64,000 nucleotides of DNA from Gemmatimonadales bacterium (GTDB lineage Bacteria; Gemmatimonadota; Gemmatimonadetes; Gemmatimonadales; GWC2-71-9). Location of the stretch: positions 2,425 to 66,424 of the forward strand of contig JBHEMG010000185.1 of assembly GCA_046262715.1 (NCBI GenBank), read 5' to 3'. The translations under genes were made by a program, and so were the position numbers. Of the stretch, positions 1 through 64,000 are shown piece by piece. Within the stretch, counting starts at the first letter, position 1. Each line of letters starts with the position of its first letter. The notes below the pieces were generated by a model. The model worked only from the letters and a program-made list of their open reading frames with translations, did no database searches and was not told where the DNA came from.

Positions 1-1441
1 AGAAGTGATCGTAGAGCGGCTCACCAAATTGATTGGTGAAGAAGAGCAGGCTGTTGGAAACGTCGGCAGCAACGTTCGCCTGCATGTTTTTTTGCTCCGG
101 CATGTACAAGTCGGCTGCCTGCAGCTCGCGGCGGAGCAATCGATGTGCATCTTCTGAGATCAGCACGTCGATGGGTGGCACTCCGATCTGCTTCATGTGA
201 AAGACATCGAACAGGCCGAGGTTGAAGGTGGCAAATTGCGACGGCCGACGCGTGACCCAGCGCGTGGTCAGCACTTTGCCATTGACGGTGGAATCGGTGC
301 GCTCACCGACACTGGCGATAGGGTACCAGTTGGGGCTATGGAAAGTGAGATCGAAGGTGGCGAAATCTTGCCCCTCGCGATTGCCGGGCCACCAATCAGC
401 AGACGGGGGGATGAAGAACCAGTTACCATACCTGTCAATCAGGTTGCCGCGATAGGCGATCGTGAATGCAGCGGAATCGCCGAGGGCCAAGCGGTGAGGC
501 GCGCGCACCCAGAGCTCGTCATCATCCTTCGCTTTGAAATACTCGACGGCCTCACCAGTGCTCCATCGTACCGAATCCACGCGCAGCTTGCTTTCAAGAC
601 CGAAATGCAGCCACGGACCGGTGGAATCGACAGGCACGACGGTCATGCTCGCCGTGGCGACGAAATCGAGATCGGCGGTGCCGGTCGGTGTGAGCGTCAC
701 ATCGAGCCGATAGTGAGGGATCGCGGCGCGGTCGCGGAAGTCCCAGCCGCTGACCGTGCCCATCGGAGCAGCACCTGCGGGAAACCGCGAGGTGATCGCC
801 CAATTAGTGCCCCAATGCGTGCGATCGACGGGACGAGAGAGCTGTACCGCTTCGTTCTGGTCCGGATCGATTACAAATAGCAGTGCCCCGCCATCGACCC
901 GCGTGAGGCGCGCCATGAACAATCCATTACGCTCCCCATCGAGAATCGGGCCGAGCAATTGCGGGCTGAAGGCGCCTGTCTCCTTCCCCTTGAGCGAATT
1001 CACGAAGTCGTTGACATGGTCGCCGACTTCACCGGGCACAGGTCCGGGCGCGAAGTGAAGAGTCGCGAACCGCTCAGCGGTGGAGTCCATGAAAAACAGG
1101 ATTGCTTCGGTAATGGGAACATCGAGCGACGCGCTGCCCTCCACGCGCTCGAGCTCGTCCCGCTCGGAAGAAAGCGTGGGTGCGAATCTGAATTGGCCCT
1201 GGCCACGAAATACGGCGCCGACGCTGCAACCGCCGACCGGCGCGAGCAGATACAGCTTGCCGCGTTCCAGCACGAGCTCCCCGACGTCCCGAGTAATGAC
1301 GACGTGTTCGACGTCCGCCGCCTGGCCAGGTGAGTCTTTCAAGGCCAGCAGGCTCCGATACGCGCTGAGGTAGTCCGCGGCGGCTTGGCAGCGAGGAGCT
1401 GGTGCACCAACCAACAGAACAGCAAGTACGATGGGCATCAT
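1..1441 (-). CDS. Secreted M1-family (aminopeptidase N-like) metallopeptidase, N-terminal part; the 3' end runs off the left edge of the window
   Basis: Absent from the ORF track because the frame has no stop before position 1. My own minus-strand translation from ATGATG at 1441-1436 reads MMPIVLAVLLVGAPAPRCQAAADYLSAYRSLL...HYRLDVTLTPTGTADLDF...WYPIASVGERTD...FATFNLGLFDV...LLFFTNQFGEPLYDHF without a stop. The N-terminus looks like a signal peptide and the layout resembles the M1 N-domain. The HEXXH motif would lie outside the window. Confidence 0.5.
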   Translation of the reverse strand, partial: MMPIVLAVLLVGAPAPRCQAAADYLSAYRSLLALKDSPGQAADVEHVVITRDVGELVLERGKLYLLAPVGGCSVGAVFRGQGQFRFAPTLSSERDELERVEGSASLDVPITEAILFFMDSTAERFATLHFAPGPVPGEVGDHVNDFVNSLKGKETGAFSPQLLGPILDGERNGLFMARLTRVDGGALLFVIDPDQNEAVQLSRPVDRTHWGTNWAITSRFPAGAAPMGTVSGWDFRDRAAIPHYRLDVTLTPTGTADLDFVATASMTVVPVDSTGPWLHFGLESKLRVDSVRWSTGEAVEYFKAKDDDELWVRAPHRLALGDSAAFTIAYRGNLIDRYGNWFFIPPSADWWPGNREGQDFATFDLTFHSPNWYPIASVGERTDSTVNGKVLTTRWVTRRPSQFATFNLGLFDVFHMKQIGVPPIDVLISEDAHRLLRRELQAADLYMPEQKNMQANVAADVSNSLLFFTNQFGEPLYDHF

Positions 1442-1490
1442 CGGGAAGGCCTCCCGGCAAAGCGGACTATATTCCAGAAACGAGGAATCT

Positions 1491-1970
1491 ATGGACGAGG
1501 CCGCCAAGAAAACGATTCTCCGCCATTTCCCCTACGGTCTGTACGTCGTGACCGTCTCGCACGACGGTGAAGATCACGGCATGACGGCCAACTGGCTCAC
1601 CCAGGCGGCCTTCGACCCGCCAATGATCGTGGTAGCGATCGAAAATACCTCGAGGACCATCGGGATGATTCGCAACGCGCATCACTTCGCCATCAACCTG
1701 CTGCTCGCCGGGCAGCGCGACTTGGCGGGCAAACTGGGCCGCACATCCGAACAGGCCCCGCAAAAGCTGAAGGGAATCAAGATCAAACGCGGGCCGGTAT
1801 CGGGCGCCCCGGTGTTGGGTGAGGGGCTGGGGTGGATCGAATGCCGAGTGGTGGCGACGCTGCCCGCCGGCGACCACACCCTCGTCCTCGGCGAAGTGGT
1901 CGCCGCAGGCGTCGAAAACGAAGGTGAAGTGCTGACGATGCGTGAGGCCGGCTTCAAGTACTCAGGGTGA
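1491..1970 (+). CDS. Flavin reductase-like FMN-binding domain protein
   Basis: ORF 1431..1970. The conserved part starts at ATG 1491 (MDEAAKKTILRHFPYGLYVVTVSHDGEDHGMTANWLTQAAFDPPMIVVAI), typical of the flavin reductase split-barrel family. Confidence 0.8.
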   Translation: MDEAAKKTILRHFPYGLYVVTVSHDGEDHGMTANWLTQAAFDPPMIVVAIENTSRTIGMIRNAHHFAINLLLAGQRDLAGKLGRTSEQAPQKLKGIKIKRGPVSGAPVLGEGLGWIECRVVATLPAGDHTLVLGEVVAAGVENEGEVLTMREAGFKYSG

Positions 1971-3614
1971 CGCCTTTCGGTACACCACCCGTCCGCCGAC
2001 AATCGTGAATCGCGGCTTTACGGCGGCAAGCGATTCGGGCGGGACGGCGAAGGGATCGCGATCGAGCACCACAACGTCCCCGAAACGCCCCACTGCCAGC
2101 GTGCCCCACTTCTGCTCGTTGAACGTCGCCCAGGCGTTGCCGTACGTGTACGCGCGCAACGCTTCCCCCAGCGTGATCTTCTGCTCAGGCACCCAGCCAT
2201 TCGGATTCTTGTCATCCAACGTCCGGCGGGTCACGGCCGCGTACACGCCCAACATCGGGTCGAGCGGCGCTACGGTCCAGTCTGAGCCGAAAGCGAGCGG
2301 CGCATCGGTGTCGAGGAGTGTGCGGAAGGCATAGGTGGTTTTGATGCGCACTGGACCAATGCGCTGCTCCACCCAGCGGCCGTCATCGATCGCGTGATAG
2401 GGCTGCATCGATGCCACGACGCGCATCGCGCCGAAACGCGGGATGTCGTCGGGGCGCAGGTGCTGCGCGTGCTCGTCGCGGAAGCGCCGATCGCGTGCGC
2501 CGTGCGCCCGGGCCACACTGTCGTAGATCGCGAGCAGGATGGCATTGGCCCGGTCACCAATGGCGTGCACGGCGATCTGCAGGCCGGCGGAATCGGCCGC
2601 GCCGATCCACGCCCGCATGTCGGGCTCGGGGTGCTGCATCAGCCCGCGATAGTTTGCCGAATCGGAAAACGGCTCGAAGAAGAGAGCCGTGCGCGATCCT
2701 GCCGAGCCGTCCATATAGCCTTTCACGCCACCAATCCGCACCCAATCGTCGCCGGCGTTACGGGCGGCGCTCTCCGCTACGGCTTTCCAATTGTCCAATG
2801 GCAGGTAGACGGAAACGCGGACGGTCTGCCGGTTCGCGCGCTCCAGGCGACGATAACTCGCCAGATCGGCAAAGGACGCCGACATGTGTGCGGTGGCCGT
2901 CACGCCCAGCGAAACCGCGTGCGCCAGCGCGCGCACGAGCGCGGAATCGCGCTGCGCGGGCGACGGTTCGGGTACCGCACGCCAAATCAGGTCCATCGCC
3001 TGGTCTTTGAATATCCCGATCGGCTCACCCCTCGCGTCGCGTGTGATCTCACCGCCCGCGGGCGTGGGTGTGCCGCGCGTCACGCCTGCCGCGCGCAGCG
3101 CCGCACTGTTGGCCAGCGCTTCGTGGCCATCGAGCCGATTTACGAACACCGGATTGTTCGGCGTGACGGAGTCGATCCAGCTGTGTTGCGGCAGCGGCGC
3201 CCCACGCCACAGCGTGTGATCCCAATCTCCACCCGTAATCCACTCGCCCGGCTTCATGTGGGCGGCGTACTCCTTGAGACGCCGCACGAACTCCTGCGGC
3301 GTTGCGGCGTTGCGCAGGTCCACGGAGGCCAGCTGGAATCCGCCATCGATGAAATGCGTGTGCCCGTCCGCGAATCCGGGCATGACGAGACCGCCGTCCG
3401 CGCGCAAAATCTCCGTTTTGGGACCGATGTAGTGCGCGATGTCGGCGGAATCGCCAACGGCCAGAATTTTGCCGCCGGCGACCGCGACCACGCCCGGCTG
3501 CGCGCGGCCGGTGGACAGACCGGTCCAGACCGCGCCACCGACGATGACGATGTCGGCTTTGGCCCCACATGCAGCGACCAGCGCCAACGCGGCTACGTAC
3601 GACGCACGACGCAC
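1962..3614 (-). CDS. Amidohydrolase (Amidohydro_3 / YtcJ-like metal-dependent hydrolase), probable lipoprotein
   Basis: ORF 1962..3680. Motifs PGFADGHTHF, AVHAIGDRAN, DEHAQH and FGSDW are present. AGGAGG plus 6 nt plus GTG at 3614 yields VRRASYVAALALVAAC, a lipobox-like signal. Confidence 0.85.
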   Translation of the reverse strand: MRRASYVAALALVAACGAKADIVIVGGAVWTGLSTGRAQPGVVAVAGGKILAVGDSADIAHYIGPKTEILRADGGLVMPGFADGHTHFIDGGFQLASVDLRNAATPQEFVRRLKEYAAHMKPGEWITGGDWDHTLWRGAPLPQHSWIDSVTPNNPVFVNRLDGHEALANSAALRAAGVTRGTPTPAGGEITRDARGEPIGIFKDQAMDLIWRAVPEPSPAQRDSALVRALAHAVSLGVTATAHMSASFADLASYRRLERANRQTVRVSVYLPLDNWKAVAESAARNAGDDWVRIGGVKGYMDGSAGSRTALFFEPFSDSANYRGLMQHPEPDMRAWIGAADSAGLQIAVHAIGDRANAILLAIYDSVARAHGARDRRFRDEHAQHLRPDDIPRFGAMRVVASMQPYHAIDDGRWVEQRIGPVRIKTTYAFRTLLDTDAPLAFGSDWTVAPLDPMLGVYAAVTRRTLDDKNPNGWVPEQKITLGEALRAYTYGNAWATFNEQKWGTLAVGRFGDVVVLDRDPFAVPPESLAAVKPRFTIVGGRVVYRKASP

Positions 3615-3624
3615 GAGTTGCCTC

Positions 3625-3888
3625 CTAACGGAGCTTAGTGATGCGACGAATCGTATCGAGCGCGGCCATGGGACTGGCACTGCTCGGCTCGGGCTTGGGA
3701 GCAGCCGGTCGAGCGATGCCGTCGCGGATATCGAGCAGCACTTCGAGCAGCAGCTGCTCGCGCTGGTAGGCGGCGTCGAGATCGGCCATGCGACGTTCGT
3801 CTTTGGTCGTCTTCGCGCGCTCGTAGGCTTCGCGATAGACCGAATCGAGATTATCGAGGATCCGCTGGCGTGGCCTCACAGCCGCCAA
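3625..3888 (-). CDS. Hypothetical small protein (87 aa)
   Basis: ORF track entry with GC-rich third codon positions. Its TAG stop (3627-3625) is embedded in the TAGGAGG Shine-Dalgarno of the downstream amidohydrolase. I recognise no family. Confidence 0.4.
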   Translation of the reverse strand: MAAVRPRQRILDNLDSVYREAYERAKTTKDERRMADLDAAYQREQLLLEVLLDIRDGIARPAAPKPEPSSASPMAALDTIRRITKLR

Positions 3889-3905
3889 AGATATAGGTTC
3901 CCGGC

Positions 3906-4436
3906 ATGACGCTCAAAGGCAAGCGCATCCTGTTTTTTGCCGCAGCGCTGTATGAGGACCTCGAGCTGTGGTATCCGAAGATCAGGCTCGAAGAAGAGGG
4001 TGCCACGACGATCATCGCGGGAATGGGCGAAAAGAGCTATCCGGGCAAGCGCGGATACCCCGTGACCGTCGATGTGAATGTCGATCAGGTAGAGGCCGGG
4101 GAGTTCGATGGCCTGGTGATTCCCGGGGGATTTGCCCCCGACCAGCTGCGGCGCTCCGAGAAGGTGCTACGGTTGACGCGAGAGATCTATCAGGCCGGCA
4201 AACCCGTCGCCTTCATATGTCACGCCGGGTGGGTACCGATCTCCGCCAAAATCGTCAAGGGCAAGCGCGCCACCAGCGTTCGCGCGATCAAGGACGACAT
4301 GGAGAACGCGGGCGTCGTGTGGGAAGACAGCGCGGTAGTGGTGGACGGGAATCTGATTTCTTCGCGCACCCCCGCCGACTTGCCGCAGTTCTGCAAGGCG
4401 CTGATCGCCGCGCTACGTCAGGGGCCGCAAGATTAG
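3906..4436 (+). CDS. DJ-1/PfpI family protein (intracellular protease/amidase type)
   Basis: GLVIPGGFAP...KPVAFICHAGW nucleophile-elbow Cys-His, with typical length of 176 aa. Confidence 0.9.
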   Translation: MTLKGKRILFFAAALYEDLELWYPKIRLEEEGATTIIAGMGEKSYPGKRGYPVTVDVNVDQVEAGEFDGLVIPGGFAPDQLRRSEKVLRLTREIYQAGKPVAFICHAGWVPISAKIVKGKRATSVRAIKDDMENAGVVWEDSAVVVDGNLISSRTPADLPQFCKALIAALRQGPQD

Positions 4437-5657
4437 ACCGCTCGGCACTTTCGGCACGAAGTACGTGGACTTCGGCGGCATCACATCACCCGCGTCGGCG
4501 ACAGCAAAGACCTGCTCCACCCGCGTCGGATTGAGCAGGACCGCAGCCGCCGCGCCGCCATGCTGCACCATCCCCAGCGCTTCGGTCGCATCGGCGACAT
4601 ACCGCACGATCGGCGTAGAGGTCGCGGCGCCAAGGATTTCCTTCACCACGAGCGACTCGATCCGCGCGATGTCCAGATCACGGACGGCGGCGCTTTGGGC
4701 GAGGCTGGGCAGACGGTCGGCCAGGACGCCCGGCCGCAGCAGGAGCGCGATAACGCGGGTGCGATCGGCGACGAGGCACGCGGTGCGATCCTTCCCGATG
4801 GATGCCAAGAAGGTCGCGGGATCGCGGCCAGCCGGCAGCGCCTGCATGTCGAACAGGTCGCGCCAGCGGGGGAGCATGCGGTCCAGCTCGCGGCCCGCGC
4901 CGAATATGACGCGGTGCGTCGGTAACACGACCAGACCAGGATCGCGCGCGGACACGATCAGCGCGAGCACCCGTTCGGCGGCGGGATTTTCCCGCGCGTA
5001 CGCGCTGGCCGTTTCGTAGCGGTGATGGCCGTCGGCGATATAGAGCGGGGACTGAGAAAGGGGGAAAGTGGATGGGTTGCGAACGATCCACAGGCGAATG
5101 CCGACCCCACCCAACTCGGCAATAGCATCGGGCGTGCCCTGCGAGGACGCCGCGACCGCTTGTGCCAGCGCGTGATCCGAATCGGGGGCGATGAGGAAGA
5201 TCGATTCGAGATTCGTCGCGGTCGCGCGCATCAGGGCGAGGCGATCGGCCTTGGGCCCCGCGTGCGTGCGCTCGTGCGGACGTATGCGGCGCGGCTCGTA
5301 CCCCTCGGCGGCGACAGCCGCAAACACACCGCGCCGCGTGCACCGCTCGCCCGACGGGAGCGTGAAATCCTGCGCCAATACGTAGAGCACCGGGGTCGGC
5401 TCTCGTGTCAACACGCCGCCGCGCCGCCATCGAGAGAGAATCTCGGCAGCCGCCCGGTAGCGATCCTCGTCCGGACGCCCTGGCGCGGCTTCCGGCAGCA
5501 TCACGTGCACGATATTGTGTGCATCGAGCGCGCCCAGGCGCGCGCGCTCCCCCTGATCGATGACGTCATAGGGCGGCGCGATCACACGGCTCAACTGCTC
5601 ACCCGCAGCATACCGCTCACCCTGAAATGGGGCCATGGGGGCCACGAGGTTAGTCAT
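4413..5657 (-). CDS. DUF1015 family protein
   Basis: N-terminal PFQGERY...VIAPPYDVI and internal YIADGHHRYETA are hallmarks of DUF1015. Length is 414 aa. Confidence 0.8.
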   Translation of the reverse strand: MTNLVAPMAPFQGERYAAGEQLSRVIAPPYDVIDQGERARLGALDAHNIVHVMLPEAAPGRPDEDRYRAAAEILSRWRRGGVLTREPTPVLYVLAQDFTLPSGERCTRRGVFAAVAAEGYEPRRIRPHERTHAGPKADRLALMRATATNLESIFLIAPDSDHALAQAVAASSQGTPDAIAELGGVGIRLWIVRNPSTFPLSQSPLYIADGHHRYETASAYARENPAAERVLALIVSARDPGLVVLPTHRVIFGAGRELDRMLPRWRDLFDMQALPAGRDPATFLASIGKDRTACLVADRTRVIALLLRPGVLADRLPSLAQSAAVRDLDIARIESLVVKEILGAATSTPIVRYVADATEALGMVQHGGAAAAVLLNPTRVEQVFAVADAGDVMPPKSTYFVPKVPSGLILRPLT

Positions 5658-5976
5658 GGGCTTTCGCGAGGCGCAACACGCCGTGGACCAATGGGTGGGA
5701 CAATTCGGCGTCGGATACTTCTCGCCGCTGGCCTACGTCGTGCGACTCGCCGAGGAGGTGGGCGAGCTGGCTCGCGAGGTGAATCATCAGTTCGGCCCGA
5801 AGCCGAAGAAGCCCGAGGAAGCGCCGGGCTCGATTCCCATGGAGCTAGCCGATATTCTCTTCGTCGTGGTGTGCATCGCGAACTCCCAGAAAATTGATCT
5901 CGACGATGCGTTCGCAACGATGATGGCCAAGGTCACCTCCCGCGACGCCGCCCGCTGGTCCAGGAAGGCTCGCTGA
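5656..5976 (+). CDS. MazG-like nucleotide pyrophosphohydrolase (small single-domain type)
   Basis: LAEEVGELAREV...ELADILFVVVCIAN EExxE/D helix pair. An alternative ATG lies at 5635. Confidence 0.75.
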   Translation: MGFREAQHAVDQWVGQFGVGYFSPLAYVVRLAEEVGELAREVNHQFGPKPKKPEEAPGSIPMELADILFVVVCIANSQKIDLDDAFATMMAKVTSRDAARWSRKAR

Positions 5977-6880
5977 CCTCCTCGTAGATCCGCGCATACG
6001 ACACCAGCCGGTCGGGGTCGATTGTCTCAGGCGGAGCGCCCCGCACCGCACATCCCGGTTCAGCCAGATGCCGGCAGTTGTCGAAGCGGCACTGATCGAG
6101 GAATGGGCGAAATTCCGGAAAACAAGCGCCGAGCTCATTGGGATCGATTCCCCATGCCCCCACTTCCCGCAGCCCGGGCGTGTCGACGACATACCCGACG
6201 CCCGCGACCGGCACGAGCTCCGCGGCGGTGGTCGTGTGCTTACCGGTGCGCCATTTCTCACTGATCACGCCGACGCGCAGTTTGAGACCGGGCTCCAGCG
6301 CATTCAACAGACTCGACTTGCCGGCGCCAGACGCTCCCGTGAATACCGAATGGCGGCCGCGCAATAAGTCGCGCAGCGCCGGGAGTCCTTCGCCCTCGTT
6401 GACCGATGTCGCGAGCAGCTGATAGCCGGCGGTCTGGAAGCGTCTCGTGAGCTCCTGCTCAATTCCGCGATCGAGCTCGACCTTGTTCAGCACGACTGCC
6501 GCGGGCAACCCGTTCGCTTCGGCGATCACGAGGAAACGATCGATCATACGCGCGCTTGGCTCCGGGTCGCGAGCGGAGGTCACGACCACGACTTGATCGA
6601 CGTTCGCCGCGACCGGCTGCGCGCGGCGTGGACCCGCGCCGCTGCTCCCCTGAGACGCCCGGCGCGCGAGCACCGAACGGCGCGGCCGGATCTCGGCGAT
6701 GGTCGTTCCCTCGAGTACCACGACATCGCCCGGCACGACGCGGTCGGAGTCCCGGTGCTTGAGCTTGCCGCGCAGGGTGGCCGTGACTTCACCGTCATCG
6801 GTATGCACGCGGTAGCCGCCGCCCGTGCGGGCCAGTACCACGCCGCTGGTCGCCGTCACGACCGCTCTCGCGCGACGCAC
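5933..6880 (-). CDS. rsgA: Ribosome small-subunit-dependent GTPase A
   Basis: Circularly permuted GTPase: VLNKVEL (G4) precedes GASGAGKSSLLNAL (G1). C-terminal zinc knuckle CRFDNCRHLAEPGC. Confidence 0.9.
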   Translation of the reverse strand: MRRARAVVTATSGVVLARTGGGYRVHTDDGEVTATLRGKLKHRDSDRVVPGDVVVLEGTTIAEIRPRRSVLARRASQGSSGAGPRRAQPVAANVDQVVVVTSARDPEPSARMIDRFLVIAEANGLPAAVVLNKVELDRGIEQELTRRFQTAGYQLLATSVNEGEGLPALRDLLRGRHSVFTGASGAGKSSLLNALEPGLKLRVGVISEKWRTGKHTTTAAELVPVAGVGYVVDTPGLREVGAWGIDPNELGACFPEFRPFLDQCRFDNCRHLAEPGCAVRGAPPETIDPDRLVSYARIYEEVSEPSWTSGRRRGR

Positions 6881-7158
6881 CGATCGAGATGCGCTTTCAC
6901 TTCTTCCAGGCTCAGTGCCAACACGGGCGCGAGCGCCTCATCGGGGGTGTTTCCGAACGCGAGGTACTCGGTCTCGAGGTGCCCCACGGGGCGCTCTCCC
7001 TCGCCCCAACGCACGAACAACAACGCGGCCCCATAGCGCCCGGCATCGGCCGCGTCGTCGGCGAATGTCGCCACGGAATACGCCTGGCCATCGGCAGCCC
7101 CAAACGCTGGAGGTCGTCCATGCACCTGTTGATACCCGCCCAACGTTGTGTCGTCCAT
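6856..7158 (-). CDS. Hypothetical protein (100 aa), translationally coupled between proline dehydrogenase and rsgA
   Basis: This is the internal part of ORF 6856..7470. ATG at 7158 shares TAATG with the proline dehydrogenase stop. The sequence MDDTTLGGYQQVHGRPPAFG... matches no family I recognise. Confidence 0.45.
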   Translation of the reverse strand: MDDTTLGGYQQVHGRPPAFGAADGQAYSVATFADDAADAGRYGAALLFVRWGEGERPVGHLETEYLAFGNTPDEALAPVLALSLEEVKAHLDRCVARERS

Positions 7159-8093
7159 TAGCGGCGCAGATGCACCGACTCTTTGAGAATGTTCGTGGTG
7201 ATGAAGGCGATGTTCGCGGGGCGCTCGGCAAGACGTCGCATGAGATACGGATACCAGTGCGTCCCGAACGGGACGTACACGCGCATGTTGAAGCCGTCCC
7301 GCCGCAAGCGGTATTGCAGATCGCGCCGCACGCCGTAGAGCATCTGAAATTCGAAGCGGGCAGCCGCAATGGCTTTCTGTTTCGCGAAGGCGATGGCGTG
7401 CTCGATGATTTTCACGTCGTGCGTCGCGATGCCCGGGTAATTGCCCCGCTCCATCAGGCGCTCCATGCACGTGACGTAGTTCGCATCGACATCGCGCTTA
7501 TTGGGAAACGCCACATCCTCGGGCTCTTTATACGCGCCCTTGCACAGTCGCACGCGCGCACCCAGCGCGATCATCGCGTCCACGTCGGTCTCGGTGCGGC
7601 GCAGGTAGGATTGCAGGACCACGCCCGCCGCATTCCCGAACTCTGGATACAACACGTCGCTGAAGAGCTGCAGCGTGCGCGCCGTATAGCTGGACTGCTC
7701 CATGTCGTTGCGCACGAACGACTGATACTGCTTCGCTTTGCCGATGATGGACCGCATATTGGCGAGACAGAGGGTCTCGTCGAGGTCGAGTCCCATTTGT
7801 GTGAGCTTGACCGAGACGTTCGCGTTGGCGTTGGCCGCATGAATCCGGTCGAGCAGATCGAGATAGGTGCGGCAGGCACGCTGCGCTTCTTCCTTATGCT
7901 GGACCGATTCGCCGAGCAAATCGAGCGAGGCCGATAGCTTGCTCCCGTTCAGCTCGCGCAGCGTCGGCATCGCTTCATCGATCGTCTCCCCGGCGACGAA
8001 ACGCGAGGCGAGCTTGCGCGCCAGACGATTCTTCCGAACAAATCCGAAGATGCGCGGCTGCTCGCTCAGCCAGAGAAACACGGCGCGCAGCAT
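7158..8093 (-). CDS. Proline dehydrogenase (monofunctional)
   Basis: ORF 7158..8144. Blocks RFVAGETIDEA...SLDLLGE...VSVKLTQMGL...VRLCKGAY are typical of PRODH. ATG at 8093 overlaps the upstream stop (TGATG). Confidence 0.85.
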   Translation of the reverse strand: MLRAVFLWLSEQPRIFGFVRKNRLARKLASRFVAGETIDEAMPTLRELNGSKLSASLDLLGESVQHKEEAQRACRTYLDLLDRIHAANANANVSVKLTQMGLDLDETLCLANMRSIIGKAKQYQSFVRNDMEQSSYTARTLQLFSDVLYPEFGNAAGVVLQSYLRRTETDVDAMIALGARVRLCKGAYKEPEDVAFPNKRDVDANYVTCMERLMERGNYPGIATHDVKIIEHAIAFAKQKAIAAARFEFQMLYGVRRDLQYRLRRDGFNMRVYVPFGTHWYPYLMRRLAERPANIAFITTNILKESVHLRR

Positions 8094-10255
8094 CAGGAGT
8101 AAAACTTTTTCCCTTGGCGGGCGTGCTCCTGAAGAACTTCGCACGGCACGAAGCGCGGGCCGTGGCGCTCGGCGAGCCGCTCGAGGTCGCTCACCAGGCG
8201 ATCAGCGCCGAGATCGTCCGCGTAGCGCAGCGGGCCGCCGCGGAAGGGGGGGAAACCGAATCCGAAAATGGCGCCGATATCGCCATCGCGCGGGCTGCGG
8301 ACGACGCCCTCGCCCAGCGCGCGCGCCGCCTCGTTGACCATGCCGAGCACGAGCCGCTGAAGGATCTCGGCGGGCCGGGGGCCACCGTTGGGGTGGACAC
8401 CGAGCAATCCATACACGCTTTCGTCCACGCCGCGCTTCTTGCCGCCTTTGTAGACATAAAAGCCGCGGCCCGACTTACGTCCCAGACGACCTGCTTTCAC
8501 CAAGGTCGTCACGCCGGGGCCCGGTGGCGCGATGATGTGATCGCCGTACGCCTCCTGCATCACCCCCGCGACTTTGACTGCGACGTCGAGTCCGACCTCA
8601 TCCAGCAACGTCACGGGTCCGACCGGAAATCCAAACCGAACGGCCATGCCGTCGATCTCCTCGATGGACGCGCCCTCAGCGAGCAGGTGCCCGACCTCAT
8701 TCGGGTAGGGCGCGAGAATCCGGTTGACCCAGAAACCTGGACTGTCCTGGACGACGATCACCGTCTTGCCCATACGCCGGCCGAATGCGACCGCGGTGCT
8801 GACAGTCTGCGGCTCGGTGCGCGCTCCGGGAATCACTTCGAGCAGCGGCATCTTGGCGACCGGTGAAAAGAAGTGCATGCCAATCACGCGCTCGGGCGCG
8901 CGCGCCGCCTCGGCGATGCGCGTAATCGGAATCGTCGACGTGTTGGACGCGAAGACCCCGCTCGATGGCAGCTCCGCCTCAACCTCACGCAGCACCTGCT
9001 GCTTCACCGCGAGGTCTTCGAACACCGCCTCGATCACCAGCTCGGCGCGGCCAAAACCGGCATAGCTGTCGCCGCCTGAGAGCAGCGCCGCCAGCCGCGC
9101 GTAGTCGTACTTCGTTATGCGACGCCGTTTCAAGCGATCGTCGAGGATCGCCCGTGCGGCGAGAATTCCCTGCGCCACGCGCCCCAGGTCGGCGTCCTTC
9201 ATCCGCACATCGACCGCCGCCTGGGCCACCGCGGTCCCCGCGATTCCCGATCCCATGAAGCCGGATCCGATGATGGCGAGGCGCTTTACACGCACCGGCG
9301 GCGGCGCGTTCGGAACGCCGGGATCCTTCTTGAGCTCGTTGGTCGCGAAGAAGATCTGCACCAGCTTGCGCGAGACGTCGGTGACCGCGAGCTGGCCAAA
9401 AAGCTGAGCTTCGCGCTTCAACCCTTCCGGGAGGCCGTGGCGCAGCCCGTATTCCACCGCGTCGAGCGCGGCAAGCGGCGCCGGATAATGGCCGGCGGTG
9501 CGCTCGAGCACCTGTTTTCGCGCTGTACGAAATACGAGACGGCGCCCCAGGGGATTGCCGTCGAGGAGAAAACCCAGAACGCCGCCACGGCGCTTGCGCT
9601 TGGGCCGCCACCCGGTCGCCATGCGCCGGGCAGCCGCGACTGTGATCTCGGCGAGAATCGGCGCCGCCACCAGCTCATCCACCATGCCGAGGCGGAAGGC
9701 TTTGGCGGCGCGTTCCGTCTTGCCGGCGAGAATGATGTCGAAGGCGGCCCGCGCGCCGATCAGACGTGGCAGCCGCTGGCAACCGCCCGCGGCAGGAAGG
9801 ATGCCCAGCTGGACTTCCGGCAGACCGATTTGCGTCTTGGGGTGATCCGTTGCGACCCGGTAGTGGCAGGCCAGGGCGAACTCGAATCCACCGCCCACAC
9901 ACGCGCCATGGATGCCGACCGCGACCGGCTTGGGAAATCGCGCAATGCGATCGAGCATCTCCTGCCCGTCCGCGGCCAGCCGCTCAGCCTCGGCCGCCGA
10001 CGTCAGTCTGACGAACTCCTCGACATCTGCCCCGGCGATGAAATTGTCGGCTTTGCCGGACAGAAACGCGATTGCGCGCACGCTCGGATCGTCCGCCAGC
10101 GCCGCGAAACAGGCGAGGAATTCATCCTTCACGGCGCGCGAGAAGACGTTGACGTGCTGGCCCTTCAGATCGAACACGACGGTCGCGATGCCGTCCGCGA
10201 CGTCCCACGTAACGGCCGGTGCGCCGCGCATTGCCGGAGCCGCGAGTGTCGCCAT
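8093..10255 (-). CDS. Fatty-acid oxidation multifunctional enzyme: enoyl-CoA hydratase / 3-hydroxyacyl-CoA dehydrogenase (FadJ/FadB-like)
   Basis: N-terminal crotonase fold (FIAGADVEEF, HGACVGGGFEFALAC) followed by an NAD-binding IIGSGFMGSGIA 3-HCDH domain. The MATLAAP start at 10255 overlaps the thiolase stop (TGATG). Confidence 0.9.
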   Translation of the reverse strand: MATLAAPAMRGAPAVTWDVADGIATVVFDLKGQHVNVFSRAVKDEFLACFAALADDPSVRAIAFLSGKADNFIAGADVEEFVRLTSAAEAERLAADGQEMLDRIARFPKPVAVGIHGACVGGGFEFALACHYRVATDHPKTQIGLPEVQLGILPAAGGCQRLPRLIGARAAFDIILAGKTERAAKAFRLGMVDELVAAPILAEITVAAARRMATGWRPKRKRRGGVLGFLLDGNPLGRRLVFRTARKQVLERTAGHYPAPLAALDAVEYGLRHGLPEGLKREAQLFGQLAVTDVSRKLVQIFFATNELKKDPGVPNAPPPVRVKRLAIIGSGFMGSGIAGTAVAQAAVDVRMKDADLGRVAQGILAARAILDDRLKRRRITKYDYARLAALLSGGDSYAGFGRAELVIEAVFEDLAVKQQVLREVEAELPSSGVFASNTSTIPITRIAEAARAPERVIGMHFFSPVAKMPLLEVIPGARTEPQTVSTAVAFGRRMGKTVIVVQDSPGFWVNRILAPYPNEVGHLLAEGASIEEIDGMAVRFGFPVGPVTLLDEVGLDVAVKVAGVMQEAYGDHIIAPPGPGVTTLVKAGRLGRKSGRGFYVYKGGKKRGVDESVYGLLGVHPNGGPRPAEILQRLVLGMVNEAARALGEGVVRSPRDGDIGAIFGFGFPPFRGGPLRYADDLGADRLVSDLERLAERHGPRFVPCEVLQEHARQGKKFYS

Positions 10256-11514
10256 CAGCGACGCTCCAGAATCATCGCAAAGCCCATTCCGCCCTGTGCG
10301 CATACGGAGATGAGGCCGAACTGCACGTCACGACGGCGCATCTCGTTGGAGAGCGTGGTGACGAGCCGGCCGCCCGTTGCGCCGAACGGATGGCCGATTG
10401 CGATCGAGCCGCCCATGACGTTGATGATGTCCTCGTTGATCTCCCAGCCCTTGACCGCAAAGCCCTGGAGATTCGAGAGGACCTGCGAGGCAAACGCTTC
10501 GTGCAGCTCGATGAGGCCCAGGTCCTTCCATTGAATACCGGCGCGCTCGAGCGCCTTGGGGACGGCCCACACCGGCGCCTGCAGCAGCTGCCAGCCCGGA
10601 TCGACGGCCGCGACGGCGTAGGAACGGATGTAGGTCAGTGGCTCGTAGCCCAGCGCGCGGGCTTTCTCGTCACTCATCAGCAGCACTGCCGAAGCGCCGT
10701 CCGTCAGGGGAGAGGCGTTGGCCGCGGTCACGGTGCCGTAGCGGCGGTCGAACACCGGCCTGAGCTTGGCCGTCTGCTCGATCGATGTGTCCACTCTGAT
10801 GCCGTTGTCCTGCTGCACGATCGCTTCGCCAGGGCGATTCGAGAGCCACGGCACGATCTCAGCGGTGAGCCGGCCGTCGGCCGTCCCCTGGGCGGCGAGC
10901 TTATGGCTGCGCAGCGCCCAGCGATCCTGCTCCTCACGCGAGATGTGGTATTCCTTTGCCATTTTTTCGGCCGATTGGCCCATCGACTCGCCGGTCGACG
11001 GCTCGGCGATCGCCGGCGCGACGGGCACGAGATCGCGCGGCCGGATCTTGGCAAATGTCCTGATGCGCGCGCCGAGCGATTTTGCCTTGCTGGCCTCGAC
11101 CAGAATGTCGGCCAGGCGGCGCGAAGCGAGGATCGGAATATCGGACAACGCCTCCGCGCCTCCCGCGATGATGACGTTGGCATTGCCGAGCGCGATCTGG
11201 TCATGCGCGGAGCTGACCGCCTGATTGGATGAGGCGCAGGCGCGATTCAGTGAATACGCGGGGATTTCCTTGGGGAACTGCGGGAGCAGGCTGACTTCAC
11301 GCCCGATGTTCGGGACCAGCGCGGAGGGCACCACTTGGCCGAATACGACCTCGTCCACCTCATCGCCGTCCAGATTGGTGCGCTCGAGCAGCTCGCGCGT
11401 GGCGTAGCGCGCGAGATCGACGGCGCGCGCATACTTCAGCGACGTGCCGGCTTTGCTGAACGGCGTCCGGACGCCGGCGATCACTGCCACGCGCCGACCG
11501 TTGAGACCGGGCAT
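10255..11514 (-). CDS. Acetyl-CoA C-acyltransferase (thiolase, FadA/FadI-like)
   Basis: ORF 10255..11712. Conserved part runs from MPGLNGRRVAVIAGVRTPF. Motifs LNRACASSNQA (active Cys), NVMGGSIAIGHPFGATG and CAQGGMG. A GAGGGGAAG Shine-Dalgarno precedes ATG 11514. Confidence 0.9.
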   Translation of the reverse strand: MPGLNGRRVAVIAGVRTPFSKAGTSLKYARAVDLARYATRELLERTNLDGDEVDEVVFGQVVPSALVPNIGREVSLLPQFPKEIPAYSLNRACASSNQAVSSAHDQIALGNANVIIAGGAEALSDIPILASRRLADILVEASKAKSLGARIRTFAKIRPRDLVPVAPAIAEPSTGESMGQSAEKMAKEYHISREEQDRWALRSHKLAAQGTADGRLTAEIVPWLSNRPGEAIVQQDNGIRVDTSIEQTAKLRPVFDRRYGTVTAANASPLTDGASAVLLMSDEKARALGYEPLTYIRSYAVAAVDPGWQLLQAPVWAVPKALERAGIQWKDLGLIELHEAFASQVLSNLQGFAVKGWEINEDIINVMGGSIAIGHPFGATGGRLVTTLSNEMRRRDVQFGLISVCAQGGMGFAMILERR

Positions 11515-11605
11515 TAGATTCTTCCCCTCTTCTGGAATTCGAAACCTACTACTACCCCCAAGTGGAGGGGAGTTGGAGCAGACGCGGGCGGCAGCCTTGG
11601 CTTCC

Positions 11606-13180
11606 ATGGCCGACACGGCCGTCGACGTGTTGATCATTGGCGGCGGCATTACCGGCGCGGGCATCGCGCGCGATGCAGCGCTGCGGGGCTTTCGAACTGC
11701 GCTCGTGGACAAAGGGGACTTCGGGGCCGGGACATCGTCGCACTCATCACGGCTGATTCACGGCGGCATTCGCTATCTGGAGCAAGGCGCATTGCGACTG
11801 GTCTTCGAGGCGAGTCACGAGCGCCGCGTCTTGCTGACAATTGCCCCACATCTCGTGCGTCCCCTCGCATTTCTGTTTCCCGTGTACCGCGGCGGGCGCA
11901 TCCCTGGCTGGAAGCTGCGCGCCGGAATGTGGCTGTACGATCTGCTGTCGGCCTTTCGCAACGTGAAGTGGCACCGCTGGCTGCGGGCCAAGAAGGTGCG
12001 CCGGGTCGAGCCGGGCCTGCGCGATCGCGGTCTCGTCGGTGCGGCGCTGTACTATGACGCGCAGACCGACGACGCGCGGCTCGTGATCGCGACGACGCGC
12101 AGCGCCGCGCGCGCCGGCGCGCTCGTAGCGAACTATGTCGAAGTGATGTCGCTGCTCAAGCCGGACGGACGGGTGCGCGGCGTGACGGTTCGCGACCTGC
12201 TCACCGGAGAGACTGCGAGCATTCGCGCCAATGTCGTGATCAATGCGACGGGACCGTGGACCGACATGCTCCGCCGCATGGACGATCCCGGCGCGGAGCC
12301 GCTGCTGCGGCCGACCAAAGGCGCGCACGTCGCCGTTCCGCGCGGCCGCATGGGGAATGAGTATGCCGTGACCCTCCTGTCTCCGCTCGACGGCCGGGTC
12401 ATGTTCGTGCTCCCGTGGGGCGATTTGTCGTACATCGGTACCACCGATACCGACGCCGACTCCTCGCCGGACGCATTGCGCGTGGCGCCGGAAGACGTGA
12501 CGTATTTGCTGCGGTCGGCCAATGCGGCGTTTCCCGACGCCCATCTCGCCGCCACCGACGTCGTTTCGACCTGGGTGGGACTGCGGCCGTTGCTGCGCCA
12601 GGACAGCGCCAATCCGTCGCAGGTGTCGCGCGAGCATCGGATCGTGGAAAGCGCGCACGGATTGATCACGATCGCCGGAGGGAAGCTCACAACCTTTCGG
12701 ATCATGGCCCGCGACGTCGTGGATCGCGTCGCGAAGCGCCTGCACGAGCTCGACGGGCGGCCCGTGGCGAGGCGGCCGCCCACCGACCGGCTGCCGCTTC
12801 CCGGCGGCGAGGCGGCCGAGCTGGAAGTGCTGGTCGAGTCCGCGCGCGCGCGCGGCGCGTCGGAAGCGACGGCCCGTCACCTCGTCGGGCAGTACGGCAG
12901 TGACGCCGCGGCGGTACTCAATCTCGTGGATCGGGATCGGCACCTGGGCGGCGCAATCGTGGCGGGACGGCCGGAGATCTGGGCGGAGGTGGACTATGCC
13001 GTCGCGCGCGAGATGGCGCTGCGCCTGCAGGATGTCTTGATGCGGCGAATGCACCTGTACTATGAGCTGCGCGATCATGGGCAGGCGGTCGCGGGGGCCG
13101 TCGCCGCCCGGATGAAGAAGCTCCTCGGCTGGGACGAGACCCGTGAAGCCGAGGAGCTTCGAGACTACTTCAAGGTTTGA
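11606..13180 (+). CDS. glpD: FAD-dependent glycerol-3-phosphate dehydrogenase
   Basis: ORF 11444..13180. MADTAVDVLIIGGGITGAGIARDAALRG dinucleotide fold, SSHSSRLIHGGIRYLE, GGKLTTFR. An alternative in-frame TTG lies at 11573, just after GGAGGGGAG. Confidence 0.85.
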   Translation: MADTAVDVLIIGGGITGAGIARDAALRGFRTALVDKGDFGAGTSSHSSRLIHGGIRYLEQGALRLVFEASHERRVLLTIAPHLVRPLAFLFPVYRGGRIPGWKLRAGMWLYDLLSAFRNVKWHRWLRAKKVRRVEPGLRDRGLVGAALYYDAQTDDARLVIATTRSAARAGALVANYVEVMSLLKPDGRVRGVTVRDLLTGETASIRANVVINATGPWTDMLRRMDDPGAEPLLRPTKGAHVAVPRGRMGNEYAVTLLSPLDGRVMFVLPWGDLSYIGTTDTDADSSPDALRVAPEDVTYLLRSANAAFPDAHLAATDVVSTWVGLRPLLRQDSANPSQVSREHRIVESAHGLITIAGGKLTTFRIMARDVVDRVAKRLHELDGRPVARRPPTDRLPLPGGEAAELEVLVESARARGASEATARHLVGQYGSDAAAVLNLVDRDRHLGGAIVAGRPEIWAEVDYAVAREMALRLQDVLMRRMHLYYELRDHGQAVAGAVAARMKKLLGWDETREAEELRDYFKV

Positions 13181-14444
13181 CTCTCACGCGCGGCCGCACG
13201 CGTACGCGCGGGCCGTGATCATCATCGTCGTCGTCGATCTGCCGGAGCGCCCACGTCGCGGCATGGCGGACGGCGCCCGACTCATCCCGCTGGGCGGCGG
13301 TCAGGCCGTCGCGCGCGCGGGGACTCTCGATCTCGCCAAGAGCCCAGGCCGCGGTTGCGCGCACGTCGATGTCGCTGTCTTTCAGCGCGGCAATAAGCGG
13401 CTCGACGGCCCGATCGTCCTCGATTTCACCCAGGGCCCACGCGGCGAGCACCCGCACTTCAGGATCGGTGTCTTTGAGCGCCTGTGCCGCGGGCGCGACG
13501 GCGCCGCCATCTTCGATTTCTCCCAGCGCCCATATCGCCGTTTTGCGCACGTCGGTGACCGGATCGCGCATCAGCGTCTCCAGCGCCGCGATGCCCTGCG
13601 CGCTTTCGATTTCGCCCAGCGCCCATGCCACGGCCTGGCGGACCCGCGGCTCCCGGTCCTTCGTCGCGGGCGCGAGGAGGGGCACTGCGGCGGCATCCTC
13701 GATTTCCCCCAAGGCCCACACGGCCACGATCCGCACATCGAGCGACGGATCATTCAACGCCACGCCGAGCGGCCGGACCGCGCGCGCATCTTCGATTTCC
13801 CCGAGTGCCCAGGCCGCGGTGCGCCGCACCTCGGGCGCACGATCGCCGAGCGCGCGGGCGAGCGCATCGATCGTCGACTTCTCCTCGGTCTCCCCCAACG
13901 CCCAGGCTGCCGTCATGCGGACCGTGGAACTGGTGTCGCGACCCAGTGCATCGCTCAGCGCGTTGATGGAACGGGCATCCTCGAGCTCGCCCAAGCCGAG
14001 TGCGCCGGTCTCGCGCAGGTCGGCGCGCGAATCACGCAGCAATGTGGCGAACAGGTCCCGTGTATCCGATCCGCGGTGTCGTCCCAGGACGCGCGCGGCA
14101 ATGTTGCGCACGCAGCGGTTGTCGTCGCGGATCACGGCCCGGAAGGCGCGCAACACGGCGGGATCCATGTCATGCGGGCTCTCGTGGAAGTCCACGTCCA
14201 TACCACCGCCACCCCCGCCCGGCATCGGCATGGGTGTCGGCATCGGCCGCGGCATGGCCATGCCTGGATCCGAGAAGCCCCAACCCCAGAAGCCGCCATA
14301 GTTGCCAAGCGCCTCGCCGGCGAGGGCGCATATGGTGGAATCGCTGGTGCGAAGCTGGCTTAGGACACGGGCAGCGGTTGTGGAGTCGAGCGGAGGGCGA
14401 ATTTGGGCGGCGAGCAACAGAGCGGCGAGCAGCGGCGCGATCAT
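13170..14444 (-). CDS. Secreted HEAT (PBS-lyase type) repeat protein
   Basis: N-terminal hydrophobic leader, an MP/G-rich linker (PMPTPMPMPGGGGGG), then at least 8 consecutive 31-aa units VRxxAAWALGEIEDxxAVxxLxxALxDxxxx, ending in DDDDDDHGPRVRVRPRVRVKP. Confidence 0.85.
   Translation of the reverse strand: MIAPLLAALLLAAQIRPPLDSTTAARVLSQLRTSDSTICALAGEALGNYGGFWGWGFSDPGMAMPRPMPTPMPMPGGGGGGMDVDFHESPHDMDPAVLRAFRAVIRDDNRCVRNIAARVLGRHRGSDTRDLFATLLRDSRADLRETGALGLGELEDARSINALSDALGRDTSSTVRMTAAWALGETEEKSTIDALARALGDRAPEVRRTAAWALGEIEDARAVRPLGVALNDPSLDVRIVAVWALGEIEDAAAVPLLAPATKDREPRVRQAVAWALGEIESAQGIAALETLMRDPVTDVRKTAIWALGEIEDGGAVAPAAQALKDTDPEVRVLAAWALGEIEDDRAVEPLIAALKDSDIDVRATAAWALGEIESPRARDGLTAAQRDESGAVRHAATWALRQIDDDDDDHGPRVRVRPRVRVKP
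13236..14114 (-). repeat. Coding tandem array of 93-bp (31-aa) HEAT units
   Basis: Counted on the protein. Units begin at residues 111, 143, 175, 206, 237, 268, 299, 330, 361 and 392 (the last is partial). Confidence 0.8.
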
Positions 14445-14513
14445 CGTTATTCCCGGGTGGAGGATACCACCGTTGGATAGGCCGACGGGTCTGGAAGGTT
14501 GCCGCCTTCAGAA

Positions 14514-15362
14514 ATGCCGGTATTATCTCGCGTCGTGCGTCTGCGTACCTGGGCGCTGGCCGCCCTCATCGTCTGCTGGGCCGCGTGTTCCCGCACCGAT
14601 TCACCACATCGCGCGTCAGCGGTGAGCGGTGGAGCGGCTGCGCCGGCGGATACGGTCATCCCTCCGGGTCCGTACGGCGATGCCGTGCGACGCGGGCGCG
14701 CAATTCTCACGGCGACGCGCGATAGCTTGCCGGCCCACGTCGGTAACAAGCTCCGCTGCACGAGTTGTCATCTCGATGAAGGGCGGCGGGACAACGGCTC
14801 GTGGGTCGGAGTGTTCGCGCGTTATCCGCAGTATCGCGCGCGGAGCGGCGTCGTCGAGACGATCGAATACCGCGTCAATGATTGCTTCCGACGCAGCATG
14901 AACGGCACAGCGATCGACGTGGCGGGGGCGGACATGCGAGACATCGTCACCTACTTCGCATTCCTATCGCGCGGTGTCGGCGTGGCACCACCGGCGCCCG
15001 GCAGCAGACTCCAGAAGTGGACGTCGTTCAAGGCCGATACCGCGGCGGGGGCGCGTGTGTTCACGGCGTCGTGTGCCAAGTGCCATGGGCCGGCGGGTGA
15101 GGGCACGACGGGTGCGCCACCGCTGTGGGGGCCGCAATCGTACAACCTCGGTGCCGGGATGTCGCGGGTGCGTACGGCCGCCGAATTTATCAGCCGCAAC
15201 ATGCCGTTTGACGCCCCGGGGACGCTGGCCGACCAGCAAGCATTCGACGTGGCCGGCTACGTCAACGCGCATGCCCGACCGGATTTTCGGGGCAAAGAGA
15301 ACGATTGGCCGAATGGAGATCCACCACCTGATGTCGCTTACCCAACACGGACTCACCACTAG
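14514..15362 (+). CDS. tsdA: Dihaem cytochrome c, thiosulfate dehydrogenase (TsdA) family, probable lipoprotein
   Basis: Two CxxCH motifs (CTSCH, CAKCH). The block YPQYRARSGVVETIEYRVNDCFRRSMNG contains the Cys that serves as haem ligand in TsdA. Also PPLWGPQSYNLGAGM...NMPF. The signal MPVLSRVVRLRTWALAALIVCWAAC is present. The start is uncertain (TTG 14499, ATG 14514 or GTG 14535). Confidence 0.65.
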   Translation: MPVLSRVVRLRTWALAALIVCWAACSRTDSPHRASAVSGGAAAPADTVIPPGPYGDAVRRGRAILTATRDSLPAHVGNKLRCTSCHLDEGRRDNGSWVGVFARYPQYRARSGVVETIEYRVNDCFRRSMNGTAIDVAGADMRDIVTYFAFLSRGVGVAPPAPGSRLQKWTSFKADTAAGARVFTASCAKCHGPAGEGTTGAPPLWGPQSYNLGAGMSRVRTAAEFISRNMPFDAPGTLADQQAFDVAGYVNAHARPDFRGKENDWPNGDPPPDVAYPTRTHH

Positions 15363-15372
15363 GAGGCTTCCG

Positions 15373-16047
15373 ATGTTCGAGTTTCAAGACGTCACCACTC
15401 ACCGGCGCGGTTTTCTCGGCACGCTCGCGGCGGCTGCTGCCGCCGGTTTCTCGACTTTGACGCCGCTGCGCCTCGAGGCGACACCGCGCCCCGCATCGCG
15501 CAAAGGCCTCGATGCGTCGTTCGAAACGTGGCTCGGCAAGATCACCGGCAAGCACAAGATGTTGTTCGATGCGCCGGAACCCAACGGCGGGATGGCGGTC
15601 GTCTGGCCGCGCGTCTGGCTCAACGGCAACAACGACAACTACGGCACCAAAGACGGCGAGAACTCGGCAGTCATCGTGCTGCGCCATGCGGCCTTTCCGC
15701 TGGCTCTCCAGGATGCGGTGTGGGCGAAATACCATTTCGGCGAGCTGGTCAACATCAAGGAGGGTGATGCGCCGGCCACGCGTAACCTCTACGCAAAGAC
15801 TCTGCCGCTGCCGCTGCCCGGTACCGGCGTCGAGGCGCTGCTCGCGAGTGGCGCGCAGGTCGGTGTCTGCAACGTCGCGCTGTCGGTGTACAGCGGTATG
15901 GTGGCGCAGAAGATGAGCATGGATCCCGCCGCGGTGAAAGCGGAGTGGGTCGCCGCGCTCATCCCGGGCGTGCAGGTCGTGCCGTCCGGAGTGCTCGCGG
16001 TCGCGCGGGCACAGGAGAAGGGCTGCGCGTACTGCTTCGCTGGGTGA
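15373..16047 (+). CDS. Tat-exported protein, probably DsrE/DsrF-like sulfur-relay fold
   Basis: This is the internal part of ORF 14974..16047. AGGAGG at 15361 plus 6 nt plus ATG 15373. Twin-arginine signal HRRGFLGTLAAAAAAG. The C-terminal pattern GAQVGVCNVAL...VPSGVLAVARAQEKGCAYCF resembles DsrE-family proteins; the family call is tentative. Confidence 0.55.
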   Translation: MFEFQDVTTHRRGFLGTLAAAAAAGFSTLTPLRLEATPRPASRKGLDASFETWLGKITGKHKMLFDAPEPNGGMAVVWPRVWLNGNNDNYGTKDGENSAVIVLRHAAFPLALQDAVWAKYHFGELVNIKEGDAPATRNLYAKTLPLPLPGTGVEALLASGAQVGVCNVALSVYSGMVAQKMSMDPAAVKAEWVAALIPGVQVVPSGVLAVARAQEKGCAYCFAG

Positions 16048-16055
16048 CCAATGGG

Positions 16056-16083
16056 GCGGTGAGGGGCGCAAGCCCCTCACCGC
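16056..16083. terminator. Bidirectional intrinsic terminator hairpin between convergent genes
   Basis: GCGGTGAGGGGC gcaa GCCCCTCACCGC forms a perfect 12-bp stem with a 4-nt loop, followed by TGCTTATTT on the plus strand. It sits 8 nt after the stop at 16047 and 3 nt from the minus-strand stop at 16087. Confidence 0.7.
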
Positions 16084-16086
16084 TGC

Positions 16087-17079
16087 TTATTTCCAGCCGC
16101 GGAGACTCCGGACAAAATCGTGTAGCAACAAAAACTTCTCATACACCCGCACACCTTTGCGCTTGCGGCCGAACTCGCTGAACAGTTCCCGCAACCTGCC
16201 ACGCCGCGCCACGTAAAACCGGAACGTCTCAGCGAAATCCTCCTGCGGATGCGTCGCGGCGTAGGCGCTCACGAAATCGGTCAACGTGGTCGCAATGCGC
16301 CGCCGCTCGAAGTCCACCCAGTGCTCGTCGGCGACGCGATATGCCTTCCGAACCTCGCCGAAGACGCGCCGGAACCGCCCGGACCGCGTCCAGGTCCAGT
16401 GATGGTACAGAAACGAGTGCCCGAGCTCGTGCAGCAACAATCCCGTCAACATGTTCCAGGAAATCTCGTCGCGGCGGCGTTTGCCGGTCACGTAGCGGCG
16501 GTCGATCTCGATGACCTTGGGCGCGCGGGGAGCGACCCCCGAGACGCCGGGGCGCAGCACGACGCGGTAATGCCAGTCGCGGATTCGGGCCACGATGAGC
16601 AAGCGCCGCGCTCGCCGCAGCGCGCGGGGGATGAGATCGCGGCCGGTCGCATCCTCGCCGCACCATGGGCAGGTGGCCATCCAGTCGTCCACGCCGCGGT
16701 CGCAATGCGGGCAGGCGTTTTGGAAATGATCGTAGCGCCACGTCTGCGTGCGCCCGCACCACGGGCAGAACCGCATCGGGTACATGACGCCGCCACCGCA
16801 CCCCCAGTCGCAGCGCGCGTGGAACTTGAAGCCTTTCGGCGCCTTGAGCGGCTCATCGCTCGAATCCTTGTCCTGGATGTTGCGGCCACACCAGGGGCAG
16901 AACGACGAGGCATCCGAGACCATCCAGCGGCAGTACGCGCACTCGGCCCCGGTCTCCCGCTGCGTGTCGGGCCACTCCTGCTGTCGGCTACAACTTGGGC
17001 AAAAGCTCCAGAATCGCTCCAGCTCGGTGTGACAGCGGGCGCAGCGCAGCTCGGGCGTGGGGACTTCACGGCGGCTCAC
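16087..17079 (-). CDS. Four-fold zinc-ribbon protein fused to a HExxH putative zinc-metallopeptidase domain
   Basis: Four CxxC-x11-13-CPxC units: CARCH..FCPSC, CAYCR..FCPWC, CDWGC..FCPWC and CPHCD..TCPWC. The C-terminal part has LLHELGHSF plus a downstream EDFAETF. The GTG start at 17079 overlaps the upstream stop (GTGA). Confidence 0.75.
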   Translation of the reverse strand: MSRREVPTPELRCARCHTELERFWSFCPSCSRQQEWPDTQRETGAECAYCRWMVSDASSFCPWCGRNIQDKDSSDEPLKAPKGFKFHARCDWGCGGGVMYPMRFCPWCGRTQTWRYDHFQNACPHCDRGVDDWMATCPWCGEDATGRDLIPRALRRARRLLIVARIRDWHYRVVLRPGVSGVAPRAPKVIEIDRRYVTGKRRRDEISWNMLTGLLLHELGHSFLYHHWTWTRSGRFRRVFGEVRKAYRVADEHWVDFERRRIATTLTDFVSAYAATHPQEDFAETFRFYVARRGRLRELFSEFGRKRKGVRVYEKFLLLHDFVRSLRGWK

Positions 17080-18074
17080 CGCTTCATCGCCTCCTCCACG
17101 ATCCGCTGGATGAAGGCGTTGTACTTCATCCCCGCTTTCTCCGCCGCGTCGGCCATTTCGTTTTCGACTGCGAGAAACGGGTTGGGATTGACCTCGAGAA
17201 CGTACACCTCATCGTCGTGCGTCAAGCGCACGTCCACGCGCCCGTAGTCCTGCAGCCAGAGCGCGTGGAACGCCGTGCTGCAGATCTCTCCGATGCGTGT
17301 GGCCAGCTCGGCCGATATACCCTTGGCGAAGACGTTCTTGATCTTCTTGCGCTTGCGGTATTCTTCGTCCCACTTCGCCTTGTAGGTCGCGATGCGATGC
17401 TCGCTCGTCTCCGGCTCGCCGAACGTCATCTCGGTGAGCGGCAACACTTCCACGCTGTCGTTGCCGAGGAGGCCCACGTACACCTCACGCCCCTCCACGA
17501 GCTCCTCGACGATCGCCGCCTGATGATGCTTGGTGTGAATGAACTCGACGCGCTGCGTCAACGATTCGTCGTCTTCGACCACAGACGCCTGCGAGATACC
17601 AATCGACGCGTCCTCGAGCAGCGGCTTCACGATGAGCGGGAAGCGCAACTCGGAGGGCCGCACCAGCTCGTCGTCCTCGTGAAATTCCGCGAACGCCGGC
17701 ACACGAATGTCGTGATACGCGAGGACTTTTTTCGTCAGCGACTTGTTGCGGGCCACCAGCAGCCCCGTCGGAGACGATCCGGTGTAGCGGTAGCCGTACA
17801 TATCGAGAACGGCGGCGACGGCGTACTCGTGGCGCGCGTGCCCCCGAAACGACTCGCAGCCATTGAAGACCAGCTTCGGGCCGAACGCGGCCAGCTTGTC
17901 GAGCAGCGGCCCTATCTCTTCCCCGATGCCAATCATGTGCACGTCGTGGTCGTTCGCCATCAGCGCGCGCGCCACATCGTACTCCGCTTCCTGCGCGTTC
18001 TCGTTCACTTCGCGCTTGAAGGCGGCGTCGTCCCAGTCGGGATGCGGCGAATCGAAGATGACCGCGATTTTCAT
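17076..18074 (-). CDS. ATP-grasp enzyme of the D-alanine--D-alanine ligase family
   Basis: This is the C-terminal 332 aa of ORF 17076..18944: MKIAVIFDSP...NKSLTKKVLAYHDIRVP...FPLIVKPLLEDASIGI...VLEVNPNP. ATG 18074 overlaps the MFS stop (ATGA). The longer N-terminal extension overlaps the MFS gene out of frame. Confidence 0.85.
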   Translation of the reverse strand: MKIAVIFDSPHPDWDDAAFKREVNENAQEAEYDVARALMANDHDVHMIGIGEEIGPLLDKLAAFGPKLVFNGCESFRGHARHEYAVAAVLDMYGYRYTGSSPTGLLVARNKSLTKKVLAYHDIRVPAFAEFHEDDELVRPSELRFPLIVKPLLEDASIGISQASVVEDDESLTQRVEFIHTKHHQAAIVEELVEGREVYVGLLGNDSVEVLPLTEMTFGEPETSEHRIATYKAKWDEEYRKRKKIKNVFAKGISAELATRIGEICSTAFHALWLQDYGRVDVRLTHDDEVYVLEVNPNPFLAVENEMADAAEKAGMKYNAFIQRIVEEAMKR

Positions 18075-19462
18075 ATCGTGACGCGCTCCATGTCCCGAGA
18101 CACCGTCTTCAGGGCGATGAGAATCACGATGCCACCCAACATCCCGACGGCAGGCAGCAGCAGCATCGCCGTGCGCAGGCTCCCCGTCTGATCCGACAGA
18201 TACCCGATGAGCGGCGGCGCCAGCGCGTCGCCGGCAAGGTGCGAGAAGAGCACGAACGCACCCAGAACCGACGCCTGCACCGCCGGCGGCACGACGTCGA
18301 GAATAACCGCAACGAGCGGCCCGTTGTACCACGTATAGAGGAAATACGTCGCCATGATCAGCGGCGCGAACCAGCGGAGATCGTCGACCAGCAGCAGCGC
18401 GACGCAGACCGGGGCCCCGAGCACGAAACCCGCCCCCGAGACGAGCACCCGCCCCCCTCCCCAGCGCTGCTGCAGGCGATCGGCCAAGCGGCCACCAGTA
18501 AGCGCGCCCAGCACGCCACCGCACAGCGCCCACAGACCGAACTCCGCCCCGACGCGGGCGACCGACAGACCGTGCATGCGCTGCATGAACGCGGCCGCCC
18601 AGGCGATCAGACCATTCACCGCGAACGTCACCATCGCGCCGCCGAGAAATATCCAGATCAGTGTCGGCCTGCGCAGCACGTGCACCGCGGCATCTTGGAA
18701 GTCGTCGAGCGCGCCGGCGGCGACGGCACCCGCCTCCGTCGTACGCTTCACAGCCAGAGGCACGAGACGCGAGACGGTGAGCGCGATGCCAGCGCTCATC
18801 CCGACGCCGAACACTGCCGTGCCGATTTGCGAGGGGATTCCTTCGAACAGCGCCAGGATTCCGGCCAATCCGGCTCCGACTCCCGCGCAGATCGCGAGTG
18901 GCCCGATATAGTGTGTGACGCCGTGCATGCCGCTGCGCCACCACTGGAGAAGAATCTCCGCAACGGGCGGCGGTGGATGGCGGTCGAGCTCCCGCAGCCG
19001 CGACGCCAGCAGCGCCAACCCCAGCCCTGGGATGCCCATCCAGATGAACGCCCAGCGCCAGCCGTAATGCTCCGCGATCACGCCGCCGAACCAGATACCG
19101 AGCACTCCACCCAGCGCCATGCCCACCGAGTAGACGCCGATCGCAAACGCGCGGCGCCGCCCCTTGTAGTACTGCGCGATGATGGCCTGCGACGCGGGGC
19201 CGTAGCCGGCCTCACCGAAACCGACCAGTGCGCGGCATGCGAACAGCTGCCAGAAATGCCGCACGATGCCGCCCAACGCGGTCGCCGCACTCCACACCGT
19301 GACGCCCCACGTGATGACGCTGCGGCGCGAGCGCAGATCGCCGATCACGCCGAGCGGCAGCGCCGCCAGCGACAGCACGATGATATACGCCGAACCGAGC
19401 CAGCCGAGCTGGGTGTCGGAAACGCGCAGATCACGTTTGATAGGCTCGAACACCGCAAACAC
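18071..19462 (-). CDS. MFS transporter (annotated from the first canonical start; the true N-terminus probably lies further upstream)
   Basis: Multiple TM helices and the MFS loop motif GDLRSRR. The in-frame sequence upstream of GTG 19462 encodes RAYAAYVLGLLTFVNLLNYLDRNV, a typical MFS TM1, but contains no ATG, GTG or TTG (see findings). Confidence 0.8.
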   Translation of the reverse strand: MFAVFEPIKRDLRVSDTQLGWLGSAYIIVLSLAALPLGVIGDLRSRRSVITWGVTVWSAATALGGIVRHFWQLFACRALVGFGEAGYGPASQAIIAQYYKGRRRAFAIGVYSVGMALGGVLGIWFGGVIAEHYGWRWAFIWMGIPGLGLALLASRLRELDRHPPPPVAEILLQWWRSGMHGVTHYIGPLAICAGVGAGLAGILALFEGIPSQIGTAVFGVGMSAGIALTVSRLVPLAVKRTTEAGAVAAGALDDFQDAAVHVLRRPTLIWIFLGGAMVTFAVNGLIAWAAAFMQRMHGLSVARVGAEFGLWALCGGVLGALTGGRLADRLQQRWGGGRVLVSGAGFVLGAPVCVALLLVDDLRWFAPLIMATYFLYTWYNGPLVAVILDVVPPAVQASVLGAFVLFSHLAGDALAPPLIGYLSDQTGSLRTAMLLLPAVGMLGGIVILIALKTVSRDMERVTI

Positions 19463-19559
19463 GACGTTGCGGTCGAGATAGTTGAGAAGATTGACGAAGG
19501 TCAGCAGTCCCAGGACGTATGCGGCGTACGCCCTGGTGCGGGTGCGAGACTTCGCTCCG

Positions 19560-20696
19560 TCAGGTGGCGCGGCCGCCAGTTGCTGCCTCGGCGCGGGCGT
19601 CCCGATCCGCCTTGGCCTCGAGATAGGAAGTCGTGAGCTCGCGCATCATCTCCGTGCGTTTCTCGTACAGCCGCTTCAGCGGCCGGGGCGCGCGCCGGGC
19701 GAGCGCGTAGGACGCCAGGATCGGAAACGCCACTGTGTTGTCGAGATACGCCACCACCGTCCCCGGCAGCTTGTCGGGATCTACTTTGCCCCAACTCACC
19801 GCCTCCGACGGTGTCGCGCCTGAAAGACCGCCGGTATCGGGACGGGCGTCGGTGAGCTGCAGATAGTAATCGTGGCCCTTTTCGCTGATCCCCAGGACTT
19901 CCTGAATCTGCGGCTCCGTTTGGAGCACGAAATTCTTGGGACTCCCGCCGCCGATGATCAGGATGCCGCTCTTGCCGCCATGAATTTTGGCCGTGAACAC
20001 GATGGCCGACGTTTCATTGACGTCGGCGCTGACGTCGAAGCGCAGCTTGCTGCCCGATAGTGCCTGCTCGGCGACGTTCATTCCGATCGACGAATCGCCT
20101 GGAGACGACGTATAAATTGGGACGGCCGCCGCGTGCGCCGCGCCGAGCACCGATTTGCGCGAGAGACCGAGCGCTTTTTCGCGCTCGAGCACATACCCGC
20201 CGAGCAGATAGTGGTATTCCGCGGTGCTCATCGACCGCTGGAATTCGGGGCGCGCTGAGACTTCACGCACAAAGCGGTCCGTCGACAGGAGCACGTCGTA
20301 ATCGAAGAAGATGTCATAGATCCGCACGACCCCTTCTTCGCGCAGGACGACGTCGTCCGCAAACGGCGTGCCGCGATGCATGGCCATGCCCAGCCCGAAG
20401 TGCGCGTCGTGGTAGAGATTGGCGCCGGTCGAAACGATCCAGTCGAGGAACCCCGCCTCGATGAGCGGAATGATCGTCGACATGCCGAGTCCCGCCGGCG
20501 TCATCGCCCCCGTGAGACTCATGCCCACGGTAACGTCGGCCTCGAGCATGCGCTCGGCAAACAGCCGACACCCTTCACCCAGGCGCCCGGCGTTGTAGGC
20601 GAGAAAGGCGTTGTCGACGAGATCGGCAACCGTTTCTTTCCCGCTGATCGGCTTCGGATTGATGCGCTGTCCGCGCAGGAAGTTGTTTTGCGTCAT
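19560..20696 (-). CDS. Deoxyhypusine synthase-like (DHS / homospermidine synthase-like) NAD-dependent aminobutyl transferase family protein
   Basis: ORF 19560..20879. Conserved from [39 protein letters not shown]...[14 protein letters not shown]...STGANLYHD...[13 protein letters not shown] 20696 overlaps the LOG stop (ATGA). Confidence 0.85.
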
Positions 20697-21463
20697 CGCG
20701 TGGACTGGCCGATCGACTGCATGGCACGGAACGCTCGCGTACGGCGCTCCCGCGCGTCCACAATCCAGCCGAGCGCCTCCTTCGGCTCGTCCGTCACCAG
20801 GAACAGACTGAGATCCTCGGGCGAGATCTTTCCTTCGCCGGCGACGCGTTCCTTCAGCCAGGTGACGAGGCCGGCCCAATAATCGCGGCCGAACAGAACG
20901 ACCGGGAATTGCTTCACCTTGCCCGTCTGCACGAGCGTGAGCGCTTCGAACAACTCATCCATCGTCCCGTATCCGCCCGGGAAGGTGATGAATGCGGTGG
21001 AATACTTTACGAACATCGTCTTACGGACGAAGAAGTAGCGAAAGTTGATCGAGCGCTCTACCCAGCGGTTGGTCCCCTGTTCGAACGGCAGCTCGATGTT
21101 GCAGCCGATCGACAGGCCGCCGCCCTCCTTGGCTCCGCGGTTCGCGGCTTCCATGATCCCCGGGCCGCCACCGGTGATGATCGCAAACCCCTCCTTGGCG
21201 AGCAACCGTGACGTCTCGTGCGCGGCCGCGTAGTAGGGGTCACTTTCGGGCGTGCGCGCCGAGCCGAAGACCGTCACGGCGTTGCGCACGTCCGACAGCG
21301 TATCAAATCCCTCGACGAACTCGCCCATGATGCGCAGCACGCGCCACGGATCGGTGCTCGTGAAGGATGCCCGCCGCTCGATCGGAACGACCTGCGGCGG
21401 GATGAGGAGCTGCTCGTCCTCAGTGAGTGGGCTGCGAGGCGAGGCGCTCGGTTGCTCTGACAT
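20693..21463 (-). CDS. LOG family / TIGR00730 Rossmann-fold protein (often mis-annotated as lysine decarboxylase; phosphoribohydrolase family)
   Basis: Motifs [14 protein letters not shown] and [14 protein letters not shown], with a long N-terminal extension. The start is either ATG 21463 or ATG 21505; both overlap the 3' end of the upstream gene. Confidence 0.8.
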
Positions 21464-22583
21464 GGTCTTCCTGCACGTTATAGAAGAAGGGCGAGAACCG
21501 GACATGGCCCGGCCGCGTGTCGGCGATGACGCCGCCGGCTGCCAGGTGCCGCACCGACGCCGCGGGATCGGGCATCGGGATCATCACAATCGCCGAGCGC
21601 TGCCGGGGGTCGGCGGCCACCTTCGGGGTGAATCCCGCCCCGCGCGCCCGCGTGATGAGATCTTCGGTCAGGGCGGCGGTCACGTCGCGAATCGTGGGCA
21701 CGCCGATCTCTTCGATGTATTCGAGCCCGCCGAGCTGTGCGTATACTGCCGCGAGTGATGGCGTGCCGAGCTCGAAGCGCCGGGCATCGTCGTGGAACGT
21801 CAGCGCGCGTGGATCAAAAGCAAACTGATCGCGTTGCCCGAACCACCCCGAGATGCGCGGCTGAAGACGACGGGCGACCGCGTCGCGAACATACAGAAAC
21901 ACGATGCCCGGTCCCCCCAGCAGCCACTTCAAACCGCCGCCGACGAGGGCGTCTACGCCGGCCGCTTGCACGTCCACCGGGATCTGGCCGACCGCCTGGT
22001 AGGCATCGATCAAACAGAGTGCGCCGTGGGTGTGCGCCGCGTCGGCCACGCGCTTGATATCCTGAATCGCGCCGCTGGTGAAATAGACGTGTGAGGTCAC
22101 GACGAGCGCCGTGCGATCGTCGATCGCCCGCGCGATCGCGTCCACCGGCACGCTGATCTTGTCGGGACTCTCGACGATCACCAGCTCGACGCCCTGCGGC
22201 GCCTTCGCCAGCCACTGGTAGGCCACGGTCGGGAAGTCGAGGGACGTCACGACGACCCGCGGCCGCCGGGTGTAATCAATCGATTCGGCGACCGCGCTCA
22301 GCGCGACCGAAATGCTGGGCGCCAGAGCGATCTCGCCCGGCGCGGCGTTGACGATACGGGCGTAGCGAGCGCGCAACTCGATCAGCGCTTCCCACCAGAC
22401 ATTATACCACGCCGAGGCTCCGCGGCTCTGCCACAAATCAAGGAATTCCGCTACTTTGCGGCGGGACCGCTCGCCGAGGGCTCCCAGCGAGCAGGTATTG
22501 AGATAGACGCTGTTCTCAAAGATCGGGAACTCGCCGCGGTATTTGGCGAGTCCAAGCGCGCGCGGCTCTACGGCGAGCGTCAT
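21420..22583 (-). CDS. Aminotransferase class-V fold PLP-dependent enzyme (kynureninase / cysteine desulfurase-like superfamily)
   Basis: ORF 21420..22634. FPIFENSVYLNTCSLG, DAYQAVGQIPVD, and GGGLKWLLGGPG (putative PLP lysine). The start is ATG 22583 or GTG 22634. Confidence 0.8.
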   Translation of the reverse strand: MTLAVEPRALGLAKYRGEFPIFENSVYLNTCSLGALGERSRRKVAEFLDLWQSRGASAWYNVWWEALIELRARYARIVNAAPGEIALAPSISVALSAVAESIDYTRRPRVVVTSLDFPTVAYQWLAKAPQGVELVIVESPDKISVPVDAIARAIDDRTALVVTSHVYFTSGAIQDIKRVADAAHTHGALCLIDAYQAVGQIPVDVQAAGVDALVGGGLKWLLGGPGIVFLYVRDAVARRLQPRISGWFGQRDQFAFDPRALTFHDDARRFELGTPSLAAVYAQLGGLEYIEEIGVPTIRDVTAALTEDLITRARGAGFTPKVAADPRQRSAIVMIPMPDPAASVRHLAAGGVIADTRPGHVRFSPFFYNVQEDHVRATERLASQPTH

Positions 22584-22606
22584 AGGCCGGGGAATATACA
22601 GAAGGA

Positions 22607-22873
22607 ATGCGGCGTATCGCGAGTTGGTCCACACTCTATGTGCGTCTGGCGCTCAAGGCGCTGCTGCGTCCGCGACTCGCCGTCGACCTGTTGCGACTCG
22701 CGTGGAGTTTTCGCGCCCGCGATTGGTATCGCCACGCACCATTTCTGCCGATCCCACCTCGGGATTACATGCAGTGGCGCATGTTCACCGCGTACGGCGA
22801 CGCGGACGCCGTGCCGCCGGTGGATGACATCGCCAACTTCGCCCGCTGGCGCCGCGAGACGATGGGGCTGTGA
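22607..22873 (+). CDS. Hypothetical small protein (88 aa), coupled to queG
   Basis: ORF track entry. Its TGA stop overlaps the queG GTG (GTGA at 22870-22873). Basic and hydrophobic N-terminus. I recognise no family. Confidence 0.5.
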   Translation: MRRIASWSTLYVRLALKALLRPRLAVDLLRLAWSFRARDWYRHAPFLPIPPRDYMQWRMFTAYGDADAVPPVDDIANFARWRRETMGL

Positions 22874-23793
22874 TCGCGCTCAAGCAGCGCGCAGCGGCGT
22901 TGGGCTTTAGCGCAACTGGCATCGCCCGGCTCGATCGCAACCCGCACGCCGACGAGCTGGACCGCTGGCTGGCTGCCGCGCATGCCGGCACGATGACCTA
23001 CCTCAACCGCCAGGCCGAGAAGCGCAAGAACCCGCAGCTGATCATGCTCGGCGCGAGAACGGCGGTCGTCACGCTCACCAACTATTTCCACGGATCGAAT
23101 GACGCCGAGTCGGACGCGCGGAGTCGGGGCAAGGTGGCACAGTACGCTTGGTCTTCAGACTACCACGACGTGCTGGGCGCTCGTCTGGAGCAGCTGGCCG
23201 CGGCCATTCGCGAGCTCGTGCCCGGCTCCACGACACGCTGTTATGTGGACGCGGGACCAGTGCCCGAGCGCGAGCTGGCGCAGCTCGCCGGACTCGGCTG
23301 GATCGGCAAGAACATGATGTTGATTCACCCCGAGCTCGGCTCGTTCACCTTCATCGGAGTCGTGCTGACCGATGCCGACCTCCCGGCCGATCTGCCCTTC
23401 GAAGCCGACCGGTGCGGCACGTGCCGGCGCTGTCTCGATGCCTGCCCCACACAGGCGTTCGTCGCACCCCGCAATCTCGATGCGCGCGCGTGCATTTCGT
23501 ATCTCACCATCGAGCATCGCGGCGCATTCACCGAGATGCAGCGCACTCAAGTGGGTGAGTGGTTATTCGGGTGCGACGCATGCCAGGATGTGTGTCCCTG
23601 GAACGTGAGTTTTGCCCAGGTCACCCACGATCCGGGCTTCGTGCCCCGCCAGCATGTGGCGCATGCCGACGCACACGCGCTCGCAACGGTGCGGCAGGAC
23701 GAGTTCGCGTCCCATTACGGTGACACGCCGTTCCGTCGCCCCGGACTTCAGGGAATGCGACGCAATGCCGCGGCGGTATTGCTGGACGTATGA
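22870..23793 (+). CDS. queG: tRNA epoxyqueuosine(34) reductase
   Basis: AQYAWSSDYHDV, GLGWIGKN and two ferredoxin-type clusters: CGTCRRCLDACP and CDACQDVCPWN. Confidence 0.9.
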   Translation: MIALKQRAAALGFSATGIARLDRNPHADELDRWLAAAHAGTMTYLNRQAEKRKNPQLIMLGARTAVVTLTNYFHGSNDAESDARSRGKVAQYAWSSDYHDVLGARLEQLAAAIRELVPGSTTRCYVDAGPVPERELAQLAGLGWIGKNMMLIHPELGSFTFIGVVLTDADLPADLPFEADRCGTCRRCLDACPTQAFVAPRNLDARACISYLTIEHRGAFTEMQRTQVGEWLFGCDACQDVCPWNVSFAQVTHDPGFVPRQHVAHADAHALATVRQDEFASHYGDTPFRRPGLQGMRRNAAAVLLDV

Positions 23794-24059
23794 CCTCGCC
23801 CGAAGCCATCACCGATCTCCAGCGCAAACTGTCGGATGGGCTTGCGAGAATCGATCCGCATCACCGGCTGCTGGGGCGTCCTGTGCGCTTTCGGGTGATC
23901 GATGCCCGGATGCTCGAGATCACCTACCGGGATGTTGCGGGGATCGCCGACGCGGAGTTGCTGGGCGTCAAGCAGATCATCGGCCCGGAGTGCTCCTGCA
24001 GCGTCAGCCCGCAGACGGCCGAGCAGATCACGGTTCGCTTCGTCGTCCCACTCAGATAG
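23790..24059 (+). CDS. Hypothetical small protein (89 aa), coupled to queG
   Basis: ATG 23790 overlaps the queG stop (ATGA). I recognise no family. Confidence 0.5.
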   Translation: MTSPEAITDLQRKLSDGLARIDPHHRLLGRPVRFRVIDARMLEITYRDVAGIADAELLGVKQIIGPECSCSVSPQTAEQITVRFVVPLR

Positions 24060-24093
24060 ATCGATAGATCGAAGGAATGAGCTGAACACTCGG

Positions 24094-24116
24094 CATGGAG
24101 CTTGCGCGGCTCCATG
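24094..24116 (+). other. Perfect 8-bp stem hairpin in an intergenic region
   Basis: CATGGAGC ttgcgcg GCTCCATG. It is preceded by a tandem GATAGATC GATAGATC at 24055-24070 and has no U-tail, so its terminator function is doubtful. Confidence 0.3.
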
Positions 24117-24133
24117 TGGCAAAGGAGTGCTCA

Positions 24134-24496
24134 GTGAAAACGGCGACTCTCTCTGTGCTCGCGCTCGCAACCCTCGCGGCCTGCGCGACGACGACGCAAT
24201 ACACGCAGTGGCCCTACCGGGGGCCGATGATGATGGTTCACAATCCTACGACGAGCACGCTCGTCGTCATGGCGCGCGATGGTACGGGCCGCGAGCTCGT
24301 CGCGGCCCGCGTCGAGGCCAACAGCAAGCAATGCTTCCGCTGGCCGTTCATTCACGCCATCGGATACCTGGTGACTGCGGACTCCCGCGCCGACACGCTG
24401 ACGACCGAGCCGTTCAAGCCCTGGTCGGCTGACGGCTGGGAATGGACCGGCGGCGGGCAGGGCGAGCCGGTGTCCAATGCAAGAGTGTGCCGCTAG
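24134..24496 (+). CDS. Hypothetical lipoprotein
   Basis: This is the internal part of ORF 24095..24496. AAGGAG plus 7 nt plus GTG 24134 gives the signal plus lipobox MKTATLSVLALATLAAC. Confidence 0.6.
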   Translation: MKTATLSVLALATLAACATTTQYTQWPYRGPMMMVHNPTTSTLVVMARDGTGRELVAARVEANSKQCFRWPFIHAIGYLVTADSRADTLTTEPFKPWSADGWEWTGGGQGEPVSNARVCR

Positions 24497-24497
24497 C

Positions 24498-25976
24498 CTA
24501 CTTCGCCGCGACCCGCGACACGATGTCGTAATAGAACCGCAGGCCCACCCGCAGCGCATCAATGCGGACTCTCTCGTCGTTACCGTGCACGCCGCGCGAG
24601 TCTCCCTGACTCAGCGGAAATGGACCGAGCCCGTAGCTTGCGATCCCCAACCGGCGGAAATAATGACTGTCGGTAAAGCCCGGGAGCATCAAGGTCGTTA
24701 CCAGGGCGTTCGGAGCACGAGCGTGCGCCGCCGCCGTGATCGCGCGAAACATCTCCGTTTCGGTCGAGCTCTCGGTTGATGGCCAGCTCGGCCCCTGCGG
24801 TCGCAGCGTGATGGCCGTGTCGCCCACCACACGCGTCAGATCTGCGAGGAACGCGGCCGGGTCCTGCCCCGGCAGCAGACGGACGTCGATCGCTGCGGTC
24901 GCGACCGGCGGGATGACATTGGTCTTGTCGCTCCCCTTTAACCCGGTGATCGAAATCGTATTGCGCAGCAGCGCGTTGTAGGTCAGGTCGCTCGTGATCA
25001 AGCGCGCCGCCACAGAGTCCCGGAGCGCCGCGCGGATGTCGCTCAGCCAGCGCCGTACCGTCGAATCACTCTCGACGCTTGCGAGATCGCGGAACGATCG
25101 CTCGGCCGCCGGGGTCACGATCAGCGGCGTCTTCCAATTGGCGATACGCTGGAGCGCGCGTATGAGACGGTGCACCGGGTTGTCCGACGTGGGTCGTGAG
25201 CCGTGTCCCGCCGTACCTCGCGCCGTCACATTCAACCAGAATGGTGACTTCTCCGTCGTCCCGATTCCGTAAAACTCAGCGCTTCCCCGGCCATCGGAGC
25301 GTGTGAGCCCGCCCTCGGTCAGCAGGAACTCGGCGTCGCGCACGAGATCCGGTCTTTGATCGGCTATCCACGCCGCTCCGACACCGGCGCCGATCTCTTC
25401 GTCCGCGGTTGCGAGGAAGATGATGTCGCGCCTGAGCGGCACATGAGCGCGTTTGAGCACCAGCAACGTCATCAGCTGCGCGATGGCCTCGCCCTTCATG
25501 TCGAGCGCGCCCCGCCCCCATACGTAACCGTCTTTGATCAGCCCACTGAACGGATCGACGGTCCAGTATTCGGGCGATGCCAGGACGACATCCATGTGGT
25601 TCAACAGGATCAGCGGCCGGGCGCTGCCATCCCCCGGCAGACGGGCGTAGAGGTTCGCCTTACCCGGTGCCGGCTCGAAGACCTGGGACTCGATGCCGTC
25701 ACGCTGCAGCACCGCGGCGAGCCAGCGCGCGGCCGCGATCTCGTTCCCAGGCGGGTTGGTGGTGTTGATCCGTAGATACTGGGAGAGCAGTGCCGTGGCT
25801 TCGTCACCGAGCGCATTCCACTGGGGGTCCGTGGGCAAAGGACCGGCGATCACAGCGACCCGAGTGGGCGTCTCCATGACCGGAGCGGATGAAGGGCCCG
25901 CCAACGGCGGCGCTGGTCGATGAGTCGCGCAGCCAGCGAGGAGCAGCGCCACGGCAAGCGCGGAGAATCGTTCCAT
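24498..25976 (-). CDS. M20/M25/M40 family metallopeptidase (dipeptidase-like), lipoprotein signal
   Basis: LLLAGC lipobox, LLNHMDVV, GRGALDMKG, ATADEEIG. Confidence 0.85.
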   Translation of the reverse strand: MERFSALAVALLLAGCATHRPAPPLAGPSSAPVMETPTRVAVIAGPLPTDPQWNALGDEATALLSQYLRINTTNPPGNEIAAARWLAAVLQRDGIESQVFEPAPGKANLYARLPGDGSARPLILLNHMDVVLASPEYWTVDPFSGLIKDGYVWGRGALDMKGEAIAQLMTLLVLKRAHVPLRRDIIFLATADEEIGAGVGAAWIADQRPDLVRDAEFLLTEGGLTRSDGRGSAEFYGIGTTEKSPFWLNVTARGTAGHGSRPTSDNPVHRLIRALQRIANWKTPLIVTPAAERSFRDLASVESDSTVRRWLSDIRAALRDSVAARLITSDLTYNALLRNTISITGLKGSDKTNVIPPVATAAIDVRLLPGQDPAAFLADLTRVVGDTAITLRPQGPSWPSTESSTETEMFRAITAAAHARAPNALVTTLMLPGFTDSHYFRRLGIASYGLGPFPLSQGDSRGVHGNDERVRIDALRVGLRFYYDIVSRVAAK

Positions 25977-25984
25977 GTGTCCCC

Positions 25985-26986
25985 TTACAACGTGAGAGTC
26001 TCGCCGTGCGCGAGCTGGCGATAGCCGTCATGCGGCAACCCAGCCGCCGCCCAAGCGGTGCGCGCCCGAACCGGCGGCTCGTCCATGGCTTCATCGGTGA
26101 GCTTGAACGTGCCCCAGTGGATCGGCACCATGATCCGGGCGCTGACCGCCCGACACGCGTCGACCGCTTCCTCGGGATTCATGTGGACATAGCGCATGAA
26201 CCAGCGGGGCTCGTAGGCCCCAATTGGAAGCAGCGCGACGTCGAACGGCCCATACCGCTTCCCGATCGCGCCGAATTCGGGATGGTATCCCGTATCCCCG
26301 GCGAAGAACAGTCGACGTCCCGCGGTGGTGCTCAGGGCAAAGCCGCACCACAGGGTGTCCCCCCGGTCGCCGACGCCGCGGCTGCTGAAGTGCTGCGCCG
26401 GGGTGGCGGCGACACGCAGCGACTGCACGGTCGTTTCCTGCCACCAATCGAGCTCCACAATGGCGCTGCTCTGGATGCCACGCTTGCGCACGAACGCAGC
26501 GAGACCGATCGGCACGATCCACGCGGCGGCGGAATGCGTGCGCGCGAGCCGGCGCACGGTGTGGTCATCGAGATGATCGTAATGGTTGTGCGATTGCAGA
26601 ACCACATCGAGCGGCGGCAGATCCTCGAACGCGATCCCCGGCGCCACCCAGCGCCGCGGACCCGCGAAGGACACGGGTGAGGCGCGCTCGCTCCAGATCG
26701 GATCGGTCAGAATGTTGAGACCACCCAGCTGCAGCAACAGGCTCGAGTGACCCACCCAGGTGACGGTCGATAGGTATGCGGGGGCGCGGGGCGCCTGGAA
26801 GCGGGGCAGCGCGCGCGCGAACACGGATGGAGCGGGATCCCGGGGCCGTGGGCGCGTGGTGCGATGCACCAGCATCCACTTGAGGAGATTACCGAACCCC
26901 GGGACGGCTTCGGCAACCCATGGGTTGCGAAAGCCGCCGCCGGGTCGGTGATGCAATGGAAGGGCGGGCGCAGTCACGGCGCGCAA
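25985..26986 (-). CDS. MBL-fold metallo-hydrolase (NAPE-PLD-like)
   Basis: WVGHSSLLLQ...LQSHNHYDHLD metallo-beta-lactamase motif. Length 333 aa. Confidence 0.85.
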   Translation of the reverse strand: MRAVTAPALPLHHRPGGGFRNPWVAEAVPGFGNLLKWMLVHRTTRPRPRDPAPSVFARALPRFQAPRAPAYLSTVTWVGHSSLLLQLGGLNILTDPIWSERASPVSFAGPRRWVAPGIAFEDLPPLDVVLQSHNHYDHLDDHTVRRLARTHSAAAWIVPIGLAAFVRKRGIQSSAIVELDWWQETTVQSLRVAATPAQHFSSRGVGDRGDTLWCGFALSTTAGRRLFFAGDTGYHPEFGAIGKRYGPFDVALLPIGAYEPRWFMRYVHMNPEEAVDACRAVSARIMVPIHWGTFKLTDEAMDEPPVRARTAWAAAGLPHDGYRQLAHGETLTL

Positions 26987-27010
26987 TATAGCCGCGCCGT
27001 GACTCCCGTC

Positions 27011-28150
27011 TTAGTGTGACGACGAATCCGGGGCGACGTGAATGACGAGCGTGTCGGCCAGTGATCCACTCGTCGCGACGATGCGTCCCGTTCCCACGAT
27101 CTTGGATGTCACGCGGGCGATATGCGTGCTGTCGACATAGGTCGCCAAGCCGAGCACGTTCGTGTCGAGGTTCGACCAGGCAACGACCGCGGCCGTGTCT
27201 TGCTGGTGCTGTGCATTCACGACGAACGCCTCGAGCCGATTCGTGCTACCTAGCAACATCGACGTCGGGCCGTTGATCAAGACCGAACCCGTGAATGGAG
27301 ACAGTGTGACGTTGTGCGTCGTCTCCACGCCCCGGCTCACGGCCACGTTCGAGTCGAGCGAGGACCCGAAGCTGCTCCCGGATGGTGTATCGACGCCGAC
27401 GATGTATGTGCCGGGCAGGAGATACGCGAGCCGGTAATGGCCCGCCCCGTCGGTTTTCCCCGTCGAGAGCACGAACCAATTGGTCGGCCCTCCACCCCAG
27501 GCACTTACCGTCGCGTTGACGACCGGACCCGAGCCCTGCACGACGGTCCCGGCGATATCGCCGGTTGCCCCGCGGTTCACGGCACGAATTGCAGGAAAGA
27601 AGTCGAACGCTCGATCGCCGAGGTTGTTGTAGGCAAAGCTGCGGCCAACATCGAAGTCGATCACGATTACAGCGCCCGTGTCCGGCACGTTGATGGCGGC
27701 CTGCACGAAGGAGTGAATGGATTGCCGGCCGCCGCCGCCCCAGCGGACGACCGCAGGTGTGCCATTCGCGAAGTGGATGCCGGCCGAAGAGTCGGCGTCG
27801 ATCACGACCCGCACGGCCTTGTATTGGTCCGCCGTGACTTCGCTCGCCCCCAGCGAATCCGTGAGCCCGCTTTGCAGCGCCAGCAGATTCACCTGACGAT
27901 GCGGCTCGGCGATAGTGACCCAAGACATGCTGTCCGCGGAGCTGCCGGTGTCGGGCTGGGTCGACACGGCGATACTGATGATGTAGACCTCGACACGGTC
28001 CACCGAGTCGAACGGGAACGGATCATCGGTGAGCAGCACTTTGGCCAGCGGTTTCCGCCCGCCGGCCGGGCCGCTCGAATCAGCCTTGTAGCAGGCGGCT
28101 CCTAGCACAACGGAGATGACCAAGGCAGCGGTGAGTCTCGACATCGTCAC
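27011..28150 (-). CDS. DUF4382-type lipoprotein with carboxypeptidase-regulatory-like and Ig-like C-terminal regions
   Basis: Signal plus GAAC lipobox. The block KVLLTDDPFPFDSVDRVEVYIISIAV is typical of the DUF4382 start. GHYRLAYLLPGTYIV resembles a CarboxypepD_reg-like strand pair. Confidence 0.7.
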   Translation of the reverse strand: MTMSRLTAALVISVVLGAACYKADSSGPAGGRKPLAKVLLTDDPFPFDSVDRVEVYIISIAVSTQPDTGSSADSMSWVTIAEPHRQVNLLALQSGLTDSLGASEVTADQYKAVRVVIDADSSAGIHFANGTPAVVRWGGGGRQSIHSFVQAAINVPDTGAVIVIDFDVGRSFAYNNLGDRAFDFFPAIRAVNRGATGDIAGTVVQGSGPVVNATVSAWGGGPTNWFVLSTGKTDGAGHYRLAYLLPGTYIVGVDTPSGSSFGSSLDSNVAVSRGVETTHNVTLSPFTGSVLINGPTSMLLGSTNRLEAFVVNAQHQQDTAAVVAWSNLDTNVLGLATYVDSTHIARVTSKIVGTGRIVATSGSLADTLVIHVAPDSSSH

Positions 28151-28227
28151 AATCCTCCGGAGGGTGTTGCGCAGGGCGATCTCTTGCGTTGAATACCCGC
28201 ATGACTCTCCGCGGCGTCACAGCTCCG

Positions 28228-28283
28228 ATCTCTGCAACTTGCAACTCTAATCTCTGCAACTTGCAACTTGTGACTTGGAACTT
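28228..28283 (+). repeat. Direct-repeat array upstream of the ECF sigma gene
   Basis: The 19-bp sequence ATCTCTGCAACTTGCAACT occurs perfectly twice (28228-28246 and 28250-28268). At heptamer scale the array reads GCAACTT GCAACTC (28234-28247), then GCAACTT GCAACTT GTGACTT GGAACTT (28256-28283). Confidence 0.85.
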
Positions 28284-28289
28284 GGACGC

Positions 28290-28844
28290 ATGGGTATAGA
28301 CAAGGTGGAAAGCGACACTGAGCTGGTGCGCCGGGTCCGGGCCGGTGACATCGGGGCGTACGGAGCTCTGGTGGCGCGCTATCGCGACCGGCTCGGTCGC
28401 TACGCGACCCATATGCTCGGCGATCGTGAAGACGCCGAAGAAGCGCTCCAAGACAGCTTTGTCCGCGCCTACCGCTCGCTGCCACGCTGCGACGATCCGG
28501 CCCGCTTCGGCGCGTGGTTGTACGGGATCCTCGTCAACCGTTGCCGGACTAGCGGAGCGCGCGCCGCACGTCGCCGCCGGTTGTTTGTGCAGGACAGCGA
28601 GGCGCTGCAGGGCGCCACGCATCCGGACCAGCTGGAACGACTCGAATGGACCGACGCGGTGGATCGCGCTCTCGCGCGTCTCGGTCCCGAATACCGTGAG
28701 GCGTTTCTTCTCAAGCACGTCGAAGACTTGGAATACGAGCAGATCGCCGAGTTGACTGGTGCGGGAGTTTCCGCGCTCAAGATGCGGGTGAAGCGCGCCC
28801 GCGAACAGCTGCAGAAGTTTCTCAGAGAGGCCGAGCATGTTTGA
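28290..28844 (+). CDS. ECF-type RNA polymerase sigma-70 family factor
   Basis: ORF 28275..28844. Region 2 (DAEEALQDSFVRAYRSL...FGAWLYGILVNRC) and region 4 (YREAFLLKHVEDLEYEQIAELTGAGVSALKMRVKRAREQL). The start may be TTG 28275, ATG 28290 or GTG 28305. Confidence 0.85.
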   Translation: MGIDKVESDTELVRRVRAGDIGAYGALVARYRDRLGRYATHMLGDREDAEEALQDSFVRAYRSLPRCDDPARFGAWLYGILVNRCRTSGARAARRRRLFVQDSEALQGATHPDQLERLEWTDAVDRALARLGPEYREAFLLKHVEDLEYEQIAELTGAGVSALKMRVKRAREQLQKFLREAEHV

Positions 28845-29331
28845 CCACGAAGACGACATCGTCGAACGGGTGATTCGTCAGCTGCGCCGGCCCGTCTCAA
28901 TGGACCCGAGCCTGGACGCGCGCGTGATGGACGCGATCATCGCGGATCCGCGGCAGCAGGCGCCACCGCGCCCGGTGCGGCGCGTGTGGCCGTGGCTCGC
29001 CGTAGCGGCTGCGCTCACCGGTCTTCTCGTTGCACGTCCATGGTCGCGCGGCGCCGCCAGTCCCGATGCCTTTCAGTTCGTTTTGGTGGCGCCCCAAGCC
29101 GCGACGGTCTCGCTCGTCGGTGACTCCAACGATTGGGATCCCGCGCGCGCGCCGATGCGGACCGCGCACGGCGTTTGGGCGACGGTCGTACCGCTCCACC
29201 CGGGGCGGTATCGCTACGCGTTTCTCGTGAATGGCGTGGAGTGGCGGGCCGATCCTGCCGCTCCGCACGCAATCGATGACGAGTTCGGCACACCGAGCTC
29301 GGTCGTTACCGTCGGAGGAAAAGGCTCATGA
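28837..29331 (+). CDS. Single-pass membrane protein with an extracytoplasmic CBM48/AMPK-beta glycogen-binding-like domain; positional candidate anti-sigma factor
   Basis: 8-nt overlap with the sigma gene. TM segment VWPWLAVAAALTGLLVA. The C-terminal VSLVGDSNDWDPARAPM...HGVWATVVPLHPGRYRYAFLVNGVEWRADP matches the E-set/CBM48 pattern. There is no zf-HC2 motif. Confidence 0.65.
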   Translation: MFDHEDDIVERVIRQLRRPVSMDPSLDARVMDAIIADPRQQAPPRPVRRVWPWLAVAAALTGLLVARPWSRGAASPDAFQFVLVAPQAATVSLVGDSNDWDPARAPMRTAHGVWATVVPLHPGRYRYAFLVNGVEWRADPAAPHAIDDEFGTPSSVVTVGGKGS

Positions 29332-29903
29332 TGCTCGCCGCGCTGTTGGTGGTTTTGCAGGTCGCCGCGCCGGACCCTCGGTTCGGGCGCCTCGATCCCG
29401 TTACGCGCGCCGCCGTCGTTGTGGTAATGGACTCCGCGCGTAGCGCCGGTCTCCCGGGCGAGCCGCTGCTGCAACGCGCGCTCGAAGGCGCGACCAAGGG
29501 CGCTCCCGGTCCGCGCATCATCGCCGCCGTGCGCCGGCTCGCCGCCGATCTGGGCATGGCGCGCCTCGCGCTCGGTGAGCGGGTCACCACACCGGAGCTG
29601 GAAGCGGCCGTCGCCGCGCTGCGCGCCGGGGCGACGCCGCAGCTCCTGGCCAATCTCCGCCACGTGCGCCGCCCACCTTTGACGATGGCGCTCTCGGTGC
29701 TGGCCGATCTCGTGGCGAGCGGCGTCCCCGCCGACAGCGCGGCGGCCGCGGTGCTCGCGCTCGCTCCCAACGCACGCGATGCGGACCTCGTCGAATTCCG
29801 CCGCGCGGTCGATCGCGACATTGCACTTGGCGCACTGCCTGCGGCTGCCGCATCGGTGCGTCTGAACGCCGGTGCCTTTACCGCTCTTCCCGGCCGACCG
29901 TAG
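29328..29903 (+). CDS. Hypothetical secreted Ala/Leu-rich protein
   Basis: ATGA overlap with the upstream gene. N-terminal MMLAALLVVLQVAAP. I recognise no family. Confidence 0.55.
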   Translation: MMLAALLVVLQVAAPDPRFGRLDPVTRAAVVVVMDSARSAGLPGEPLLQRALEGATKGAPGPRIIAAVRRLAADLGMARLALGERVTTPELEAAVAALRAGATPQLLANLRHVRRPPLTMALSVLADLVASGVPADSAAAAVLALAPNARDADLVEFRRAVDRDIALGALPAAAASVRLNAGAFTALPGRP

Positions 29904-29915
29904 TCGGCGCGAGCC

Positions 29916-31046
29916 GTGCGGACGCTCGCCCTCATTGCATTCGCGTGTGGTGCTGCCGCGTATCCCGCACGGTCGCAAACCGCTGTGACGGTCGATGCCG
30001 GTGTGTCGGCAGTCCACTACGATGGATTTCTGAGTTCGAGCGCCGGCTCGGTGACACCCGCGGTGCGGTGGGAGCACCCACGCGGATCGTTGAGCGCGCG
30101 CGCCACCTACCTGCGCTTTGAGAGTGGGCGGTACAGCCTGGGAACTTCGGTGAACGGGTTCTGGCTCGCGCCGATTGCACGCCATTGGCGCGGCGAGCTG
30201 GGATTCGACGCGGGCGCCAGCGACTACGCCAACGTTGCGAACTTCAGTCACGGCGCAGTGGACGCGCGCCTGCATGTGTCCGACGCAGGGCGTGGCGGCT
30301 GGATCGGCGCAGCGGTGGGACGCGCATCGCTCGGTGCCGGTGTCCGTCCTTTCACCGTCGTCGCGGCCGGCGCCTGGCTGCTGCGTTCCCACATCACTCT
30401 TCTCGCGTCTCTGGACCGATCGTTCGTTGGAGACACTACCTACAGCGACTTGCGCTCGGCGGCGCGCGTGCAGCGGCTAGGGGTGCTCTTTGAAGCAGCG
30501 GTTGGCGCGCGGGTGTTGAGTCGTGGCGGGGGGCGCGGCGTCTACGGAGAAGGAAGCGCAACCGTGCCGCTCGGAATGTGGACGGCGCTGGTCTTATCGG
30601 CTGGCCGCTATCCTACCGATGCCGTGAGCGGAAGCATTGCGGGGCGCTACGTAACCGCGGCGCTGCGTCTCGGCACTTCCGCTTCCAGCCAACCGGCGGC
30701 GCATCGCCTGCCCGAGGACTTCCTCGCGAGTAGCCATTCACACGGATCACCTGTTGCGCCATCGCTCTGGCTCGAGCTGCAGATGCATGGCGATGACGTG
30801 CGACTCACGGTCCATGCATCGGACGCCGCGGCCGTCGATATCAGTGGGGACTTTACCGACTGGCGGCCCGTGCCGTTGCATCGAAATCCTGCGGTGGACG
30901 GCGCATGGGAAGGAACGTTTCGAATGGAGCGAGGCATCCATCGGGTCAACGTGCGCCGCGACGGGGGCCCATGGATCGCTCCCGCCGGCACGACGCGCAC
31001 TGCCGACGACTACGACGGCGAGGTCGGCCTCTTCTTGCTTCCCTGA
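29916..31046 (+). CDS. Secreted protein: beta-rich N-terminal region (possible outer-membrane barrel) plus a C-terminal CBM48-like domain
   Basis: GTG start, signal MRTLALIAFACGAAAYPARSQT, and alternating-hydrophobic segments. The C-terminal VDISGDFTDWRPVPLHRNPAVDGAWEGTFRMERGIHRVNVRRDGGPW is paralogous in pattern to the domain in 28837..29331. Confidence 0.6.
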   Translation: MRTLALIAFACGAAAYPARSQTAVTVDAGVSAVHYDGFLSSSAGSVTPAVRWEHPRGSLSARATYLRFESGRYSLGTSVNGFWLAPIARHWRGELGFDAGASDYANVANFSHGAVDARLHVSDAGRGGWIGAAVGRASLGAGVRPFTVVAAGAWLLRSHITLLASLDRSFVGDTTYSDLRSAARVQRLGVLFEAAVGARVLSRGGGRGVYGEGSATVPLGMWTALVLSAGRYPTDAVSGSIAGRYVTAALRLGTSASSQPAAHRLPEDFLASSHSHGSPVAPSLWLELQMHGDDVRLTVHASDAAAVDISGDFTDWRPVPLHRNPAVDGAWEGTFRMERGIHRVNVRRDGGPWIAPAGTTRTADDYDGEVGLFLLP

Positions 31047-31064
31047 GTCGGTTTAGCGATGCGG

Positions 31065-32249
31065 CTAGAGACCGGTCCGGCGACGCAACGTCATCATTGC
31101 CCAGATACCGAATGCTGGTCCGATCGCCAATACGCTCATGCTCCATCGCCAGCCGATGTGCGATGCGACGACCGGCAGCAAGTAAATCGTCGCGCATGTC
31201 ACCAGAAAGCCGAGACTCGTTTGGAGTGTCAGCGCGGTGCCGACGTACTCAGGCGGCGCAAGCTCGCTCACCGCTGCCGAGAATTGCGCGGAATCAGCGA
31301 CGACAGTGACGCCCCACACGAGCAGCAACGGAAGCAGGATGGCGAGCGGCGACCCGAAGAGGAACCCGACCACCAGCGCGCAGCTCCCGGACACAAGCAT
31401 CGCCGCACTCGTGACGAGACTGCGACCCCAGCGGTCGGCGTACCTTCCCCCAAGCCAGCAACCGATCGCACCAGTGCCCACCACGCCGAACGTCACGAGT
31501 GCGGCGAGCGCCGCGACGTCGGCCTGCGGGCCCCGTCGCGCATGCTCGCTCGCGGCGACGAACGCCGCCATCCAGGTCCACATGGCGTAGAGCTCCCACA
31601 TGTGACCGAGATATCCGAGGTTAGCGAGCGCCACCGCGCGGTCGCCTAGAATCCGCGGAACGGCGGCGAGCGAGAAGCGCGCTGACGGAGCCGCATATGG
31701 GCCATCATCGGGAACGAGGAGCACCAGAAGCCCGCCAAAGGCCGCGCTGCAGGCGGCGACGACCAGGACGGTGCGCCACGCGGAAGCAGCGATCGCCCAG
31801 CGCACGAGGTGCGGGCTCGCCGAGCCGAGGGTGAGCGCACCAACCAGAACGCCGATCGCCACTCCTCTTCCTTCTTTGAACCAGCCCGCGGCGATCTTCA
31901 TCCCCGGGGGATAGACCCCAGCGAGGGCAGCGCCTGTGAGCAGCCGACACGCGATGCCCATCGTAATACCGCGTGAGGCAGCCACGCCGACCGTGGCGAC
32001 GGCCGCGAGGACCGCCGATACCGCCACCAGACGGCGCGAAGACACGCGATCGGCGAGGGTGAGGATGGCACTTATGAGCGCCCCGGCGACGAAGCCGAGT
32101 TGGACGGAGATCGTGAGCCACGCCGTGGCCGCGGGGGACAGCTGCCACGCGTGGGCCAAAACAGGAGCGACGGCAGAAGCACTGAACCACGGAGCCATCG
32201 CGAGGAGTACAGCGACAGCGAGTATCAACAGGACCCTACGCGGGCTCAC
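31065..32249 (-). CDS. MFS transporter
   Basis: This is the C-terminal 395 aa of ORF 31065..32792, with many TM segments. GTG 32249 overlaps the Nif3 stop (GTGA). The longer extension overlaps the Nif3 gene out of frame. Confidence 0.8.
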   Translation of the reverse strand: MSPRRVLLILAVAVLLAMAPWFSASAVAPVLAHAWQLSPAATAWLTISVQLGFVAGALISAILTLADRVSSRRLVAVSAVLAAVATVGVAASRGITMGIACRLLTGAALAGVYPPGMKIAAGWFKEGRGVAIGVLVGALTLGSASPHLVRWAIAASAWRTVLVVAACSAAFGGLLVLLVPDDGPYAAPSARFSLAAVPRILGDRAVALANLGYLGHMWELYAMWTWMAAFVAASEHARRGPQADVAALAALVTFGVVGTGAIGCWLGGRYADRWGRSLVTSAAMLVSGSCALVVGFLFGSPLAILLPLLLVWGVTVVADSAQFSAAVSELAPPEYVGTALTLQTSLGFLVTCATIYLLPVVASHIGWRWSMSVLAIGPAFGIWAMMTLRRRTGL

Positions 32250-33001
32250 AAGCCCGTAGGATGATCCAGAAACACCCAGGGCAGGTCGAACTTCTTGGAG
32301 AGATGCTCCGCCAAAGCCTTCACACCAACCGTCTCGGTCGCGTAGTGTCCAGCGTAGAGCGCGTTGATTCCCAATTCTTCGGCATCGAAGAACGTCCAGT
32401 GCTGCCCTTCTCCGGTGATATACGTGTCGAGCCCCGCGGCAGCGGCTTGCGGAATGAGCGCTCCGCCCGCGCCCGTGACGACGCCGACGCGTTGCACACG
32501 CTCTGGCCCGAATGGAAAGACGCGTGGGGCCGCGCCGAGTGCTTTCGTGAGCGCCCAACACAGCTCGTCGCGGGTGCCGCTGTACTCGCCCCAGACACCG
32601 ATGGGCGCGCCGTGATAGGAGCCGAACTCGCCACGGATCGTTATTCCGAGGAGCCGCGCCAAAATCGTGTTGTTGCCGACATCCGGATGACGATCGAGAG
32701 GAAGGTGGGCGGCGTAGAGCGCGATGTTTCCTTTGATCAGTCCCACGAGGCGCCGGTAGGCGGGACCGACCAGCGGCCGCGGCCCACCCCAAAAAAGACC
32801 ATGGTGAACGAGCAGAAGATCTGCGCGCTGATTCAGGGCGAGCCGGACCGTGGCTTCACAGACATCGACGGCCGCAGCCAGCCGCGTCGTTTCGCCCGAA
32901 TTGCCCACTTGGAGCCCATTCAGGGATTCGGGGGCATCAGCCACTTCGTCACGAATCCGGAGATATTCGTCCAGGTATTGGACAACAGTGTCCAAGCGCA
33001 T
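32246..33001 (-). CDS. Nif3-like dinuclear metal centre protein (YbgI/YqfO, GTP cyclohydrolase 1 type 2 homologue)
   Basis: NGLQVGNSGE...LLLVHHGLFWGG...YITGEGQHW...ALYAGHYATE. Confidence 0.85.
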   Translation of the reverse strand: MRLDTVVQYLDEYLRIRDEVADAPESLNGLQVGNSGETTRLAAAVDVCEATVRLALNQRADLLLVHHGLFWGGPRPLVGPAYRRLVGLIKGNIALYAAHLPLDRHPDVGNNTILARLLGITIRGEFGSYHGAPIGVWGEYSGTRDELCWALTKALGAAPRVFPFGPERVQRVGVVTGAGGALIPQAAAAGLDTYITGEGQHWTFFDAEELGINALYAGHYATETVGVKALAEHLSKKFDLPWVFLDHPTGL

Positions 33002-33040
33002 TACGACACCGTTATCACAGTATCAAGACAGATCAGAGTT

Positions 33041-33124
33041 TTTTCCACATGGGGGGATGGGTTAAGTCTATCTGTGACAATTACTTGACTAATCCACATA
33101 CCAACGTCCCGATCGTGTGGATAT
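33041..33124. promoter_or_regulatory. Cluster of DnaA-box-like 9-mers in the bactofilin/nif3 intergenic region
   Basis: TTTTCCACA at 33041-33049 (+), TAATCCACA at 33090-33098 (+), and TGTGGATAT at 33116-33124 (equal to ATATCCACA on the minus strand). Each is an 8/9 match to TTATCCACA, and the last two form an inverted pair with a 17-bp spacer. Confidence 0.4.
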
Positions 33125-33544
33125 CTACGCCCGCGCCAAAGAGGCCTGCCCGCGGGTAGCCTGCGGCGCTTGGCCCGCGTCTTCGCCCATCCGCAGGACG
33201 CCGTTGATCTCGCCACCCTCTTGGATCAACAGGCGTTTGGTGTGCACGTCGCCGTGCACGACACTGGTGGCTTGGAGCTCGACCCGCTCCTCGGCATAGA
33301 TCGCCCCGCGCACCTCGCCGCCGATGATTGCTTCGCGGCTCACGACGTCGCCTTCGACTTCCCCGCCCCGCGCTACGAGCACTTGCTTGGCGGCGCGCAC
33401 GGTGCCGTTCACGGAGCCTTCGATTTTTACGACGCCGTCGGCCGAGATGTCGCCCACGACGCGCATGCCGGCGCCGATGATCGAGAGCCCGGGAACGCCT
33501 TCGCGCCCACCGGCGCTCGTGCCTTTTTCGGTGAACACCGCCAT
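33125..33544 (-). CDS. Bactofilin (polymer-forming cytoskeletal protein, CcmA family)
   Basis: Repetitive beta-helix pattern: IIGAGMRVVGDISADGVVKIEGSVNGTVRAAKQVLVARGGEVEGDVVSREAIIGGEVRGAIYA. Confidence 0.85.
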   Translation of the reverse strand: MAVFTEKGTSAGGREGVPGLSIIGAGMRVVGDISADGVVKIEGSVNGTVRAAKQVLVARGGEVEGDVVSREAIIGGEVRGAIYAEERVELQATSVVHGDVHTKRLLIQEGGEINGVLRMGEDAGQAPQATRGQASLARA

Positions 33545-34362
33545 CAGTGCGTTCCTCCCTGTTTTACCATGTCCATCGGATCGATCGATTTGCCGTCGTG
33601 GCGAATTTCGAAATGCAGGTGCGGCGCGGTGGAGCGGCCCGAATTCCCCGACAAGCCGATCACTTGCCCTGCCTGAACATTGTCGCCCTCGGCTGCCAGG
33701 AGCCGTGACGTGTGACCATACATCGTCTCATAGCCGGACGGGTGCCGCAAGAGCACGAACAACCCATAGTCGGGATCGTAGCCGGCGGCCGTCACCCTTC
33801 CCCCTCCCGAGGCCCGTACCGGCGTACTGATCGGCACGGCAATGTCGATGCCGGGATGAGACTCATCGAGCACGCCAGGCCGGATCTGCCCGCGGGTGAC
33901 GAATCCCGCGACATCGAGCGGCCAGTGCGACGGCACGGAGGCGCCGAGCTCGTACGCGGTCAAGGCTCCCGGGAGCGACGCCCGGATCGCGACGGCACGC
34001 ATCGTCGTGCTCAGATCACTGCTGCGCGCCACCGTTCCCCCGCTGCGCGTCACGGGCGGTGCCTTCACACCCAGCATTTGGCGCAGCTCCTGGTAATTCG
34101 CCTCGGCGCGGTTCAATGCCGAAGCAAGCTGTTGGACGCGGCTGTTCTCGACGCGCAGCCGCGAGACTTCACGCTCCAAGACCGGCGCGCGCGCGGCGTT
34201 TCGCGCGATCGGCCCCGCAAATGCGAAGAACAGGACGATCAGGATCGCGACCGCCAACGCGCCCCACTTCCCCGCCATGACCGCCCAGCGCGGGAAACGG
34301 TACTGTTTGGATTCGAGGTCGCCGTCCGCGTGGACGACGATGGTGACGCCCCGCGTGGTCAT
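33544..34362 (-). CDS. M23 family metallopeptidase (LytM-type) with an N-terminal TM and coiled-coil region
   Basis: HPGIDIAVPISTPVRA...YGHTS...GNSGRSTAPHLHFEI. Its stop shares 1 nt with the bactofilin ATG (TGATG). Confidence 0.9.
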   Translation of the reverse strand: MTTRGVTIVVHADGDLESKQYRFPRWAVMAGKWGALAVAILIVLFFAFAGPIARNAARAPVLEREVSRLRVENSRVQQLASALNRAEANYQELRQMLGVKAPPVTRSGGTVARSSDLSTTMRAVAIRASLPGALTAYELGASVPSHWPLDVAGFVTRGQIRPGVLDESHPGIDIAVPISTPVRASGGGRVTAAGYDPDYGLFVLLRHPSGYETMYGHTSRLLAAEGDNVQAGQVIGLSGNSGRSTAPHLHFEIRHDGKSIDPMDMVKQGGTH

Positions 34363-35252
34363 CCGTCGAACGGCGCGCCCAGGATCAGCTCGAGAAGTCG
34401 AGCGAGGTCGTCATTCGAATAGAAGGACAAATGGATCTGTCCTTTCCCTTTTGCCCGAAGCGTAACCCGGACATCAGTCCCGAGGCGGCGGCGCAGCGCA
34501 TCTTCGACCCTGCGCACCTCGGGGGCGGCACCCATCCCTCGTTTCATGCGCGGTCGACGTTCCGGCGCGCGGCCGCCGCGCACACGGTCCTCAACCTCGC
34601 GCACCGACAACCCCTGTGCGACGGCCTCGCGCGCCAGATTCGTCACGACGCGCGGATCTTCCAACGCAAGCAGCGCGCGTGCGTGACCGACCGACAGCTG
34701 GTTCTCGTGCAGCATGTCGAGCACGGCTTCGGGCAGTTTGAGCAACCGAAGCGCATTCGCGACAGTGGAGCGATCCCGGCCGACGGCGTCGGCGACGTCT
34801 TGCTGCGCCAATTTGAATTCGGCGATCAGCCGCTCGTATCCGCGGGCTTCATCCACGGGGGAAAGATCGTCGCGCTGCAGGTTCTCGATCAGCGCCAGCG
34901 TCAGCAGCGTGCGATCATCCGCGTCGCGCTGCACGGCGGGGATGCGTTCCCAGCCTAGCTGCTGACATGCCCGCAACCGCCGCTCCCCAGCGATCAGCTC
35001 GTAGCCGCTGGTGCCACCGTTGGCCCGCCGCACGACAATCGGTTGGAGCAATCCGGCTTGCTTGATGGAAGAGACGAGCTCTTCCAGGGCGCCGGGGTCA
35101 ACGGTCTTGCGCGGCTGGAAGGGGTTGGGACGAATGTCCTGAATCGGTAGCTCGACCAGACTGCCTTCGCGCTGGGCTTCTTCCCGCGTCGGCCCAAGCA
35201 GGGCTTCGAGCCCTCGGCCGAGGCGACGTCCTCCTGCGGCGGTCTCCGTCAT
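34359..35252 (-). CDS. parB: Chromosome partitioning protein ParB (Spo0J)
   Basis: NPFQPRK, LLQPIVVRR, YELIAGERRLRA and an HTH region. ATGA overlaps are present on both sides. Confidence 0.9.
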   Translation of the reverse strand: MTETAAGGRRLGRGLEALLGPTREEAQREGSLVELPIQDIRPNPFQPRKTVDPGALEELVSSIKQAGLLQPIVVRRANGGTSGYELIAGERRLRACQQLGWERIPAVQRDADDRTLLTLALIENLQRDDLSPVDEARGYERLIAEFKLAQQDVADAVGRDRSTVANALRLLKLPEAVLDMLHENQLSVGHARALLALEDPRVVTNLAREAVAQGLSVREVEDRVRGGRAPERRPRMKRGMGAAPEVRRVEDALRRRLGTDVRVTLRAKGKGQIHLSFYSNDDLARLLELILGAPFDG

Positions 35253-36076
35253 GCGGGCACCTCCGGCGAAGGTTCAATAGCGGGGAGGCCAGGCGAGGGG
35301 GGGGCGCCTTGCTCGACCCGTCGGATCAATTCCTGCGCGACCGCGAGGTAACTCTTCGCGCCGATCGATTGCACGTCGTAGAGCACAATTGGCTTCCCGA
35401 AACTCGGCGCTTCCGCGAGACGCACGTTGCGCGGAATCGTGACGTTGAACATGCGACCGCCGAAATACTCTTTGGCTTCTTCGGCCACCTGCTTGCAGAG
35501 ATTGAGGCGCGCGTCGTACATCGTCAGCAGCACGCCCTCGATCGCGAGCGCCGGATTGAAATTGCGCTGCACGAGCTTGACGGTATTGAGAAGCTGCGAC
35601 AGCCCTTCGAGCGCGTAGCACTCGCACTGAATCGGGATGATCACACTGTCGGCTGCGGTCAGCATGTTGAGCGTGAGCAGCCCGAGCGAGGGCGGGCAGT
35701 CGATAATGACGTAGGTGTACTCTTCGCGAATTGCCCGCAGCGCATCGCGCATGCGCGTCTCGCGCGAGCGCTGGCTCACGAGCTCCAGCTCCGCGCCGAC
35801 CAGATCCTGCGTGGCAGGTATAACGTCGAGATAAGGAAAGTGTACGTGCGGAAAACGTGCCTGGGTGAGCGCGGAACCCTCGATTATCGCGTCGTAGAGC
35901 GAATGTCGAATACGGTCGCGCTCGATCCCGACGCCGCTGGTGGAATTTCCCTGCGGATCGGCATCGATGAGCAAGGTCTTTCGCTCGGCGGTCGCGAGAG
36001 ACGCGGCGAGGTTGACGGCGGTCGTCGTTTTGCCGACGCCGCCCTTTTGGTTTGCGATCGCGATTACGCGCGACAT
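35249..36076 (-). CDS. parA: Chromosome partitioning ATPase ParA (Soj)
   Basis: Deviant Walker A IAIANQKGGVGKTTTAVNLA, and YVIIDCPPSLG. Confidence 0.95.
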   Translation of the reverse strand: MSRVIAIANQKGGVGKTTTAVNLAASLATAERKTLLIDADPQGNSTSGVGIERDRIRHSLYDAIIEGSALTQARFPHVHFPYLDVIPATQDLVGAELELVSQRSRETRMRDALRAIREEYTYVIIDCPPSLGLLTLNMLTAADSVIIPIQCECYALEGLSQLLNTVKLVQRNFNPALAIEGVLLTMYDARLNLCKQVAEEAKEYFGGRMFNVTIPRNVRLAEAPSFGKPIVLYDVQSIGAKSYLAVAQELIRRVEQGAPPSPGLPAIEPSPEVPA

Positions 36077-36101
36077 TGTAACATGTTGTTGGACAAGAGG
36101 T

Positions 36102-36131
36102 TATCTAGCTCGCATTTTCGTGTGGGTCCAA
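36102..36131 (-). promoter_or_regulatory. Candidate sigma-70-type promoter of parA
   Basis: The minus strand reads TTGGAC - 18 nt - TAGATA, and parS-1 lies immediately upstream. This is pattern-based only. Confidence 0.3.
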
Positions 36132-36139
36132 TATAAGGT

Positions 36140-36155
36140 CGTTTCACGTGAAACG
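36140..36155. promoter_or_regulatory. parS centromere site 1
   Basis: cGTTTCACGTGAAACg has a perfect palindromic core matching the TGTTNCACGTGAAACA consensus. Confidence 0.85.
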
Positions 36156-36165
36156 AAAGTGCCTA

Positions 36166-36181
36166 AGTTTCACGTGAAACT
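36166..36181. promoter_or_regulatory. parS centromere site 2
   Basis: aGTTTCACGTGAAACt has the same 14-bp core, 26 bp from site 1. Confidence 0.85.
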
Positions 36182-36193
36182 GCAATCAGGGGT

Positions 36194-38059
36194 TCAGGCG
36201 ACCCGGCGACGCCAGCGAGTCGCCTCGAAAACGAGGTTGTGGAGGTCACTCGGGGAGACGCCGGGGACGCGAGCCGCTTGGGCCAGCGAAGCCGGTCGCA
36301 CACGATCGAGTTTCTGCCGCGCCTCCGTTGCCAGCGTCCGCAGCTCGAGGTAGGGGAGATCCGGGGGCAGCACGAACGACGCGAGCTCCGCGAGCCGCGC
36401 AGCCGCCTCACGCTCGCGCGCCAAATACCCGTCGTACTTGATCTCGATCTCCGCCGCCATGACGGCTTCGGCAGATGGCGGTACCAGCCCAGCTGCCGCG
36501 AATAGCGCCGACAACGACACGCCGGGCCGCTTTGCTACGACGGCAATCCGCTCGCTCTCGGTCAGCGATGTCCCGCTTGCTCGCAAAGCACCTGCTGCCC
36601 GCGCGGGCGTGATGGTCGTCGCGCGGGCGAGCTGCAAAACCGAGATTTCGTCGTCCAAGCGGCGCTCCGCTGCGCGCAGCTCGACGTCAGTAAGCAGCCC
36701 CAACCGCTCGGCCAGTGGCACTAAACGACGTAGCGCGTTGTCCTGGCGGAGCAGCAGCCGGAACTCGGAGCGGGACGTAAAGAGCCGGTATGGTTCGTCC
36801 ACTCCGCGCGTCACCAGGTCATCCACCAACACCCCGATATACGCGTCGTCACGGCCGAGGACGACGGGCTCGGCGCCTCGGATCCGCCGCACCGCGTTGA
36901 TCCCGGCGACCGCGCCTTGTCCCGCCGCTTCCTCATAACCGGTCGTGCCGTTGATTTGCCCCGCAAAGAACAGATGCTCGACCGTCTTCACCTCGAGCCA
37001 AGGCGTGAGCTGCGTCGGCGGATAGTAGTCGTACTCGATCGCGTACCCGGGGCGTGTCATCTTCGCGTTCTCGAGACCCGGGACCGCCCTGAGGAACTCG
37101 AGTTGTACCGCTACGGGCAGGGAAGTCGAAAGGCCGTTCACGTAGAGCTCGGCTGTGTCGAGACCCTCAGGCTCGAGAAAAACCTGGTGCCGCTTTGCAT
37201 CGGGAAACTTCACGATCTTGTCCTCCACGGACGGGCAGTAGCGCGGTCCGCGACCGCTGATGGCACCGCCGTAGAGCGCCGACTCTTGCAGATGCGTCTG
37301 AATGATCTGCTTGACCGCTTCGCCAGCCCACGTAATCCAGCACGGCAATTGCCGCGGCCGCTCAAGGCGCTCGTGGAAAGAGAAGCGGAAGTCATCGCTG
37401 TCGCCGTCCTGCCGGTCAACCTTGCTCCAATTCACTGACCGACCGTCGATGCGTGGCGGCGTACCGGTCTTGAAGCGTGATACCGTAAGTCCAAGATTTT
37501 CAATGACTTGCGCCATCTGTACGGATGGTGCTTCACCAGCCCGGCCTGCGGGAATCTGTGTGTCGGTACCGAGGTGGATGCGGCCGCGGAGGAATGTGCC
37601 GGCGGTGATGATGACCGCGCGCGCGGTGAGCCGGCGACCATCGGCGGTTTCGACGCCGGCGATACGTGTGCCGCCGTTGGCAAAGTGCAGATTTGTGACC
37701 ATCCCTTGCATCAGCTCGAGGGAAGTGAATTGCTCGAGCAGCGCACGCACCGCGCGCTTGTAGAGCACCCGATCACACTGCGCGCGCGGGGCCCAGACCG
37801 CGGGACCCTTTGAGCGATTGAGCATCCGGAACTGAATGGTGGCGCGATCGGCGGCCCGGCCCATGATGCCTCCGAGGGCATCGACTTCGCGAACGACGGT
37901 CCCCTTCGCAATGCCGCCGATCGCGGGATTGCACGACATCTGTCCGATGGTTTCGAGGTTGGAGGTAAGCAGCAACGTCATGGCTCCGAGACGCGCCGTC
38001 ATAGCGGCGGCCTCGGTGCCGGCGTGACCTCCACCGATAACTATGACGTCATAGTCCAC
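36194..38059 (-). CDS. mnmG: tRNA uridine-5-carboxymethylaminomethyl(34) synthesis enzyme MnmG (GidA)
   Basis: DYDVIVIGGGHAGTEAA, NPAIGGIAKG, GPRYCPSVEDK, FFAGQINGTTGYEEAA. GTG start. Confidence 0.95.
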   Translation of the reverse strand: MDYDVIVIGGGHAGTEAAAMTARLGAMTLLLTSNLETIGQMSCNPAIGGIAKGTVVREVDALGGIMGRAADRATIQFRMLNRSKGPAVWAPRAQCDRVLYKRAVRALLEQFTSLELMQGMVTNLHFANGGTRIAGVETADGRRLTARAVIITAGTFLRGRIHLGTDTQIPAGRAGEAPSVQMAQVIENLGLTVSRFKTGTPPRIDGRSVNWSKVDRQDGDSDDFRFSFHERLERPRQLPCWITWAGEAVKQIIQTHLQESALYGGAISGRGPRYCPSVEDKIVKFPDAKRHQVFLEPEGLDTAELYVNGLSTSLPVAVQLEFLRAVPGLENAKMTRPGYAIEYDYYPPTQLTPWLEVKTVEHLFFAGQINGTTGYEEAAGQGAVAGINAVRRIRGAEPVVLGRDDAYIGVLVDDLVTRGVDEPYRLFTSRSEFRLLLRQDNALRRLVPLAERLGLLTDVELRAAERRLDDEISVLQLARATTITPARAAGALRASGTSLTESERIAVVAKRPGVSLSALFAAAGLVPPSAEAVMAAEIEIKYDGYLAREREAAARLAELASFVLPPDLPYLELRTLATEARQKLDRVRPASLAQAARVPGVSPSDLHNLVFEATRWRRRVA

Positions 38060-38127
38060 AGCCGAAGTATATCGGGCCGGGCAACGAAACGTCGAGGGAG
38101 ACGGCCAGTTGCCGAGACGCGGAGGGG

Positions 38128-38514
38128 CTATGAGGCGCGAGGTAGGGGGGTGCGTGTTGCCGCGTCACTGATCTTTCGCAGCAGACCGTAAAGCGTCCGG
38201 CCTGTTTCATTGACCAAGGCTTCTAGGCGGCCGAAATCAGCAGGCGTGATGTAATCAAGTTCTCGCGCTATCTCGATTATCGTCTCGACCTCGGCGAGTG
38301 AGCCTCGAGCGGTATCCAGAAAACGTCTGTATTCTCGCGAGCCTTTTCGTGTATTGCCGTCGGCGATATTGAGCGGGACGCTGTAACATGCTCGTCTGAG
38401 CTGATCAGCCAGCGCTCCCTGCTCGTAATCCGGAAAGCCCCGTGACATCCGCACGCATTCGATCGCGAGTCTTTGTGCATGCTGCCAGGCTTTCAGAGTC
38501 TTGTAGTGGGCCAT
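38128..38514 (-). CDS. Four-helix-bundle protein (23S rRNA intervening-sequence protein / TIGR02436 family)
   Basis: ORF 38128..38550, with the conserved start MAHYKTLKAWQHAQRLAIEC...QLRRACYSVPLNIADG...GSLAEVETIIEIAREL. GC content is visibly lower than in the flanks. Confidence 0.8.
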   Translation of the reverse strand: MAHYKTLKAWQHAQRLAIECVRMSRGFPDYEQGALADQLRRACYSVPLNIADGNTRKGSREYRRFLDTARGSLAEVETIIEIARELDYITPADFGRLEALVNETGRTLYGLLRKISDAATRTPLPRAS

Positions 38515-38537
38515 GACACACAATGAGCCACAAAGCA

Positions 38538-38574
38538 AAAGGCACAGCATCCGATTCCCGCATGCCGTGCCTTT
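38538..38574 (-). terminator. Intrinsic terminator downstream of the ABC permease
   Basis: The minus strand reads AAAGGCACGGCAT gcgggaatcgg ATGCTGTGCCTTT followed by TGCTTTG. That is a 13-bp stem with one mismatch, an 11-nt loop and a T-rich tail. Confidence 0.55.
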
Positions 38575-38633
38575 CTACTGCCTCATTCCTCATAACCGCT
38601 CAGCCTCTTGGCCTCGGGGCGTCTTTGTTGGCT

Positions 38634-39893
38634 TTAGGCTCGGACCCACCGTACGAGTTCTTTCATACTGGGTCGCTTGCCCGTCATGAGTATTCCCACG
38701 CGATAAATCCTTGCCGCAACCCACGTCACTCCCACAATTGCGAGTCCCAGCATTGCCAGCGATGCCGTCAATTCCCCCGTTCCCATGCTTCCAGCAGTCC
38801 ACCGGACCGGCGTCGCGATCGGGGAAGTGAAGGGGATGAGCGAGAGCGTCTTCGCGAAGGTGGAGCTCGGATCGTTGGTCAACCCAATAATCGAGAAGTA
38901 GGAGATCATCAACAGATACGTCACCGGCTGCTGCGCCTGGCGGGCTTCCTGCTCGTTGCTCGACATGGCGCCGACTGCGGCGAACATGGCGGAATAGAGA
39001 AGAAAGCCGCCCAGGAAAAACGCCATGAATACCGCGACCGTGGCGAATGGGATGTGCGGAAGCTGGATTCCCTGCGCCGCGGCGGGATCGGCGCCGAGCG
39101 CTCGCGCGATCGGAACCCGCAGGGCGATGAGCAGGCGCGCGGATACGCCCCAGATGACGAACTGAAAGAACGAGACCGCGCCAGCGCCAAGGACCTTGCC
39201 GAGCATCAATTGGAACGGCCGCAACGATGAGACAAGCACCTCGACAATCCGCGTCGTTTTCTCCTCCAGCACCGAGCTCATCACGTTCACGCCATAGAGG
39301 AGAATGGCCATGAACAAGAGAATGGCCATGACGTACGCCAGCGCGAAGGACTGACCGGCACTCTCGGCGGTCGTGCGGCCGCGCGCGATTTTTTTCTGAT
39401 CCAGCGTGACCCGCAGATTCTGCGCCCAATCGACCACGGCCGGATTCACGCCTTTCCCCTCGAGTCGCACCTTTACGACGAGGCGGTTCAACGCGCGCTG
39501 CAGATCCTCGATCGTCTGGAGCGACAGGTTGGACGCCCGATACTCGGCCCTGCCGGTTTCGGGCAGCTCGTTTGAAACCATCAGGAATCCATTGAGCTCT
39601 TTGAGCTCCACCAGGTGTGTGAGCGAGTCCACGACGTTGGGGCCGGCGGGGACCCGGCTGGCCCGAATCAGCTTGCTCGTTTCCAAGGCTTCGACGACCT
39701 GCGCGCCAAAGTCGGACGTGGTGCTGTCCACGACGGCAATGTGGCGCACCGCGCCGCCCAGCGACTGCATGATCTGGAAAACGATGACGCCGGAGAACAA
39801 TACCGGTCCCAAAATGGCTGATACCCAAAACCATTTGGTCCGCACGCGCTCGACGAATTCCCGCCGAATCACCGCCCACACTTTATGCACCAC
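38634..39893 (-). CDS. ABC-2 type transporter permease (NatB-like)
   Basis: An N-terminal TM, a large extracytoplasmic loop, then five or six C-terminal TMs. It overlaps the upstream ATPase gene by 11 nt. Confidence 0.8.
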   Translation of the reverse strand: MVHKVWAVIRREFVERVRTKWFWVSAILGPVLFSGVIVFQIMQSLGGAVRHIAVVDSTTSDFGAQVVEALETSKLIRASRVPAGPNVVDSLTHLVELKELNGFLMVSNELPETGRAEYRASNLSLQTIEDLQRALNRLVVKVRLEGKGVNPAVVDWAQNLRVTLDQKKIARGRTTAESAGQSFALAYVMAILLFMAILLYGVNVMSSVLEEKTTRIVEVLVSSLRPFQLMLGKVLGAGAVSFFQFVIWGVSARLLIALRVPIARALGADPAAAQGIQLPHIPFATVAVFMAFFLGGFLLYSAMFAAVGAMSSNEQEARQAQQPVTYLLMISYFSIIGLTNDPSSTFAKTLSLIPFTSPIATPVRWTAGSMGTGELTASLAMLGLAIVGVTWVAARIYRVGILMTGKRPSMKELVRWVRA

Positions 39894-40848
39894 TGCCTCC
39901 GTCTTGGCTGCCCGTCGCCGCCGCGGTCGCGGCTGCAGGACCGACCAGATCGACGAAAATCGTGTGCAGCGACGGACTCGCGAGCTCGAAGCGCGCCAGC
40001 CGGGCGCCGGAATTCACGAGGCCCTTGAGGATCTCCTGCGCGTCCGCGTTCGGCGCGAGCTCCAGCTCCGCCTGCTGGCCAAAGTCCTGGATCTTCGCGA
40101 CGAGCCGGCGGTCGGCGAAAATCTGCTGCGCGTCACCCTGATTGCCGTCGAAGGCGACGATCAGATGCTTGCCGCCATGCCGCTGCTTCACCTCGCTGAG
40201 CGTGCCATCCACCAACTTCTTGCCACGCGCGATGATGCATAGCCGATCACACAGCTTCTCGGCGTGCTCCATGATGTGCGTGGAAAAAAGGACGGTCTTG
40301 CCGCGCCGGCGGTAGTCGACAACGGTGTCGCGCAGCACCTGAGAATTGACCGGATCGAGTCCCGAGAACGGCTCATCGAGGATTACCAGCTCGGGATCGT
40401 GCAGGATCGTGGAGATGAACTGCACCTTCTGCTGCATGCCCTTGGAAAGATCGGACACCTTTCGCATGCGCCAATCGGCCAGGCCCAAGCGGTCCAGCCA
40501 TTCGATGGCTTTGGCCCGCGCCGCCCGTCGCGACACGCCTTTCGCCTCAGCGAGGAATACGAGCACGTCGAGCACACGCATGCGCGGATAGAGCCCGCGC
40601 TCTTCCGGCAGGTAGCCGATGCGCGAGGAGTGGGTGCGACCGCCGCCGAGATCGTTGAACAGCCGGACCGAGCCCTCATCCGGCTCGTAGATGTCCATGA
40701 TCATTCGCAAGGTGGTGGTCTTGCCGGCTCCGTTCGGGCCGAGAAGTCCGTAGATCGTGCCGGAGGGAACGCTCAATGACAGAGCATCGACCGCGGTATG
40801 GCCAGCGAATTTCTTGACGACGCGATCGACAACGACCGGTTCTGACAT
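39883..40848 (-). CDS. ABC transporter ATP-binding protein (NatA-like)
   Basis: ORF 39883..40923. Conserved from MSEPVVVDRVVKKF. Walker A GPNGAGKTT, signature LSKGMQQK, Walker B LVILDEP. Confidence 0.9.
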   Translation of the reverse strand: MSEPVVVDRVVKKFAGHTAVDALSLSVPSGTIYGLLGPNGAGKTTTLRMIMDIYEPDEGSVRLFNDLGGGRTHSSRIGYLPEERGLYPRMRVLDVLVFLAEAKGVSRRAARAKAIEWLDRLGLADWRMRKVSDLSKGMQQKVQFISTILHDPELVILDEPFSGLDPVNSQVLRDTVVDYRRRGKTVLFSTHIMEHAEKLCDRLCIIARGKKLVDGTLSEVKQRHGGKHLIVAFDGNQGDAQQIFADRRLVAKIQDFGQQAELELAPNADAQEILKGLVNSGARLARFELASPSLHTIFVDLVGPAAATAAATGSQDGGSGA

Positions 40849-40861
40849 GCCGCAAGCTAAA

Positions 40862-40896
40862 GGGGACGGGGGAGGGGGGAAGGGGAGGGGGGAAGG
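40862..40896 (+). other. G-run tract with G-quadruplex potential on the plus strand (polypyrimidine on the mRNA-sense strand)
   Basis: GGGGacGGGGGaGGGGGGaaGGGGaGGGGGGaaGG. There are five runs of 4-6 G separated by loops of 1-2 nt, lying between the sufS stop (40898) and the ABC ATPase ATG (40848). Confidence 0.85.
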
Positions 40897-40897
40897 C

Positions 40898-42208
40898 TTA
40901 GGCCGGAACGCCGAAAAGCGCACCCGCTTTCCGGACCGCGGCGACTAACGCGTCGACGTCGTCCACGTCGTTGTAGATGTAAAAGGAAGCGCGCGCCGTT
41001 GCCGCCACACCGAGACGCCGCATGAGCGGTTGGGTGCAGTGATGGCCGGCGCGAATGCAGACGCCGTCGCGGTCGAGAATCGTTGCAAGGTCGTGCGGAT
41101 GGATATCGCCATAGGTGAACGGCACCACACCGGCCCGATGATCGCGCGGCCCGTAGACCGTCACACCGTCGATTTCGCCCAGCCGTTCGATCGCAATACG
41201 CGCGAGATCCCGCTCGTGCTCGGAGACCTGTTCCATCCCGAGCTGCTCCAGATAGGCGATCGCGGCTCCCAAACCGACGGCGGCCTCGACGTTGGGCGTC
41301 CCGCCCTCGAACTTGTGCGGAATCTTGTTCCAGCTGGAGCGGTCGTCCCACACGCGCTCGATCATTTCACCGCCGCCATGGTAGGGTGGCATCTCCTCCA
41401 AGAGCGCCGGTTTGGCGACGAGCGCTCCGCTCCCCATGGGCGCGAGCATCTTGTGGCCGGAGAGGGCGTAGAAGTCGCAGTCGAGCGCCTGAACGTCGAC
41501 CCGCAGATGGGGGCTCGACTGGGCCCCGTCCACCATCGTGACCGCCCCCGCCGCGTGGGCCAGCTTGCAGAGCTGCCCCACCGGGTTCACGGTCCCAAGG
41601 GAGTTCGAGACATAAGGAAAGGCAACGAGCTTGGGCAGCAATTCGAGCGCGCGGCCGAAGTCCGACAGGTCGATCCGTCCGTCGGCCGTGATCTCGACCA
41701 TCCGGAGGCTGGCGCCCTTTTCCTGACAGAGGATCTGCCATGGCACGATGTTGGAATGGTGATCCATGGCCGTTACTACCACGGTATCGCCGCGGCTCAC
41801 GTTGGCGCGGCCCCAGGACGAGGCGACGAGGTTGATCGCCTCGGTCGTGCCGCGCGTGAACACCACGCCTTCCCGCGCCCAGGCATTCACGAACCGGGCG
41901 ACGGCGGTTCGCCCCGCTTCATACGCCTCCGTTGCCTCCACCGCCAGCGCGTACGCGCCGCGGTGGACGTTCGCGTTGTGAAAGCTGTAGTAGTGGACGA
42001 GAGCCTCGATCACTTTTCGCGGCTTCTGGCTGGTTGCGGCGTTGTCGAGGTACACAAGCCGCTGCCCGTTCTCTTTTTGCGAGAGAATCGGGAAGTCAGG
42101 CCGTATGCGGCTGGTGTCGATCAGAAATCCCGCGCGGACTCGGTCGTGACCGGCTCGGCGCTCTTTTGCAGCGCCGCGTGCAAGGCATGCCACGCGAGGC
42201 TCGCGCAC
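40898..42208 (-). CDS. sufS: Cysteine desulfurase SufS
   Basis: RPDFPILSQ...VYLDNAATSQKP, SGHKMLAPMGSG, RAGHHCTQPLM. The listed ATG 42208 would overlap sufU by 88 nt; a CTG overlapping the sufU stop is an alternative (see findings). Confidence 0.9.
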   Translation of the reverse strand: MREPRVACLARGAAKERRAGHDRVRAGFLIDTSRIRPDFPILSQKENGQRLVYLDNAATSQKPRKVIEALVHYYSFHNANVHRGAYALAVEATEAYEAGRTAVARFVNAWAREGVVFTRGTTEAINLVASSWGRANVSRGDTVVVTAMDHHSNIVPWQILCQEKGASLRMVEITADGRIDLSDFGRALELLPKLVAFPYVSNSLGTVNPVGQLCKLAHAAGAVTMVDGAQSSPHLRVDVQALDCDFYALSGHKMLAPMGSGALVAKPALLEEMPPYHGGGEMIERVWDDRSSWNKIPHKFEGGTPNVEAAVGLGAAIAYLEQLGMEQVSEHERDLARIAIERLGEIDGVTVYGPRDHRAGVVPFTYGDIHPHDLATILDRDGVCIRAGHHCTQPLMRRLGVAATARASFYIYNDVDDVDALVAAVRKAGALFGVPA

Positions 42209-42579
42209 TTGATGCGGCTCGGGAATGCACGCACACCGGAAAACGCCACGAGCTTGCCGGGCGCACTTGCGCCGCCCGCGAGCATTTCACGAAAGGCCTG
42301 GAACATTCCCTCGGCGTCGGCGACGGGCTTTCCTTTGACGGCGTCGGTCATTAGCGACGCGGACGCCTTGGAGATGGCGCAGCCTGCGCCCTGCGGCATC
42401 TGAAATCCGATGTCGCTGATCTTGTCGTCGTCGACCTGCACGTAGAGCTGAATGCGATCACCGCACAGCGGATTATTCCCCTCGGCTCGATGACTCGCTG
42501 TCTCCATCCGTTTGAAATTCCGCGGATTGCGATTGTGGTCGAGAATGACCTGCTGATAGAGATCCCCGAGATCGGTCAC
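42121..42579 (-). CDS. sufU: SUF system NifU-family Fe-S scaffold SufU
   Basis: LYQQVILDHNRNPRNF, NPLCGD, GAGCAISKASAS, RIKCASLAW. Confidence 0.85.
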   Translation of the reverse strand: MTDLGDLYQQVILDHNRNPRNFKRMETASHRAEGNNPLCGDRIQLYVQVDDDKISDIGFQMPQGAGCAISKASASLMTDAVKGKPVADAEGMFQAFREMLAGGASAPGKLVAFSGVRAFPSRIKCASLAWHALHAALQKSAEPVTTESARDF

Positions 42580-43898
42580 GACTCTGCCAAGCGATCGCGT
42601 ACGATGCGGTCGAGCTGTGTCCGCAACGGGCCGACGTCCATACGGCCGAGGATCTCGGCGGCAAAGCCGTAGGTCAGCAGCCGGCGCGCCTCATGCTCAC
42701 CGACGCCGCGGCTTCGCAGGTAAAAGAGCGCGCGCGGATCGAGCGGGCCGACCGTGGAGCCGTGCGTGCATTTCACGTCGTCGGCATAGATCTCGAGCTG
42801 CGGCTGACTGTCGGCGTGCGCCTCGGACGAGAGCAGCAGGTTGTTATTGGTTTGCTTGGAATCGGTCTTCTGCGCCCCGGGTCGCACGATGATCCGCCCG
42901 GTGAAGACGCCGCGCGATTTCCCGTCGAGCACGCCGTTGAAATACTCATGACTCTCGCAATGGTCGGCGGCGTGATCGATGGTCGTGTGGTGGTCGGCAT
43001 GCTGCTCGCCGGCGAGCAGATACAGGCCATTGAGAACCAGCGTACCTCCCGGCCCTGCCATGACGCTGCCGATGTCATGCCGAGCGAGCGCGGCACCGAA
43101 CGCCACGACATGGAGATTGACGGTGCTGTCGCGGCCCTGATGCGTATCAGTTGCGGCCACGTGAAAGGCGCCGGGGCCCTCGCGCTGCACGCGGTGCAAA
43201 TCGACGCGGGCGCCGTCGCCCGCGCTGATTTCGGTGACGGCGTTGGTCCAATACGGCCCGTCGCCGATCGCGGCGTACGTCTCGATAATGGAGGCACGCG
43301 CTTCGCGCTCGACGACGAAGAGGCTCCGGGGATGCGTGACCACACGCGCGTTCTTCGTCGGCATCGCGAGAAAGAGCAGTTGAATCGGCTCGGCGACACT
43401 CTGCTTGGCGGGAATGTGGACGAAGGCGCCGTCACGCAGAAAGGCGGTGTTGAGGGCGGAGAACGGACGCTCCTGGTGCTCGGCGTATCTGCAGAGATGC
43501 GCGCGTACAAGGTCGGGCTGATCGGCGAGCGCCTGCCCCAAACCGTCCACGCGCACGGCGCCCGCAATCACGGTAGACAGCGTGCGCTGCAGGAAGCCGT
43601 TGACGAACACGAGCCGAGCACCGCCATCGTCGAGCAGAAAGGGGCGGATCTCTTCGAGCGTCGGAACGCGGGTGGGCGGATGCGCAGGCTCGAACGTGGC
43701 ATCCGCGATCGCCGAGACGCTCGTGAAGCGCCACGCTTCCTGCTTCATGGTGGGGAATCCCAGCGCGCCGAATCGGGCGATACCGCCCTCGCGCAGATCC
43801 TTCAGCCAGCCGGGCGCGCGGGAGGCGCCGTTCGCCGCCCATGCGTGGTAGGAGCCAACCAGCCGTTCGACGGAACCCGTTTTCACTGCCATCGTCAC
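42576..43898 (-). CDS. sufD: Fe-S cluster assembly protein SufD
   Basis: Its position between sufC and sufU, plus C-terminal beta-helix blocks (VFTGRIIVRPGAQKTDSKQTNNNLLLS...PQLEIYADDVKCTHGSTVG). Confidence 0.85.
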   Translation of the reverse strand: MTMAVKTGSVERLVGSYHAWAANGASRAPGWLKDLREGGIARFGALGFPTMKQEAWRFTSVSAIADATFEPAHPPTRVPTLEEIRPFLLDDGGARLVFVNGFLQRTLSTVIAGAVRVDGLGQALADQPDLVRAHLCRYAEHQERPFSALNTAFLRDGAFVHIPAKQSVAEPIQLLFLAMPTKNARVVTHPRSLFVVEREARASIIETYAAIGDGPYWTNAVTEISAGDGARVDLHRVQREGPGAFHVAATDTHQGRDSTVNLHVVAFGAALARHDIGSVMAGPGGTLVLNGLYLLAGEQHADHHTTIDHAADHCESHEYFNGVLDGKSRGVFTGRIIVRPGAQKTDSKQTNNNLLLSSEAHADSQPQLEIYADDVKCTHGSTVGPLDPRALFYLRSRGVGEHEARRLLTYGFAAEILGRMDVGPLRTQLDRIVRDRLAES

Positions 43899-44685
43899 GA
43901 CACCATCACGCCATCACGCAGCCAGTCGTAGCCTCGGGCCTCGAGTTCTTGTGCCAGTTCGGGACCCCCGGACTTCACGATCCGCCCGTGCGCCAGGACG
44001 TGGACGACGTCCGGCGTGATGTAGTCCAGCAGCCGCTGGTAGTGCGTCACGATCAAGAAGGAGCGATCGGGACTCCGCAGCTTGTTCACCGTCTCGGCGA
44101 CCGTTTTCAGGGCGTCGATGTCGAGGCCCGAGTCGGTTTCATCGAGAACGGCCAGCCTGGGCTCGAGCACAGCGAGCTGCAGGATCTCGTTGCGTTTCTT
44201 CTCGCCGCCCGAGAAGCCCTCGTTCACCGGACGGTTCATCATCGTGTCGTCCCAGCCGATGGCTTTCAGCTTCGCTTCGAGCACCTGGAGGAAATCGATC
44301 GGATCGAGCTCCGGCTGGCCGCGATGCCTGCGCAGCGAGTTGAGCGCCGAGCGCAGGAAATAGGAGTTCGTGATGCCGCGAATCTCGACGGGATACTGGA
44401 ACGCGAGAAACACGCCTTCACGCGCGCGCTCCTCAGGCTTGAGATCGAGCAAGTCCTTGCCGTCGTAGGTCGCGCTGCCGCCGAGCACCGTGTAGGCCGG
44501 ATGACCGGCGAGCACCTGGGCGAGCGTGCTCTTGCCCGAGCCGTTCGGCCCCATGATCGCGTGCACTTCCCCGTCGCGGATGGTGAGATCCACGCCCTTC
44601 AGAATCTCGGTGCCGGCAACAGCGACGCGCAGTCCTTTCACCTGCAGGAGCACGTTTGCCGTTTCCCGTTTCTCGCGTCCCGACA

Positions 44686-44686
<1 letters not shown>
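43895..44686 (-). CDS. sufC: Fe-S cluster assembly ATPase SufC
   Basis: This is the internal part of ORF 43895..44935. LQVKGLRVAV...GPNGSGKSTL, FSGGEKKRNEILQ, AVLDETDSGLD. ATG 44686 overlaps the sufB stop (TAATG). Confidence 0.95.
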
Positions 44687-46119
<1,433 letters not shown>

Positions 46120-46181
46120 CGCGCCCTTGGAAGTCGTTGCAAGACATGAGTTTGGCAATTAAAAACTGAGCTCAATTGGGA

Positions 46182-46209
46182 ATCCTAATGGTTTTGTCGG
46201 GATTGTCAA
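46182..46209 (-). promoter_or_regulatory. Candidate promoter of the suf operon
   Basis: The minus strand reads TTGACA - 16 nt - TAGGAT in an AT-richer intergenic stretch. This is pattern-based only. Confidence 0.3.
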
Positions 46210-46224
46210 TGAACCGATAAATGG

Positions 46225-46836
46225 TCAGTAGATATCCCGATTCCACTCCCTCACCAGCCGCTCATAGTCTTCAGGCGTATTGAGCTCGTCGATAACGGCC
46301 GGGTCATCCACAGGGACACTGGAGACTTCCCTTTCATGCGCATGCAATACCGCGCGCGCGCCTGTGCGCGTGGCTTCGGGGCTTTCCAAGAGCTCACCGA
46401 ACAGGCTGGCGCCCCAGACGACCGGGTGTCCGCGCCGCTCTCCGAAGGTAGGCACAACTGCTGCAGCGCCGGTGAGCCGATGCGCCTCCATGACGCGCTC
46501 CACCGTGGTGACGCGGACATGAGGCAGATCGACTGGCCAAACCAATACTGCACTTGGTTGTAGGGGTTGCAGGGCACGCAGGGCCACACGCAGCGAGGCA
46601 ATTGGACCGGTTTCCGGCTCCAAGTTCTCGGCGATCATGCAGTCATGCCCGGCCAGCGCCGGCCGGACTCGGGGTGCGTCCGGCCCAAGCACCACGACGC
46701 GCGTTTTGACCTCAAGAGCCTCCAAAGCCTCCAATATCCGGACGGCAAAGGGCAGCCCGAGGAAGTCCAGGAGCGCTTTGGGAGACCTCATGCGCGCCGA
46801 CCGGCCAGCGGCCAGGACCACACCGGCTAACGACAT
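46225..46836 (-). CDS. MobA/MocA-like nucleotidyltransferase (molybdenum cofactor cytidylyl/guanylyl-transferase family)
   Basis: GVVLAAGRSARMRSPKALL N-terminal NTP-transferase loop, and WPVDLP. Confidence 0.75.
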   Translation of the reverse strand: MSLAGVVLAAGRSARMRSPKALLDFLGLPFAVRILEALEALEVKTRVVVLGPDAPRVRPALAGHDCMIAENLEPETGPIASLRVALRALQPLQPSAVLVWPVDLPHVRVTTVERVMEAHRLTGAAAVVPTFGERRGHPVVWGASLFGELLESPEATRTGARAVLHAHEREVSSVPVDDPAVIDELNTPEDYERLVREWNRDIY

Positions 46837-46923
46837 AAGGGCTATGACGCTACGTCACTAAACCGACCTGCCGCTAGGGGCAGTTGCATGCAGGGAGGAA
46901 ACTGCCACATTAGGCGTCCCTTT

Positions 46924-47469
46924 ATGGCCGTCCGACGCATACGCCAGCTTGGCGACCCGATCTTACGGGTCCGCTGCACTCCGGTCGAAGACCCCAAGTC
47001 TCCGGCGGTGCGCCTGCTTTCGGACGATCTCCGTGACACACTGCGTACCGCCCGCAAGAAGTACAGCATGGGACGAGCGCTCGCCGCGCCGCAAATCGGC
47101 GCGCCCGTGCGCGTTGTGCTCGTGGAGATCGGCAAATTCCGCGCGACGATGATCAATCCGGAGATCACGGACGTGGGATCCGAAGACTTCCACGTGTGGG
47201 ACGACTGCTTCTCCTTCCCGAACCTGCTGGTGCGCGTCACGCGGGCCTATCGCGCCTCGCTGCGCTACACCGATATGAAAGGGAAACAGGTGACGATGGA
47301 GCTGGAAGGGCCGATGGCGGAGCTGCTGCAGCACGAGCTCGACCACCTGGACGGCATTCTCGCGTTGGACCAGCCGAGCGGCCTCGATCCGTTCGCGTAC
47401 AAGACGGAGTGGGAGAAGCGTCACAAGGCTGCGGAACGCTACGGAGCGCCCCGGCCCCGCGAACTCTAA
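46924..47469 (+). CDS. def: Peptide deformylase
   Basis: ORF 46888..47469. MAVRRIRQLGDPILR, GRALAAPQIG, DDCFSFP, QHELDHLDG. Confidence 0.9.
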   Translation: MAVRRIRQLGDPILRVRCTPVEDPKSPAVRLLSDDLRDTLRTARKKYSMGRALAAPQIGAPVRVVLVEIGKFRATMINPEITDVGSEDFHVWDDCFSFPNLLVRVTRAYRASLRYTDMKGKQVTMELEGPMAELLQHELDHLDGILALDQPSGLDPFAYKTEWEKRHKAAERYGAPRPREL

Positions 47470-47487
47470 GACCCGCTACATTCCCAC

Positions 47488-49569
<2,082 letters not shown>

Positions 49570-49582
<13 letters not shown>

Positions 49583-49935
49583 ATGCGACCCAATGCTTTG
49601 AGGAGCTGACTCTCGGCACTGGAGCCGTCGGGTGCTTCGGACAAGACGACCGCCAGCCGGCGTCGCAGGAGAGGATCGCGCGTCGCTTGCGCCGCGAACT
49701 GGACGGTGAGGGGAACGAACCAGGACGCTTGGCGCGCACCGGACCCAGCGCGCGCGACTGCGGCGTATTGTTCGAACAGCGCCAGCAGGAATGCCCCTTT
49801 CGATGGGAAGTGTCGGTAGATGGCGCCCTTGGTGAACCCCGCAGCCAGAGCAACCTCATCGAGTGTCGCTTGCTCAAAGCCGCGCTCGGCGAACAGCTCG
49901 AGGCCCGCCGCGACGAGCAACGACCGGGTCTCCAT
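49570..49935 (-). CDS. Short TetR-family transcriptional regulator (121 aa)
   Basis: This is the internal part of ORF 49570..49998. HTH region LLVAAGLELFAERGFEQATLDEVALAAGFTKGAIYRHFPSK. The C-terminal ligand domain is unusually short and overlaps the cyclase start by 13 nt. Confidence 0.75.
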
Positions 49936-50036
49936 CTTGCGGCGCTGGTGAATGATCCCCACGGGTATCCACGATACTTGTGGGCACCTTTTGCGCAAGC
50001 ATGGGCAGTAATTGTGCAGGTATCAGGGGTGGACGC

Positions 50037-50054
50037 AGATACTCGCAAGTATCT
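50037..50054. promoter_or_regulatory. Perfect 18-bp palindrome, candidate TetR operator
   Basis: AGATACT cgca AGTATCT. Related half-sites GATACTTG (49973-49980) and GCGCAAGCAT (49993-50002) lie in the same TetR/ferredoxin divergent region. Confidence 0.5.
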
Positions 50055-50147
50055 TAGGTACCGAATAGTCCCTTGACTGAGCTAAGCGTCAGTCTAGGTT
50101 TGCCATGCGCTCCCCCGAACGCACCCGTTCCGTACTCAGGAGATGGC

Positions 50148-50420
50148 ATGCCGTACGTCATTGCCGAGCCCTGCATCAACGTCAAGGATCGCTCCTGCGT
50201 GGACGTCTGTCCCGTGGATTGCATCTACGAAGGCCCGGACATGCTGTACATCCATCCCGACGAGTGCATCGACTGCGGCGCATGCGAACCAGAATGCCCG
50301 GTGACCGCAATTTTCCCTGAAGAAGATGTTCCGCCGCAATGGAAGGACTACATCGCGAAAAATCGCGACGTCTTCCAGAGCGATACACCGCCGGGGAAGC
50401 CGCAGCGCAAAGGCGCCTAG
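50148..50420 (+). CDS. fdxA: 7Fe-type ferredoxin (FdxA-like)
   Basis: This is the internal part of ORF 50073..50420. AGGAGA Shine-Dalgarno plus ATG 50148. [26 protein letters not shown]...[12 protein letters not shown]. Confidence 0.9.
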
Positions 50421-51376
50421 AACGGAAAGGTTTGCCAAAAGACGGCGCGTTGCATCATGCCGCTCGCGCGTTGTAGCACGCTGAACGCTTTGGCGCCGTA
50501 GGTCGGATCGAGTCGCACGCCATGCGCCGCCGCGAGTACTCGCGCTGATTCTCCTGCCGGGCTCGGGTGTCCATATCCCTCGCCAATCGCATCCAAGACC
50601 TCCACTCGAATCGTCGCTCGCGGCACTTGAAACTCGATCCCCGCTTGGCGCAGCGCCGCTGCGGCTTTACGGGCCAACCGCAGCGTCCGCCAACGGTTCG
50701 CGACTATCCGCGGCGCGACGCGAACGGCCAAGACTTGCGTGGACCAGCCAAGCCAAGCGATACCGAGCGCAATGCCCGCCGCCGTGCCGCCCGTTCCGAG
50801 CGGCACCACGATCGTGTCGGGCGGCGTCGAGAGCTGTGTCCCCAGCTCGATCGCGGCAAGAAGGTGACCGATGACGGCGCGGGGCTCAGCGCCACCGCCG
50901 GGGATCCAATGCGGCTTGCCCCTGCCGAGGTGATGCGCGGCGCGCCAGGCACGCAGCACCGCCCAGGGCAGCGTGACCAAGCTCGACGCCCGCACCACCA
51001 GATTCGCCTCCGCGCTGGTCGCGGCAACGACTGCCCGGCTTGCTTCGGTGTCAGGCTGCGGAAAGAGCGCCACCGCCGTGCGATGACCCTGGCGTCTGGC
51101 GTGGCGCGCGGTGGCGAGCGCGTGGCTCGAGCCGGTGCCGCCGATGGTGACGAAGACCGAGCGAGGTGGCGCGCCGGCCAGGAGAAATTCGAGGCCGCGT
51201 ACCTTGTTTCCGCCCGCGGCATCCTCACGCTTGAGCCAAAGCGTCTGCAGTCCCAACGCCCGCGCCAGTGCCGGATGCTCCTCGAGCGGCGTAGGCCACT
51301 CGGCGAGACTGCACGGCACGAAAGCGGCGCGTATCTTTGTGGCCAACGCTGCGGAGCGATCCATGCGAGTTTCCAC
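50417..51376 (-). CDS. PLP-dependent enzyme of the ACC deaminase / D-cysteine desulfhydrase family
   Basis: [17 protein letters not shown] (PLP-Lys block) and TIGGTGSSH. The start is GTG 51376 or ATG 51364. Confidence 0.8.
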
Positions 51377-51533
51377 CGACTACATACGTCATGCGGCGCG
51401 AGCCGCTCGCAAATGCGCGGGCGACCCGCTGGGCGGGGCGCCACAGGCGCCCGATCCGGAATTCTACAAGACGCTAGCCAAGGCGCTTGAAGAGATCGCC
51501 GCCGGCATGGAGGCGCTAGGGAAGGAGGAGTGA
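51363..51533 (+). CDS. Hypothetical small protein (56 aa), coupled to rnd
   Basis: This is the tail of ORF 51111..51533, starting at ATG 51363 ([20 protein letters not shown]...). Its stop overlaps the rnd GTG (GTGA), which is preceded by GGAGGAG. Confidence 0.4.
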   Translation: MRVSTDYIRHAARAARKCAGDPLGGAPQAPDPEFYKTLAKALEEIAAGMEALGKEE

Positions 51534-52666
51534 CGGCTCCGGCAAGTTACATAGCGACGCCCCAGCAGCTGGCGGAATTCATCGCCGCCGTGAGGCGGGA
51601 GTCGCGCGCTGCGGTAGACACCGAGGCCGCGAGCTTTCACCGCTATCGCGATCGTATTTACCTGGTGCAAATCTGCAGCCCAACCCGCGCGGCGCTCATA
51701 GACCCGCTGGCCGTCCACGATCTAGCCCCCGTCGGCGGACTGCTCACTGATCCCCAAGTCGAAAAAGTCTTTCATGACGCCGATTACGATCTGCGCGTGC
51801 TCGATCGGGACTACGGGTTTCGCGCGGTCCGGCTATTCGATACGCGCATCGCGGCCCAGCTTGCCGGCGAACCCGCCATCGGCCTCGCCGCCCTGCTCGA
51901 GAAATACGCCGGGGTGAAGCTCGACAAGGAGCACCAGAAAGCCGATTGGTCGATGCGGCCACTCACGCCGCCCATGCTGGCGTATGCCGCCGCCGACACG
52001 CAATACCTCCTGGCGCTGCGCGACGCGCTCGAGCAACGCCTTCGGGAATTGGGGCGCTTCTCCTGGGCCGCCGAAGAATTCCGTTTGCTCGAAGCGTTGC
52101 GCTGGACCGGCGTGACGGCAGGGGGGGACGAAGAGACATACTTGCGGATAAAAGGCGCGAAGGGATTGCCGTCGCGCGGCTTGGCCGCGCTGCGCGAATT
52201 GCACTGCTGGCGTGAATCCGTGGCGCAGCGTGAAGACAAAGCGCCATTCCGCATCATCGGGAACGACTCGCTTCTCGCTGTGAGCCGCGCCCTGCCTGCA
52301 ACCCCAGCGGATCTGGCCCGGGTGCGGGAGGTGCCTGCCTCCCTTGCCCGGCGCTATGGCGACGCGCTGCTCGATGCCGTCGCGCGGGCGCAAGCACTGA
52401 ACGAGAGCGAGCTGCCCCGACTGGAGCGCCAGTCGCGGCCGCAGAAGGACCCCGGCTTCGATGCGCGCCTCGAGAAAGTGAAAGCGGAGCGCAACCGCGT
52501 CGCCGCCGAGCTCGGTCTGGACGCAGGCGTGCTATGCGGACGGACGACGTTGGAAGCGGTGGTACGGGCGCGCCCGGTCGATGGGGCGGCATTGGAGCGG
52601 GTGGAAGGCTTGCGACGTTGGCAGATCGAGGTGTTGGGCCAGGCGTTGCTCGCAGCGGCGCGCTAG
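51530..52666 (+). CDS. rnd: Ribonuclease D (DEDD 3'-5' exonuclease plus HRDC)
   Basis: AVDTEAASFHRYRDRIYLVQI, FHDADYDL, YAAADTQYLL and a C-terminal HRDC-like region. Confidence 0.85.
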   Translation: MTAPASYIATPQQLAEFIAAVRRESRAAVDTEAASFHRYRDRIYLVQICSPTRAALIDPLAVHDLAPVGGLLTDPQVEKVFHDADYDLRVLDRDYGFRAVRLFDTRIAAQLAGEPAIGLAALLEKYAGVKLDKEHQKADWSMRPLTPPMLAYAAADTQYLLALRDALEQRLRELGRFSWAAEEFRLLEALRWTGVTAGGDEETYLRIKGAKGLPSRGLAALRELHCWRESVAQREDKAPFRIIGNDSLLAVSRALPATPADLARVREVPASLARRYGDALLDAVARAQALNESELPRLERQSRPQKDPGFDARLEKVKAERNRVAAELGLDAGVLCGRTTLEAVVRARPVDGAALERVEGLRRWQIEVLGQALLAAAR

Positions 52667-52971
52667 AACCCCATCATCGCGCGGATCTTCGGATCGATCC
52701 GCTCCGGTGTCCAGTACGGCTCCCATACGATGTCGATGTCCACATCCTTTACGCCCTCGAGCGCGCGCACGGCTTTATAAATGTCGTTCGTGATCATCGG
52801 CCCCGCCGGACAGCCAGGCGAGGTCAACGTCATGTTGATGCGCACCAGCCCCTCGTCCACGTCGACGTCGTAGACGAGTCCCAGATCGACGATGTTCAGG
52901 TCGAGCTCGGGGTCCTTTACCTTGCGCAACTCCTGGCGGACCGATTCAGCGCTCAGTACAGCGGTGCTCAC
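52663..52971 (-). CDS. sufT: DUF59 / SufT-type Fe-S assembly factor
   Basis: VKDPELDLNIVDLGLVYDV...MTLTSPGCPAG. Confidence 0.8.
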   Translation of the reverse strand: MSTAVLSAESVRQELRKVKDPELDLNIVDLGLVYDVDVDEGLVRINMTLTSPGCPAGPMITNDIYKAVRALEGVKDVDIDIVWEPYWTPERIDPKIRAMMGF

Positions 52972-53028
52972 GTGATCATTGCCTCCCGTTTGCGAACCTA
53001 GCGACCCGCCACATCCGCCACCAGAGAC

Positions 53029-54120
53029 CTAAGGAGTGGGTACGCCGACGGCTCGCGCCGCAGCATCCGCGACCTGCCCGCGGACCTTCTTCAGCTTGCT
53101 GAACGATCCGCGCGCTCTGGGATCGTACGCCCGATTCGTGAGCAACAGCACGAACACGTCCCGATCGGGGTCGATCCACAGCGACGTCCCGGTCCAACCT
53201 GTATGCCCATAGCTGCGCGGCCCGAACAGCGTACCGGCGCTCGACGTCTCCTCGCCGGTCGGTAGCGCTTCCCATCCCAGCGTGCGGGCGCTCGTGCCTC
53301 GCCGGGCCGTTACGGCGATTTGAGTGAATTGATGCACCGTTTCGCTCTTGAGAATGCGAGGACCGCCCGGCGCGGTTCCCTCGCCGAGCATGAGCTGCGC
53401 GAAGCGAGCGAGCGCCCGCGCCGATGCAAACAGCCCGGCATGGCCCGCCACGCCACCCAGCCGCGCCGCATTCGGATCGTTTACGATCCCTGCGATAGGG
53501 TGGCCGTGCCACAAGCCGGTGGGGGCAATGCGGCGCTCGAGCCGCTTCGGCGGCCGGAACAGCATCTCCGACGTGACGCCGAGGGGCGCATACACTTCGC
53601 GCGTTACGAATTGATCGAGCGGCAGGCCGATGACATGCCGCACGATTTCACCCAGCAGGATCGCGTTGAGATCGGAATACACCATCCGCGATCCAGGCGG
53701 TGCCACGGGCGTGGTGCTGAGCACCATCCGCAACGCCGCGGCGCTGTCGGCCGCCTCGCGCAGTGGCAGCGTGCCGCGGAGTCCGGAGGTGTGCGTCAAC
53801 AGATGCCGCACGGTGATGACGTTCGTGCCGGGCCCGTTGAACTCGGGCACGTACACGGCAACGGGAGCATCCAGTTGGACCAGCCCGCGCTCCACGAGCA
53901 GCATCAGCGCCGGCGTCGTTGCTACGACCTTCGTCAGCGACGCGAGATCCCACAGTGTGCTGTCCGTGCTGACCGCCGCACTCGCCGGCGACCACGTGAA
54001 TCGCCCGTACCCTCTGGCAAACAGGATGGTATCGTGCCGCCCGACGACCAGCGCGGCGCCCGGGTAGACGCCTTGCCGGATCCCCTCCAGCACGGCGTGG
54101 TCGAGCACGGTCGCGTCCAC
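53029..54120 (-). CDS. Serine hydrolase, beta-lactamase (class C / PBP4*-like) family
   Basis: The active-site SxxK motif sits in LASLTKVVATT. Also YSDLNAILLG and GHTGWTGTS. Confidence 0.85.
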   Translation of the reverse strand: MDATVLDHAVLEGIRQGVYPGAALVVGRHDTILFARGYGRFTWSPASAAVSTDSTLWDLASLTKVVATTPALMLLVERGLVQLDAPVAVYVPEFNGPGTNVITVRHLLTHTSGLRGTLPLREAADSAAALRMVLSTTPVAPPGSRMVYSDLNAILLGEIVRHVIGLPLDQFVTREVYAPLGVTSEMLFRPPKRLERRIAPTGLWHGHPIAGIVNDPNAARLGGVAGHAGLFASARALARFAQLMLGEGTAPGGPRILKSETVHQFTQIAVTARRGTSARTLGWEALPTGEETSSAGTLFGPRSYGHTGWTGTSLWIDPDRDVFVLLLTNRAYDPRARGSFSKLKKVRGQVADAAARAVGVPTP

Positions 54121-54185
54121 CCCGGGGCTGCGCCCCGGAGTCGCCTGCGCCGCCCCTTGGATGATCAGATAGAGAAGCGCTGCCT

Positions 54186-55010
54186 TCAGCGCAGGCTTCC
54201 CGGGGTGAGCTGATATAGAAGAAGCACGGTCCGGGCATCGCGATCCGACAGGTCACGCACTTTGGCCATCGGATACATGATGTCCGTCGAGTCGCGGGAG
54301 TGGTCGAGACCCAACAGATGCCCGACTTCGTGGATCGCCACGACGCCGACGTCGTCGGCTTCCATCGGCCGGCCCTTCGGATCGAAGGTGGCCAGTGTGA
54401 CCACGGCCGACTGGATATGGCCGTTCTCGTCCCAGGTCACGTCGGTCTGGCCGGTGCGCTCGATCTCGAATTGGATGCGCCACTTCACCGTCACCTCGGC
54501 ATTGCTCGAGTCGCCGTCGAAGTCGAACCGCACCGGCACGCCAACGGCGGTCCACTTCGCGAAGGCGTTCCGAATCGCGTCCAGGAAGACAGGCTGGAAA
54601 TTCGCGGCGTGAGTCGGCGCGAACCACACCCGAATCGGCGCGGTGGTCCGGTTCTCCCAGCGGCGTAAGGTCGAATCCTCGCTGGCGGCCAGCATCTCGC
54701 CGAGGTACGTGCTCGAGCCGCTGGAGCGAATTCGCCGTCGGGTCTCCGAGCGCGCCAACAGCTCGATGTACGAGAGCTCGCGACCACCCGGACCGGCAGG
54801 CAGTGCTGCGCCCTGTGAGGTTGTCGTGGGCGCGGTGGTCTGTTGCTGCGGAGCGGGCGGCACCGTCACTGATACTGTCGACGAGTCGGCGGAGTTGGAA
54901 TCCGGCGCCGGGGCGTTGCGCGCAGTGGGACGAAATGCGTCCCAGAGAATGAAGAGCACGATGAGCACCGCCGCGGCGGCGATCATTCCCGTGAGCCGGC
55001 GTTCTACCAT
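54186..55010 (-). CDS. Membrane-anchored matrixin-like (M10) zinc metalloprotease
   Basis: N-terminal TM, a Pro/Thr/Gln linker, HEVGHLLGLDHS and a Met-turn DIMYP. Confidence 0.8.
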   Translation of the reverse strand: MVERRLTGMIAAAAVLIVLFILWDAFRPTARNAPAPDSNSADSSTVSVTVPPAPQQQTTAPTTTSQGAALPAGPGGRELSYIELLARSETRRRIRSSGSSTYLGEMLAASEDSTLRRWENRTTAPIRVWFAPTHAANFQPVFLDAIRNAFAKWTAVGVPVRFDFDGDSSNAEVTVKWRIQFEIERTGQTDVTWDENGHIQSAVVTLATFDPKGRPMEADDVGVVAIHEVGHLLGLDHSRDSTDIMYPMAKVRDLSDRDARTVLLLYQLTPGSLR

Positions 55011-55100
55011 GTGGCCAATATGCGAACACGCGAGGTCGCGACGCTAGCTTTGCACTTGGCGCGTCCCTATGATTGGGGCCCGCATGTGCTTGAACCATAG

Positions 55101-57371
55101 ATGATCGCGTTACCCGCGAGACAACTCGTCCGCTGGCGCGGCTGGGTGATCGCCGCGTGGGCGGTGCTCGCGCTGCTGTTCGCACCCAAAGCCACACACG
55201 TCCAGCGCGTTCTTGCCGTTCGCGGCATGAACGTCGAGCAAACGGAATCCGCTCGCGCCGCGCAGCTGATTCGCGAAACGTTTCCGAATCCGATCGCGGA
55301 ATACGTCGCCATCGTGGTTCATGGGCCGGTGCGGTACACGCACCCGCGCTTTGGGGCGGCGCTCGATTCGATTTCCGCAGCACTCGCGCGCCAGCCATAC
55401 ATCAGCCAGGTCGTTTCGGTCCGAACGATCGGCGAATCCACCTTCGTCAGTCCGGACCATCACACGACCTTTCTCATCGCCGCGCTGACGCCGGCGAGCA
55501 CCGAGGACGTGAGCCGCACCGTCGTCCCCGATCTGCGCGAGACGATCAGCAGTACCATGGGACGCCTGCCCCAGGGCGATGGGTTCGACGTCAAGGTGAC
55601 GGGCAATCCGGCGCTGGACTACGACGTGCGAACGATCAGCGCCGAGGACACCCGGCGCGGTGAACAACGGGTCGTTCCAATCACCCTCGCCGTGCTCGTG
55701 CTCGCGTTCGGCGCACTCGTGGCCGCGACCCTCCCGATCGTCGTCGGTGTGCTGGCCATCACTATTGCGCTTGGGATCGTCGCGGTGGCGGCTCAATTCC
55801 AGACGATGTCGGTGTTCGTGCTCAATATCACCACCATGGTCGGATTGGGCGTCGGGATCGACTACTCGCTGCTCATCGTCACACGCTTTCGGGAGGAATT
55901 GAACAGGGGATTGTCGCCGACAGACGCGGCGATCCGCACGATTCAGACGGCGGGATCCGCCGTGGTGACATCAGGGCTGACGGTGGTCGTGGGATTTGGG
56001 GCGCTGATTCTCACGCCGCTCACCGAGACCCGGTCGGTCGGCGTCGGGGGATTGATCGTCGTCGCCGTGGCGGTCCTGCTCGCGACGACGTTTTTGCCCG
56101 CCGCGCTAGCAATTTTGGGACGCGACATCGACCGCCCCAAGTGGCTGGCCCGCATGCTGGCCTTCATTCACACGCCGCAGGGGTGGGAACGCTGGGCGCG
56201 CTCCCTGGGACACCGGCCGTGGCGCGCAATTCTCGGCGGCGGTCTGGCCGTGGCGATCCTCACCTTCCCCCTGACACAAATCAAGATCGGCCTGCCGGCG
56301 CGCAACTGGTTTCCGCCGGATGCCGAGTCGGGCCAGGGCCTCGCGGCGCTGCGCGATATGGGCGCGAGCGGCGTGATCCAGCCGCTCCGCATCGTGGTCC
56401 GGCTGCCTCCCGGCGAATCCGCGCTGTCCGGAAAGCGGCTGCCGGGGCTCAAGGCGTTGAGCGATTCCATCCGTAAGGATCCGCGGGTGCGAGAGGTGCG
56501 AGGCGTCGCGACGCTCCGGCCGGGCATGTCGACGCTGCAGCTCGCGATTTTTTACGGCGATCCCGAAGCGGTCCGCGAACGGTACCCAGAGTTTTTCAAT
56601 GCCTATCTGAGCGCCGACCGGCAAACGACGCTCATGGACGTGATCGCCGTCGACTCCGTCTCATTGACCGGCATGATGGATTTGGCCCGGCACGTGCGCG
56701 CGACGATCGCGCACGGCACGCGCTTGCGCGGCGCGGAGATCGTGGTAGGAGGCTTTGCGGCGTCGAGCCTCGACCTGCAGGAGCACCTGCTGCGGCGCTT
56801 CCCGGGCATCGTCGCAATGATTCTCGGCGTCACGGCGATCATGCTGTTCATCGCGTTCCGCTCGTTGCTGGTGCCGCTCAAGGCCGTCGTCCTCAATTGC
56901 GTCTCGGTCAGTGCCGCCTTCGGGATCACCGTGCTCGTGTTCCAGCATGGGTACGGGGCGAGCTTCTTCGGGCTCGAGGGGCCGACCGAAGCGATTTTCG
57001 TCGTGGTGCCGGTGCTCGTCTTCGCCACGGTCTTCGGTCTGTCGATGGATTACGAAGTATTTCTCTTGACGCGCGTGAAGGAGGTATTCGACAAGACCGG
57101 CCGCAACGACCACGCGACGATGGAAGGGCTGTCGACGACGGCGTCGACCATCACGTTTGCGGCACTGATCATGATCATCGTGTTCGGCAACTTTGCGTTC
57201 ACCCGTGTGCTTGCCGTGCAGTTCATCGGCTTCGGGCTCGCGGTAGCGGTGCTGCTCGACGCGACCCTGATTCGCATGGTGCTCGTCCCCGCCATCATGC
57301 ATATCGCCGGGCGGTGGAATTGGTGGCCCGGTGTGCGGGCGCCGCGCCGCGATGCCGACGAGGTCACGTAG
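55101..57371 (+). CDS. MMPL family (RND superfamily) transporter
   Basis: 756 aa. Two blocks of TM helices, each containing GVGIDYSLLIV- or GLSMDYEVFLL-type motifs. Confidence 0.9.
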   Translation: MIALPARQLVRWRGWVIAAWAVLALLFAPKATHVQRVLAVRGMNVEQTESARAAQLIRETFPNPIAEYVAIVVHGPVRYTHPRFGAALDSISAALARQPYISQVVSVRTIGESTFVSPDHHTTFLIAALTPASTEDVSRTVVPDLRETISSTMGRLPQGDGFDVKVTGNPALDYDVRTISAEDTRRGEQRVVPITLAVLVLAFGALVAATLPIVVGVLAITIALGIVAVAAQFQTMSVFVLNITTMVGLGVGIDYSLLIVTRFREELNRGLSPTDAAIRTIQTAGSAVVTSGLTVVVGFGALILTPLTETRSVGVGGLIVVAVAVLLATTFLPAALAILGRDIDRPKWLARMLAFIHTPQGWERWARSLGHRPWRAILGGGLAVAILTFPLTQIKIGLPARNWFPPDAESGQGLAALRDMGASGVIQPLRIVVRLPPGESALSGKRLPGLKALSDSIRKDPRVREVRGVATLRPGMSTLQLAIFYGDPEAVRERYPEFFNAYLSADRQTTLMDVIAVDSVSLTGMMDLARHVRATIAHGTRLRGAEIVVGGFAASSLDLQEHLLRRFPGIVAMILGVTAIMLFIAFRSLLVPLKAVVLNCVSVSAAFGITVLVFQHGYGASFFGLEGPTEAIFVVVPVLVFATVFGLSMDYEVFLLTRVKEVFDKTGRNDHATMEGLSTTASTITFAALIMIIVFGNFAFTRVLAVQFIGFGLAVAVLLDATLIRMVLVPAIMHIAGRWNWWPGVRAPRRDADEVT

Positions 57372-57603
57372 GCGAATCGAGCAGTTGCAGCTTTTCTCCC
57401 CAAACATCCCAGTGCCACGCCGGTACGCGAATCCCCGTGTCGGGATCCTTCAGCGGCTTGTATTGCAGCCAGCGCGCCTGAAACCCCAAGGTACGCCCCA
57501 GCGCGAGCAGCCGTTCCTTGTCGGAGCTGACGAGGTGAACCATCGGCTCGTCGCGAATTTTGTGACGGTGAAGCCAAACGCCGCCGTCGAGGGCGAATCG
57601 CAT
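57364..57603 (-). CDS. DUF4031 domain protein
   Basis: This is the internal part of ORF 57364..57714. MRFALDGGVWLHRHKIRDEPMVHLVSSDKERLLALGRTLGFQARWLQ...HWDV matches the DUF4031 pattern as I remember it. Length 79 aa. Confidence 0.6.
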   Translation of the reverse strand: MRFALDGGVWLHRHKIRDEPMVHLVSSDKERLLALGRTLGFQARWLQYKPLKDPDTGIRVPAWHWDVWGEKLQLLDSPT

Positions 57604-57641
57604 CCCCTCGCGGCGGCGTTGGAATTCCCGATACGGCGGCG

Positions 57642-58019
57642 CTACGTGCAGGTAATGCGACCCTCGGCCGTGGCCGGCGCAACCGGCGACGCGCTGCCCT
57701 GATAGAGCACACACTTGCGGGGCGTCTGCGCATGCACCGCCTCGGCGGACCAGCCGCCCGGCGACGCTTCCAGCACATTCAACGTTACGCCCGTCGACGA
57801 GCGGAAATTGTTGAGCGCGACGAGGCTCGACGTATAAAAGGCGCTATCATAGAAGAAAGCCTCTTGGGCCGTCGCGAGATTTTTAAGATCGGACTTCATC
57901 TGCGCGACGTACGCCTTCTGCTTCGTGTTGGCGAGCTTCGGGATCGCGATTGCCGCGAGCAGCCCGATGATCACCACCACGATCAGCAGCTCGATCAGGG
58001 TAAAACCGCGTGCCTTCAC
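57642..58019 (-). CDS. Type IV pilin / prepilin-type N-terminal methylation domain protein
   Basis: This is the internal part of ORF 57642..58139. GGAGGG plus 7 nt plus GTG 58019 gives MKARGFTLIELLIVVVIIGLLAAIAIP. There is a C-terminal Cys pair (C..C) typical of the pilin D-region. Confidence 0.8.
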   Translation of the reverse strand: MKARGFTLIELLIVVVIIGLLAAIAIPKLANTKQKAYVAQMKSDLKNLATAQEAFFYDSAFYTSSLVALNNFRSSTGVTLNVLEASPGGWSAEAVHAQTPRKCVLYQGSASPVAPATAEGRITCT

Positions 58020-58117
58020 TGCGTTACCCTCCGGGCGCGAAAGGGCGTCGTCCGTCACACAGCTCGGATCGACGCCCCTATTGTGGGCACTCCCCCCTGA
58101 TCCTGCAAGAGGCGTGC

Positions 58118-60946
58118 TTATCCCTTCGCGTCGATCCAATTCTTTCCGGCGCCGATACTTACGAGCAATGGCACACGCAGGCTGGCAACTCCCTCCATCT
58201 CGCGTTTTACAAGGGTCCCGGCAGCTGCCCGCTCGGATTCCGGGATTTCGAACACCAGCTCGTCATGCACCTGTAAGAGCATTTTGGCGCGCAGATCGGC
58301 CCGCCGCAGCGCCGCGTGGATCCGGATCATGGCGATCTTGATGAGGTCTGCCGCCGACCCCTGCAGCGGCGAATTGGTCGCCGTCCGCTCGCCGAATGCC
58401 CGGATGCTGAAGTTCCTGTCGCGAAGCTCCGGGATGTAGCGCCGCCGGCCGAACAACGTCTCTACGAACCCCTTCTGGCGCGCTTCCTCAACGGTCTTGT
58501 CGAGCCAGGCGCGTACGCCGGCAAAGCGTTCGAAGTAGTGCTTGATGAACGACTTTGCCTCGTCCAGCGTAATGCCGAGCTGCCGAGACAACGCCAGCGG
58601 CCCCTGTCCGTAGATCGTCGCGAAATTGATTGTCTTGGCGCGGGCGCGCATCTCTCCGGTGACGTTTTCTTCCGGGACGCCGAAGATGACCGCTGCCGTT
58701 TGCCGGTGGATGTCGCCGCCGCGCTGGAACGCCGCCACGAACGACGGATCCTCGGAGAGATGCGCGAGCAAACGCAGCTCGATCTGCGAGTAATCGGCGA
58801 TGAGCAGCTCGCGACCCGGAGGGGCGACGAACGCGCGCCGGATTTCCCCGCCCCGGCGCGTGCGTACGGGAATATTCTGGAGATTAGGATCCGACGACGA
58901 CAGCCGGCCCGTCGCTGCGCCGGTCTGATTGAAGGTCGTGTGTACCCGGCCCGTGTCGGCCTGGATGTAACCGGGGAGCGCGTCCACGTATGTGGACTGC
59001 AGCTTCGACAGCTCCCGGTACTCGATCAGCAGTCGTGGGACCTCATGACCCAGGGCCGCGAGCTGTTCCAGCACTTCAACGTCGGTGGACGGGCCGGTCT
59101 TCGTGCGCTTCTGCACCGGCAGTTTCAACCGCTCGAATAGAATCGTTCGCAGCTGGGGGGTCGAGCCGATGTTGAACTCGCCGCCGGCGGCACGGTAAAT
59201 GTCGAGCTCCAACACCTTCAGCTCTTTACTGAATCCACGCGACATCTCTCCCAGGAACGCTCGATCGACCAGAATGCCGGTGGCTTCCATGTCCACCAGC
59301 ACCGGGATCAGCGGAATCTCGATCTCATCCAGCAACTGCGTCAAATGATGGGCCTCGATGTCGGCACGGAAGGTCTCCTCCAGCCGCAGCACCATTTCCG
59401 TCTGCGCCGCGGAAACTCTCGCTGCCTCCGCCACCGGGACCTCGGCCAGCGTTCGCTCCGTGACGCCGCCTTTGACCTTCCCGAGCAGCTGCGCCGTCAT
59501 TGGGAGCTCGACGGAGAGATGCTCGCGCGCCAGATCATTCATTGCATGCGAGCGGCTGCCAGGATCGAGCACGAAGCTGGCGACCATTGAGTCGTACGCC
59601 ACGCCGGCGAGCGCGACGCCCGCGCGCGCGAGAGCGACCCACACCGCCTTGATGTCGTGGCCTGCCTTTCGGACATCTGGGTCGGCCAGCGCCGCGCGCA
59701 GCTCCGCCAGCGCGGGACTCGCAAGCGATGGGAGGTTTCGCGGCGCCTTGCTCTCGAATTCGTTTTCGCGCGCGTGATGACCGAGCGGCAGGTACCACGA
59801 ACGCCCGGGCGCGACCGCGATCGAGAGTCCCACAACCTGGGGATCGGTGTGAATTGCCACGAGCCTGGCCGCTCGCAGCTCCTTGATCATCGCCGGCAGT
59901 GCGGCGGGATCGTCGATAATTGTCGGATCGGCGAGCTGGGGCGTGCGGACCGCGGGCGCCGGGGCCGGCCCCCCCGCCGGCCCCGCCTCGACGGACGGAG
60001 CGCCCCCCACCGCGGCGAGATCATCGAGCTTCGGGATGAGGGTGCGGAACTCGAGCTCGGTGAACAGCGCCGCGAGGCTCTCGGTGTCTGGCGTGCGGAC
60101 GCCGAGCTGATCGAGATCGAGCTCGACCGGCACGTCCCGGCGCAGTGTGACCAGCTGGCGCGAAAGACGGGCATTGTCGGCCTGCTGAAGCAGCGCTTCG
60201 CGCGGGCGCTTACCCGGAATATCGGCCGCGCGCGCGAGGATGGTGTCGAGGTCGCCATACGTTTCCAGCAGCTGAACGGCGGTCTTGTCGCCGATGCCCT
60301 TCACGCCCGGGATATTGTCGGAGGTATCACCGACCAGCGCGAGGAAATCCACCACCTGCGCCGGCGGGACGCCCAGCCGCTCGTTCGCGTTGGTGTGATC
60401 CACCCACTGCTCCTCGACGGCCGCTTGCCCGCCGCGGCCGGGATTGAGCAGCGCGACTCCATCGCCGATCAGCTGATAGAAGTCCTTGTCGCCCGACACG
60501 ATGACGGCCTGCATACCGTCGTGCGCCACGCGCTCAGCGAGCGTCGCCACCACGTCGTCGGCCTCGTAGCCGTTGATCGCGATGACGGGAATGTGAAACG
60601 CATCGAGGATCTGGCACACGCGCTCGAGCGAGCGATCGAAGTCCTGCTGTAGCTCCTCGCTCAGCTTCTCGCGCGTCGCCTTATACTCGGCGTATTGCTC
60701 TTGGCGGAACGACTTTCCCCGATCGTGGACCCAGCCGATGTACTCGGGATGGTAGTTTTCGTAGAGCCGCAGCAGAAAGTTCGTGATGCCCCAGACCGCG
60801 GACGTGTTCTCCCCGCTTTTCGTCGTCAGCGGCCGGGCAATCATCGCAAAAAACGCCCGGTAGATAAGGGCGTACCCGTCGACCAGGAAGACACACTTCC
60901 GGCCGGCGGCGGTGGCGGGAATTGGCGGGGCGGGACGCGGAGGCAT
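58118..60946 (-). CDS. polA: DNA polymerase I
   Basis: 5'-nuclease (LVDGYALIYRAFFA), exonuclease-like and polymerase domains (DYSQIELR, QVHDELV). The start is ATG 60946 or TTG 60976. Confidence 0.95.
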   Translation of the reverse strand: MPPRPAPPIPATAAGRKCVFLVDGYALIYRAFFAMIARPLTTKSGENTSAVWGITNFLLRLYENYHPEYIGWVHDRGKSFRQEQYAEYKATREKLSEELQQDFDRSLERVCQILDAFHIPVIAINGYEADDVVATLAERVAHDGMQAVIVSGDKDFYQLIGDGVALLNPGRGGQAAVEEQWVDHTNANERLGVPPAQVVDFLALVGDTSDNIPGVKGIGDKTAVQLLETYGDLDTILARAADIPGKRPREALLQQADNARLSRQLVTLRRDVPVELDLDQLGVRTPDTESLAALFTELEFRTLIPKLDDLAAVGGAPSVEAGPAGGPAPAPAVRTPQLADPTIIDDPAALPAMIKELRAARLVAIHTDPQVVGLSIAVAPGRSWYLPLGHHARENEFESKAPRNLPSLASPALAELRAALADPDVRKAGHDIKAVWVALARAGVALAGVAYDSMVASFVLDPGSRSHAMNDLAREHLSVELPMTAQLLGKVKGGVTERTLAEVPVAEAARVSAAQTEMVLRLEETFRADIEAHHLTQLLDEIEIPLIPVLVDMEATGILVDRAFLGEMSRGFSKELKVLELDIYRAAGGEFNIGSTPQLRTILFERLKLPVQKRTKTGPSTDVEVLEQLAALGHEVPRLLIEYRELSKLQSTYVDALPGYIQADTGRVHTTFNQTGAATGRLSSSDPNLQNIPVRTRRGGEIRRAFVAPPGRELLIADYSQIELRLLAHLSEDPSFVAAFQRGGDIHRQTAAVIFGVPEENVTGEMRARAKTINFATIYGQGPLALSRQLGITLDEAKSFIKHYFERFAGVRAWLDKTVEEARQKGFVETLFGRRRYIPELRDRNFSIRAFGERTATNSPLQGSAADLIKIAMIRIHAALRRADLRAKMLLQVHDELVFEIPESERAAAGTLVKREMEGVASLRVPLLVSIGAGKNWIDAKG

Positions 60947-60976
60947 GGACTGGAAAACTAGCCACGGAAACAACAA

Positions 60977-61001
60977 CCCCGCCCAGGGTGCCCGGGCGGG
61001 G
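60977..61001 (-). terminator. Intrinsic terminator after the csp gene
   Basis: The minus strand reads CCCCGCCC gggcaccct GGGCGGGG followed by TTGTTGTTTCC. Confidence 0.6.
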
Positions 61002-61027
61002 CGGAACAGTCTGGTGAAGGCCGCGCG

Positions 61028-61228
61028 TTAGGCGCGCACGACGTTGCTGGCGTGAAGACCCTTGTCTCCCTGCTTCACTTCGAACTCCACGACTTGGCCC
61101 TCGGCGAGCGTCTTGAAGCCATCCATCTGAATCGCCGAGAAGTGCACGAACACGTCTTCGCCGCCATCTTGCTCAATGAAGCCGTACCCCTTGGCGTCAT
61201 TGAACCACTTCACCTTGCCCTTGATCAC
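61028..61228 (-). CDS. Cold-shock protein (CspA family)
   Basis: [16 protein letters not shown]...DVFVHFSAI (RNP1/RNP2). GTG start preceded by GGAGG. A TTGACA -35-like hexamer lies at 61299-61304 on the minus strand. Confidence 0.95.
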
Positions 61229-61309
61229 GATCCGCCTCCTGCAGAGACTGTGCTGAACGACTAGTGGACGGCTAGAAAAGACCCGCAGCCCAGAACACTG
61301 TCAAGCCGC

Positions 61310-63544
61310 TCAGGATGGCCCATACAACGCGCGATACAACTCGCGATTGCGCAATAAACTCCGCACATAACCGCGCGTTTCCGGATAGGGGATGAGCTCG
61401 ATGAATCGGTCGGGATCTCCCGCTCCGTCGCGCGCGAGCCAGCGGCGAACCGGCACCGGTCCCGCGTTGTACGCGGCGATGGCGGCGTCCACCCTCCCAA
61501 ACCGCCGAATCAGCTCCGCGAGATGCGCCGCTCCGAGGTGCAGATTGAGATCGGGGACGGTAAGCCACTCCGGGAAGAACGCGACGTCGAGCCCGCGCGC
61601 CATCAGCGCGGCGGTGCTCGGCAACAGCTGCACGAGGCCGCGCGCCCCCGCCGGTGACAGCGCCTCGACGTCGAAGACACTCTCCTGACGCACGAGCGCG
61701 GCGAGGAGCAACGCATCGACGCCGAACTCCTCCGCTTCCGCCTCGACCGCGGCGCGATTGGGCCAGGGGAAGATTGCCCGCAGCACGCGCACGTCCCCCG
61801 GCGCCAGCAGCGCCGCCTGCCAGCCGAGTCGCACCGCCGCCGAGCCGTACCCTCGCGTGCTCAGACCCTCGCTCCACCCCAATAACGCCTCGAGATCCTG
61901 CGGCGGCCTGGCCAACACGATCCGCACTTCGGCTTGGGCCTCGCTATCCAGTCCGGCGAGCAGCAGCGTGTCGATACGCGCGAGACCGGTGGCAATCGCA
62001 GGCGGCGGTGTGCTGCGTGCCGGAGGCGCGGTAAACGTGAGGGGCCCAAGGCCGGTTTCGCGGCGCGCGCGCATCCCGTAGTACCCGAGCGAGTCTTCGT
62101 GCGCGAGCGTCACCCAGATATTGCGCGCCTGGGCAGAATCGCCCCGACCTTCCGCCATCTTGGCGAGCCAGAAGCGCGCGGCGGTTCGCTGCGGTCCCGC
62201 CGCATCGATCTCCGCCTGGTACAAGACCGCGGCACTGTCGAGCTGGCCCGCGCCCTCGGCGTGGGCGGCGAGGCGAAACCGCGCCAGCGATGCGCGAGGA
62301 TCGGCGGGATAGCGGGTCATCAGCTCGCGATACCAATGCACGGCGTCGGGCCACCGGTCGCGGCTCTCCATCATGTCAGCCAACAGATAGAGGGCGCCCG
62401 GCGCCGCGGTGTCCGTCGGATAGCTCTGCGCGAAGCGGGACAGCGCGCCGATCGCCGTCGAGTCCCCGAGGCGGACGAGGACGCGCGCACGGCGGGACAT
62501 CGCCGCACGTCCCAAGGTCGAGTCGCGGGTCGCTGCGCCATACGCGCGTACCGCGTCGCGCAACCGGCCGCCGGCCAGAAGTAAGTCTCCATAGAACAGC
62601 AGCGTCGTCGCGCTCGAATCCCCTGCGTGGAGGGCGTGCTCGACATGCATGCGCGCGTCGCGCGACGTAGTGCGCCGGTTCAATGCGCGCGCGAGGACGA
62701 CGTGCTCCGCGGGATCGCGCGGCGGGAGCGGTCCGAGCGCGAGCGGCACGGCCGCGGCCGCGTCATCGCTCAGCGGATCGCGGGTGAACAGTTTGTACAC
62801 GAGCGCGCGAGCGCGCGCTGAGTCGCCGGTCAGCAATGCCAGGCGGGCGGCGTCCAGTCCCTTCCCTGCCGCCGCGAACGCGTCGAGCGCTCTGGTTGTA
62901 TCGCCCGCGAGTAGCAGGGAGCGCGCGCGCGCGAGCGGCACATCCCGGGCCGCCGGTGCCGGCACATCCATGAGCAACCGACTCGCCTCGGCCGTATCCC
63001 TGGTGACACGCGCCTGCCGCACCCGCAACCACGGATCGATTGCCGGGAGCGCGCCGCCCTCACGCGCCGCCGCAAACGCAACCGCCGCGCTGTCAGGCTG
63101 CCCGGCCGCCTCGTACGCGAGAGCCGCCCGCACGGCGAGCAGCGGTTTGCGCGCCGCCGGCGCGCGCGCACGGGCCAGCTGGAAATGCGTCGCCGCGTCG
63201 GCGTACCGAGACACACCGAATTCCGCCTGGGCCAGCACCGCGAGCGCTTCGCCGTCCAGATAGTCGGTCAGCCACGGTTGCCCAGACAGCAGGATCCGCG
63301 CGCGCTCGTAGCGCCGGGCGTGCACTTCGGCCTTGGCGCCTTCGACGATGAGAAATGCATCGGGGTTCGGCTCACGACGTGCCGCGGCGAGCAGCGTCTC
63401 CGCGGCATGCCAGGGGCGGCCCGCCAGCCGCAATGAATCGGCGCGATACGTGGCGGTGTGGTCGGCGGGAGCGACGCTTTGTGCCCTTCCCCTCACCGCG
63501 GACACGACCAACACCGCGATCCCGAGGGCGACGCCGCGTCTCAC
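61310..63544 (-). CDS. Lytic murein transglycosylase (Slt70-like: superhelical TPR-like N-domain plus SLT catalytic domain)
   Basis: ORF 61310..63673. C-terminal LVRQESVFD...GARGLVQLLPSTA...AYNAGP. The preferred start is GTG 63544, giving the signal VRRGVALGIAVLVVSAVRGRAQS and a GTGA overlap with the upstream stop. Confidence 0.85.
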   Translation of the reverse strand: MRRGVALGIAVLVVSAVRGRAQSVAPADHTATYRADSLRLAGRPWHAAETLLAAARREPNPDAFLIVEGAKAEVHARRYERARILLSGQPWLTDYLDGEALAVLAQAEFGVSRYADAATHFQLARARAPAARKPLLAVRAALAYEAAGQPDSAAVAFAAAREGGALPAIDPWLRVRQARVTRDTAEASRLLMDVPAPAARDVPLARARSLLLAGDTTRALDAFAAAGKGLDAARLALLTGDSARARALVYKLFTRDPLSDDAAAAVPLALGPLPPRDPAEHVVLARALNRRTTSRDARMHVEHALHAGDSSATTLLFYGDLLLAGGRLRDAVRAYGAATRDSTLGRAAMSRRARVLVRLGDSTAIGALSRFAQSYPTDTAAPGALYLLADMMESRDRWPDAVHWYRELMTRYPADPRASLARFRLAAHAEGAGQLDSAAVLYQAEIDAAGPQRTAARFWLAKMAEGRGDSAQARNIWVTLAHEDSLGYYGMRARRETGLGPLTFTAPPARSTPPPAIATGLARIDTLLLAGLDSEAQAEVRIVLARPPQDLEALLGWSEGLSTRGYGSAAVRLGWQAALLAPGDVRVLRAIFPWPNRAAVEAEAEEFGVDALLLAALVRQESVFDVEALSPAGARGLVQLLPSTAALMARGLDVAFFPEWLTVPDLNLHLGAAHLAELIRRFGRVDAAIAAYNAGPVPVRRWLARDGAGDPDRFIELIPYPETRGYVRSLLRNRELYRALYGPS

Positions 63545-64000
63545 CTGCCTGAGCGCCTCACTCGCGCCAACACCCGCTGAAACTCGGCGCGCGACGTCGG
63601 GGTCAGACGAAAGCGGCTGAAACCAGTTTGATCTTGGAAATAGAGGACCAGGCGCTGAACGGCATACGTCCAACGCAACACCCGCATGCCGTTGCGCTCG
63701 ATGCCATTGGACAGGTCGAGCATTTCATCGGGCTCGCCCAAGGAAACGAGGACCTCCCCGCGCTCCGTCAGCCACCCCGCCTCCCCTTCGTCGGGAAAGC
63801 GCAGGTTGGCCTGCTGGATTCGCTTGAAGTACTCGTCCAGCGCCTCGTTCTCCGTCGTGATCGGCGTGGGATCGGTAGCTCTCCAGAAATCGCGCCACAA
63901 CTCCAAGCGCCGGGCAGGCGTCGCGCGCCGCAGCGAGTCCACCCATTCCTGCTGATCGAAATAGCGCAGCAGGCTCAGCATTTCGTCGAAGTTCGTGATG
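63541..64000 (-). CDS. GWxTD domain protein, C-terminal part; the 5' end lies beyond the right edge
   Basis: ORF 63541..63981 plus an open frame to position 64000 (my translation ...ITNFDEMLSLL has no stop). FW...TDPTPITTENE...YFKRIQQANLRF...GWLTERGEVLVSLGEPD matches the GWxTD pattern. Confidence 0.7.
   Translation of the reverse strand, partial: ITNFDEMLSLLRYFDQQEWVDSLRRATPARRLELWRDFWRATDPTPITTENEALDEYFKRIQQANLRFPDEGEAGWLTERGEVLVSLGEPDEMLDLSNGIERNGMRVLRWTYAVQRLVLYFQDQTGFSRFRLTPTSRAEFQRVLARVRRSGR

Follow-up and report, generated by a model that had tools for sequence, protein, structure and literature searches.

A six-gene operon of Gemmatimonadales with SpeY and an ATP-grasp/zinc-ribbon peptidase pair, possibly a composite of older units

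Results

A tightly coupled operon of six genes

The minus strand at 16087-22583 of our 64-kb window (the whole stretch of DNA that was analysed, 64,000 nucleotides of a soil Gemmatimonadales genome) carries a real, tightly coupled operon of six genes. The reading that we favour, at somewhat better than even confidence, is that the region is a co-transcribed composite operon, a lineage-specific patchwork built from older separable units, between which there is probably no obligatory biochemical link. This reading draws on the family-level identities of the genes, the architecture of the operon, its single origin and its modular distribution. The original prediction had tentatively proposed that the six genes form one undescribed pathway; losses of the ATP-grasp and PLP genes, the presence of separate units elsewhere, SpeY loci free of these partners, and block synteny all speak against it.

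Table 1. Positions of the operon genes and of the elements at its two ends
Feature	Coordinates	Strand	Basis and remarks
Kynureninase-like class-V (fold-type I) PLP enzyme, 387 aa	21420..22583	-	Pfam Aminotran_5, KYNU_C
Type-II LOG-family nucleotide phosphoribohydrolase-like protein, 256 aa	20693..21463	-	TIGR00730
SpeY, bacterial deoxyhypusine-synthase (DHS) homologue, 378 aa	19560..20696	-	NF001980, Pfam DS
Spinster-like MFS transporter, ~500 aa	18071..19579	-	MFS_1; start uncertain
Ddl-like ATP-grasp amide ligase, 332 aa	17076..18074	-	Dala_Dala_lig_C
ZNR, four N-terminal zinc ribbons and C-terminal HExxH...EDFAE zinc-metallopeptidase, 330 aa	16087..17079	-	DZR, Peptidase_Mx
TATATT box	22593..22598	-	sequence reading; 9 nt upstream of PLP ATG
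GC-rich hairpin, 12-13 bp	16055..16084		between convergent genes; fold energy and terminator scan

All six genes, with the domains predicted for them, were confirmed by ORFs and Pfam. The proposed junctions could be read directly in the sequence: the PLP stop (21422-21420) and the LOG ATG (21463) give an overlap of 44 nt, where at least 44 nt had been claimed; LOG/SpeY is joined by ATGA at 20693-20696, MFS/ATP-grasp by ATGA at 18071-18074, and ATP-grasp/ZNR by GTGA at 17076-17079. The absence of internal promoters also held, with no sigma-70-like match inside the unit in a promoter scan. Among clade members, the PLP/LOG overlap was kept in 62/62 loci and the ATP-grasp/ZNR overlap in 58/69; the 4-nt LOG/SpeY overlap was found in 36/69, with gaps of 1-15 nt in the remainder, and 13/64 relatives had a gap of 109-127 nt upstream of the ATP-grasp gene. 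The persistence of tight coupling across the clade counts against a composite operon.

The SpeY/MFS junction was borne out in part. As predicted, TM1 of the transporter ("LNYLDR") lies in a frame that opens just past and over the SpeY stop. Start-codon analysis, however, showed that the stretch from the preceding in-frame stop to TM1 contains no ATG, GTG or TTG; the earliest canonical start, GTG 19462, falls within TM1. The MFS start is thus probably non-canonical, a candidate being CTG 19579-19577, with GAGG upstream.

Upstream of the operon, the TATATT box sits in a 23-nt gap between the PLP gene and a divergent small ORF/QueG pair. It was not called by the consensus promoter scan; we regard it as a candidate -10 element of a leaderless transcript, and the PLP gene, the first in the operon, is probably translated from a leaderless mRNA. 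Downstream, the supposed strong terminator is a real hairpin (GCGGTGAGGGGC-TTGC-GCCCCTCACCGC, 16056-16083; -31.7 kcal/mol, z = -3.4), but neither the sequence nor a terminator scan revealed a U-tract 3' of it on the operon strand. The scan called the hairpin on the plus strand only, where its T-rich tail serves the convergent gene ending at 16047. The hairpin is likely a bidirectional transcription stop between convergent genes.

Identity of the six gene products

By sequence, the DHS-like gene is a SpeY orthologue. It scored 546 bits against the NF001980 equivalog ("homospermidine biosynthesis protein", cut-off 450) and 227 bits against Pfam DS, and shared 66-72% identity with SpeYs from several other phyla. 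Its translation contains GGGSPKN and the catalytic-lysine motif EAVSWGK, in invariant alignment columns, so that the catalytic lysine and NAD motif are conserved as in the SpeY/CdmS pathway of agmatine homocoupling (Anabaena SpeY, T. thermophilus TTHA1570). The operon does, then, encode a polyamine enzyme as had been proposed. The proposed transfer of an aminobutyl group from spermidine, however, conflicts with the published enzymes: SpeYs from diverse phyla join two agmatine molecules, giving N1,N9-bis(guanidino)homospermidine on the route to homospermidine (PMC13625781, PMC10981699). By analogy with these orthologues, the same chemistry would be expected here. Published SpeY clusters contain arginine decarboxylase and SpeB, or AIH/NCPAH (PMC13625781); here the neighbours are instead LOG, the kynureninase-like PLP enzyme, the Spinster-like MFS, the ATP-grasp and the zinc-ribbon peptidase. 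Within the 64-kb window there was no ADC, agmatinase or agmatine iminohydrolase gene, so that the surroundings usual for the SpeY pathway in other phyla are lacking. This absence was counted against the composite reading, as was the LOG-SpeY adjacency.

The LOG protein carries the Pfam Lysine_decarbox/LDcluster4 domain and exceeded the TIGR00730 cut-off (149 bits vs 96). Over its whole LOG domain it matched PDB 5ZI9 and 5WQ3 with 261-267 bits and T. thermophilus TT1465 (1WEK) with 230 bits, entries that we take to be type II, and its PGGYGTMDE motif fits the PGGxGTxxE pattern shared with them. It differs from these in that the Gemmatimonadota LOG is conserved beside SpeY, often overlapping it, an arrangement not mentioned in the papers that we read. 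LOG and SpeY are adjacent in two orders, and we know of no chemistry that accounts for the pairing.

The PLP enzyme matched Aminotran_5 (121 bits) and KYNU_C. Its top solved structure by sequence was P. fluorescens kynureninase (1QZ9, E = 1e-34; model TIGR01814), to which it aligns nearly full length (residues 11-363), with the PLP-Lys, the Asp, GWFG and the C-terminal substrate-carboxylate Arg all conserved. Unlike kynureninase genes, it has no adjacent tryptophan-catabolic genes and is dispensable within the clade. It fell short of the cut-offs for kynureninase (93 bits, cut-off 246) and for SufS (100 bits, cut-off 475). A true SufS-type gene lies elsewhere, in a suf cluster at 40898-42286. 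For the transporter, MFS_1 gave 163 bits, and among solved structures its sequence came closest to a bacterial Spinster homologue (6E8J, E = 1.2e-33), with SPNS1/SPNS2 next.

The ATP-grasp protein shares with the Ddl/VanA family its fold, a Dala_Dala_lig_C domain (101 bits) and the RVD and LEVN metal/transition-state motifs; its best PDB Ddl match had E = 4e-17. As a canonical D-Ala-D-Ala ligase it was rejected, having reached none of the Ddl cut-offs (NCBIfam models: 132 and 118 bits, cut-offs 243 and 246). Both the N-terminal GGxSxEhxVS and the C-terminal D-Ala2-binding segment of Ddl are replaced, and its gene, repeatedly lost in relatives, is partnered with a peptidase rather than a cell-wall cluster. 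NCBI names an identical protein only "ATP-grasp domain-containing protein".

ZNR matched Peptidase_Mx with 51 bits (cut-off 27) and DZR with 44 bits. All 16 ribbon cysteines, H217, E218, H221, E280 and E284 were invariant across 12 sequences; across 54, almost all of them still were. The family profile matched PDB 9URD over the HExxH and EDFxE motifs, that is, over the catalytic core that it shares with Peptidase_Mx (PF15887), the Bacteroidota SusCD-associated zinc metallohydrolase lipoproteins (9URD, 4L7A). The AF2 model was of low confidence (pLDDT 61), and the Foldseek hits, to PPEP-1, anthrax LF and 4L7A, were all weak. In contrast to the lipoproteins, ZNR showed no apparent signal peptide or lipobox when its translation was inspected by eye, and is predicted to be cytosolic; it adds the four zinc ribbons, usually has an ATP-grasp gene before it, and is limited to Gemmatimonadota-labelled genomes or contigs, except for two probably mis-binned contigs.

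Amide ligases and hydrolases are known to form make-and-break pairs, as in glutathionylspermidine synthetase/amidase, RimK with its partner protease, and LysX-LysW-LysK; LysW-type carriers are likewise zinc-ribbon proteins. The ATP-grasp/ZNR pair resembles these in encoding an ATP-dependent amide ligase together with a hydrolase. Beyond the ATP-grasp fold no sequence relationship to them was found; ZNR has no acidic LysW-like tail, and this hydrolase is retained in many lineages that lack the ligase.

Conservation and modular distribution of the operon

The six-gene array is conserved in ~60 species-level Gemmatimonadales MAGs (GTDB species genomes) and thus not peculiar to this one, and the genes are not scattered among relatives within the clade; beyond it they are. 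However, the unrelated flanks were conserved as well as the operon (QueG 59/59, small ORF 62/62, DAO 54/54). The conservation of the array is thus inherited block synteny, which by itself carries no functional signal.

The ZNR tree contained two clades, one SpeY-linked and one stand-alone. Nested inside the former were the loci lacking the ATP-grasp gene (L071, L054, L040-48) and one, L174, that keeps LOG-SpeY-ZNR only, which indicates a single origin of the operon. The tree and loci together give at least four losses of the ATP-grasp gene and several of the PLP gene (L055 and L064 cleanly lack it), with the other genes staying in place. The ATP-grasp gene was missing from its position in 10/77 clade loci, and in 8 of these 10 a 4-nt overlap re-couples MFS and ZNR. 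In L174, whose three genes are joined by a 4-nt overlap and a 12-nt gap, ZNR lies directly behind SpeY. LOG (64/64 loci), SpeY (67/67) and ZNR (80/80) were always present in the clade, and were its most conserved proteins by median identity (89%, 88% and 84%, respectively).

Outside the clade, in other Gemmatimonadota, the units occur separately. ATP-grasp-ZNR without the other four genes was found in L001-L003 and in ~62/80 metagenome loci, and ZNR alone in at least seven loci having adequate flank; neither arrangement had other conserved neighbours, and no SpeY or LOG lay within 10 kb of ZNR in the stand-alone clade. LOG-SpeY alone was found in three Longimicrobiales-type loci (L086, L171, L172), none with ZNR. 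SpeY loci of five lineages outside this group had no partner genes.

Discussion

In a single dedicated pathway, a homospermidine- or G44G-derived amide conjugate would be made and exported: SpeY would supply the polyamine, the ATP-grasp enzyme would ligate an amino-acid or peptide carboxylate onto it, by analogy with glutathionylspermidine synthetase/amidase, ZNR would trim or recycle the conjugate, the MFS would export the amphipathic product, and the PLP and LOG proteins would supply or salvage precursors. One operon with overlapping junctions, kept over ~60 species, speaks for such a pathway; ZNR remains beside SpeY or MFS despite gene losses, and Spinster transporters take amphipathic amines such as S1P, judging by the molecule names of the PDB matches. 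We nevertheless consider it unlikely, given that the ATP-grasp and PLP genes are lost with the remainder retained, that ATP-grasp-ZNR is not near SpeY in the stand-alone clade of the ZNR tree, that SpeY of other phyla lacks these partners (five loci; PMC13625781), and that synteny is uninformative on function.

It is similarly improbable that LOG-SpeY-ZNR forms the functional core, with MFS, ATP-grasp and PLP as accessories and ZNR and/or LOG regulating or processing something tied to homospermidine synthesis. Exactly these three genes are retained in L174, they are never lost at the locus in the SpeY-linked clade, their median identities are the highest, and the LOG-SpeY pair recurs in Longimicrobiales-type loci. 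Yet these last loci lack ZNR, the stand-alone ZNR clade lacks nearby SpeY and LOG, and no known chemistry joins LOG to SpeY. L174, moreover, is just one locus, on a long branch within the six-gene loci, and its arrangement is therefore most simply a deletion product.

A protein-modification system, in which the DHS homologue would add a deoxyhypusine-like aminobutyl group to a protein such as EF-P, with ATP-grasp and ZNR as a further writer and eraser, is very improbable: the DHS-family fold and catalytic lysine are conserved, and the ligase and peptidase resemble, by analogy, the protein-tail writer/eraser pairs RimK and TTL/CCP, but the protein exceeds the SpeY equivalog cut-off and is far under true DHS models, diverse SpeYs yield G44G from agmatine (PMC13625781), no EF-P/eIF5A-like gene occurs in the operon or adjoining genes, and the ATP-grasp gene is dispensable.

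Under the composite reading, the operon would have arisen once in a Gemmatimonadales sub-lineage via the joining of older units, and would then have been passed on vertically along with its flanking genes. The first unit would be LOG-SpeY, the pair also seen in Longimicrobiales-type genomes. In an NAD-dependent reaction, SpeY would form N1,N9-bis(guanidino)homospermidine from two agmatines, ureohydrolase/iminohydrolase enzymes encoded elsewhere would turn this into homospermidine, and LOG would be an ordinary type-II LOG nucleotide phosphoribohydrolase. The second unit would be the two-gene, phylum-restricted ATP-grasp-ZNR, with an indispensable zinc-ribbon metallopeptidase and a Ddl-like ligase as its frequent, dispensable partner; the two may "make and break" an amide bond on some peptide or protein. 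The kynureninase-like PLP enzyme and the Spinster-like MFS would be additions specific to the clade.

The re-coupling of MFS to ZNR and the arrangement in L174 show that selection favours expressing ZNR together with LOG-SpeY; this may reflect a real functional link and counts against a composite. In conclusion, the truly uncharacterised part of this operon is the phylum-restricted ATP-grasp/ZNR pair.

Operon structure and transcription signals

The original prediction described six coupled minus-strand genes without internal promoters, and both points held up. In the window, which belongs to a Gemmatimonadales MAG and has a G+C content of about 65%, six ORFs were recovered with the Pfam domains first named for them, in the order kynureninase-like PLP enzyme, LOG, SpeY (the DHS-like protein), Spinster-like MFS transporter, Ddl-like ATP-grasp, and ZNR, a protein with four N-terminal zinc ribbons and a C-terminal HExxH Peptidase_Mx domain. 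The overlapping junctions were read directly from the sequence, and a promoter scan gave no sigma-70-like promoter within the operon. The hairpin proposed as its terminator is strong, but its T-tail lies on the strand opposite the operon only; thus, it looks like a stop shared by convergent genes.

At the other end of the operon, merely 23 nt separate the ATG of the PLP gene from that of a divergent 88-aa ORF, which has no Pfam match and is ATGA-coupled to QueG. The PLP ATG is preceded, at a distance of 9 nt, by a TATATT box. The operon and the divergent 88-aa ORF/QueG unit are probably both expressed as leaderless mRNAs.

Features of the window and presence of genes in the clade of SpeY-linked Gemmatimonadales loci (counts are of loci with enough flank, with the gene at its expected position)
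Feature	Position	Strand	Present in clade loci	Remark
Six-gene operon	16087-22583	-		
PLP enzyme	ATG 22583	-	60/62	
PLP/LOG junction	PLP stop 21422-21420, LOG ATG 21463	-		44-nt overlap
LOG		-	64/64	
LOG/SpeY junction	20693-20696	-		ATGA
SpeY		-	67/67	
Region of the MFS start	19462-19645	-		no ATG/GTG/TTG from upstream in-frame stop to TM1
CTG upstream of MFS TM1	19579-19577	-		GAGG before CTG
MFS transporter		-	70/70	
MFS/ATP-grasp junction	18071-18074	-		ATGA
ATP-grasp		-	67/77	
ATP-grasp/ZNR junction	17076-17079	-		GTGA
ZNR		-	80/80	
Hairpin	16056-16083			-31.7 kcal/mol, z = -3.4
88-aa ORF (flank)	22607-22873	+	62/62	
QueG (flank)	22870-23793	+	59/59	
DAO (flank)			54/54	
Peptidase_M23 gene region	33544-38164			11-15 kb from operon
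suf Fe-S cluster	40898-46158			two SufB/D-type genes and a SufS-type class-V enzyme (Aminotran_5, 461 bits)

The DHS-like gene as SpeY

The third gene had been read as DHS-like, with the remark that enzymes of the DHS family transfer the aminobutyl group of spermidine. Its product scored 546.2 bits against NF001980, "homospermidine biosynthesis protein" (equivalog cut-off 450), over residues 12-360 of 378, while it fell far below the cut-offs of the deoxyhypusine synthase models (TIGR00321, 170 vs 304; NF002006, 226 vs 434). The translation contains EAVSWGK, with the catalytic lysine (AxSWGK), and the NAD-site motif GGGSPKN (GGGxPKN); the columns of both motifs are invariant or nearly so in 12 distant SpeYs, and identity to homologues of other phyla is 66-72%. 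From these scores, motifs and identities, we assign the DHS-like protein to SpeY.

SpeYs of diverse phyla form N1,N9-bis(guanidino)homospermidine from two agmatines (Li et al., J Biol Chem 2026, PMC13625781), and SpeB-like ureohydrolases or AIH/NCPAH convert this product to homospermidine (PMC13625781). The Thermus SpeY enzyme had been characterised before that study (PMC10981699). Judged by orthology, the bis-guanidino precursor of homospermidine is the most probable product of the window SpeY. The use of spermidine was not borne out, since the orthologues use agmatine (PMC13625781, PMC10981699). SpeY is typically, though not obligatorily, clustered with arginine decarboxylase plus SpeB or AIH/NCPAH, a feature missing here: none of these Pfam families was found in the 46 window ORFs scanned or in the clade loci. 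The enzymes for agmatine supply and guanidino removal are not in the window. In a Kryptonia locus (L087, 7001-9306), the gene that follows SpeY and overlaps with it encodes ArgJ (ornithine acetyltransferase), which fits an arginine/agmatine-fed SpeY pathway.

SpeY fusions were considered as Rosetta-stone evidence and rejected, as the long SpeY representatives are either intein-bearing (P0121 and P0137) or frameshifted or chimeric gene calls (P0127, P0236, P0200 and P0159). None is a fusion to LOG, ATP-grasp or ZNR. The intein follows about residue 295 in P0121 (645 aa) and P0137 (725 aa), which share 69% and 46% identity with the window SpeY, respectively, and one of the two carries HNH/NUMOD3 homing-endonuclease motifs.

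Assignment of the partner genes

LOG scored 149.1 bits against TIGR00730 (family cut-off 96.35) and has the motif PGGYGTMDE (PGGxGTxxE). It matched PDB entries 5ZI9 (267 bits), 5WQ3 and 1WEK, which we take to be type-II LOGs, at 230-267 bits, and reached only 56.5 of the 300 bits set for the cytokinin riboside 5'-monophosphate phosphoribohydrolase equivalog NF058542. By these matches LOG is, like SpeY, placed in a known family. We know of no chemistry linking the two.

The PLP enzyme scored 92.9 bits against the kynureninase model TIGR01814, below the cut-off of 246.4. Its best structure match was the kynureninase 1QZ9 (E = 1e-34), with which the PLP-Lys, the pyridine-N Asp and the substrate Arg align (LKWL/YKYL, IDAY/WDLA and VRF/MRF), and we class it by homology as kynureninase-like. 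A housekeeping cysteine desulfurase was ruled out: the protein gave 99.8 bits where SufS/IscS requires 475, and since a suf cluster with its own SufS-type gene stands elsewhere in the window, the operon gene is a paralogue.

The ATP-grasp protein fell short of the Ddl models (NF002378, 132 vs 243; TIGR01205, 118 vs 246), and its syntenic position is empty in 10 of the 77 clade loci and in L174, a locus with a reduced array, a pattern unlike that of an indispensable housekeeping ddl. We therefore annotate it as Ddl-like but not Ddl. All 120 matches listed in the homologue search were Gemmatimonadales proteins at least 82% identical to it, and so give no view of distant relatives.

The transporter matched MFS_1 (163 bits), with the bacterial Spinster homologue 6E8J as its best PDB match (1.2e-33), followed by SPNS1/2. 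It is classed as Spinster-like, the Spns proteins being its closest solved relatives. Its frame is +1 relative to SpeY and opens 83 nt before the SpeY stop; TM1 ("LNYLDR") is encoded shortly past that stop. The tight SpeY/MFS junction first described was thus confirmed, with the caveat that no ATG, GTG or TTG precedes TM1. These codons are likewise missing ahead of TM1 in 25 of 47 clade loci (among L004-L085 and L175). In 39/47 clade loci a CTG precedes the "NYLDR" motif by 25-36 codons; in the window this CTG lies inside the 3' end of SpeY. In one relative the gene caller picked an ATC. The MFS is likely translated from a non-canonical start or by re-initiation. Because a canonical start is missing, a programmed frameshift yielding a SpeY-MFS fusion was considered; the sole apparent fusion protein was an error-ridden gene call, and a start at the conserved CTG, with GAGG ahead of it, explains the gene more simply.

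ZNR scored 51.4 bits against Peptidase_Mx (PF15887; gathering cut-off 27). Within its HExxH and EDFAE motifs, residues H217, E218, H221, E280 and E284 do not vary among 54 sequences, and the family profile aligns the HExxH and the downstream Glu motifs to PDB 9URD. An AF2 model built from the 54 sequences had low confidence (pLDDT 61); Foldseek gave no match in the PDB at E < 0.1, and the weak matches (PPEP-1, anthrax LF and 4L7A) are consistent with a zincin-type fold, no more. ZNR is thus classed as a putative peptidase of the Peptidase_Mx family, with a new, predicted-cytosolic four-zinc-ribbon architecture. At least 387 GTDB species genomes encode it, mostly with the Ddl-like ligase. The only ZNR loci labelled otherwise than Gemmatimonadota were from a Krumholzibacteriia MAG (L019, 2.4 kb; ZNR 92% identical to that of the window) and a Kofleriaceae MAG (L002, 65%). 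L019 and a second Kofleriaceae-linked contig, L003, are shorter than 3 kb. L019 and L002 are probably binning errors rather than a wider distribution of ZNR.

Conservation within the clade

Close relatives were all labelled Gemmatimonadales. Searching the GTDB species genomes with the ZNR alignment yielded 387 genomes, of which the best 80 (ZNR identity at least 75%) were examined. Almost all of these 80 had the same array and, where the flank sufficed, the same neighbours. The flanking genes are kept as well as the operon genes, which indicates block synteny in a related group and does not single out the six. Junctions stay tight throughout the clade; in some species a gap of 109-127 nt stands ahead of the ATP-grasp gene. 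In 8 of the 10 loci that lack the ATP-grasp gene, MFS and ZNR share a 4-nt overlap.

In a neighbour-joining tree, 168 ZNR sequences fell into a stand-alone clade and the SpeY-linked clade. L174, where the flanks known from the window enclose LOG-SpeY-ZNR and no other gene of the array, and three separate groups without ATP-grasp were nested within the SpeY-linked clade. L175 has all six genes. This nesting implies that the array arose once, with at least four losses of ATP-grasp and several of the PLP gene (L055, L064 and L174).

ORFs adjoining the M23 gene of the window have translations resembling ParB, ParA and GidA/MnmG, and L174 (1-4266) has GidA, ParA, ParB, M23, bactofilin and NIF3 within 7 kb of LOG-SpeY. 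By this gene content, the locus may lie near the replication origin.

Distribution of the gene pairs beyond the clade

The second scan, led by a more distant ZNR, covered JGI metagenomes and gave 80 loci with ZNR 61-72% identical to that of the window. ATP-grasp stood immediately upstream of ZNR in about 62 of them, ZNR stood alone in at least seven with adequate flank, and SpeY, LOG, PLP and a co-oriented MFS were found in none of the 80. L001-L003 showed the same pattern. Among 82 loci, no further neighbour of the ATP-grasp-ZNR pair recurred in more than 18, and those seen were mostly on the opposite strand.

In two orders of Gemmatimonadota, LOG and SpeY are neighbours, and the two genes often overlap. 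In three Longimicrobiales-type loci they stand 11-16 nt apart and without the other four genes. None of the five partner genes occurred at the SpeY loci of Kryptonia, Thermoanaerobaculia, Blastocatellia and two further lineages. The Longimicrobiales-type loci (L086, 4541-5284; L171/L172, 2587-3327) also encode a 246-247-aa DZR protein, divergent together with an Slr1353_N protein about 1-2 kb upstream of LOG-SpeY; by tblastn the DZR protein had no match to ZNR at E <= 1e-8.

Interpretation

The best-supported reading, which we consider on balance probable, is a real, conserved operon of composite make-up. It would join two older pairs, LOG-SpeY and an autonomous ATP-grasp-ZNR in which ZNR is the indispensable member, to two clade-specific genes, the kynureninase-like gene and the Spinster-like transporter. 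The conservation expected by the original prediction is present within the clade, where the array is kept as block synteny, and absent beyond it, where the array is split into separate units. The neighbourhood comparison thus weakens, rather than strengthens, the proposal of a single new pathway. In such a pathway, not described before, ATP-grasp would turn homospermidine formed from agmatine, or the bis-guanidino precursor, into an amino-acyl or peptidyl polyamine conjugate, which ZNR would edit or recycle and the MFS export; we regard this pathway as rather unlikely. Alternatively, LOG, SpeY and ZNR may form a functionally tied core, a doubtful reading given a ZNR that occurs with ATP-grasp or alone in the metagenomes and a LOG-SpeY pair that stands without it in Longimicrobiales-type loci. 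Both readings keep real weight, since ZNR stays behind SpeY or MFS after gene losses and the overlaps re-formed, which speaks for a functional tie of ZNR to LOG-SpeY. A hypusine-like protein modification is very improbable for a gene with such low scores against true deoxyhypusine synthases. Anti-phage defence was set aside, as PADLOC gave nothing specific for any of the six proteins: the PLP enzyme had generic class-V matches (DndA/SspA) and LOG a weak SLOG match.

Literature searches found neither this operon nor the ATP-grasp/ZNR pair described; those on homospermidine in Gemmatimonadetes, on Peptidase_Mx and on the combination of ATP-grasp and zinc-ribbon metallopeptidases returned nothing relevant. 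If the parts are merely co-expressed, the locus would represent ordinary operon accretion around a now-characterised polyamine gene, and the main use of the analysis would be corrected annotation: the DHS-like protein as a SpeY acting on agmatine, not spermidine, and the ATP-grasp protein as not Ddl. The LOG-SpeY adjacency across two orders and the role of the highly conserved ZNR are testable points. Whether or not the conjugate pathway exists, ATP-grasp and ZNR may constitute a new ligase/peptidase system, specific to the phylum, whose essential part would be the four-zinc-ribbon putative peptidase. Gemmatimonadota are abundant in soil and have few cultured members, so a function for this phylum-wide conserved pair would be of some value.

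Follow-up and report, generated by a model that had tools for sequence, protein, structure and literature searches.

Known systems of DnaA boxes inside and outside origins

Binding of DnaA to its boxes serves several regulatory purposes in bacteria. DnaA-repressed promoters include the autoregulated promoter of dnaA itself and those of mioC and nrdAB in E. coli. In the DARS elements, the close spacing of boxes I and II permits a head-to-head AAA+ dimer. The basal unwinding system of oriC combines DnaA boxes, a GC cluster, DnaA-trios and an AT-rich element. For Gemmatimonadota, we are aware of no experimental work on replication or cell-cycle control.

Clusters of DnaA boxes located outside oriC have been described in Bacillus subtilis, where some of them regulate neighbouring genes and where they affect the timing of initiation (Okumura et al. 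2012, PMC3245932). The clusters at yydA-yycS, thdF-jag, sda and ywlC are examples, and they jointly damp initiation together with Soj/Spo0J (PMC3245932). The core of DARS contains boxes I and II in opposite directions with a spacing of 5 bp, followed by box III in the same direction as box II (PMC6868365). In addition, a review reports that DnaA of Caulobacter crescentus binds boxes at parS (PMC6399470, citing Mera et al. 2014).

A three-box cluster between bactofilin and nif3

The locus compared here with these systems lies in a window of 64 kb, which is the whole stretch of Gemmatimonadales DNA analysed (64,000 nucleotides). A 123-bp gap at 33002-33124 separates the stop codon of a bactofilin gene from the start codon of nif3, and its GC content of 43% against 65% across the whole window confirmed the description of the gap as AT-richer. 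The genes around it are all encoded on the minus strand in the order mnmG, parA, parB, M23 peptidase, bactofilin, gap, nif3 and MFS. Pfam searches identified parA (35249-36076), parB (34359-35252), the M23 peptidase gene (33544-34362) and bactofilin (33125-33544, with the stop codon at 33125-33127), and this tightly packed string (33125..36076, minus strand) terminates at the first of the boxes described below. A lookup for a protein exactly equal to the bactofilin gave no record. Directly downstream of the boxes lies nif3 of the DUF34/NIF3 family (32246..33001, minus strand; PF01784, E=1.8e-58), followed by a gene for an MFS transporter (about 31065-32250, minus strand; MFS_1). Twin parS sites, CGTTTCACGTGAAACG and AGTTTCACGTGAAACT (36140-36155 and 36166-36181), are located between mnmG and parA at a distance of 3 kb from the box cluster, and none of 100 shuffles reached three parS matches. 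The neighbourhood of twin parS sites and mnmG-parAB, described in the sequence-only reading, was borne out by Pfam and by the parS search. The sole Rfam match in the whole window at the gathering threshold was a TPP riboswitch elsewhere in the window, no Rfam match was obtained for the gap with 300 nt on either side at E<=1, and the tRNA scan found none.

Direct reading and a pattern search both found the three boxes that had been read from the letters, each matching TTATCCACA at eight of nine positions and all fitting inside 84 bp. Box 1, ATATCCACA (33116..33124, minus strand), adjoins the bactofilin stop codon. Box 2, TAATCCACA (33090..33098, plus strand), is inverted relative to box 1 and reads TGTGGATTA on the nif3-sense strand, and box 3, TTTTCCACA (33041..33049, plus strand), is co-oriented with box 2 and reads TGTGGAAAA on the nif3-sense strand. 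Boxes 1 and 2 do form an inverted pair abutting the bactofilin stop, with a GC-rich spacer of 17 bp (33099..33115) whose sequence varies among genomes. Between boxes 2 and 3 lies an interval of 40 bp (33050..33089) that is likewise sequence-variable and contains CTGTGACAA. Next to box 3 stands a short GC cluster, TGGGGGGATGGG, beyond which the DNA is AT-rich for about 30 nt.

The number of boxes in the window is ordinary, and it is their clustering that is unusual. Six one-mismatch matches to TTATCCACA occur in the 64 kb, a count reached by 9 of 100 window shuffles, and half of all matches (3/6) fall within the gap. When the gap was shuffled 20,000 times with its dinucleotides preserved, the mean was 0.08 matches, two or more matches appeared with P=0.0026, and three matches appeared in none. 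Moreover, the window has eleven further low-GC islands, and none of them contains a box. The clustering of the three boxes is not due to chance.

A second inverted pair, TTATCACAG (33012-33020) and CTGTGACAA (33072-33080), had also been pointed out in the gap. Its presence was confirmed and its significance was not: two matches to TTRTCACAG occurred in 9 of 100 window shuffles, and the distal copy CTGTGACAA was not conserved in any relative. The TTRTCACAG pair was rejected as a feature, being at chance level and unconserved, with one arm that merely overlaps a conserved -10-like block.

Conservation of the boxes and of their spacing

A scan for Nif3 yielded 80 loci, the nearest of which came from Gemmatimonadales MAGs, and the order parA-parB-M23-bactofilin-nif3 was shared by about 40 Gemmatimonadota loci. 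Twenty window-type relatives (L001-L018, L024 and L067) with a Nif3 identity of 63-85% were compared with the window, and the nif3-MFS pair is retained in most loci of this type. Read in the nif3 sense, the layout in the 20 relatives begins with the bactofilin stop codon, ATATCCACA, a variable GC-rich spacer of 16-18 bp and TGTGGATT, and continues with an AT-rich variable stretch, box 3, a -10-like GATACT or GATAAT, and nif3.

The core TCCACA of box 1 was unvarying in 20/20 loci. Across the relatives this box is written (A/T)TATCCACA, mostly in the form ATATCCACA, with the full 9/9 match TTATCCACA in L010 and L017 and TTGTCCACA instead in L018. Box 2 showed an equally unvarying TGTGGAT in all 20 loci (TGTGGAT(T) in the layout), and its most frequent form in relatives, GAATCCACA, matches at 7/9 with the mismatch at the important T2. 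Box 3 was TGTGGAA in the 10 closest loci, TGTGGGAA or TGTGGGAG in most of the next group and CGTGAGAAT in L016, while L018 gave no match for this box.

The distances between the elements were kept as strictly as the cores. Boxes 1 and 2 lie 25-27 bp apart from start to start in 20/20 relatives, and the spacer between them measures 16-18 bp in all 21 sequences while its sequence drifts. In 19 of the 20 relatives the start of box 3 is 48-49 bp from that of box 2, across variable sequence, and 23-25 nt separate box 3 from the -10-like GATACT or GATAAT in 17 of 20. The maintenance of cores and spacing in the midst of drifting flanks indicates that the boxes are under purifying selection.

More distant genomes with the same synteny contain boxes in arrangements unlike that of the window. 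The gap of L052 carries TTGTCCACA, TTTTTCACA, TTATCCACA and TTTTCCACA, that of L060 carries TTCTCCACA, TTATCCACA and TTTTCCACA, and that of L059 carries TTGTCCACA and TTTTCCACA; the proximal box is reversed in these three genomes, without a clear -10 after it. A single box was found in the gaps of L023, L035, L056, L066 (where the word is TTATCCACA) and L075. About ten genomes with the same bactofilin-nif3 synteny have no boxes, and essentially none occur at nif3 genes located away from the par operon. This makes the link a lineage-specific one, in which nif3 and the 3' end of the par operon cannot be separated as the partner of the boxes. The background of relaxed boxes amounts to 0.075 per kb over 1.27 Mb, and no other box cluster was found in the Gemmatimonadota loci except in the origin region of L052 beside dnaA. 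Taken together, the cluster is a real, conserved and lineage-specific cis-element.

The same words at the dnaA promoter and at the origin

Variation of the boxes across the order follows TTNTCCACA with a free third position. This position belongs to the general degeneracy of DnaA boxes, which read TTATCCACA in E. coli, TTGTCCACA in actinobacteria and TTTTCCACA in cyanobacteria. A metagenome scan with the DnaA of L052, which contains the Pfam domains Bac_DnaA, Bac_DnaA_C and DnaA_N as well as the motif GGRDHSTV, provided 80 dnaA loci. In about 17 Gemmatimonadota-like loci the dnaA promoter was near-invariant with the sequence GGTCAAGG-TTGACT-TTTCCACA-N8-(C)GTACTTT, which corresponds to TTGACT-N17-TACTTT with a DnaA box over the -35/spacer. 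The word of this box is TTTTCCACA, the same as that of box 3, and TTATCCACA or TTGTCCACA takes its place in a few loci. The dnaA promoter of the phylum is conserved and, from this arrangement, appears to be autoregulated.

Further occurrences of the words were found in single genomes. The dnaA leader of L097 contains ATATCCACACG, an 11-mer identical to that of box 1, and the origin region of L052 contains GAATCCACA and CTTTCCACA, the forms that box 2 and box 3 most often take. Judging from these shared words, the DnaA of the lineage evidently uses the box words of the nif3 gap.

A predicted nif3 promoter under probable control of DnaA

The boxes are followed by a putative promoter. The predicted extended -10-like element is TGATACTGT (33017..33025, minus strand; hexamer TACTGT at 33017-33022), which overlaps TTATCACAG. 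Within it, GATACTGT was identical in 10 of 11 aligned sequences, with L005 differing by one base (GATAGTGT), and the preceding T or C gives the extended -10-like form (T/C)GATACTGT. The element resembles the (G)TACTTT -10 of the conserved dnaA promoter. Five variable bases separate GATACTGT from the invariant ACGGTGTC (33005..33012, minus strand), which lies 3-6 nt before the nif3 start and is predicted to comprise the transcription start and the ribosome-binding region, and the nif3 leader is accordingly predicted to be short. Together with GATACTGT, ACGGTGTC forms an imperfect palindrome, to which it contributes the 3' arm. The palindrome GATACTGT-N5-ACGGTGTC was considered as a hairpin of the 5'-UTR and rejected, given that it is invariant, hence uninformative, and conflicts with GATACT as the -10. 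A sigma-70 scan of the gap at a threshold of 9/12 returned no promoter, and sigma-54 and ECF readings of TGTGGAA...CTGCC were discarded on inspection for their unsuitable spacings.

In the predicted nif3 promoter, which otherwise has only a poor -35, box 3 stands where the -35 would be, and it is from this position that control of nif3-MFS transcription by DnaA is inferred. With a probability of about 0.6, the gap is read as a cluster of DnaA boxes outside the origin that regulates nif3-MFS and may also titrate DnaA. According to this reading, the three boxes would be bound by domain IV of DnaA, and occupancy of box 3 at the -35 site, 16-18 bp upstream of (T/C)GATACTGT, would set the level of nif3-MFS transcription. 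Repression by occlusion is favoured, as may occur at the dnaA promoter of the phylum with its box over the -35/spacer. Boxes 1 and 2, inverted and 25-27 bp apart from start to start, may act as upstream anchors, and the rigid 48-49 bp interval of variable AT-rich sequence suggests cooperation between DnaA molecules through a bend in the DNA. A side effect could be titration, with a few DnaA molecules held beside the centromere. Transcribed into RNA, the inverted pair could form a hairpin that, with a U-rich tail, may help to end the par-bactofilin transcript.

The comparison supports two of the proposals made in the sequence-only reading. Both a DnaA-regulated site or DnaA-controlled nif3-MFS promoter and a DnaA-titrating site are favoured by the conserved boxes, their geometry, the placement of box 3 at the predicted -35 and the presence of the same words at the dnaA promoter and oriC. 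Against regulation of nif3-MFS stand the predicted status of the promoter, with its poor -35 and the negative scan, the approximately 10 syntenic genomes without boxes, the reversed proximal box of L052, L059 and L060, and the 7/9 match of box 2 in most relatives. The rigid 49-bp spacing exceeds the need of a simple repressor site.

A possible site acting on DnaA

The cluster might instead act on DnaA rather than on nif3, through titration or inactivation like datA, reactivation like DARS, or coupling to the centromere of the Caulobacter parS type. In that case the fixed geometry of three boxes and the bendable AT-rich interval would build a specific DnaA oligomer. The orientation of the boxes is that of the DARS core, where box II is turned against box I and shares its direction with box III (PMC6868365), and the rigid distances of 25-27 and 48-49 bp across variable spacers suggest an ordered nucleoprotein complex. 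The spacing between the first two boxes nevertheless departs from DARS, with 16-18 bp here against 5 bp there. Between boxes 2 and 3 the DNA is AT-rich, and on our own reading the window has an IHF-like word with one mismatch there, AGTCAAGTAATTG, yet this word is unconserved in the relatives, and an E. coli-type IHF site was rejected.

Other features point in both directions as well. The boxes are nearer to the consensus than most boxes of the lineage's own oriC, parS is 3 kb away, and precedents are provided by the B. subtilis clusters acting with Spo0J/Soj (PMC3245932) and by the DnaA boxes reported at parS of Caulobacter (PMC6399470). Conversely, the absence of the cluster from about 10 syntenic genomes would be unexpected for a core element of the cell cycle, and the fixed distance at which box 3 accompanies the -10-like element points to control of a promoter. 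In addition, no dnaA lies within at least 26 kb, so that the window shows no proximity to the origin. Action on DnaA in place of nif3 is regarded as unlikely. The three-box architecture, with its putatively high-affinity inverted pair, is retained beside the centromere operon in a whole clade of Gemmatimonadales. That this locus sets DnaA activity in the manner of datA or DARS, or couples initiation by DnaA to segregation through ParABS/bactofilin, is a slightly more doubtful proposition, and control of nif3-MFS by the cluster is retained as the preferred reading.

A possible terminator hairpin

The inverted pair could also be mainly an intrinsic terminator or a 3'-end hairpin of the par-bactofilin transcript, the third copy being the -35 region of nif3 and the likeness to DnaA boxes being incidental or due to words bound by another transcription factor. 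The pair starts at the stop codon, its stem of 7-10 bp gives -7 to -18 kcal/mol for the hairpin alone, with z down to -4.75 in some relatives, and T-rich tails such as TTCTCTAA and TTGTTTATCTCT follow, although the tails are mixed. The stems, however, are invariant and do not covary; RNAalifold predicts the hairpin of boxes 1 and 2 with only one pair showing any compensatory change, and an RNA hairpin was rejected as the primary function. In the window the fold was no better than shuffles (z=-0.68), the complementarity of the spacer was not above that of shuffled spacers (P=0.28), the loop of 16-18 nt is atypical, and a terminator scan found none in the gap. Moreover, the third copy lies outside the hairpin, the word arrangements of the distant genomes cannot form it, and the words are also those of the phylum's dnaA promoter and of its oriC. 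A mainly terminator-type function is unlikely, and a secondary role of this kind beside the control of nif3-MFS is possible.

The position of oriC

The cluster had also been proposed as possibly part of oriC, which the comparison with dnaA loci does not support. The signature found in the dnaA-dnaN gap of relatives consists of TAGTAGTAGTAG trios, a GC cluster and then boxes. Of the high-GC dnaA loci in which enough sequence follows dnaA, the 15 closest were compared, and trio arrays were present in 14, comprising nine of the CTACTACTACTA type recognised by a strict pattern and five interrupted ones (e.g., CTACTGCTACTA) recognised by eye, and they sit 120-280 nt after dnaA, just before dnaN. 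The same arrangement was observed in L052, a complete chromosome (OY970192.1) in which dnaA lies 8.3 kb upstream of the nif3 gap. In this chromosome dnaA and rpmH are divergent, and parA, parB, bactofilin and nif3 come after rpmH on its strand. Just downstream of its dnaA stands TAGTAGTAATAG-GCGG-TGTGGACTC-GTGGATATC with further boxes, in the order of DnaA-trio, GC cluster and box that characterises the basal unwinding system. The trio-bearing origin of L052 and the cluster in its nif3 gap are separated by 8-9 kb. The oriC of the lineage is likely the dnaA-dnaN gap with DnaA-trios, as judged from this signature.

The nif3 gaps lack these features. Runs of at least three trio-like triplets were absent from both strands of 25 gaps (that of the window and 24 related ones), and the trio-plus-box signature was found nowhere in 1.36 Mb, the window included, except beside dnaA in L052. 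In the window, the longest stretch with <=35% GC extends over 46 nt and lies between two boxes without trios. Among the 20 relatives it covers 38-66 nt in 19 and 26 nt in L017, and in L059, L060 and L066 it is missing. The caution expressed in the sequence-only reading, that the gap is too short and lacks a clear unwinding element, was justified.

The direction of replication and transcription was also inconsistent with an origin. On the nif3-sense strand of the window, GC skew amounts to +0.013 and +0.007 on the two sides of the gap, and it is positive on the two sides in 30 and 28 of 36 loci, so that its sign is constant in the window and in most of the loci, with no minimum of the cumulative skew within the window at 33 kb. 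The genes from bactofilin to 46.6 kb, roughly 13 kb on the par side, all have the gap ahead of them in their reading direction and would run head-on to replication starting there. Neither a motif search nor tblastn with Gemmatimonadales DnaA and DnaN detected dnaA or dnaN in the window, which speaks against an origin, and a search for genes shared by the dnaA loci and the window gave only generic mnmG and parA matches in distant genomes.

An origin, or an essential origin module, of this clade at the gap is very improbable in spite of the near-consensus boxes with 40-46 nt at <=35% GC inside a 65% GC genome, the order of box, GC cluster and AT-rich stretch that superficially resembles a basal unwinding module, the par/mnmG neighbourhood and the absence of a second box cluster from the 64 kb, because the trio signature beside dnaA and its lack in the gap, the skew, the orientation of the par-side genes and the absence of the cluster from about 10 syntenic genomes all oppose it. 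The nif3 gap is most likely not oriC.

Meaning of the cluster and comparison with known systems

These results provide three cis-elements for the phylum, namely the dnaA-dnaN gap as the likely oriC, the promoter of dnaA, and the unusually rigid box cluster of the par-bactofilin/nif3 region. If DnaA controls nif3, the poorly understood DUF34/NIF3 family would be tied to the cell cycle, and the review of this family records no link to DnaA (PMC8469502). If the cluster acts on DnaA, it would be the phylum's own equivalent of datA, DARS or the B. subtilis clusters. For annotation, the lesson is that a par-proximal box cluster should not be labelled an origin.

Compared with the basal unwinding system, the locus similarly has boxes beside a short GC cluster and an AT-rich stretch, whereas it is without trios, a tandem box pair at the AT-rich stretch, a skew switch and linkage to dnaA/dnaN. 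With the core of E. coli DARS1/DARS2 (Sugiyama et al. 2019, PMC6868365) it shares three boxes in the same orientation pattern, and DARS2 has a site for a bending protein nearby. In contrast, boxes I and II are 16-18 bp apart here and 5 bp apart there, and about 40 bp lie between II and III here; in the spacing of boxes I and II, the locus does not fit DARS. Relative to the parS of Caulobacter, as reviewed, the likeness consists in initiator-binding sites (predicted here) that are tied to the parABS locus instead of the origin. The Caulobacter boxes are situated inside the parS region, but those of the gap lie 3 kb off, downstream of the operon, with parS upstream of parA.

DnaA-repressed promoters are comparable in that a box lies over the -35/spacer of a sigma-70-type promoter (predicted here), and TTTTCCACA is shared with the dnaA promoter of the phylum. 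Unlike there, the box is reversed here, the -35 is poor, and two extra boxes stand upstream at fixed distances. Of all known systems, the DnaA-box clusters outside oriC (DBCs) in B. subtilis come nearest. The cluster differs from them in its phylum, in having only three boxes, in the strict arrangement of an inverted pair plus one and in its location at the 3' end of a par operon. Like these DBCs, it is a small intergenic cluster of near-consensus boxes outside oriC, with parS in the same chromosomal region.

The dnaA promoter and candidate origin

Across Gemmatimonadota, the predicted dnaA promoter is nearly invariant, reading GGTCAAGG-TTGACT-TTTCCACA-N8-(C)GTACTTT in the dnaA loci L081-L100 and L110 and in the complete chromosome OY970192.1 (L052). 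It lies about 60–70 nt 5' of the dnaA start in L081-L100 and L110 and at 1745-1770 of L052, and its −35/spacer region is overlapped by a DnaA box. Judged by sequence, this predicted arrangement is the textbook layout of autoregulation, here in an unstudied phylum.

On the other side of the gene, the dnaA-dnaN gaps of L081-L100 contain, 120–280 nt 3' of dnaA, an element (40-270 in L052) that is likely the oriC of the lineage. The candidate origin is ordered as CCCACAT(A/T)TCCCC, 4–5 nt, the DnaA-trio array CTACTACTACTACTAGTA, an AT-rich stretch of about 40 nt and dnaN. The majority of its boxes are weak TGTGGG-type words, and the DnaA boxes of the nif3-upstream gap are nearer to consensus than most of them.

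Other words in the nif3-upstream gap

The sequence-only reading had proposed a second inverted pair in this gap, formed by TTRTCACAG words at 33012-33020 and 33072-33080, which resemble DnaA boxes minus one C (TTATC-CACA). Of the two, the promoter-proximal word alone overlaps a conserved block, GATACTGTGATAA. In syntenic genomes devoid of DnaA boxes (L019-L022 and L026-L029), GTCAC/GTGAC-type repeats, e.g., CTGTCAC...GCATCAC, recur in the gap instead, and from their sequence they may represent the site of a different regulator at the same junction.

Neighboring genes

The mnmG-parA intergenic region carries two parS sites (36140-36155 and 36166-36181) with GTTTCACGTGAAAC cores, spaced 10 bp apart. 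Immediately upstream of mnmG, a minus-strand suf-type Fe-S cluster assembly string (38590-46158) comprises a pair of SufB/D-family genes together with genes for an ABC ATPase and a class-V aminotransferase, after which comes an ABC-2 transporter pair. Close by, at 38128-38550, is a gene of the 23S-rRNA-IVP family. The DUF34/NIF3 family has been tied to metal and Fe-S metabolism in a review (PMC8469502). On the plus strand, a TPP riboswitch (47485-47583; 65 bits, above gathering) directly precedes thiC (47574-48923).

The M23 peptidase and bactofilin genes (33125-34362, minus strand) are joined onto the parAB string, with stop and start codons that overlap or abut, and this arrangement is common to about 40 Gemmatimonadota loci. 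Bactofilin-M23 (LmdC) pairs have been reported in morphogenesis, and the arrangement in the window is reminiscent of them.

Follow-up and report, generated by a model that had tools for sequence, protein, structure and literature searches.

Bactofilin-M23 peptidase modules and ParABS chromosome-partitioning systems are each well studied, always as separate topics. To our knowledge, binding of the peptidase LmdC to a bactofilin has been shown in two alphaproteobacteria only, and an M23 phylogeny by Figueroa-Cuilan and colleagues from 2021 reportedly contains an LmdC clade. LmdC is a DD-endopeptidase recruited by a bactofilin; it comprises a tail, a transmembrane (TM) segment, a coiled coil and an M23 domain, with a conserved β-hairpin that is needed for binding to BacA (PMC10945521). 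Bactofilin genes are also found in partition operons. In Myxococcus xanthus, the bactofilin gene bacM is co-transcribed with parAB in the operon parA-parB-bacM-MXAN_7474; its product serves cell shape, and segregation does not need it (PMC3899335, PMC5703909). Likewise, the bactofilin gene of Bdellovibrio bacteriovorus parA3-parB-bd3904 is co-transcribed with parAB (PMC7186360, PMC10547168). In M. xanthus, the bactofilins BacNOP position ParABS through the adaptor PadC (Lin et al. 2017, PMC5703909).

In this work, we compare with these systems an operon in which parA, parB, an M23 peptidase gene and a bactofilin gene follow one another. The window, by which we mean the whole 64,000-nucleotide stretch of DNA that was analysed, comes from a soil bacterium of the Gemmatimonadales. 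The four open reading frames (ORFs) all lie on the minus strand, at 33125-36076, with the coordinates given in the original prediction, and their junctions read from the sequence as claimed there: the parA stop and parB start share an ATGA (35249-35252), the parB stop and M23 start share another (34359-34362), and the M23 stop meets the bactofilin start in TGATG (33542-33546), where the two genes share 1 nt. An ATGA overlap of 4 nt alone is unremarkable, since it is the commonest type in bacterial operons; here, however, it is conserved, with the parA/parB overlap of 4 nt present in 32/33 loci of close relatives, the parB/M23 overlap of 4 nt in 28/30 and an M23/bactofilin spacing of -1 to +2 nt in 23/24.

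Whereas parB and the bactofilin gene have strong, GGAGG-type Shine-Dalgarno sequences (GGAGGTG, 5 nt 5′ of the start, and GGGAGGA, 8 nt 5′ of the ATG, respectively), inspection of the junction sequence found none belonging to the M23 start, so that translation of the peptidase appears to depend on re-initiation after parB and unequal output is expected. The overlaps thus speak for coupling and not for the equimolarity implied by the earlier statement that the proteins are expressed stoichiometrically. A consensus scan from parA to the bactofilin stop found no internal sigma70-like promoter above shuffle expectation, and a scan against shuffles found no convincing terminator over the same interval, the sole terminator-like match lying inside the M23 gene (34255-34234) and within shuffle expectation. 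Together with the conserved overlaps, these results support the proposed single compact unit, and the overlaps make co-transcription very likely. Plus-strand ORFs over the operon (33170-33676, 33712-34422 and 35309-36136 among them) were regarded as high-GC antisense artefacts, given that each of the genes on the minus strand matches its family strongly; no non-coding RNAs or tRNAs were found in the operon region.

The first two genes and their upstream region have the sequence features of a ParABS system of the chromosomal type, namely the ParA Walker A motif, the ParB domains and adjacent parS sites. ParA (35249-36076, minus strand, 275 amino acids) is a chromosome-partitioning ATPase with the deviant Walker A motif KGGVGKT and a Pfam match to AAA_31/CbiA (4e-65), and ParB (34359-35252, minus strand, 297 amino acids) has a CTPase-type N-domain with GERRLRA, a helix-turn-helix and a C-terminal dimerisation domain, which correspond to Pfam ParB_N, HTH_ParB and ParB_C. 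Upstream of parA, at a distance of 65-104 nt, are two perfect parS cores: a distal site with a perfect palindromic core, GTTTCACGTGAAAC (36167-36180), and a proximal one (36141-36154). They are the only matches in the window at up to two mismatches, with 0.18 expected, and a parS lies within 300 nt 5′ of parA in 51/72 related loci.

The proximal parS sits between a -35-like hexamer (TTTCGT, 36153-36158, minus strand), which is weak in the window and reads TTTACC in relatives, and a conserved -10-like element (TATATTG, 36129-36135, minus strand) about 5 nt downstream of the site. In a phylogenetic footprint, TATATTG is kept in all 21 aligned Gemmatimonadales loci at no less than 90% per column, with its last G variable. 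This footprint points to a probable operon promoter between gidA and parA with parS embedded in it; a strict consensus scan misses this promoter, its only match between the two genes being the proximal parS palindrome itself.

The cluster rnpA-yidC-jag-gidA-gidB-parA-parB is common to the origin region of many bacteria, and the locus shares with it the gidA-parA-parB order and a parS close by, with jag/gidB or yidC seen upstream in related loci. It departs from that cluster in that no rsmG (gidB) lies between parA and its conserved 5′ neighbour, mnmG/gidA (36194-38059, minus strand), and in that the M23, bactofilin and NIF3 genes are added downstream. The last of these, a NIF3/YbgI-family gene (32246-33001, minus strand), is the conserved 3′ neighbour and lies 123 nt from the bactofilin gene. 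Directly 3′ of the bactofilin stop, a conserved intergenic element (33041-33124) carries a DnaA-box-like trio made up of an inverted pair, ATATCCACA (33116-33124) and TAATCCACA (33090-33098), which can also fold as a terminator-like hairpin, and TTTTCCACA (33041-33049). An oriC at this trio was considered and rejected as unlikely, because the intergenic region spans only 123 nt without divergent gene orientation, cumulative GC skew does not reach a minimum at this place, and the 64 kb contain no dnaA or dnaN.

The third gene (33544-34362, minus strand, 272 amino acids) encodes, as judged from Pfam and an AlphaFold2 model, an LmdC-like bitopic M23 metallo-endopeptidase. Pfam Peptidase_M23 (PF01551) matches residues 168-262 (1e-32, 112 bits), and the catalytic and zinc-binding set is complete (HPGID with H169 and D173, H217 and H248-L-H250), a pattern (HDHHH) that recurs in 48 of the 54 parB-linked homologues covering all five positions. 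The N-terminal TM and coiled-coil region that had been noted is borne out by the model (mean pLDDT 86.5), in which a predicted cytoplasmic β-hairpin (strands 6-11 and 18-23, pLDDT 76-93) is followed by a single continuous helix (25-96) that would form both TM segment and coiled coil and contains the hydrophobic stretch WGALAVAILIVLFFAFAGPIA, a disordered linker (107-131) and the M23 domain (148-265). As modelled, the protein has the bitopic LmdC layout of short tail, one TM segment, coiled coil and M23 domain, and its hairpin is of the structural kind used for bactofilin binding; the hairpin motif type, xTLIVVPxG...RxhxhS, is kept in a 35-sequence alignment and in other phyla. By analogy with LmdC, the protein may bind the bactofilin and act as a DD-endopeptidase.

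A structure search of the PDB gave matches confined to the M23 domain. The best solved neighbour is Helicobacter pylori Csd1, encoded in csd1-ccmA and partner of the bactofilin CcmA, and the LytM domains of EnvC and DipM are also close. This closeness, and the combination of coiled coil and LytM domain that is also the layout of EnvC, would suit a division or separation factor that acts at the septum like EnvC, NlpD or DipM, as hydrolase or amidase activator, with the bactofilin as septal scaffold, so that segregation would be coupled to cytokinesis rather than to cell shape. So would the degenerate active site found at the same position in a minority of lineages (Longimicrobiales, L136, L139 and L141), as in activator-type LytM proteins, which indicates that selection does not act on hydrolysis itself in every case. 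The protein in the window, however, retains every catalytic residue; an N-terminal TM anchor with a cytoplasmic β-hairpin, as predicted here, is a hallmark of LmdC that EnvC, NlpD and DipM do not have; the NCBIfam models for EnvC, NlpD, DipM and ActS all score far under their cut-offs; and no ftsEX genes lie nearby. We regard such a septal role as improbable.

The fourth gene (33125-33544, minus strand), whose ATG overlaps the M23 stop, encodes a protein of 139 amino acids that its domain content identifies as a bactofilin: a predicted β-helical core (PF04519, residues 21-116; 9e-25, 87 bits, profile positions 1-96 of 98) with short tails of about 20 residues each, the C-terminal one included. 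Bactofilins carry a membrane-targeting consensus, MFSKKKK, of which Bacteroidota have a variant whose fourth residue is acidic (PMC12448750). Read from the ATG, the N-terminus (MAVFTEKG) departs from this consensus; read from an alternative GTG start (33538-33536), a codon that is ATG in relatives L005-L007, it becomes MFTEKG and fits the Bacteroidota-type variant. Relatives begin with MAMFTEK, MAMFSRP or MSIFG. Use of the GTG would place the start of the bactofilin gene 5 nt past the M23 stop, with no overlap.

The pair is of the known cell-shape type that the original prediction had recognised, matching LmdC-BacA and Csd1-CcmA (PMC10945521). As in lmdC-bacA of Hyphomonas neptunium and Rhodospirillum rubrum (Pohl et al. 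2024 eLife, PMC10945521), the M23 gene lies directly 5′ of the bactofilin gene and overlaps it, and the peptidase, here by prediction, is bitopic with a hairpin tail, one TM segment, a periplasmic coiled coil and the full catalytic set. It is shorter than LmdC (272 amino acids), with one coiled-coil stretch compared to three, and the pair lies behind parA-parB and is coupled to parB, whereas the alphaproteobacterial pairs in our sample, L073 and L084, are not parAB-linked.

The synteny survey that had been proposed as a check drew on a parB-seeded metagenome sample, a genome sample and named metagenome-assembled genomes (MAGs), and the order proved to be by no means peculiar to the window. In the metagenome sample, an M23 gene lies directly 3′ of parB in 30/30 assessable loci with ParB identity of at least 80% and in 17 loci at 51-67%, and at 40-50% there are five loci with M23 and bactofilin genes and five with the bactofilin gene only. 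Distant homologues at 31-37% identity, including Longimicrobiales, retain the parA-parB-M23-bactofilin order, which as a rule is the standard state in Gemmatimonadota and is also found in named MAGs of Zixibacteria, Caldithrix (Calditrichota), Cloacimonadota and Bacillota; a WOR-3 contig breaks off after parA-parB-M23. In the genome sample, parAB lies upstream of 9/12 M23-bactofilin pairs, compared to 0/66 M23 genes without a bactofilin partner (Fisher p = 1.2e-9).

Could this adjacency be devoid of functional meaning, a shape module having come to lie beside parAB by chance or inheritance, with its M23 and bactofilin genes transcribed on their own? The genes gidA, NIF3, jag and yidC are likewise conserved neighbours in the origin region without a known mechanistic link, the pair is missing at this position in some Gemmatimonadota-like lineages (L135, L138 and L143), and the alphaproteobacterial and Paenibacillus pairs (L073, L080 and L084) are unlinked to parAB. 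Yet the conserved 4-nt and 1-nt overlaps leave the M23 gene no space for a promoter or ribosome-binding site of its own, the linkage is still present between phyla and at a protein identity of 31-37%, and the association is specific to M23 genes with a bactofilin partner. We hold a meaningless adjacency to be very improbable.

The remark that the arrangement had not been seen described for this kind of organism is supported: our literature search found no paper on bactofilins in Gemmatimonadota, and none of that phylum is among the 226 species that Pohl et al. list for M23-bactofilin (PMC10945521). Co-transcription of parA, parB and a bactofilin gene has been published for Myxococcus (bacM) and Bdellovibrio (PMC7186360). 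Each half of the operon is a module already known; the novelty lies in their being linked throughout the phylum and again in several others.

The bacM and bd3904 operons resemble the locus in having a bactofilin gene 3′ of an origin-near chromosomal parAB on the same strand, and differ in having no M23 gene between parB and the bactofilin gene; five metagenome parB loci, with the bactofilin gene directly 3′ of parB and no M23, are built as they are. The Myxococcus precedent that had been invoked, of bactofilins organising ParABS, points the opposite way, because BacM, the bactofilin encoded with parAB, is dispensable for segregation, and it is BacNOP that organise ParABS, via PadC (PMC5703909, PMC3899335). 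BacNOP-PadC and the present operon both bring bactofilins and ParABS into one functional context, but the bacNOP-padC locus is separate from parAB. A profile search of all window ORFs found no PadC-like adaptor, no second ParB or ParA and no second bactofilin or M23 protein, and the locus is not of the BacNOP-PadC type.

These comparisons bear on whether the two halves touch. In keeping with the coupling of segregation to peptidoglycan remodelling suggested in the original prediction, a bactofilin-LmdC assembly could form a landmark at the pole, a subpolar zone or the future division site that captures or positions ParB-parS or ParA, with origin anchoring and wall remodelling at the same spot. 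Adjacency of parB, with or without M23, to a bactofilin gene is deeply and widely conserved, BacNOP do position ParB and ParA in M. xanthus (PMC5703909), the Bdellovibrio authors speculated likewise for bd3904 (PMC7186360), and Gemmatimonadota have no Min, MipZ, PomZ or MapZ and an unexplained organisation of division site and poles (PMC11271474). Against this, the M. xanthus mechanism requires PadC, a ParB-fold adaptor, and the long C-terminal tail of BacP, whereas the window has no PadC-like or second ParB-fold gene and its bactofilin has a C-terminal tail of only about 20 residues; nor is BacM, from the very operon that carries parAB in M. xanthus, required for segregation (PMC3899335). Physical coupling of this kind is doubtful, and a ParAB-bactofilin machine is less likely than shared regulation.

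The name Gemmatimonas refers to the "buds" of this genus, and in Hyphomonas the bud neck is under the control of LmdC-BacA. A budding link of the LmdC-like module was dropped because Gemmatimonadota divide by binary fission and bear appendages, not buds, in time-lapse imaging (PMC11271474).

The likeliest reading, and one we consider probable, is that the two modules are separate and share an origin-proximal expression that ParB may control; it is backed by M. xanthus parA-parB-bacM, where BacM is dispensable for segregation (PMC3899335, PMC5703909). On this reading, the operon would be an origin-region partition operon that carries a canonical ParABS (ParA, ParB and two perfect parS) and an LmdC-type wall-remodelling module, in which a catalytically competent, bitopic M23 DD-endopeptidase would be joined by a bactofilin polymer associated with the membrane. 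The β-hairpin tail of the peptidase would dock on this polymer and confine cleavage of peptidoglycan cross-links to a defined place in the envelope. A single promoter between gidA and parA, with parS embedded, would read all four genes, and translation would be coupled, with the starts of parB and the M23 gene nested in the stop of the gene before (ATGA) and that of the bactofilin gene lying at TGATG behind a strong ribosome-binding site of its own, so that output would be coordinated but not equimolar, with enzyme low and scaffold high. Shared regulation would then consist of origin-proximal gene dosage, the one promoter and possibly repression by ParB at the promoter parS, and synthesis of the wall-remodelling module would track the replication and segregation cycle.

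Conservation across whole phyla exceeds what is usual for functionally unrelated genes and favours a tie closer than co-regulation. At its furthest, parAB-(lmdC)-bactofilin would be an ancient supra-operon, present in many phyla, that makes segregation and wall remodelling one system: ParB at the promoter parS would set the bactofilin-LmdC level once per cell cycle, and the patch so formed in the membrane would designate the pole or the site of future division as the place where the ParB-origin complex is held, as a landmark for lineages without Min, MipZ and PomZ such as Gemmatimonadota. We think this rather unlikely.

An LmdC-like peptidase and a bactofilin are part of the partition operon as a rule in Gemmatimonadota and repeatedly in Zixibacteria, Calditrichota, Cloacimonadota and Bacillota, often with a parS close upstream of parA. 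This brings back the question why parAB operons contain genes for bactofilins like BacM and Bd3904. A regulatory link would offer a simple means of timing local wall hydrolysis by the chromosome cycle; a physical link would indicate a missing landmark system for phyla without Min, MipZ and PomZ (PMC11271474). Either way, the operon is a concrete, testable candidate for the cell biology of Gemmatimonadota.

On the minus strand, parA (35249-36076), parB (34359-35252), an M23 peptidase gene (33544-34362) and a bactofilin gene (33125-33544) lie between mnmG/gidA (36194-38059) and a NIF3/YbgI-family gene (32246-33001). All six genes appear in the open reading frame list with strong Pfam matches, and four of them also match NCBIfam models; no NCBIfam model matches the bactofilin, and none supplies an equivalog-level name for the M23 protein. 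Read in the sequence, parA and parB overlap in an ATGA at 35249-35252, parB and the M23 gene in an ATGA at 34359-34362, and the M23 and bactofilin genes meet in a TGATG at 33542-33546, so that the four-gene unit and its three junctions are exactly as first described. These overlaps are common to close relatives rather than special to the window: the 4-nt parA/parB overlap is kept in 32 of 33 close-relative loci and the 4-nt parB/M23 overlap in 28 of 30, and in 23 of 24 the distance from M23 stop to bactofilin start is -1 to +2 nt. Within the unit, a consensus scan detected neither a promoter-like site nor a convincing terminator.

The synteny survey that the original prediction had proposed was run twice and independently, with the M23 protein (survey 1) and with ParB (survey 2) as seed. 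A relative at 81% identity has the identical order gidA-parA-parB-M23-bactofilin-NIF3, and parA-parB-M23-bactofilin is present in all four distant representatives looked up (31-37% identity), one of which, from Longimicrobiales, has a degenerate M23 active site. For survey 1, scanning a single genome of each species gave a sample of 80 M23 loci, which were annotated by profile searches. A bactofilin gene lies directly 3' of M23 in 13 of these, and same-strand parA-parB lies upstream in 9 of the 12 where that side could be assessed (four Gemmatimonadales, one Zixibacteria, one Caldithrix, one Cloacimonadota and two Bacillota MAGs), compared with parAB nearby in 0 of 66 M23 loci without bactofilin (Fisher p = 1.2e-9). 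Within this sample, two alphaproteobacterial pairs and one Paenibacillus pair have no parAB link; a WOR-3 locus reads parA-parB-M23 and then reaches the contig end. The two Bacillota loci, L021 (4210-8231) and L023 (2769-6884), encode a small TM protein (~175-180 aa) between parB and M23-bactofilin; the M23-bactofilin pair is tandemly duplicated in L021, and in L023 the gap additionally contains LarB/LarC-like genes, and a perfect parS stands immediately 3' of parB.

Survey 2 is unbiased as to the gene downstream of parB because its seed was ParB. At ParB identities of at least 80%, M23 directly follows parB in 30 of 30 assessable loci, with bactofilin also visible in 21 and the contig ending in the other nine. 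At 51-67% identity M23 is present in 17 loci (12 also with bactofilin) and absent from 7, three of which (L135, L138 and L143) carry a BMP-family lipoprotein gene in place of M23-bactofilin, before NIF3. At 40-50% identity, both M23 and bactofilin occur in 5 loci and neither in 8; in 5 others a bactofilin gene stands immediately 3' of parB with no M23. The bactofilin-only loci, all metagenome contigs at 44-50% ParB identity (L165 1885-3163, L149, L150, L154 and L160), resemble Myxococcus and Bdellovibrio in their parB-bactofilin order; L165 has three tandem bactofilin genes. The NIF3/YbgI gene is a conserved downstream neighbour across Gemmatimonadota, and the lineages with a BMP-family lipoprotein gene inserted before it also include L124 and L137. 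Taken together, the counts of both surveys show that the parAB-M23-bactofilin linkage is the norm in Gemmatimonadota and turns up repeatedly outside the phylum. That the adjacency carries no meaning at all is extremely improbable, since the overlaps are conserved and the linkage recurs across phyla.

Coupling of this kind is not stoichiometry, and the claim that the peptidase and bactofilin are expressed stoichiometrically with the segregation proteins was an over-reading, as the start sites are unequal in strength. A GGAGGTG Shine-Dalgarno sequence precedes the parB start by 5 nt and a GGGAGGA precedes that of the bactofilin gene by 8 nt, whereas the M23 start has no Shine-Dalgarno sequence whatever. 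In the relative L007, where parB and M23 are 8 nt apart, GGAGGG is present, which suggests that M23 needs re-initiation after parB in the window's lineage. Combined with the strong bactofilin site, this leads us to expect little M23 enzyme and abundant bactofilin scaffold.

The M23 protein retains all five zinc and catalytic positions (H169, D173, H217, H248 and H250). Its AlphaFold2 model, built from a 35-sequence alignment (mean pLDDT 86.5), has an N-terminal beta-hairpin (strands 6-11 and 18-23), a single long helix (25-96) that comprises a hydrophobic TM stretch and then a coiled coil, and a disordered linker (107-131) before the M23 domain; the N-terminal TM/coiled-coil region read from the sequence is thus present in the model. 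This predicted architecture is shared with that published for LmdC, an essential DD-endopeptidase of Hyphomonas and Rhodospirillum that the bactofilin BacA recruits via a conserved cytoplasmic beta-hairpin (PMC10945521). Among solved structures, Csd1 of H. pylori, which partners the bactofilin CcmA, matches best. In Longimicrobiales L002 (5001-5771), and in L136, L139 and L141, the M23 protein occupies the same position between parB and bactofilin with its catalytic residues lost (GEHGR, PDNHR, ADNHH or TDDHH compared to HDHHH), and is presumably a non-enzymatic LytM factor. Such degenerate sites, together with the coiled coil, would fit an EnvC/DipM-like septal role, which is nevertheless very unlikely for the window's protein given its intact catalytic set, predicted TM anchor and predicted hairpin tail.

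By Pfam, the bactofilin is a typical family member, with one domain and short tails. Its start (33536-33544) is ambiguous: the ATG at 33544 gives the N-terminus MAVFTEKG, and a GTG two codons later, at 33538, gives MFTEKG, which resembles a published Bacteroidota-type membrane-targeting motif. The relatives L005-L007 have ATG as codon 3, and L008 has ATC. Membrane targeting is therefore plausible.

The partition half is canonical in its motifs: ParA has a deviant Walker A motif (KGGVGKT), and ParB a GERRLRA motif with HTH and C-terminal dimerisation domains. Two perfect parS cores (GTTTCACGTGAAAC) at 36141-36154 and 36167-36180 are the only matches in the 64 kb with up to two mismatches allowed, and 51 of 72 related loci have a parS site no more than 300 nt upstream of parA. 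We aligned the gidA-parA intergenic region (36077-36180) of 21 Gemmatimonadales loci and found the order parS, a conserved CTTT(A/C) block and, about 17-18 nt further on, TATATTG (36129-36135), the last kept in 21 of 21 loci. An AT-rich leader block (ataTAAC..aTT......AA.aa.TTA) is conserved just before the parA ATG, and the parA start has no Shine-Dalgarno sequence. From this footprint we infer a candidate sigma70-like promoter, TTT(C/A)(G/C)N-N17/18-TATATT, which the strict consensus scan did not call, and whose spacer the proximal parS would fill in the window's lineage. If so, ParB on parS would occupy the promoter of the whole operon, and the arrangement suggests that ParB regulates its own operon and that the leader is unusual.

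At the other end, an 84-bp stretch of the bactofilin-NIF3 intergenic region (33041-33124) holds a DnaA-box-like trio: a conserved inverted pair, ATATCCACA ... TGTGGATTA, directly 3' of the bactofilin stop, and then a third motif, TGTGGAAAA. Three of the window's six matches to TTATCCACA (at most one mismatch) fall here, as does its only perfect TTWTNCACA match; such a cluster has a chance probability of ~6e-5. The first pair can fold as a hairpin, after which most relatives have a run rich in T, so that it may also be the operon terminator. That both palindrome arms are invariant, and do not covary, points to protein binding. The site could be a DnaA-box cluster, a nif3 promoter under DnaA control, or a roadblock. 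An oriC at this site is unlikely, as there is no skew minimum, dnaA/dnaN or divergence of gene orientation there. Among the 20 scanned long ORFs of the window (at least 330 aa), none is dnaA, dnaN, mreB or an fts gene; polA (58118-60976), an SLT lytic transglycosylase gene (61310-63673) and thiC (47574-48923) are annotated. Upstream on the minus strand, a 23S rRNA intervening-sequence protein gene (38128-38550; four-helix-bundle family PF05635) lies between an ABC-2 transporter pair and gidA and is conserved in the relative L001, and a SUF iron-sulfur assembly cluster (sufS, sufD, sufC and sufB) spans 40898-46158.

Each component is an ordinary member of a known family. Pohl et al. list 226 species in which M23 and bactofilin genes are adjacent, with no Gemmatimonadota, Caldithrix or Cloacimonadota among them and no mention of parAB (PMC10945521). 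Co-transcribed parAB-bactofilin genes are known from B. bacteriovorus (parA3-parB-bd3904, bd3904 being the bactofilin; PMC7186360, PMC10547168) and M. xanthus (parA-parB-bacM-MXAN_7474), where BacM shapes the cell and is dispensable for segregation (PMC3899335, PMC5703909). The Myxococcus precedent for bactofilins organising ParABS tells rather against the coupling first suggested: BacNOP do position ParABS, but through the ParB-fold adaptor PadC, encoded elsewhere (PMC3899335, PMC5703909), and not through the bactofilin of the parAB operon. A cell-biology study of Gemmatimonadota described FtsZ-based binary fission without Min, MipZ, PomZ or MapZ, and mentions the parAB operon but not bactofilin (PMC11271474). 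Our literature search found no paper on bactofilins in Gemmatimonadota and no description of a parAB-M23-bactofilin operon, in agreement with the novelty first supposed.

The observation is thus real and its functional reading partly supported. Two modules, ParABS, which segregates the origin, and LmdC-bactofilin, which would cut peptidoglycan cross-links locally, probably share one promoter and are coupled through expression, by origin-proximal dosage, one transcript and possibly ParB on the promoter parS. The depth of the synteny suggests a true physical link between them, which is unlikely, as the PadC adaptor and long bactofilin tail required by the only known mechanism are both absent from the window and the BacM precedent contradicts it; a genuinely integrated landmark system for segregation and wall remodelling is rather more doubtful still. 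The operon merges two known arrangements, lmdC-bacA and parAB-bactofilin, and what is new here is that this merger is conserved across one phylum and recurs in several others.
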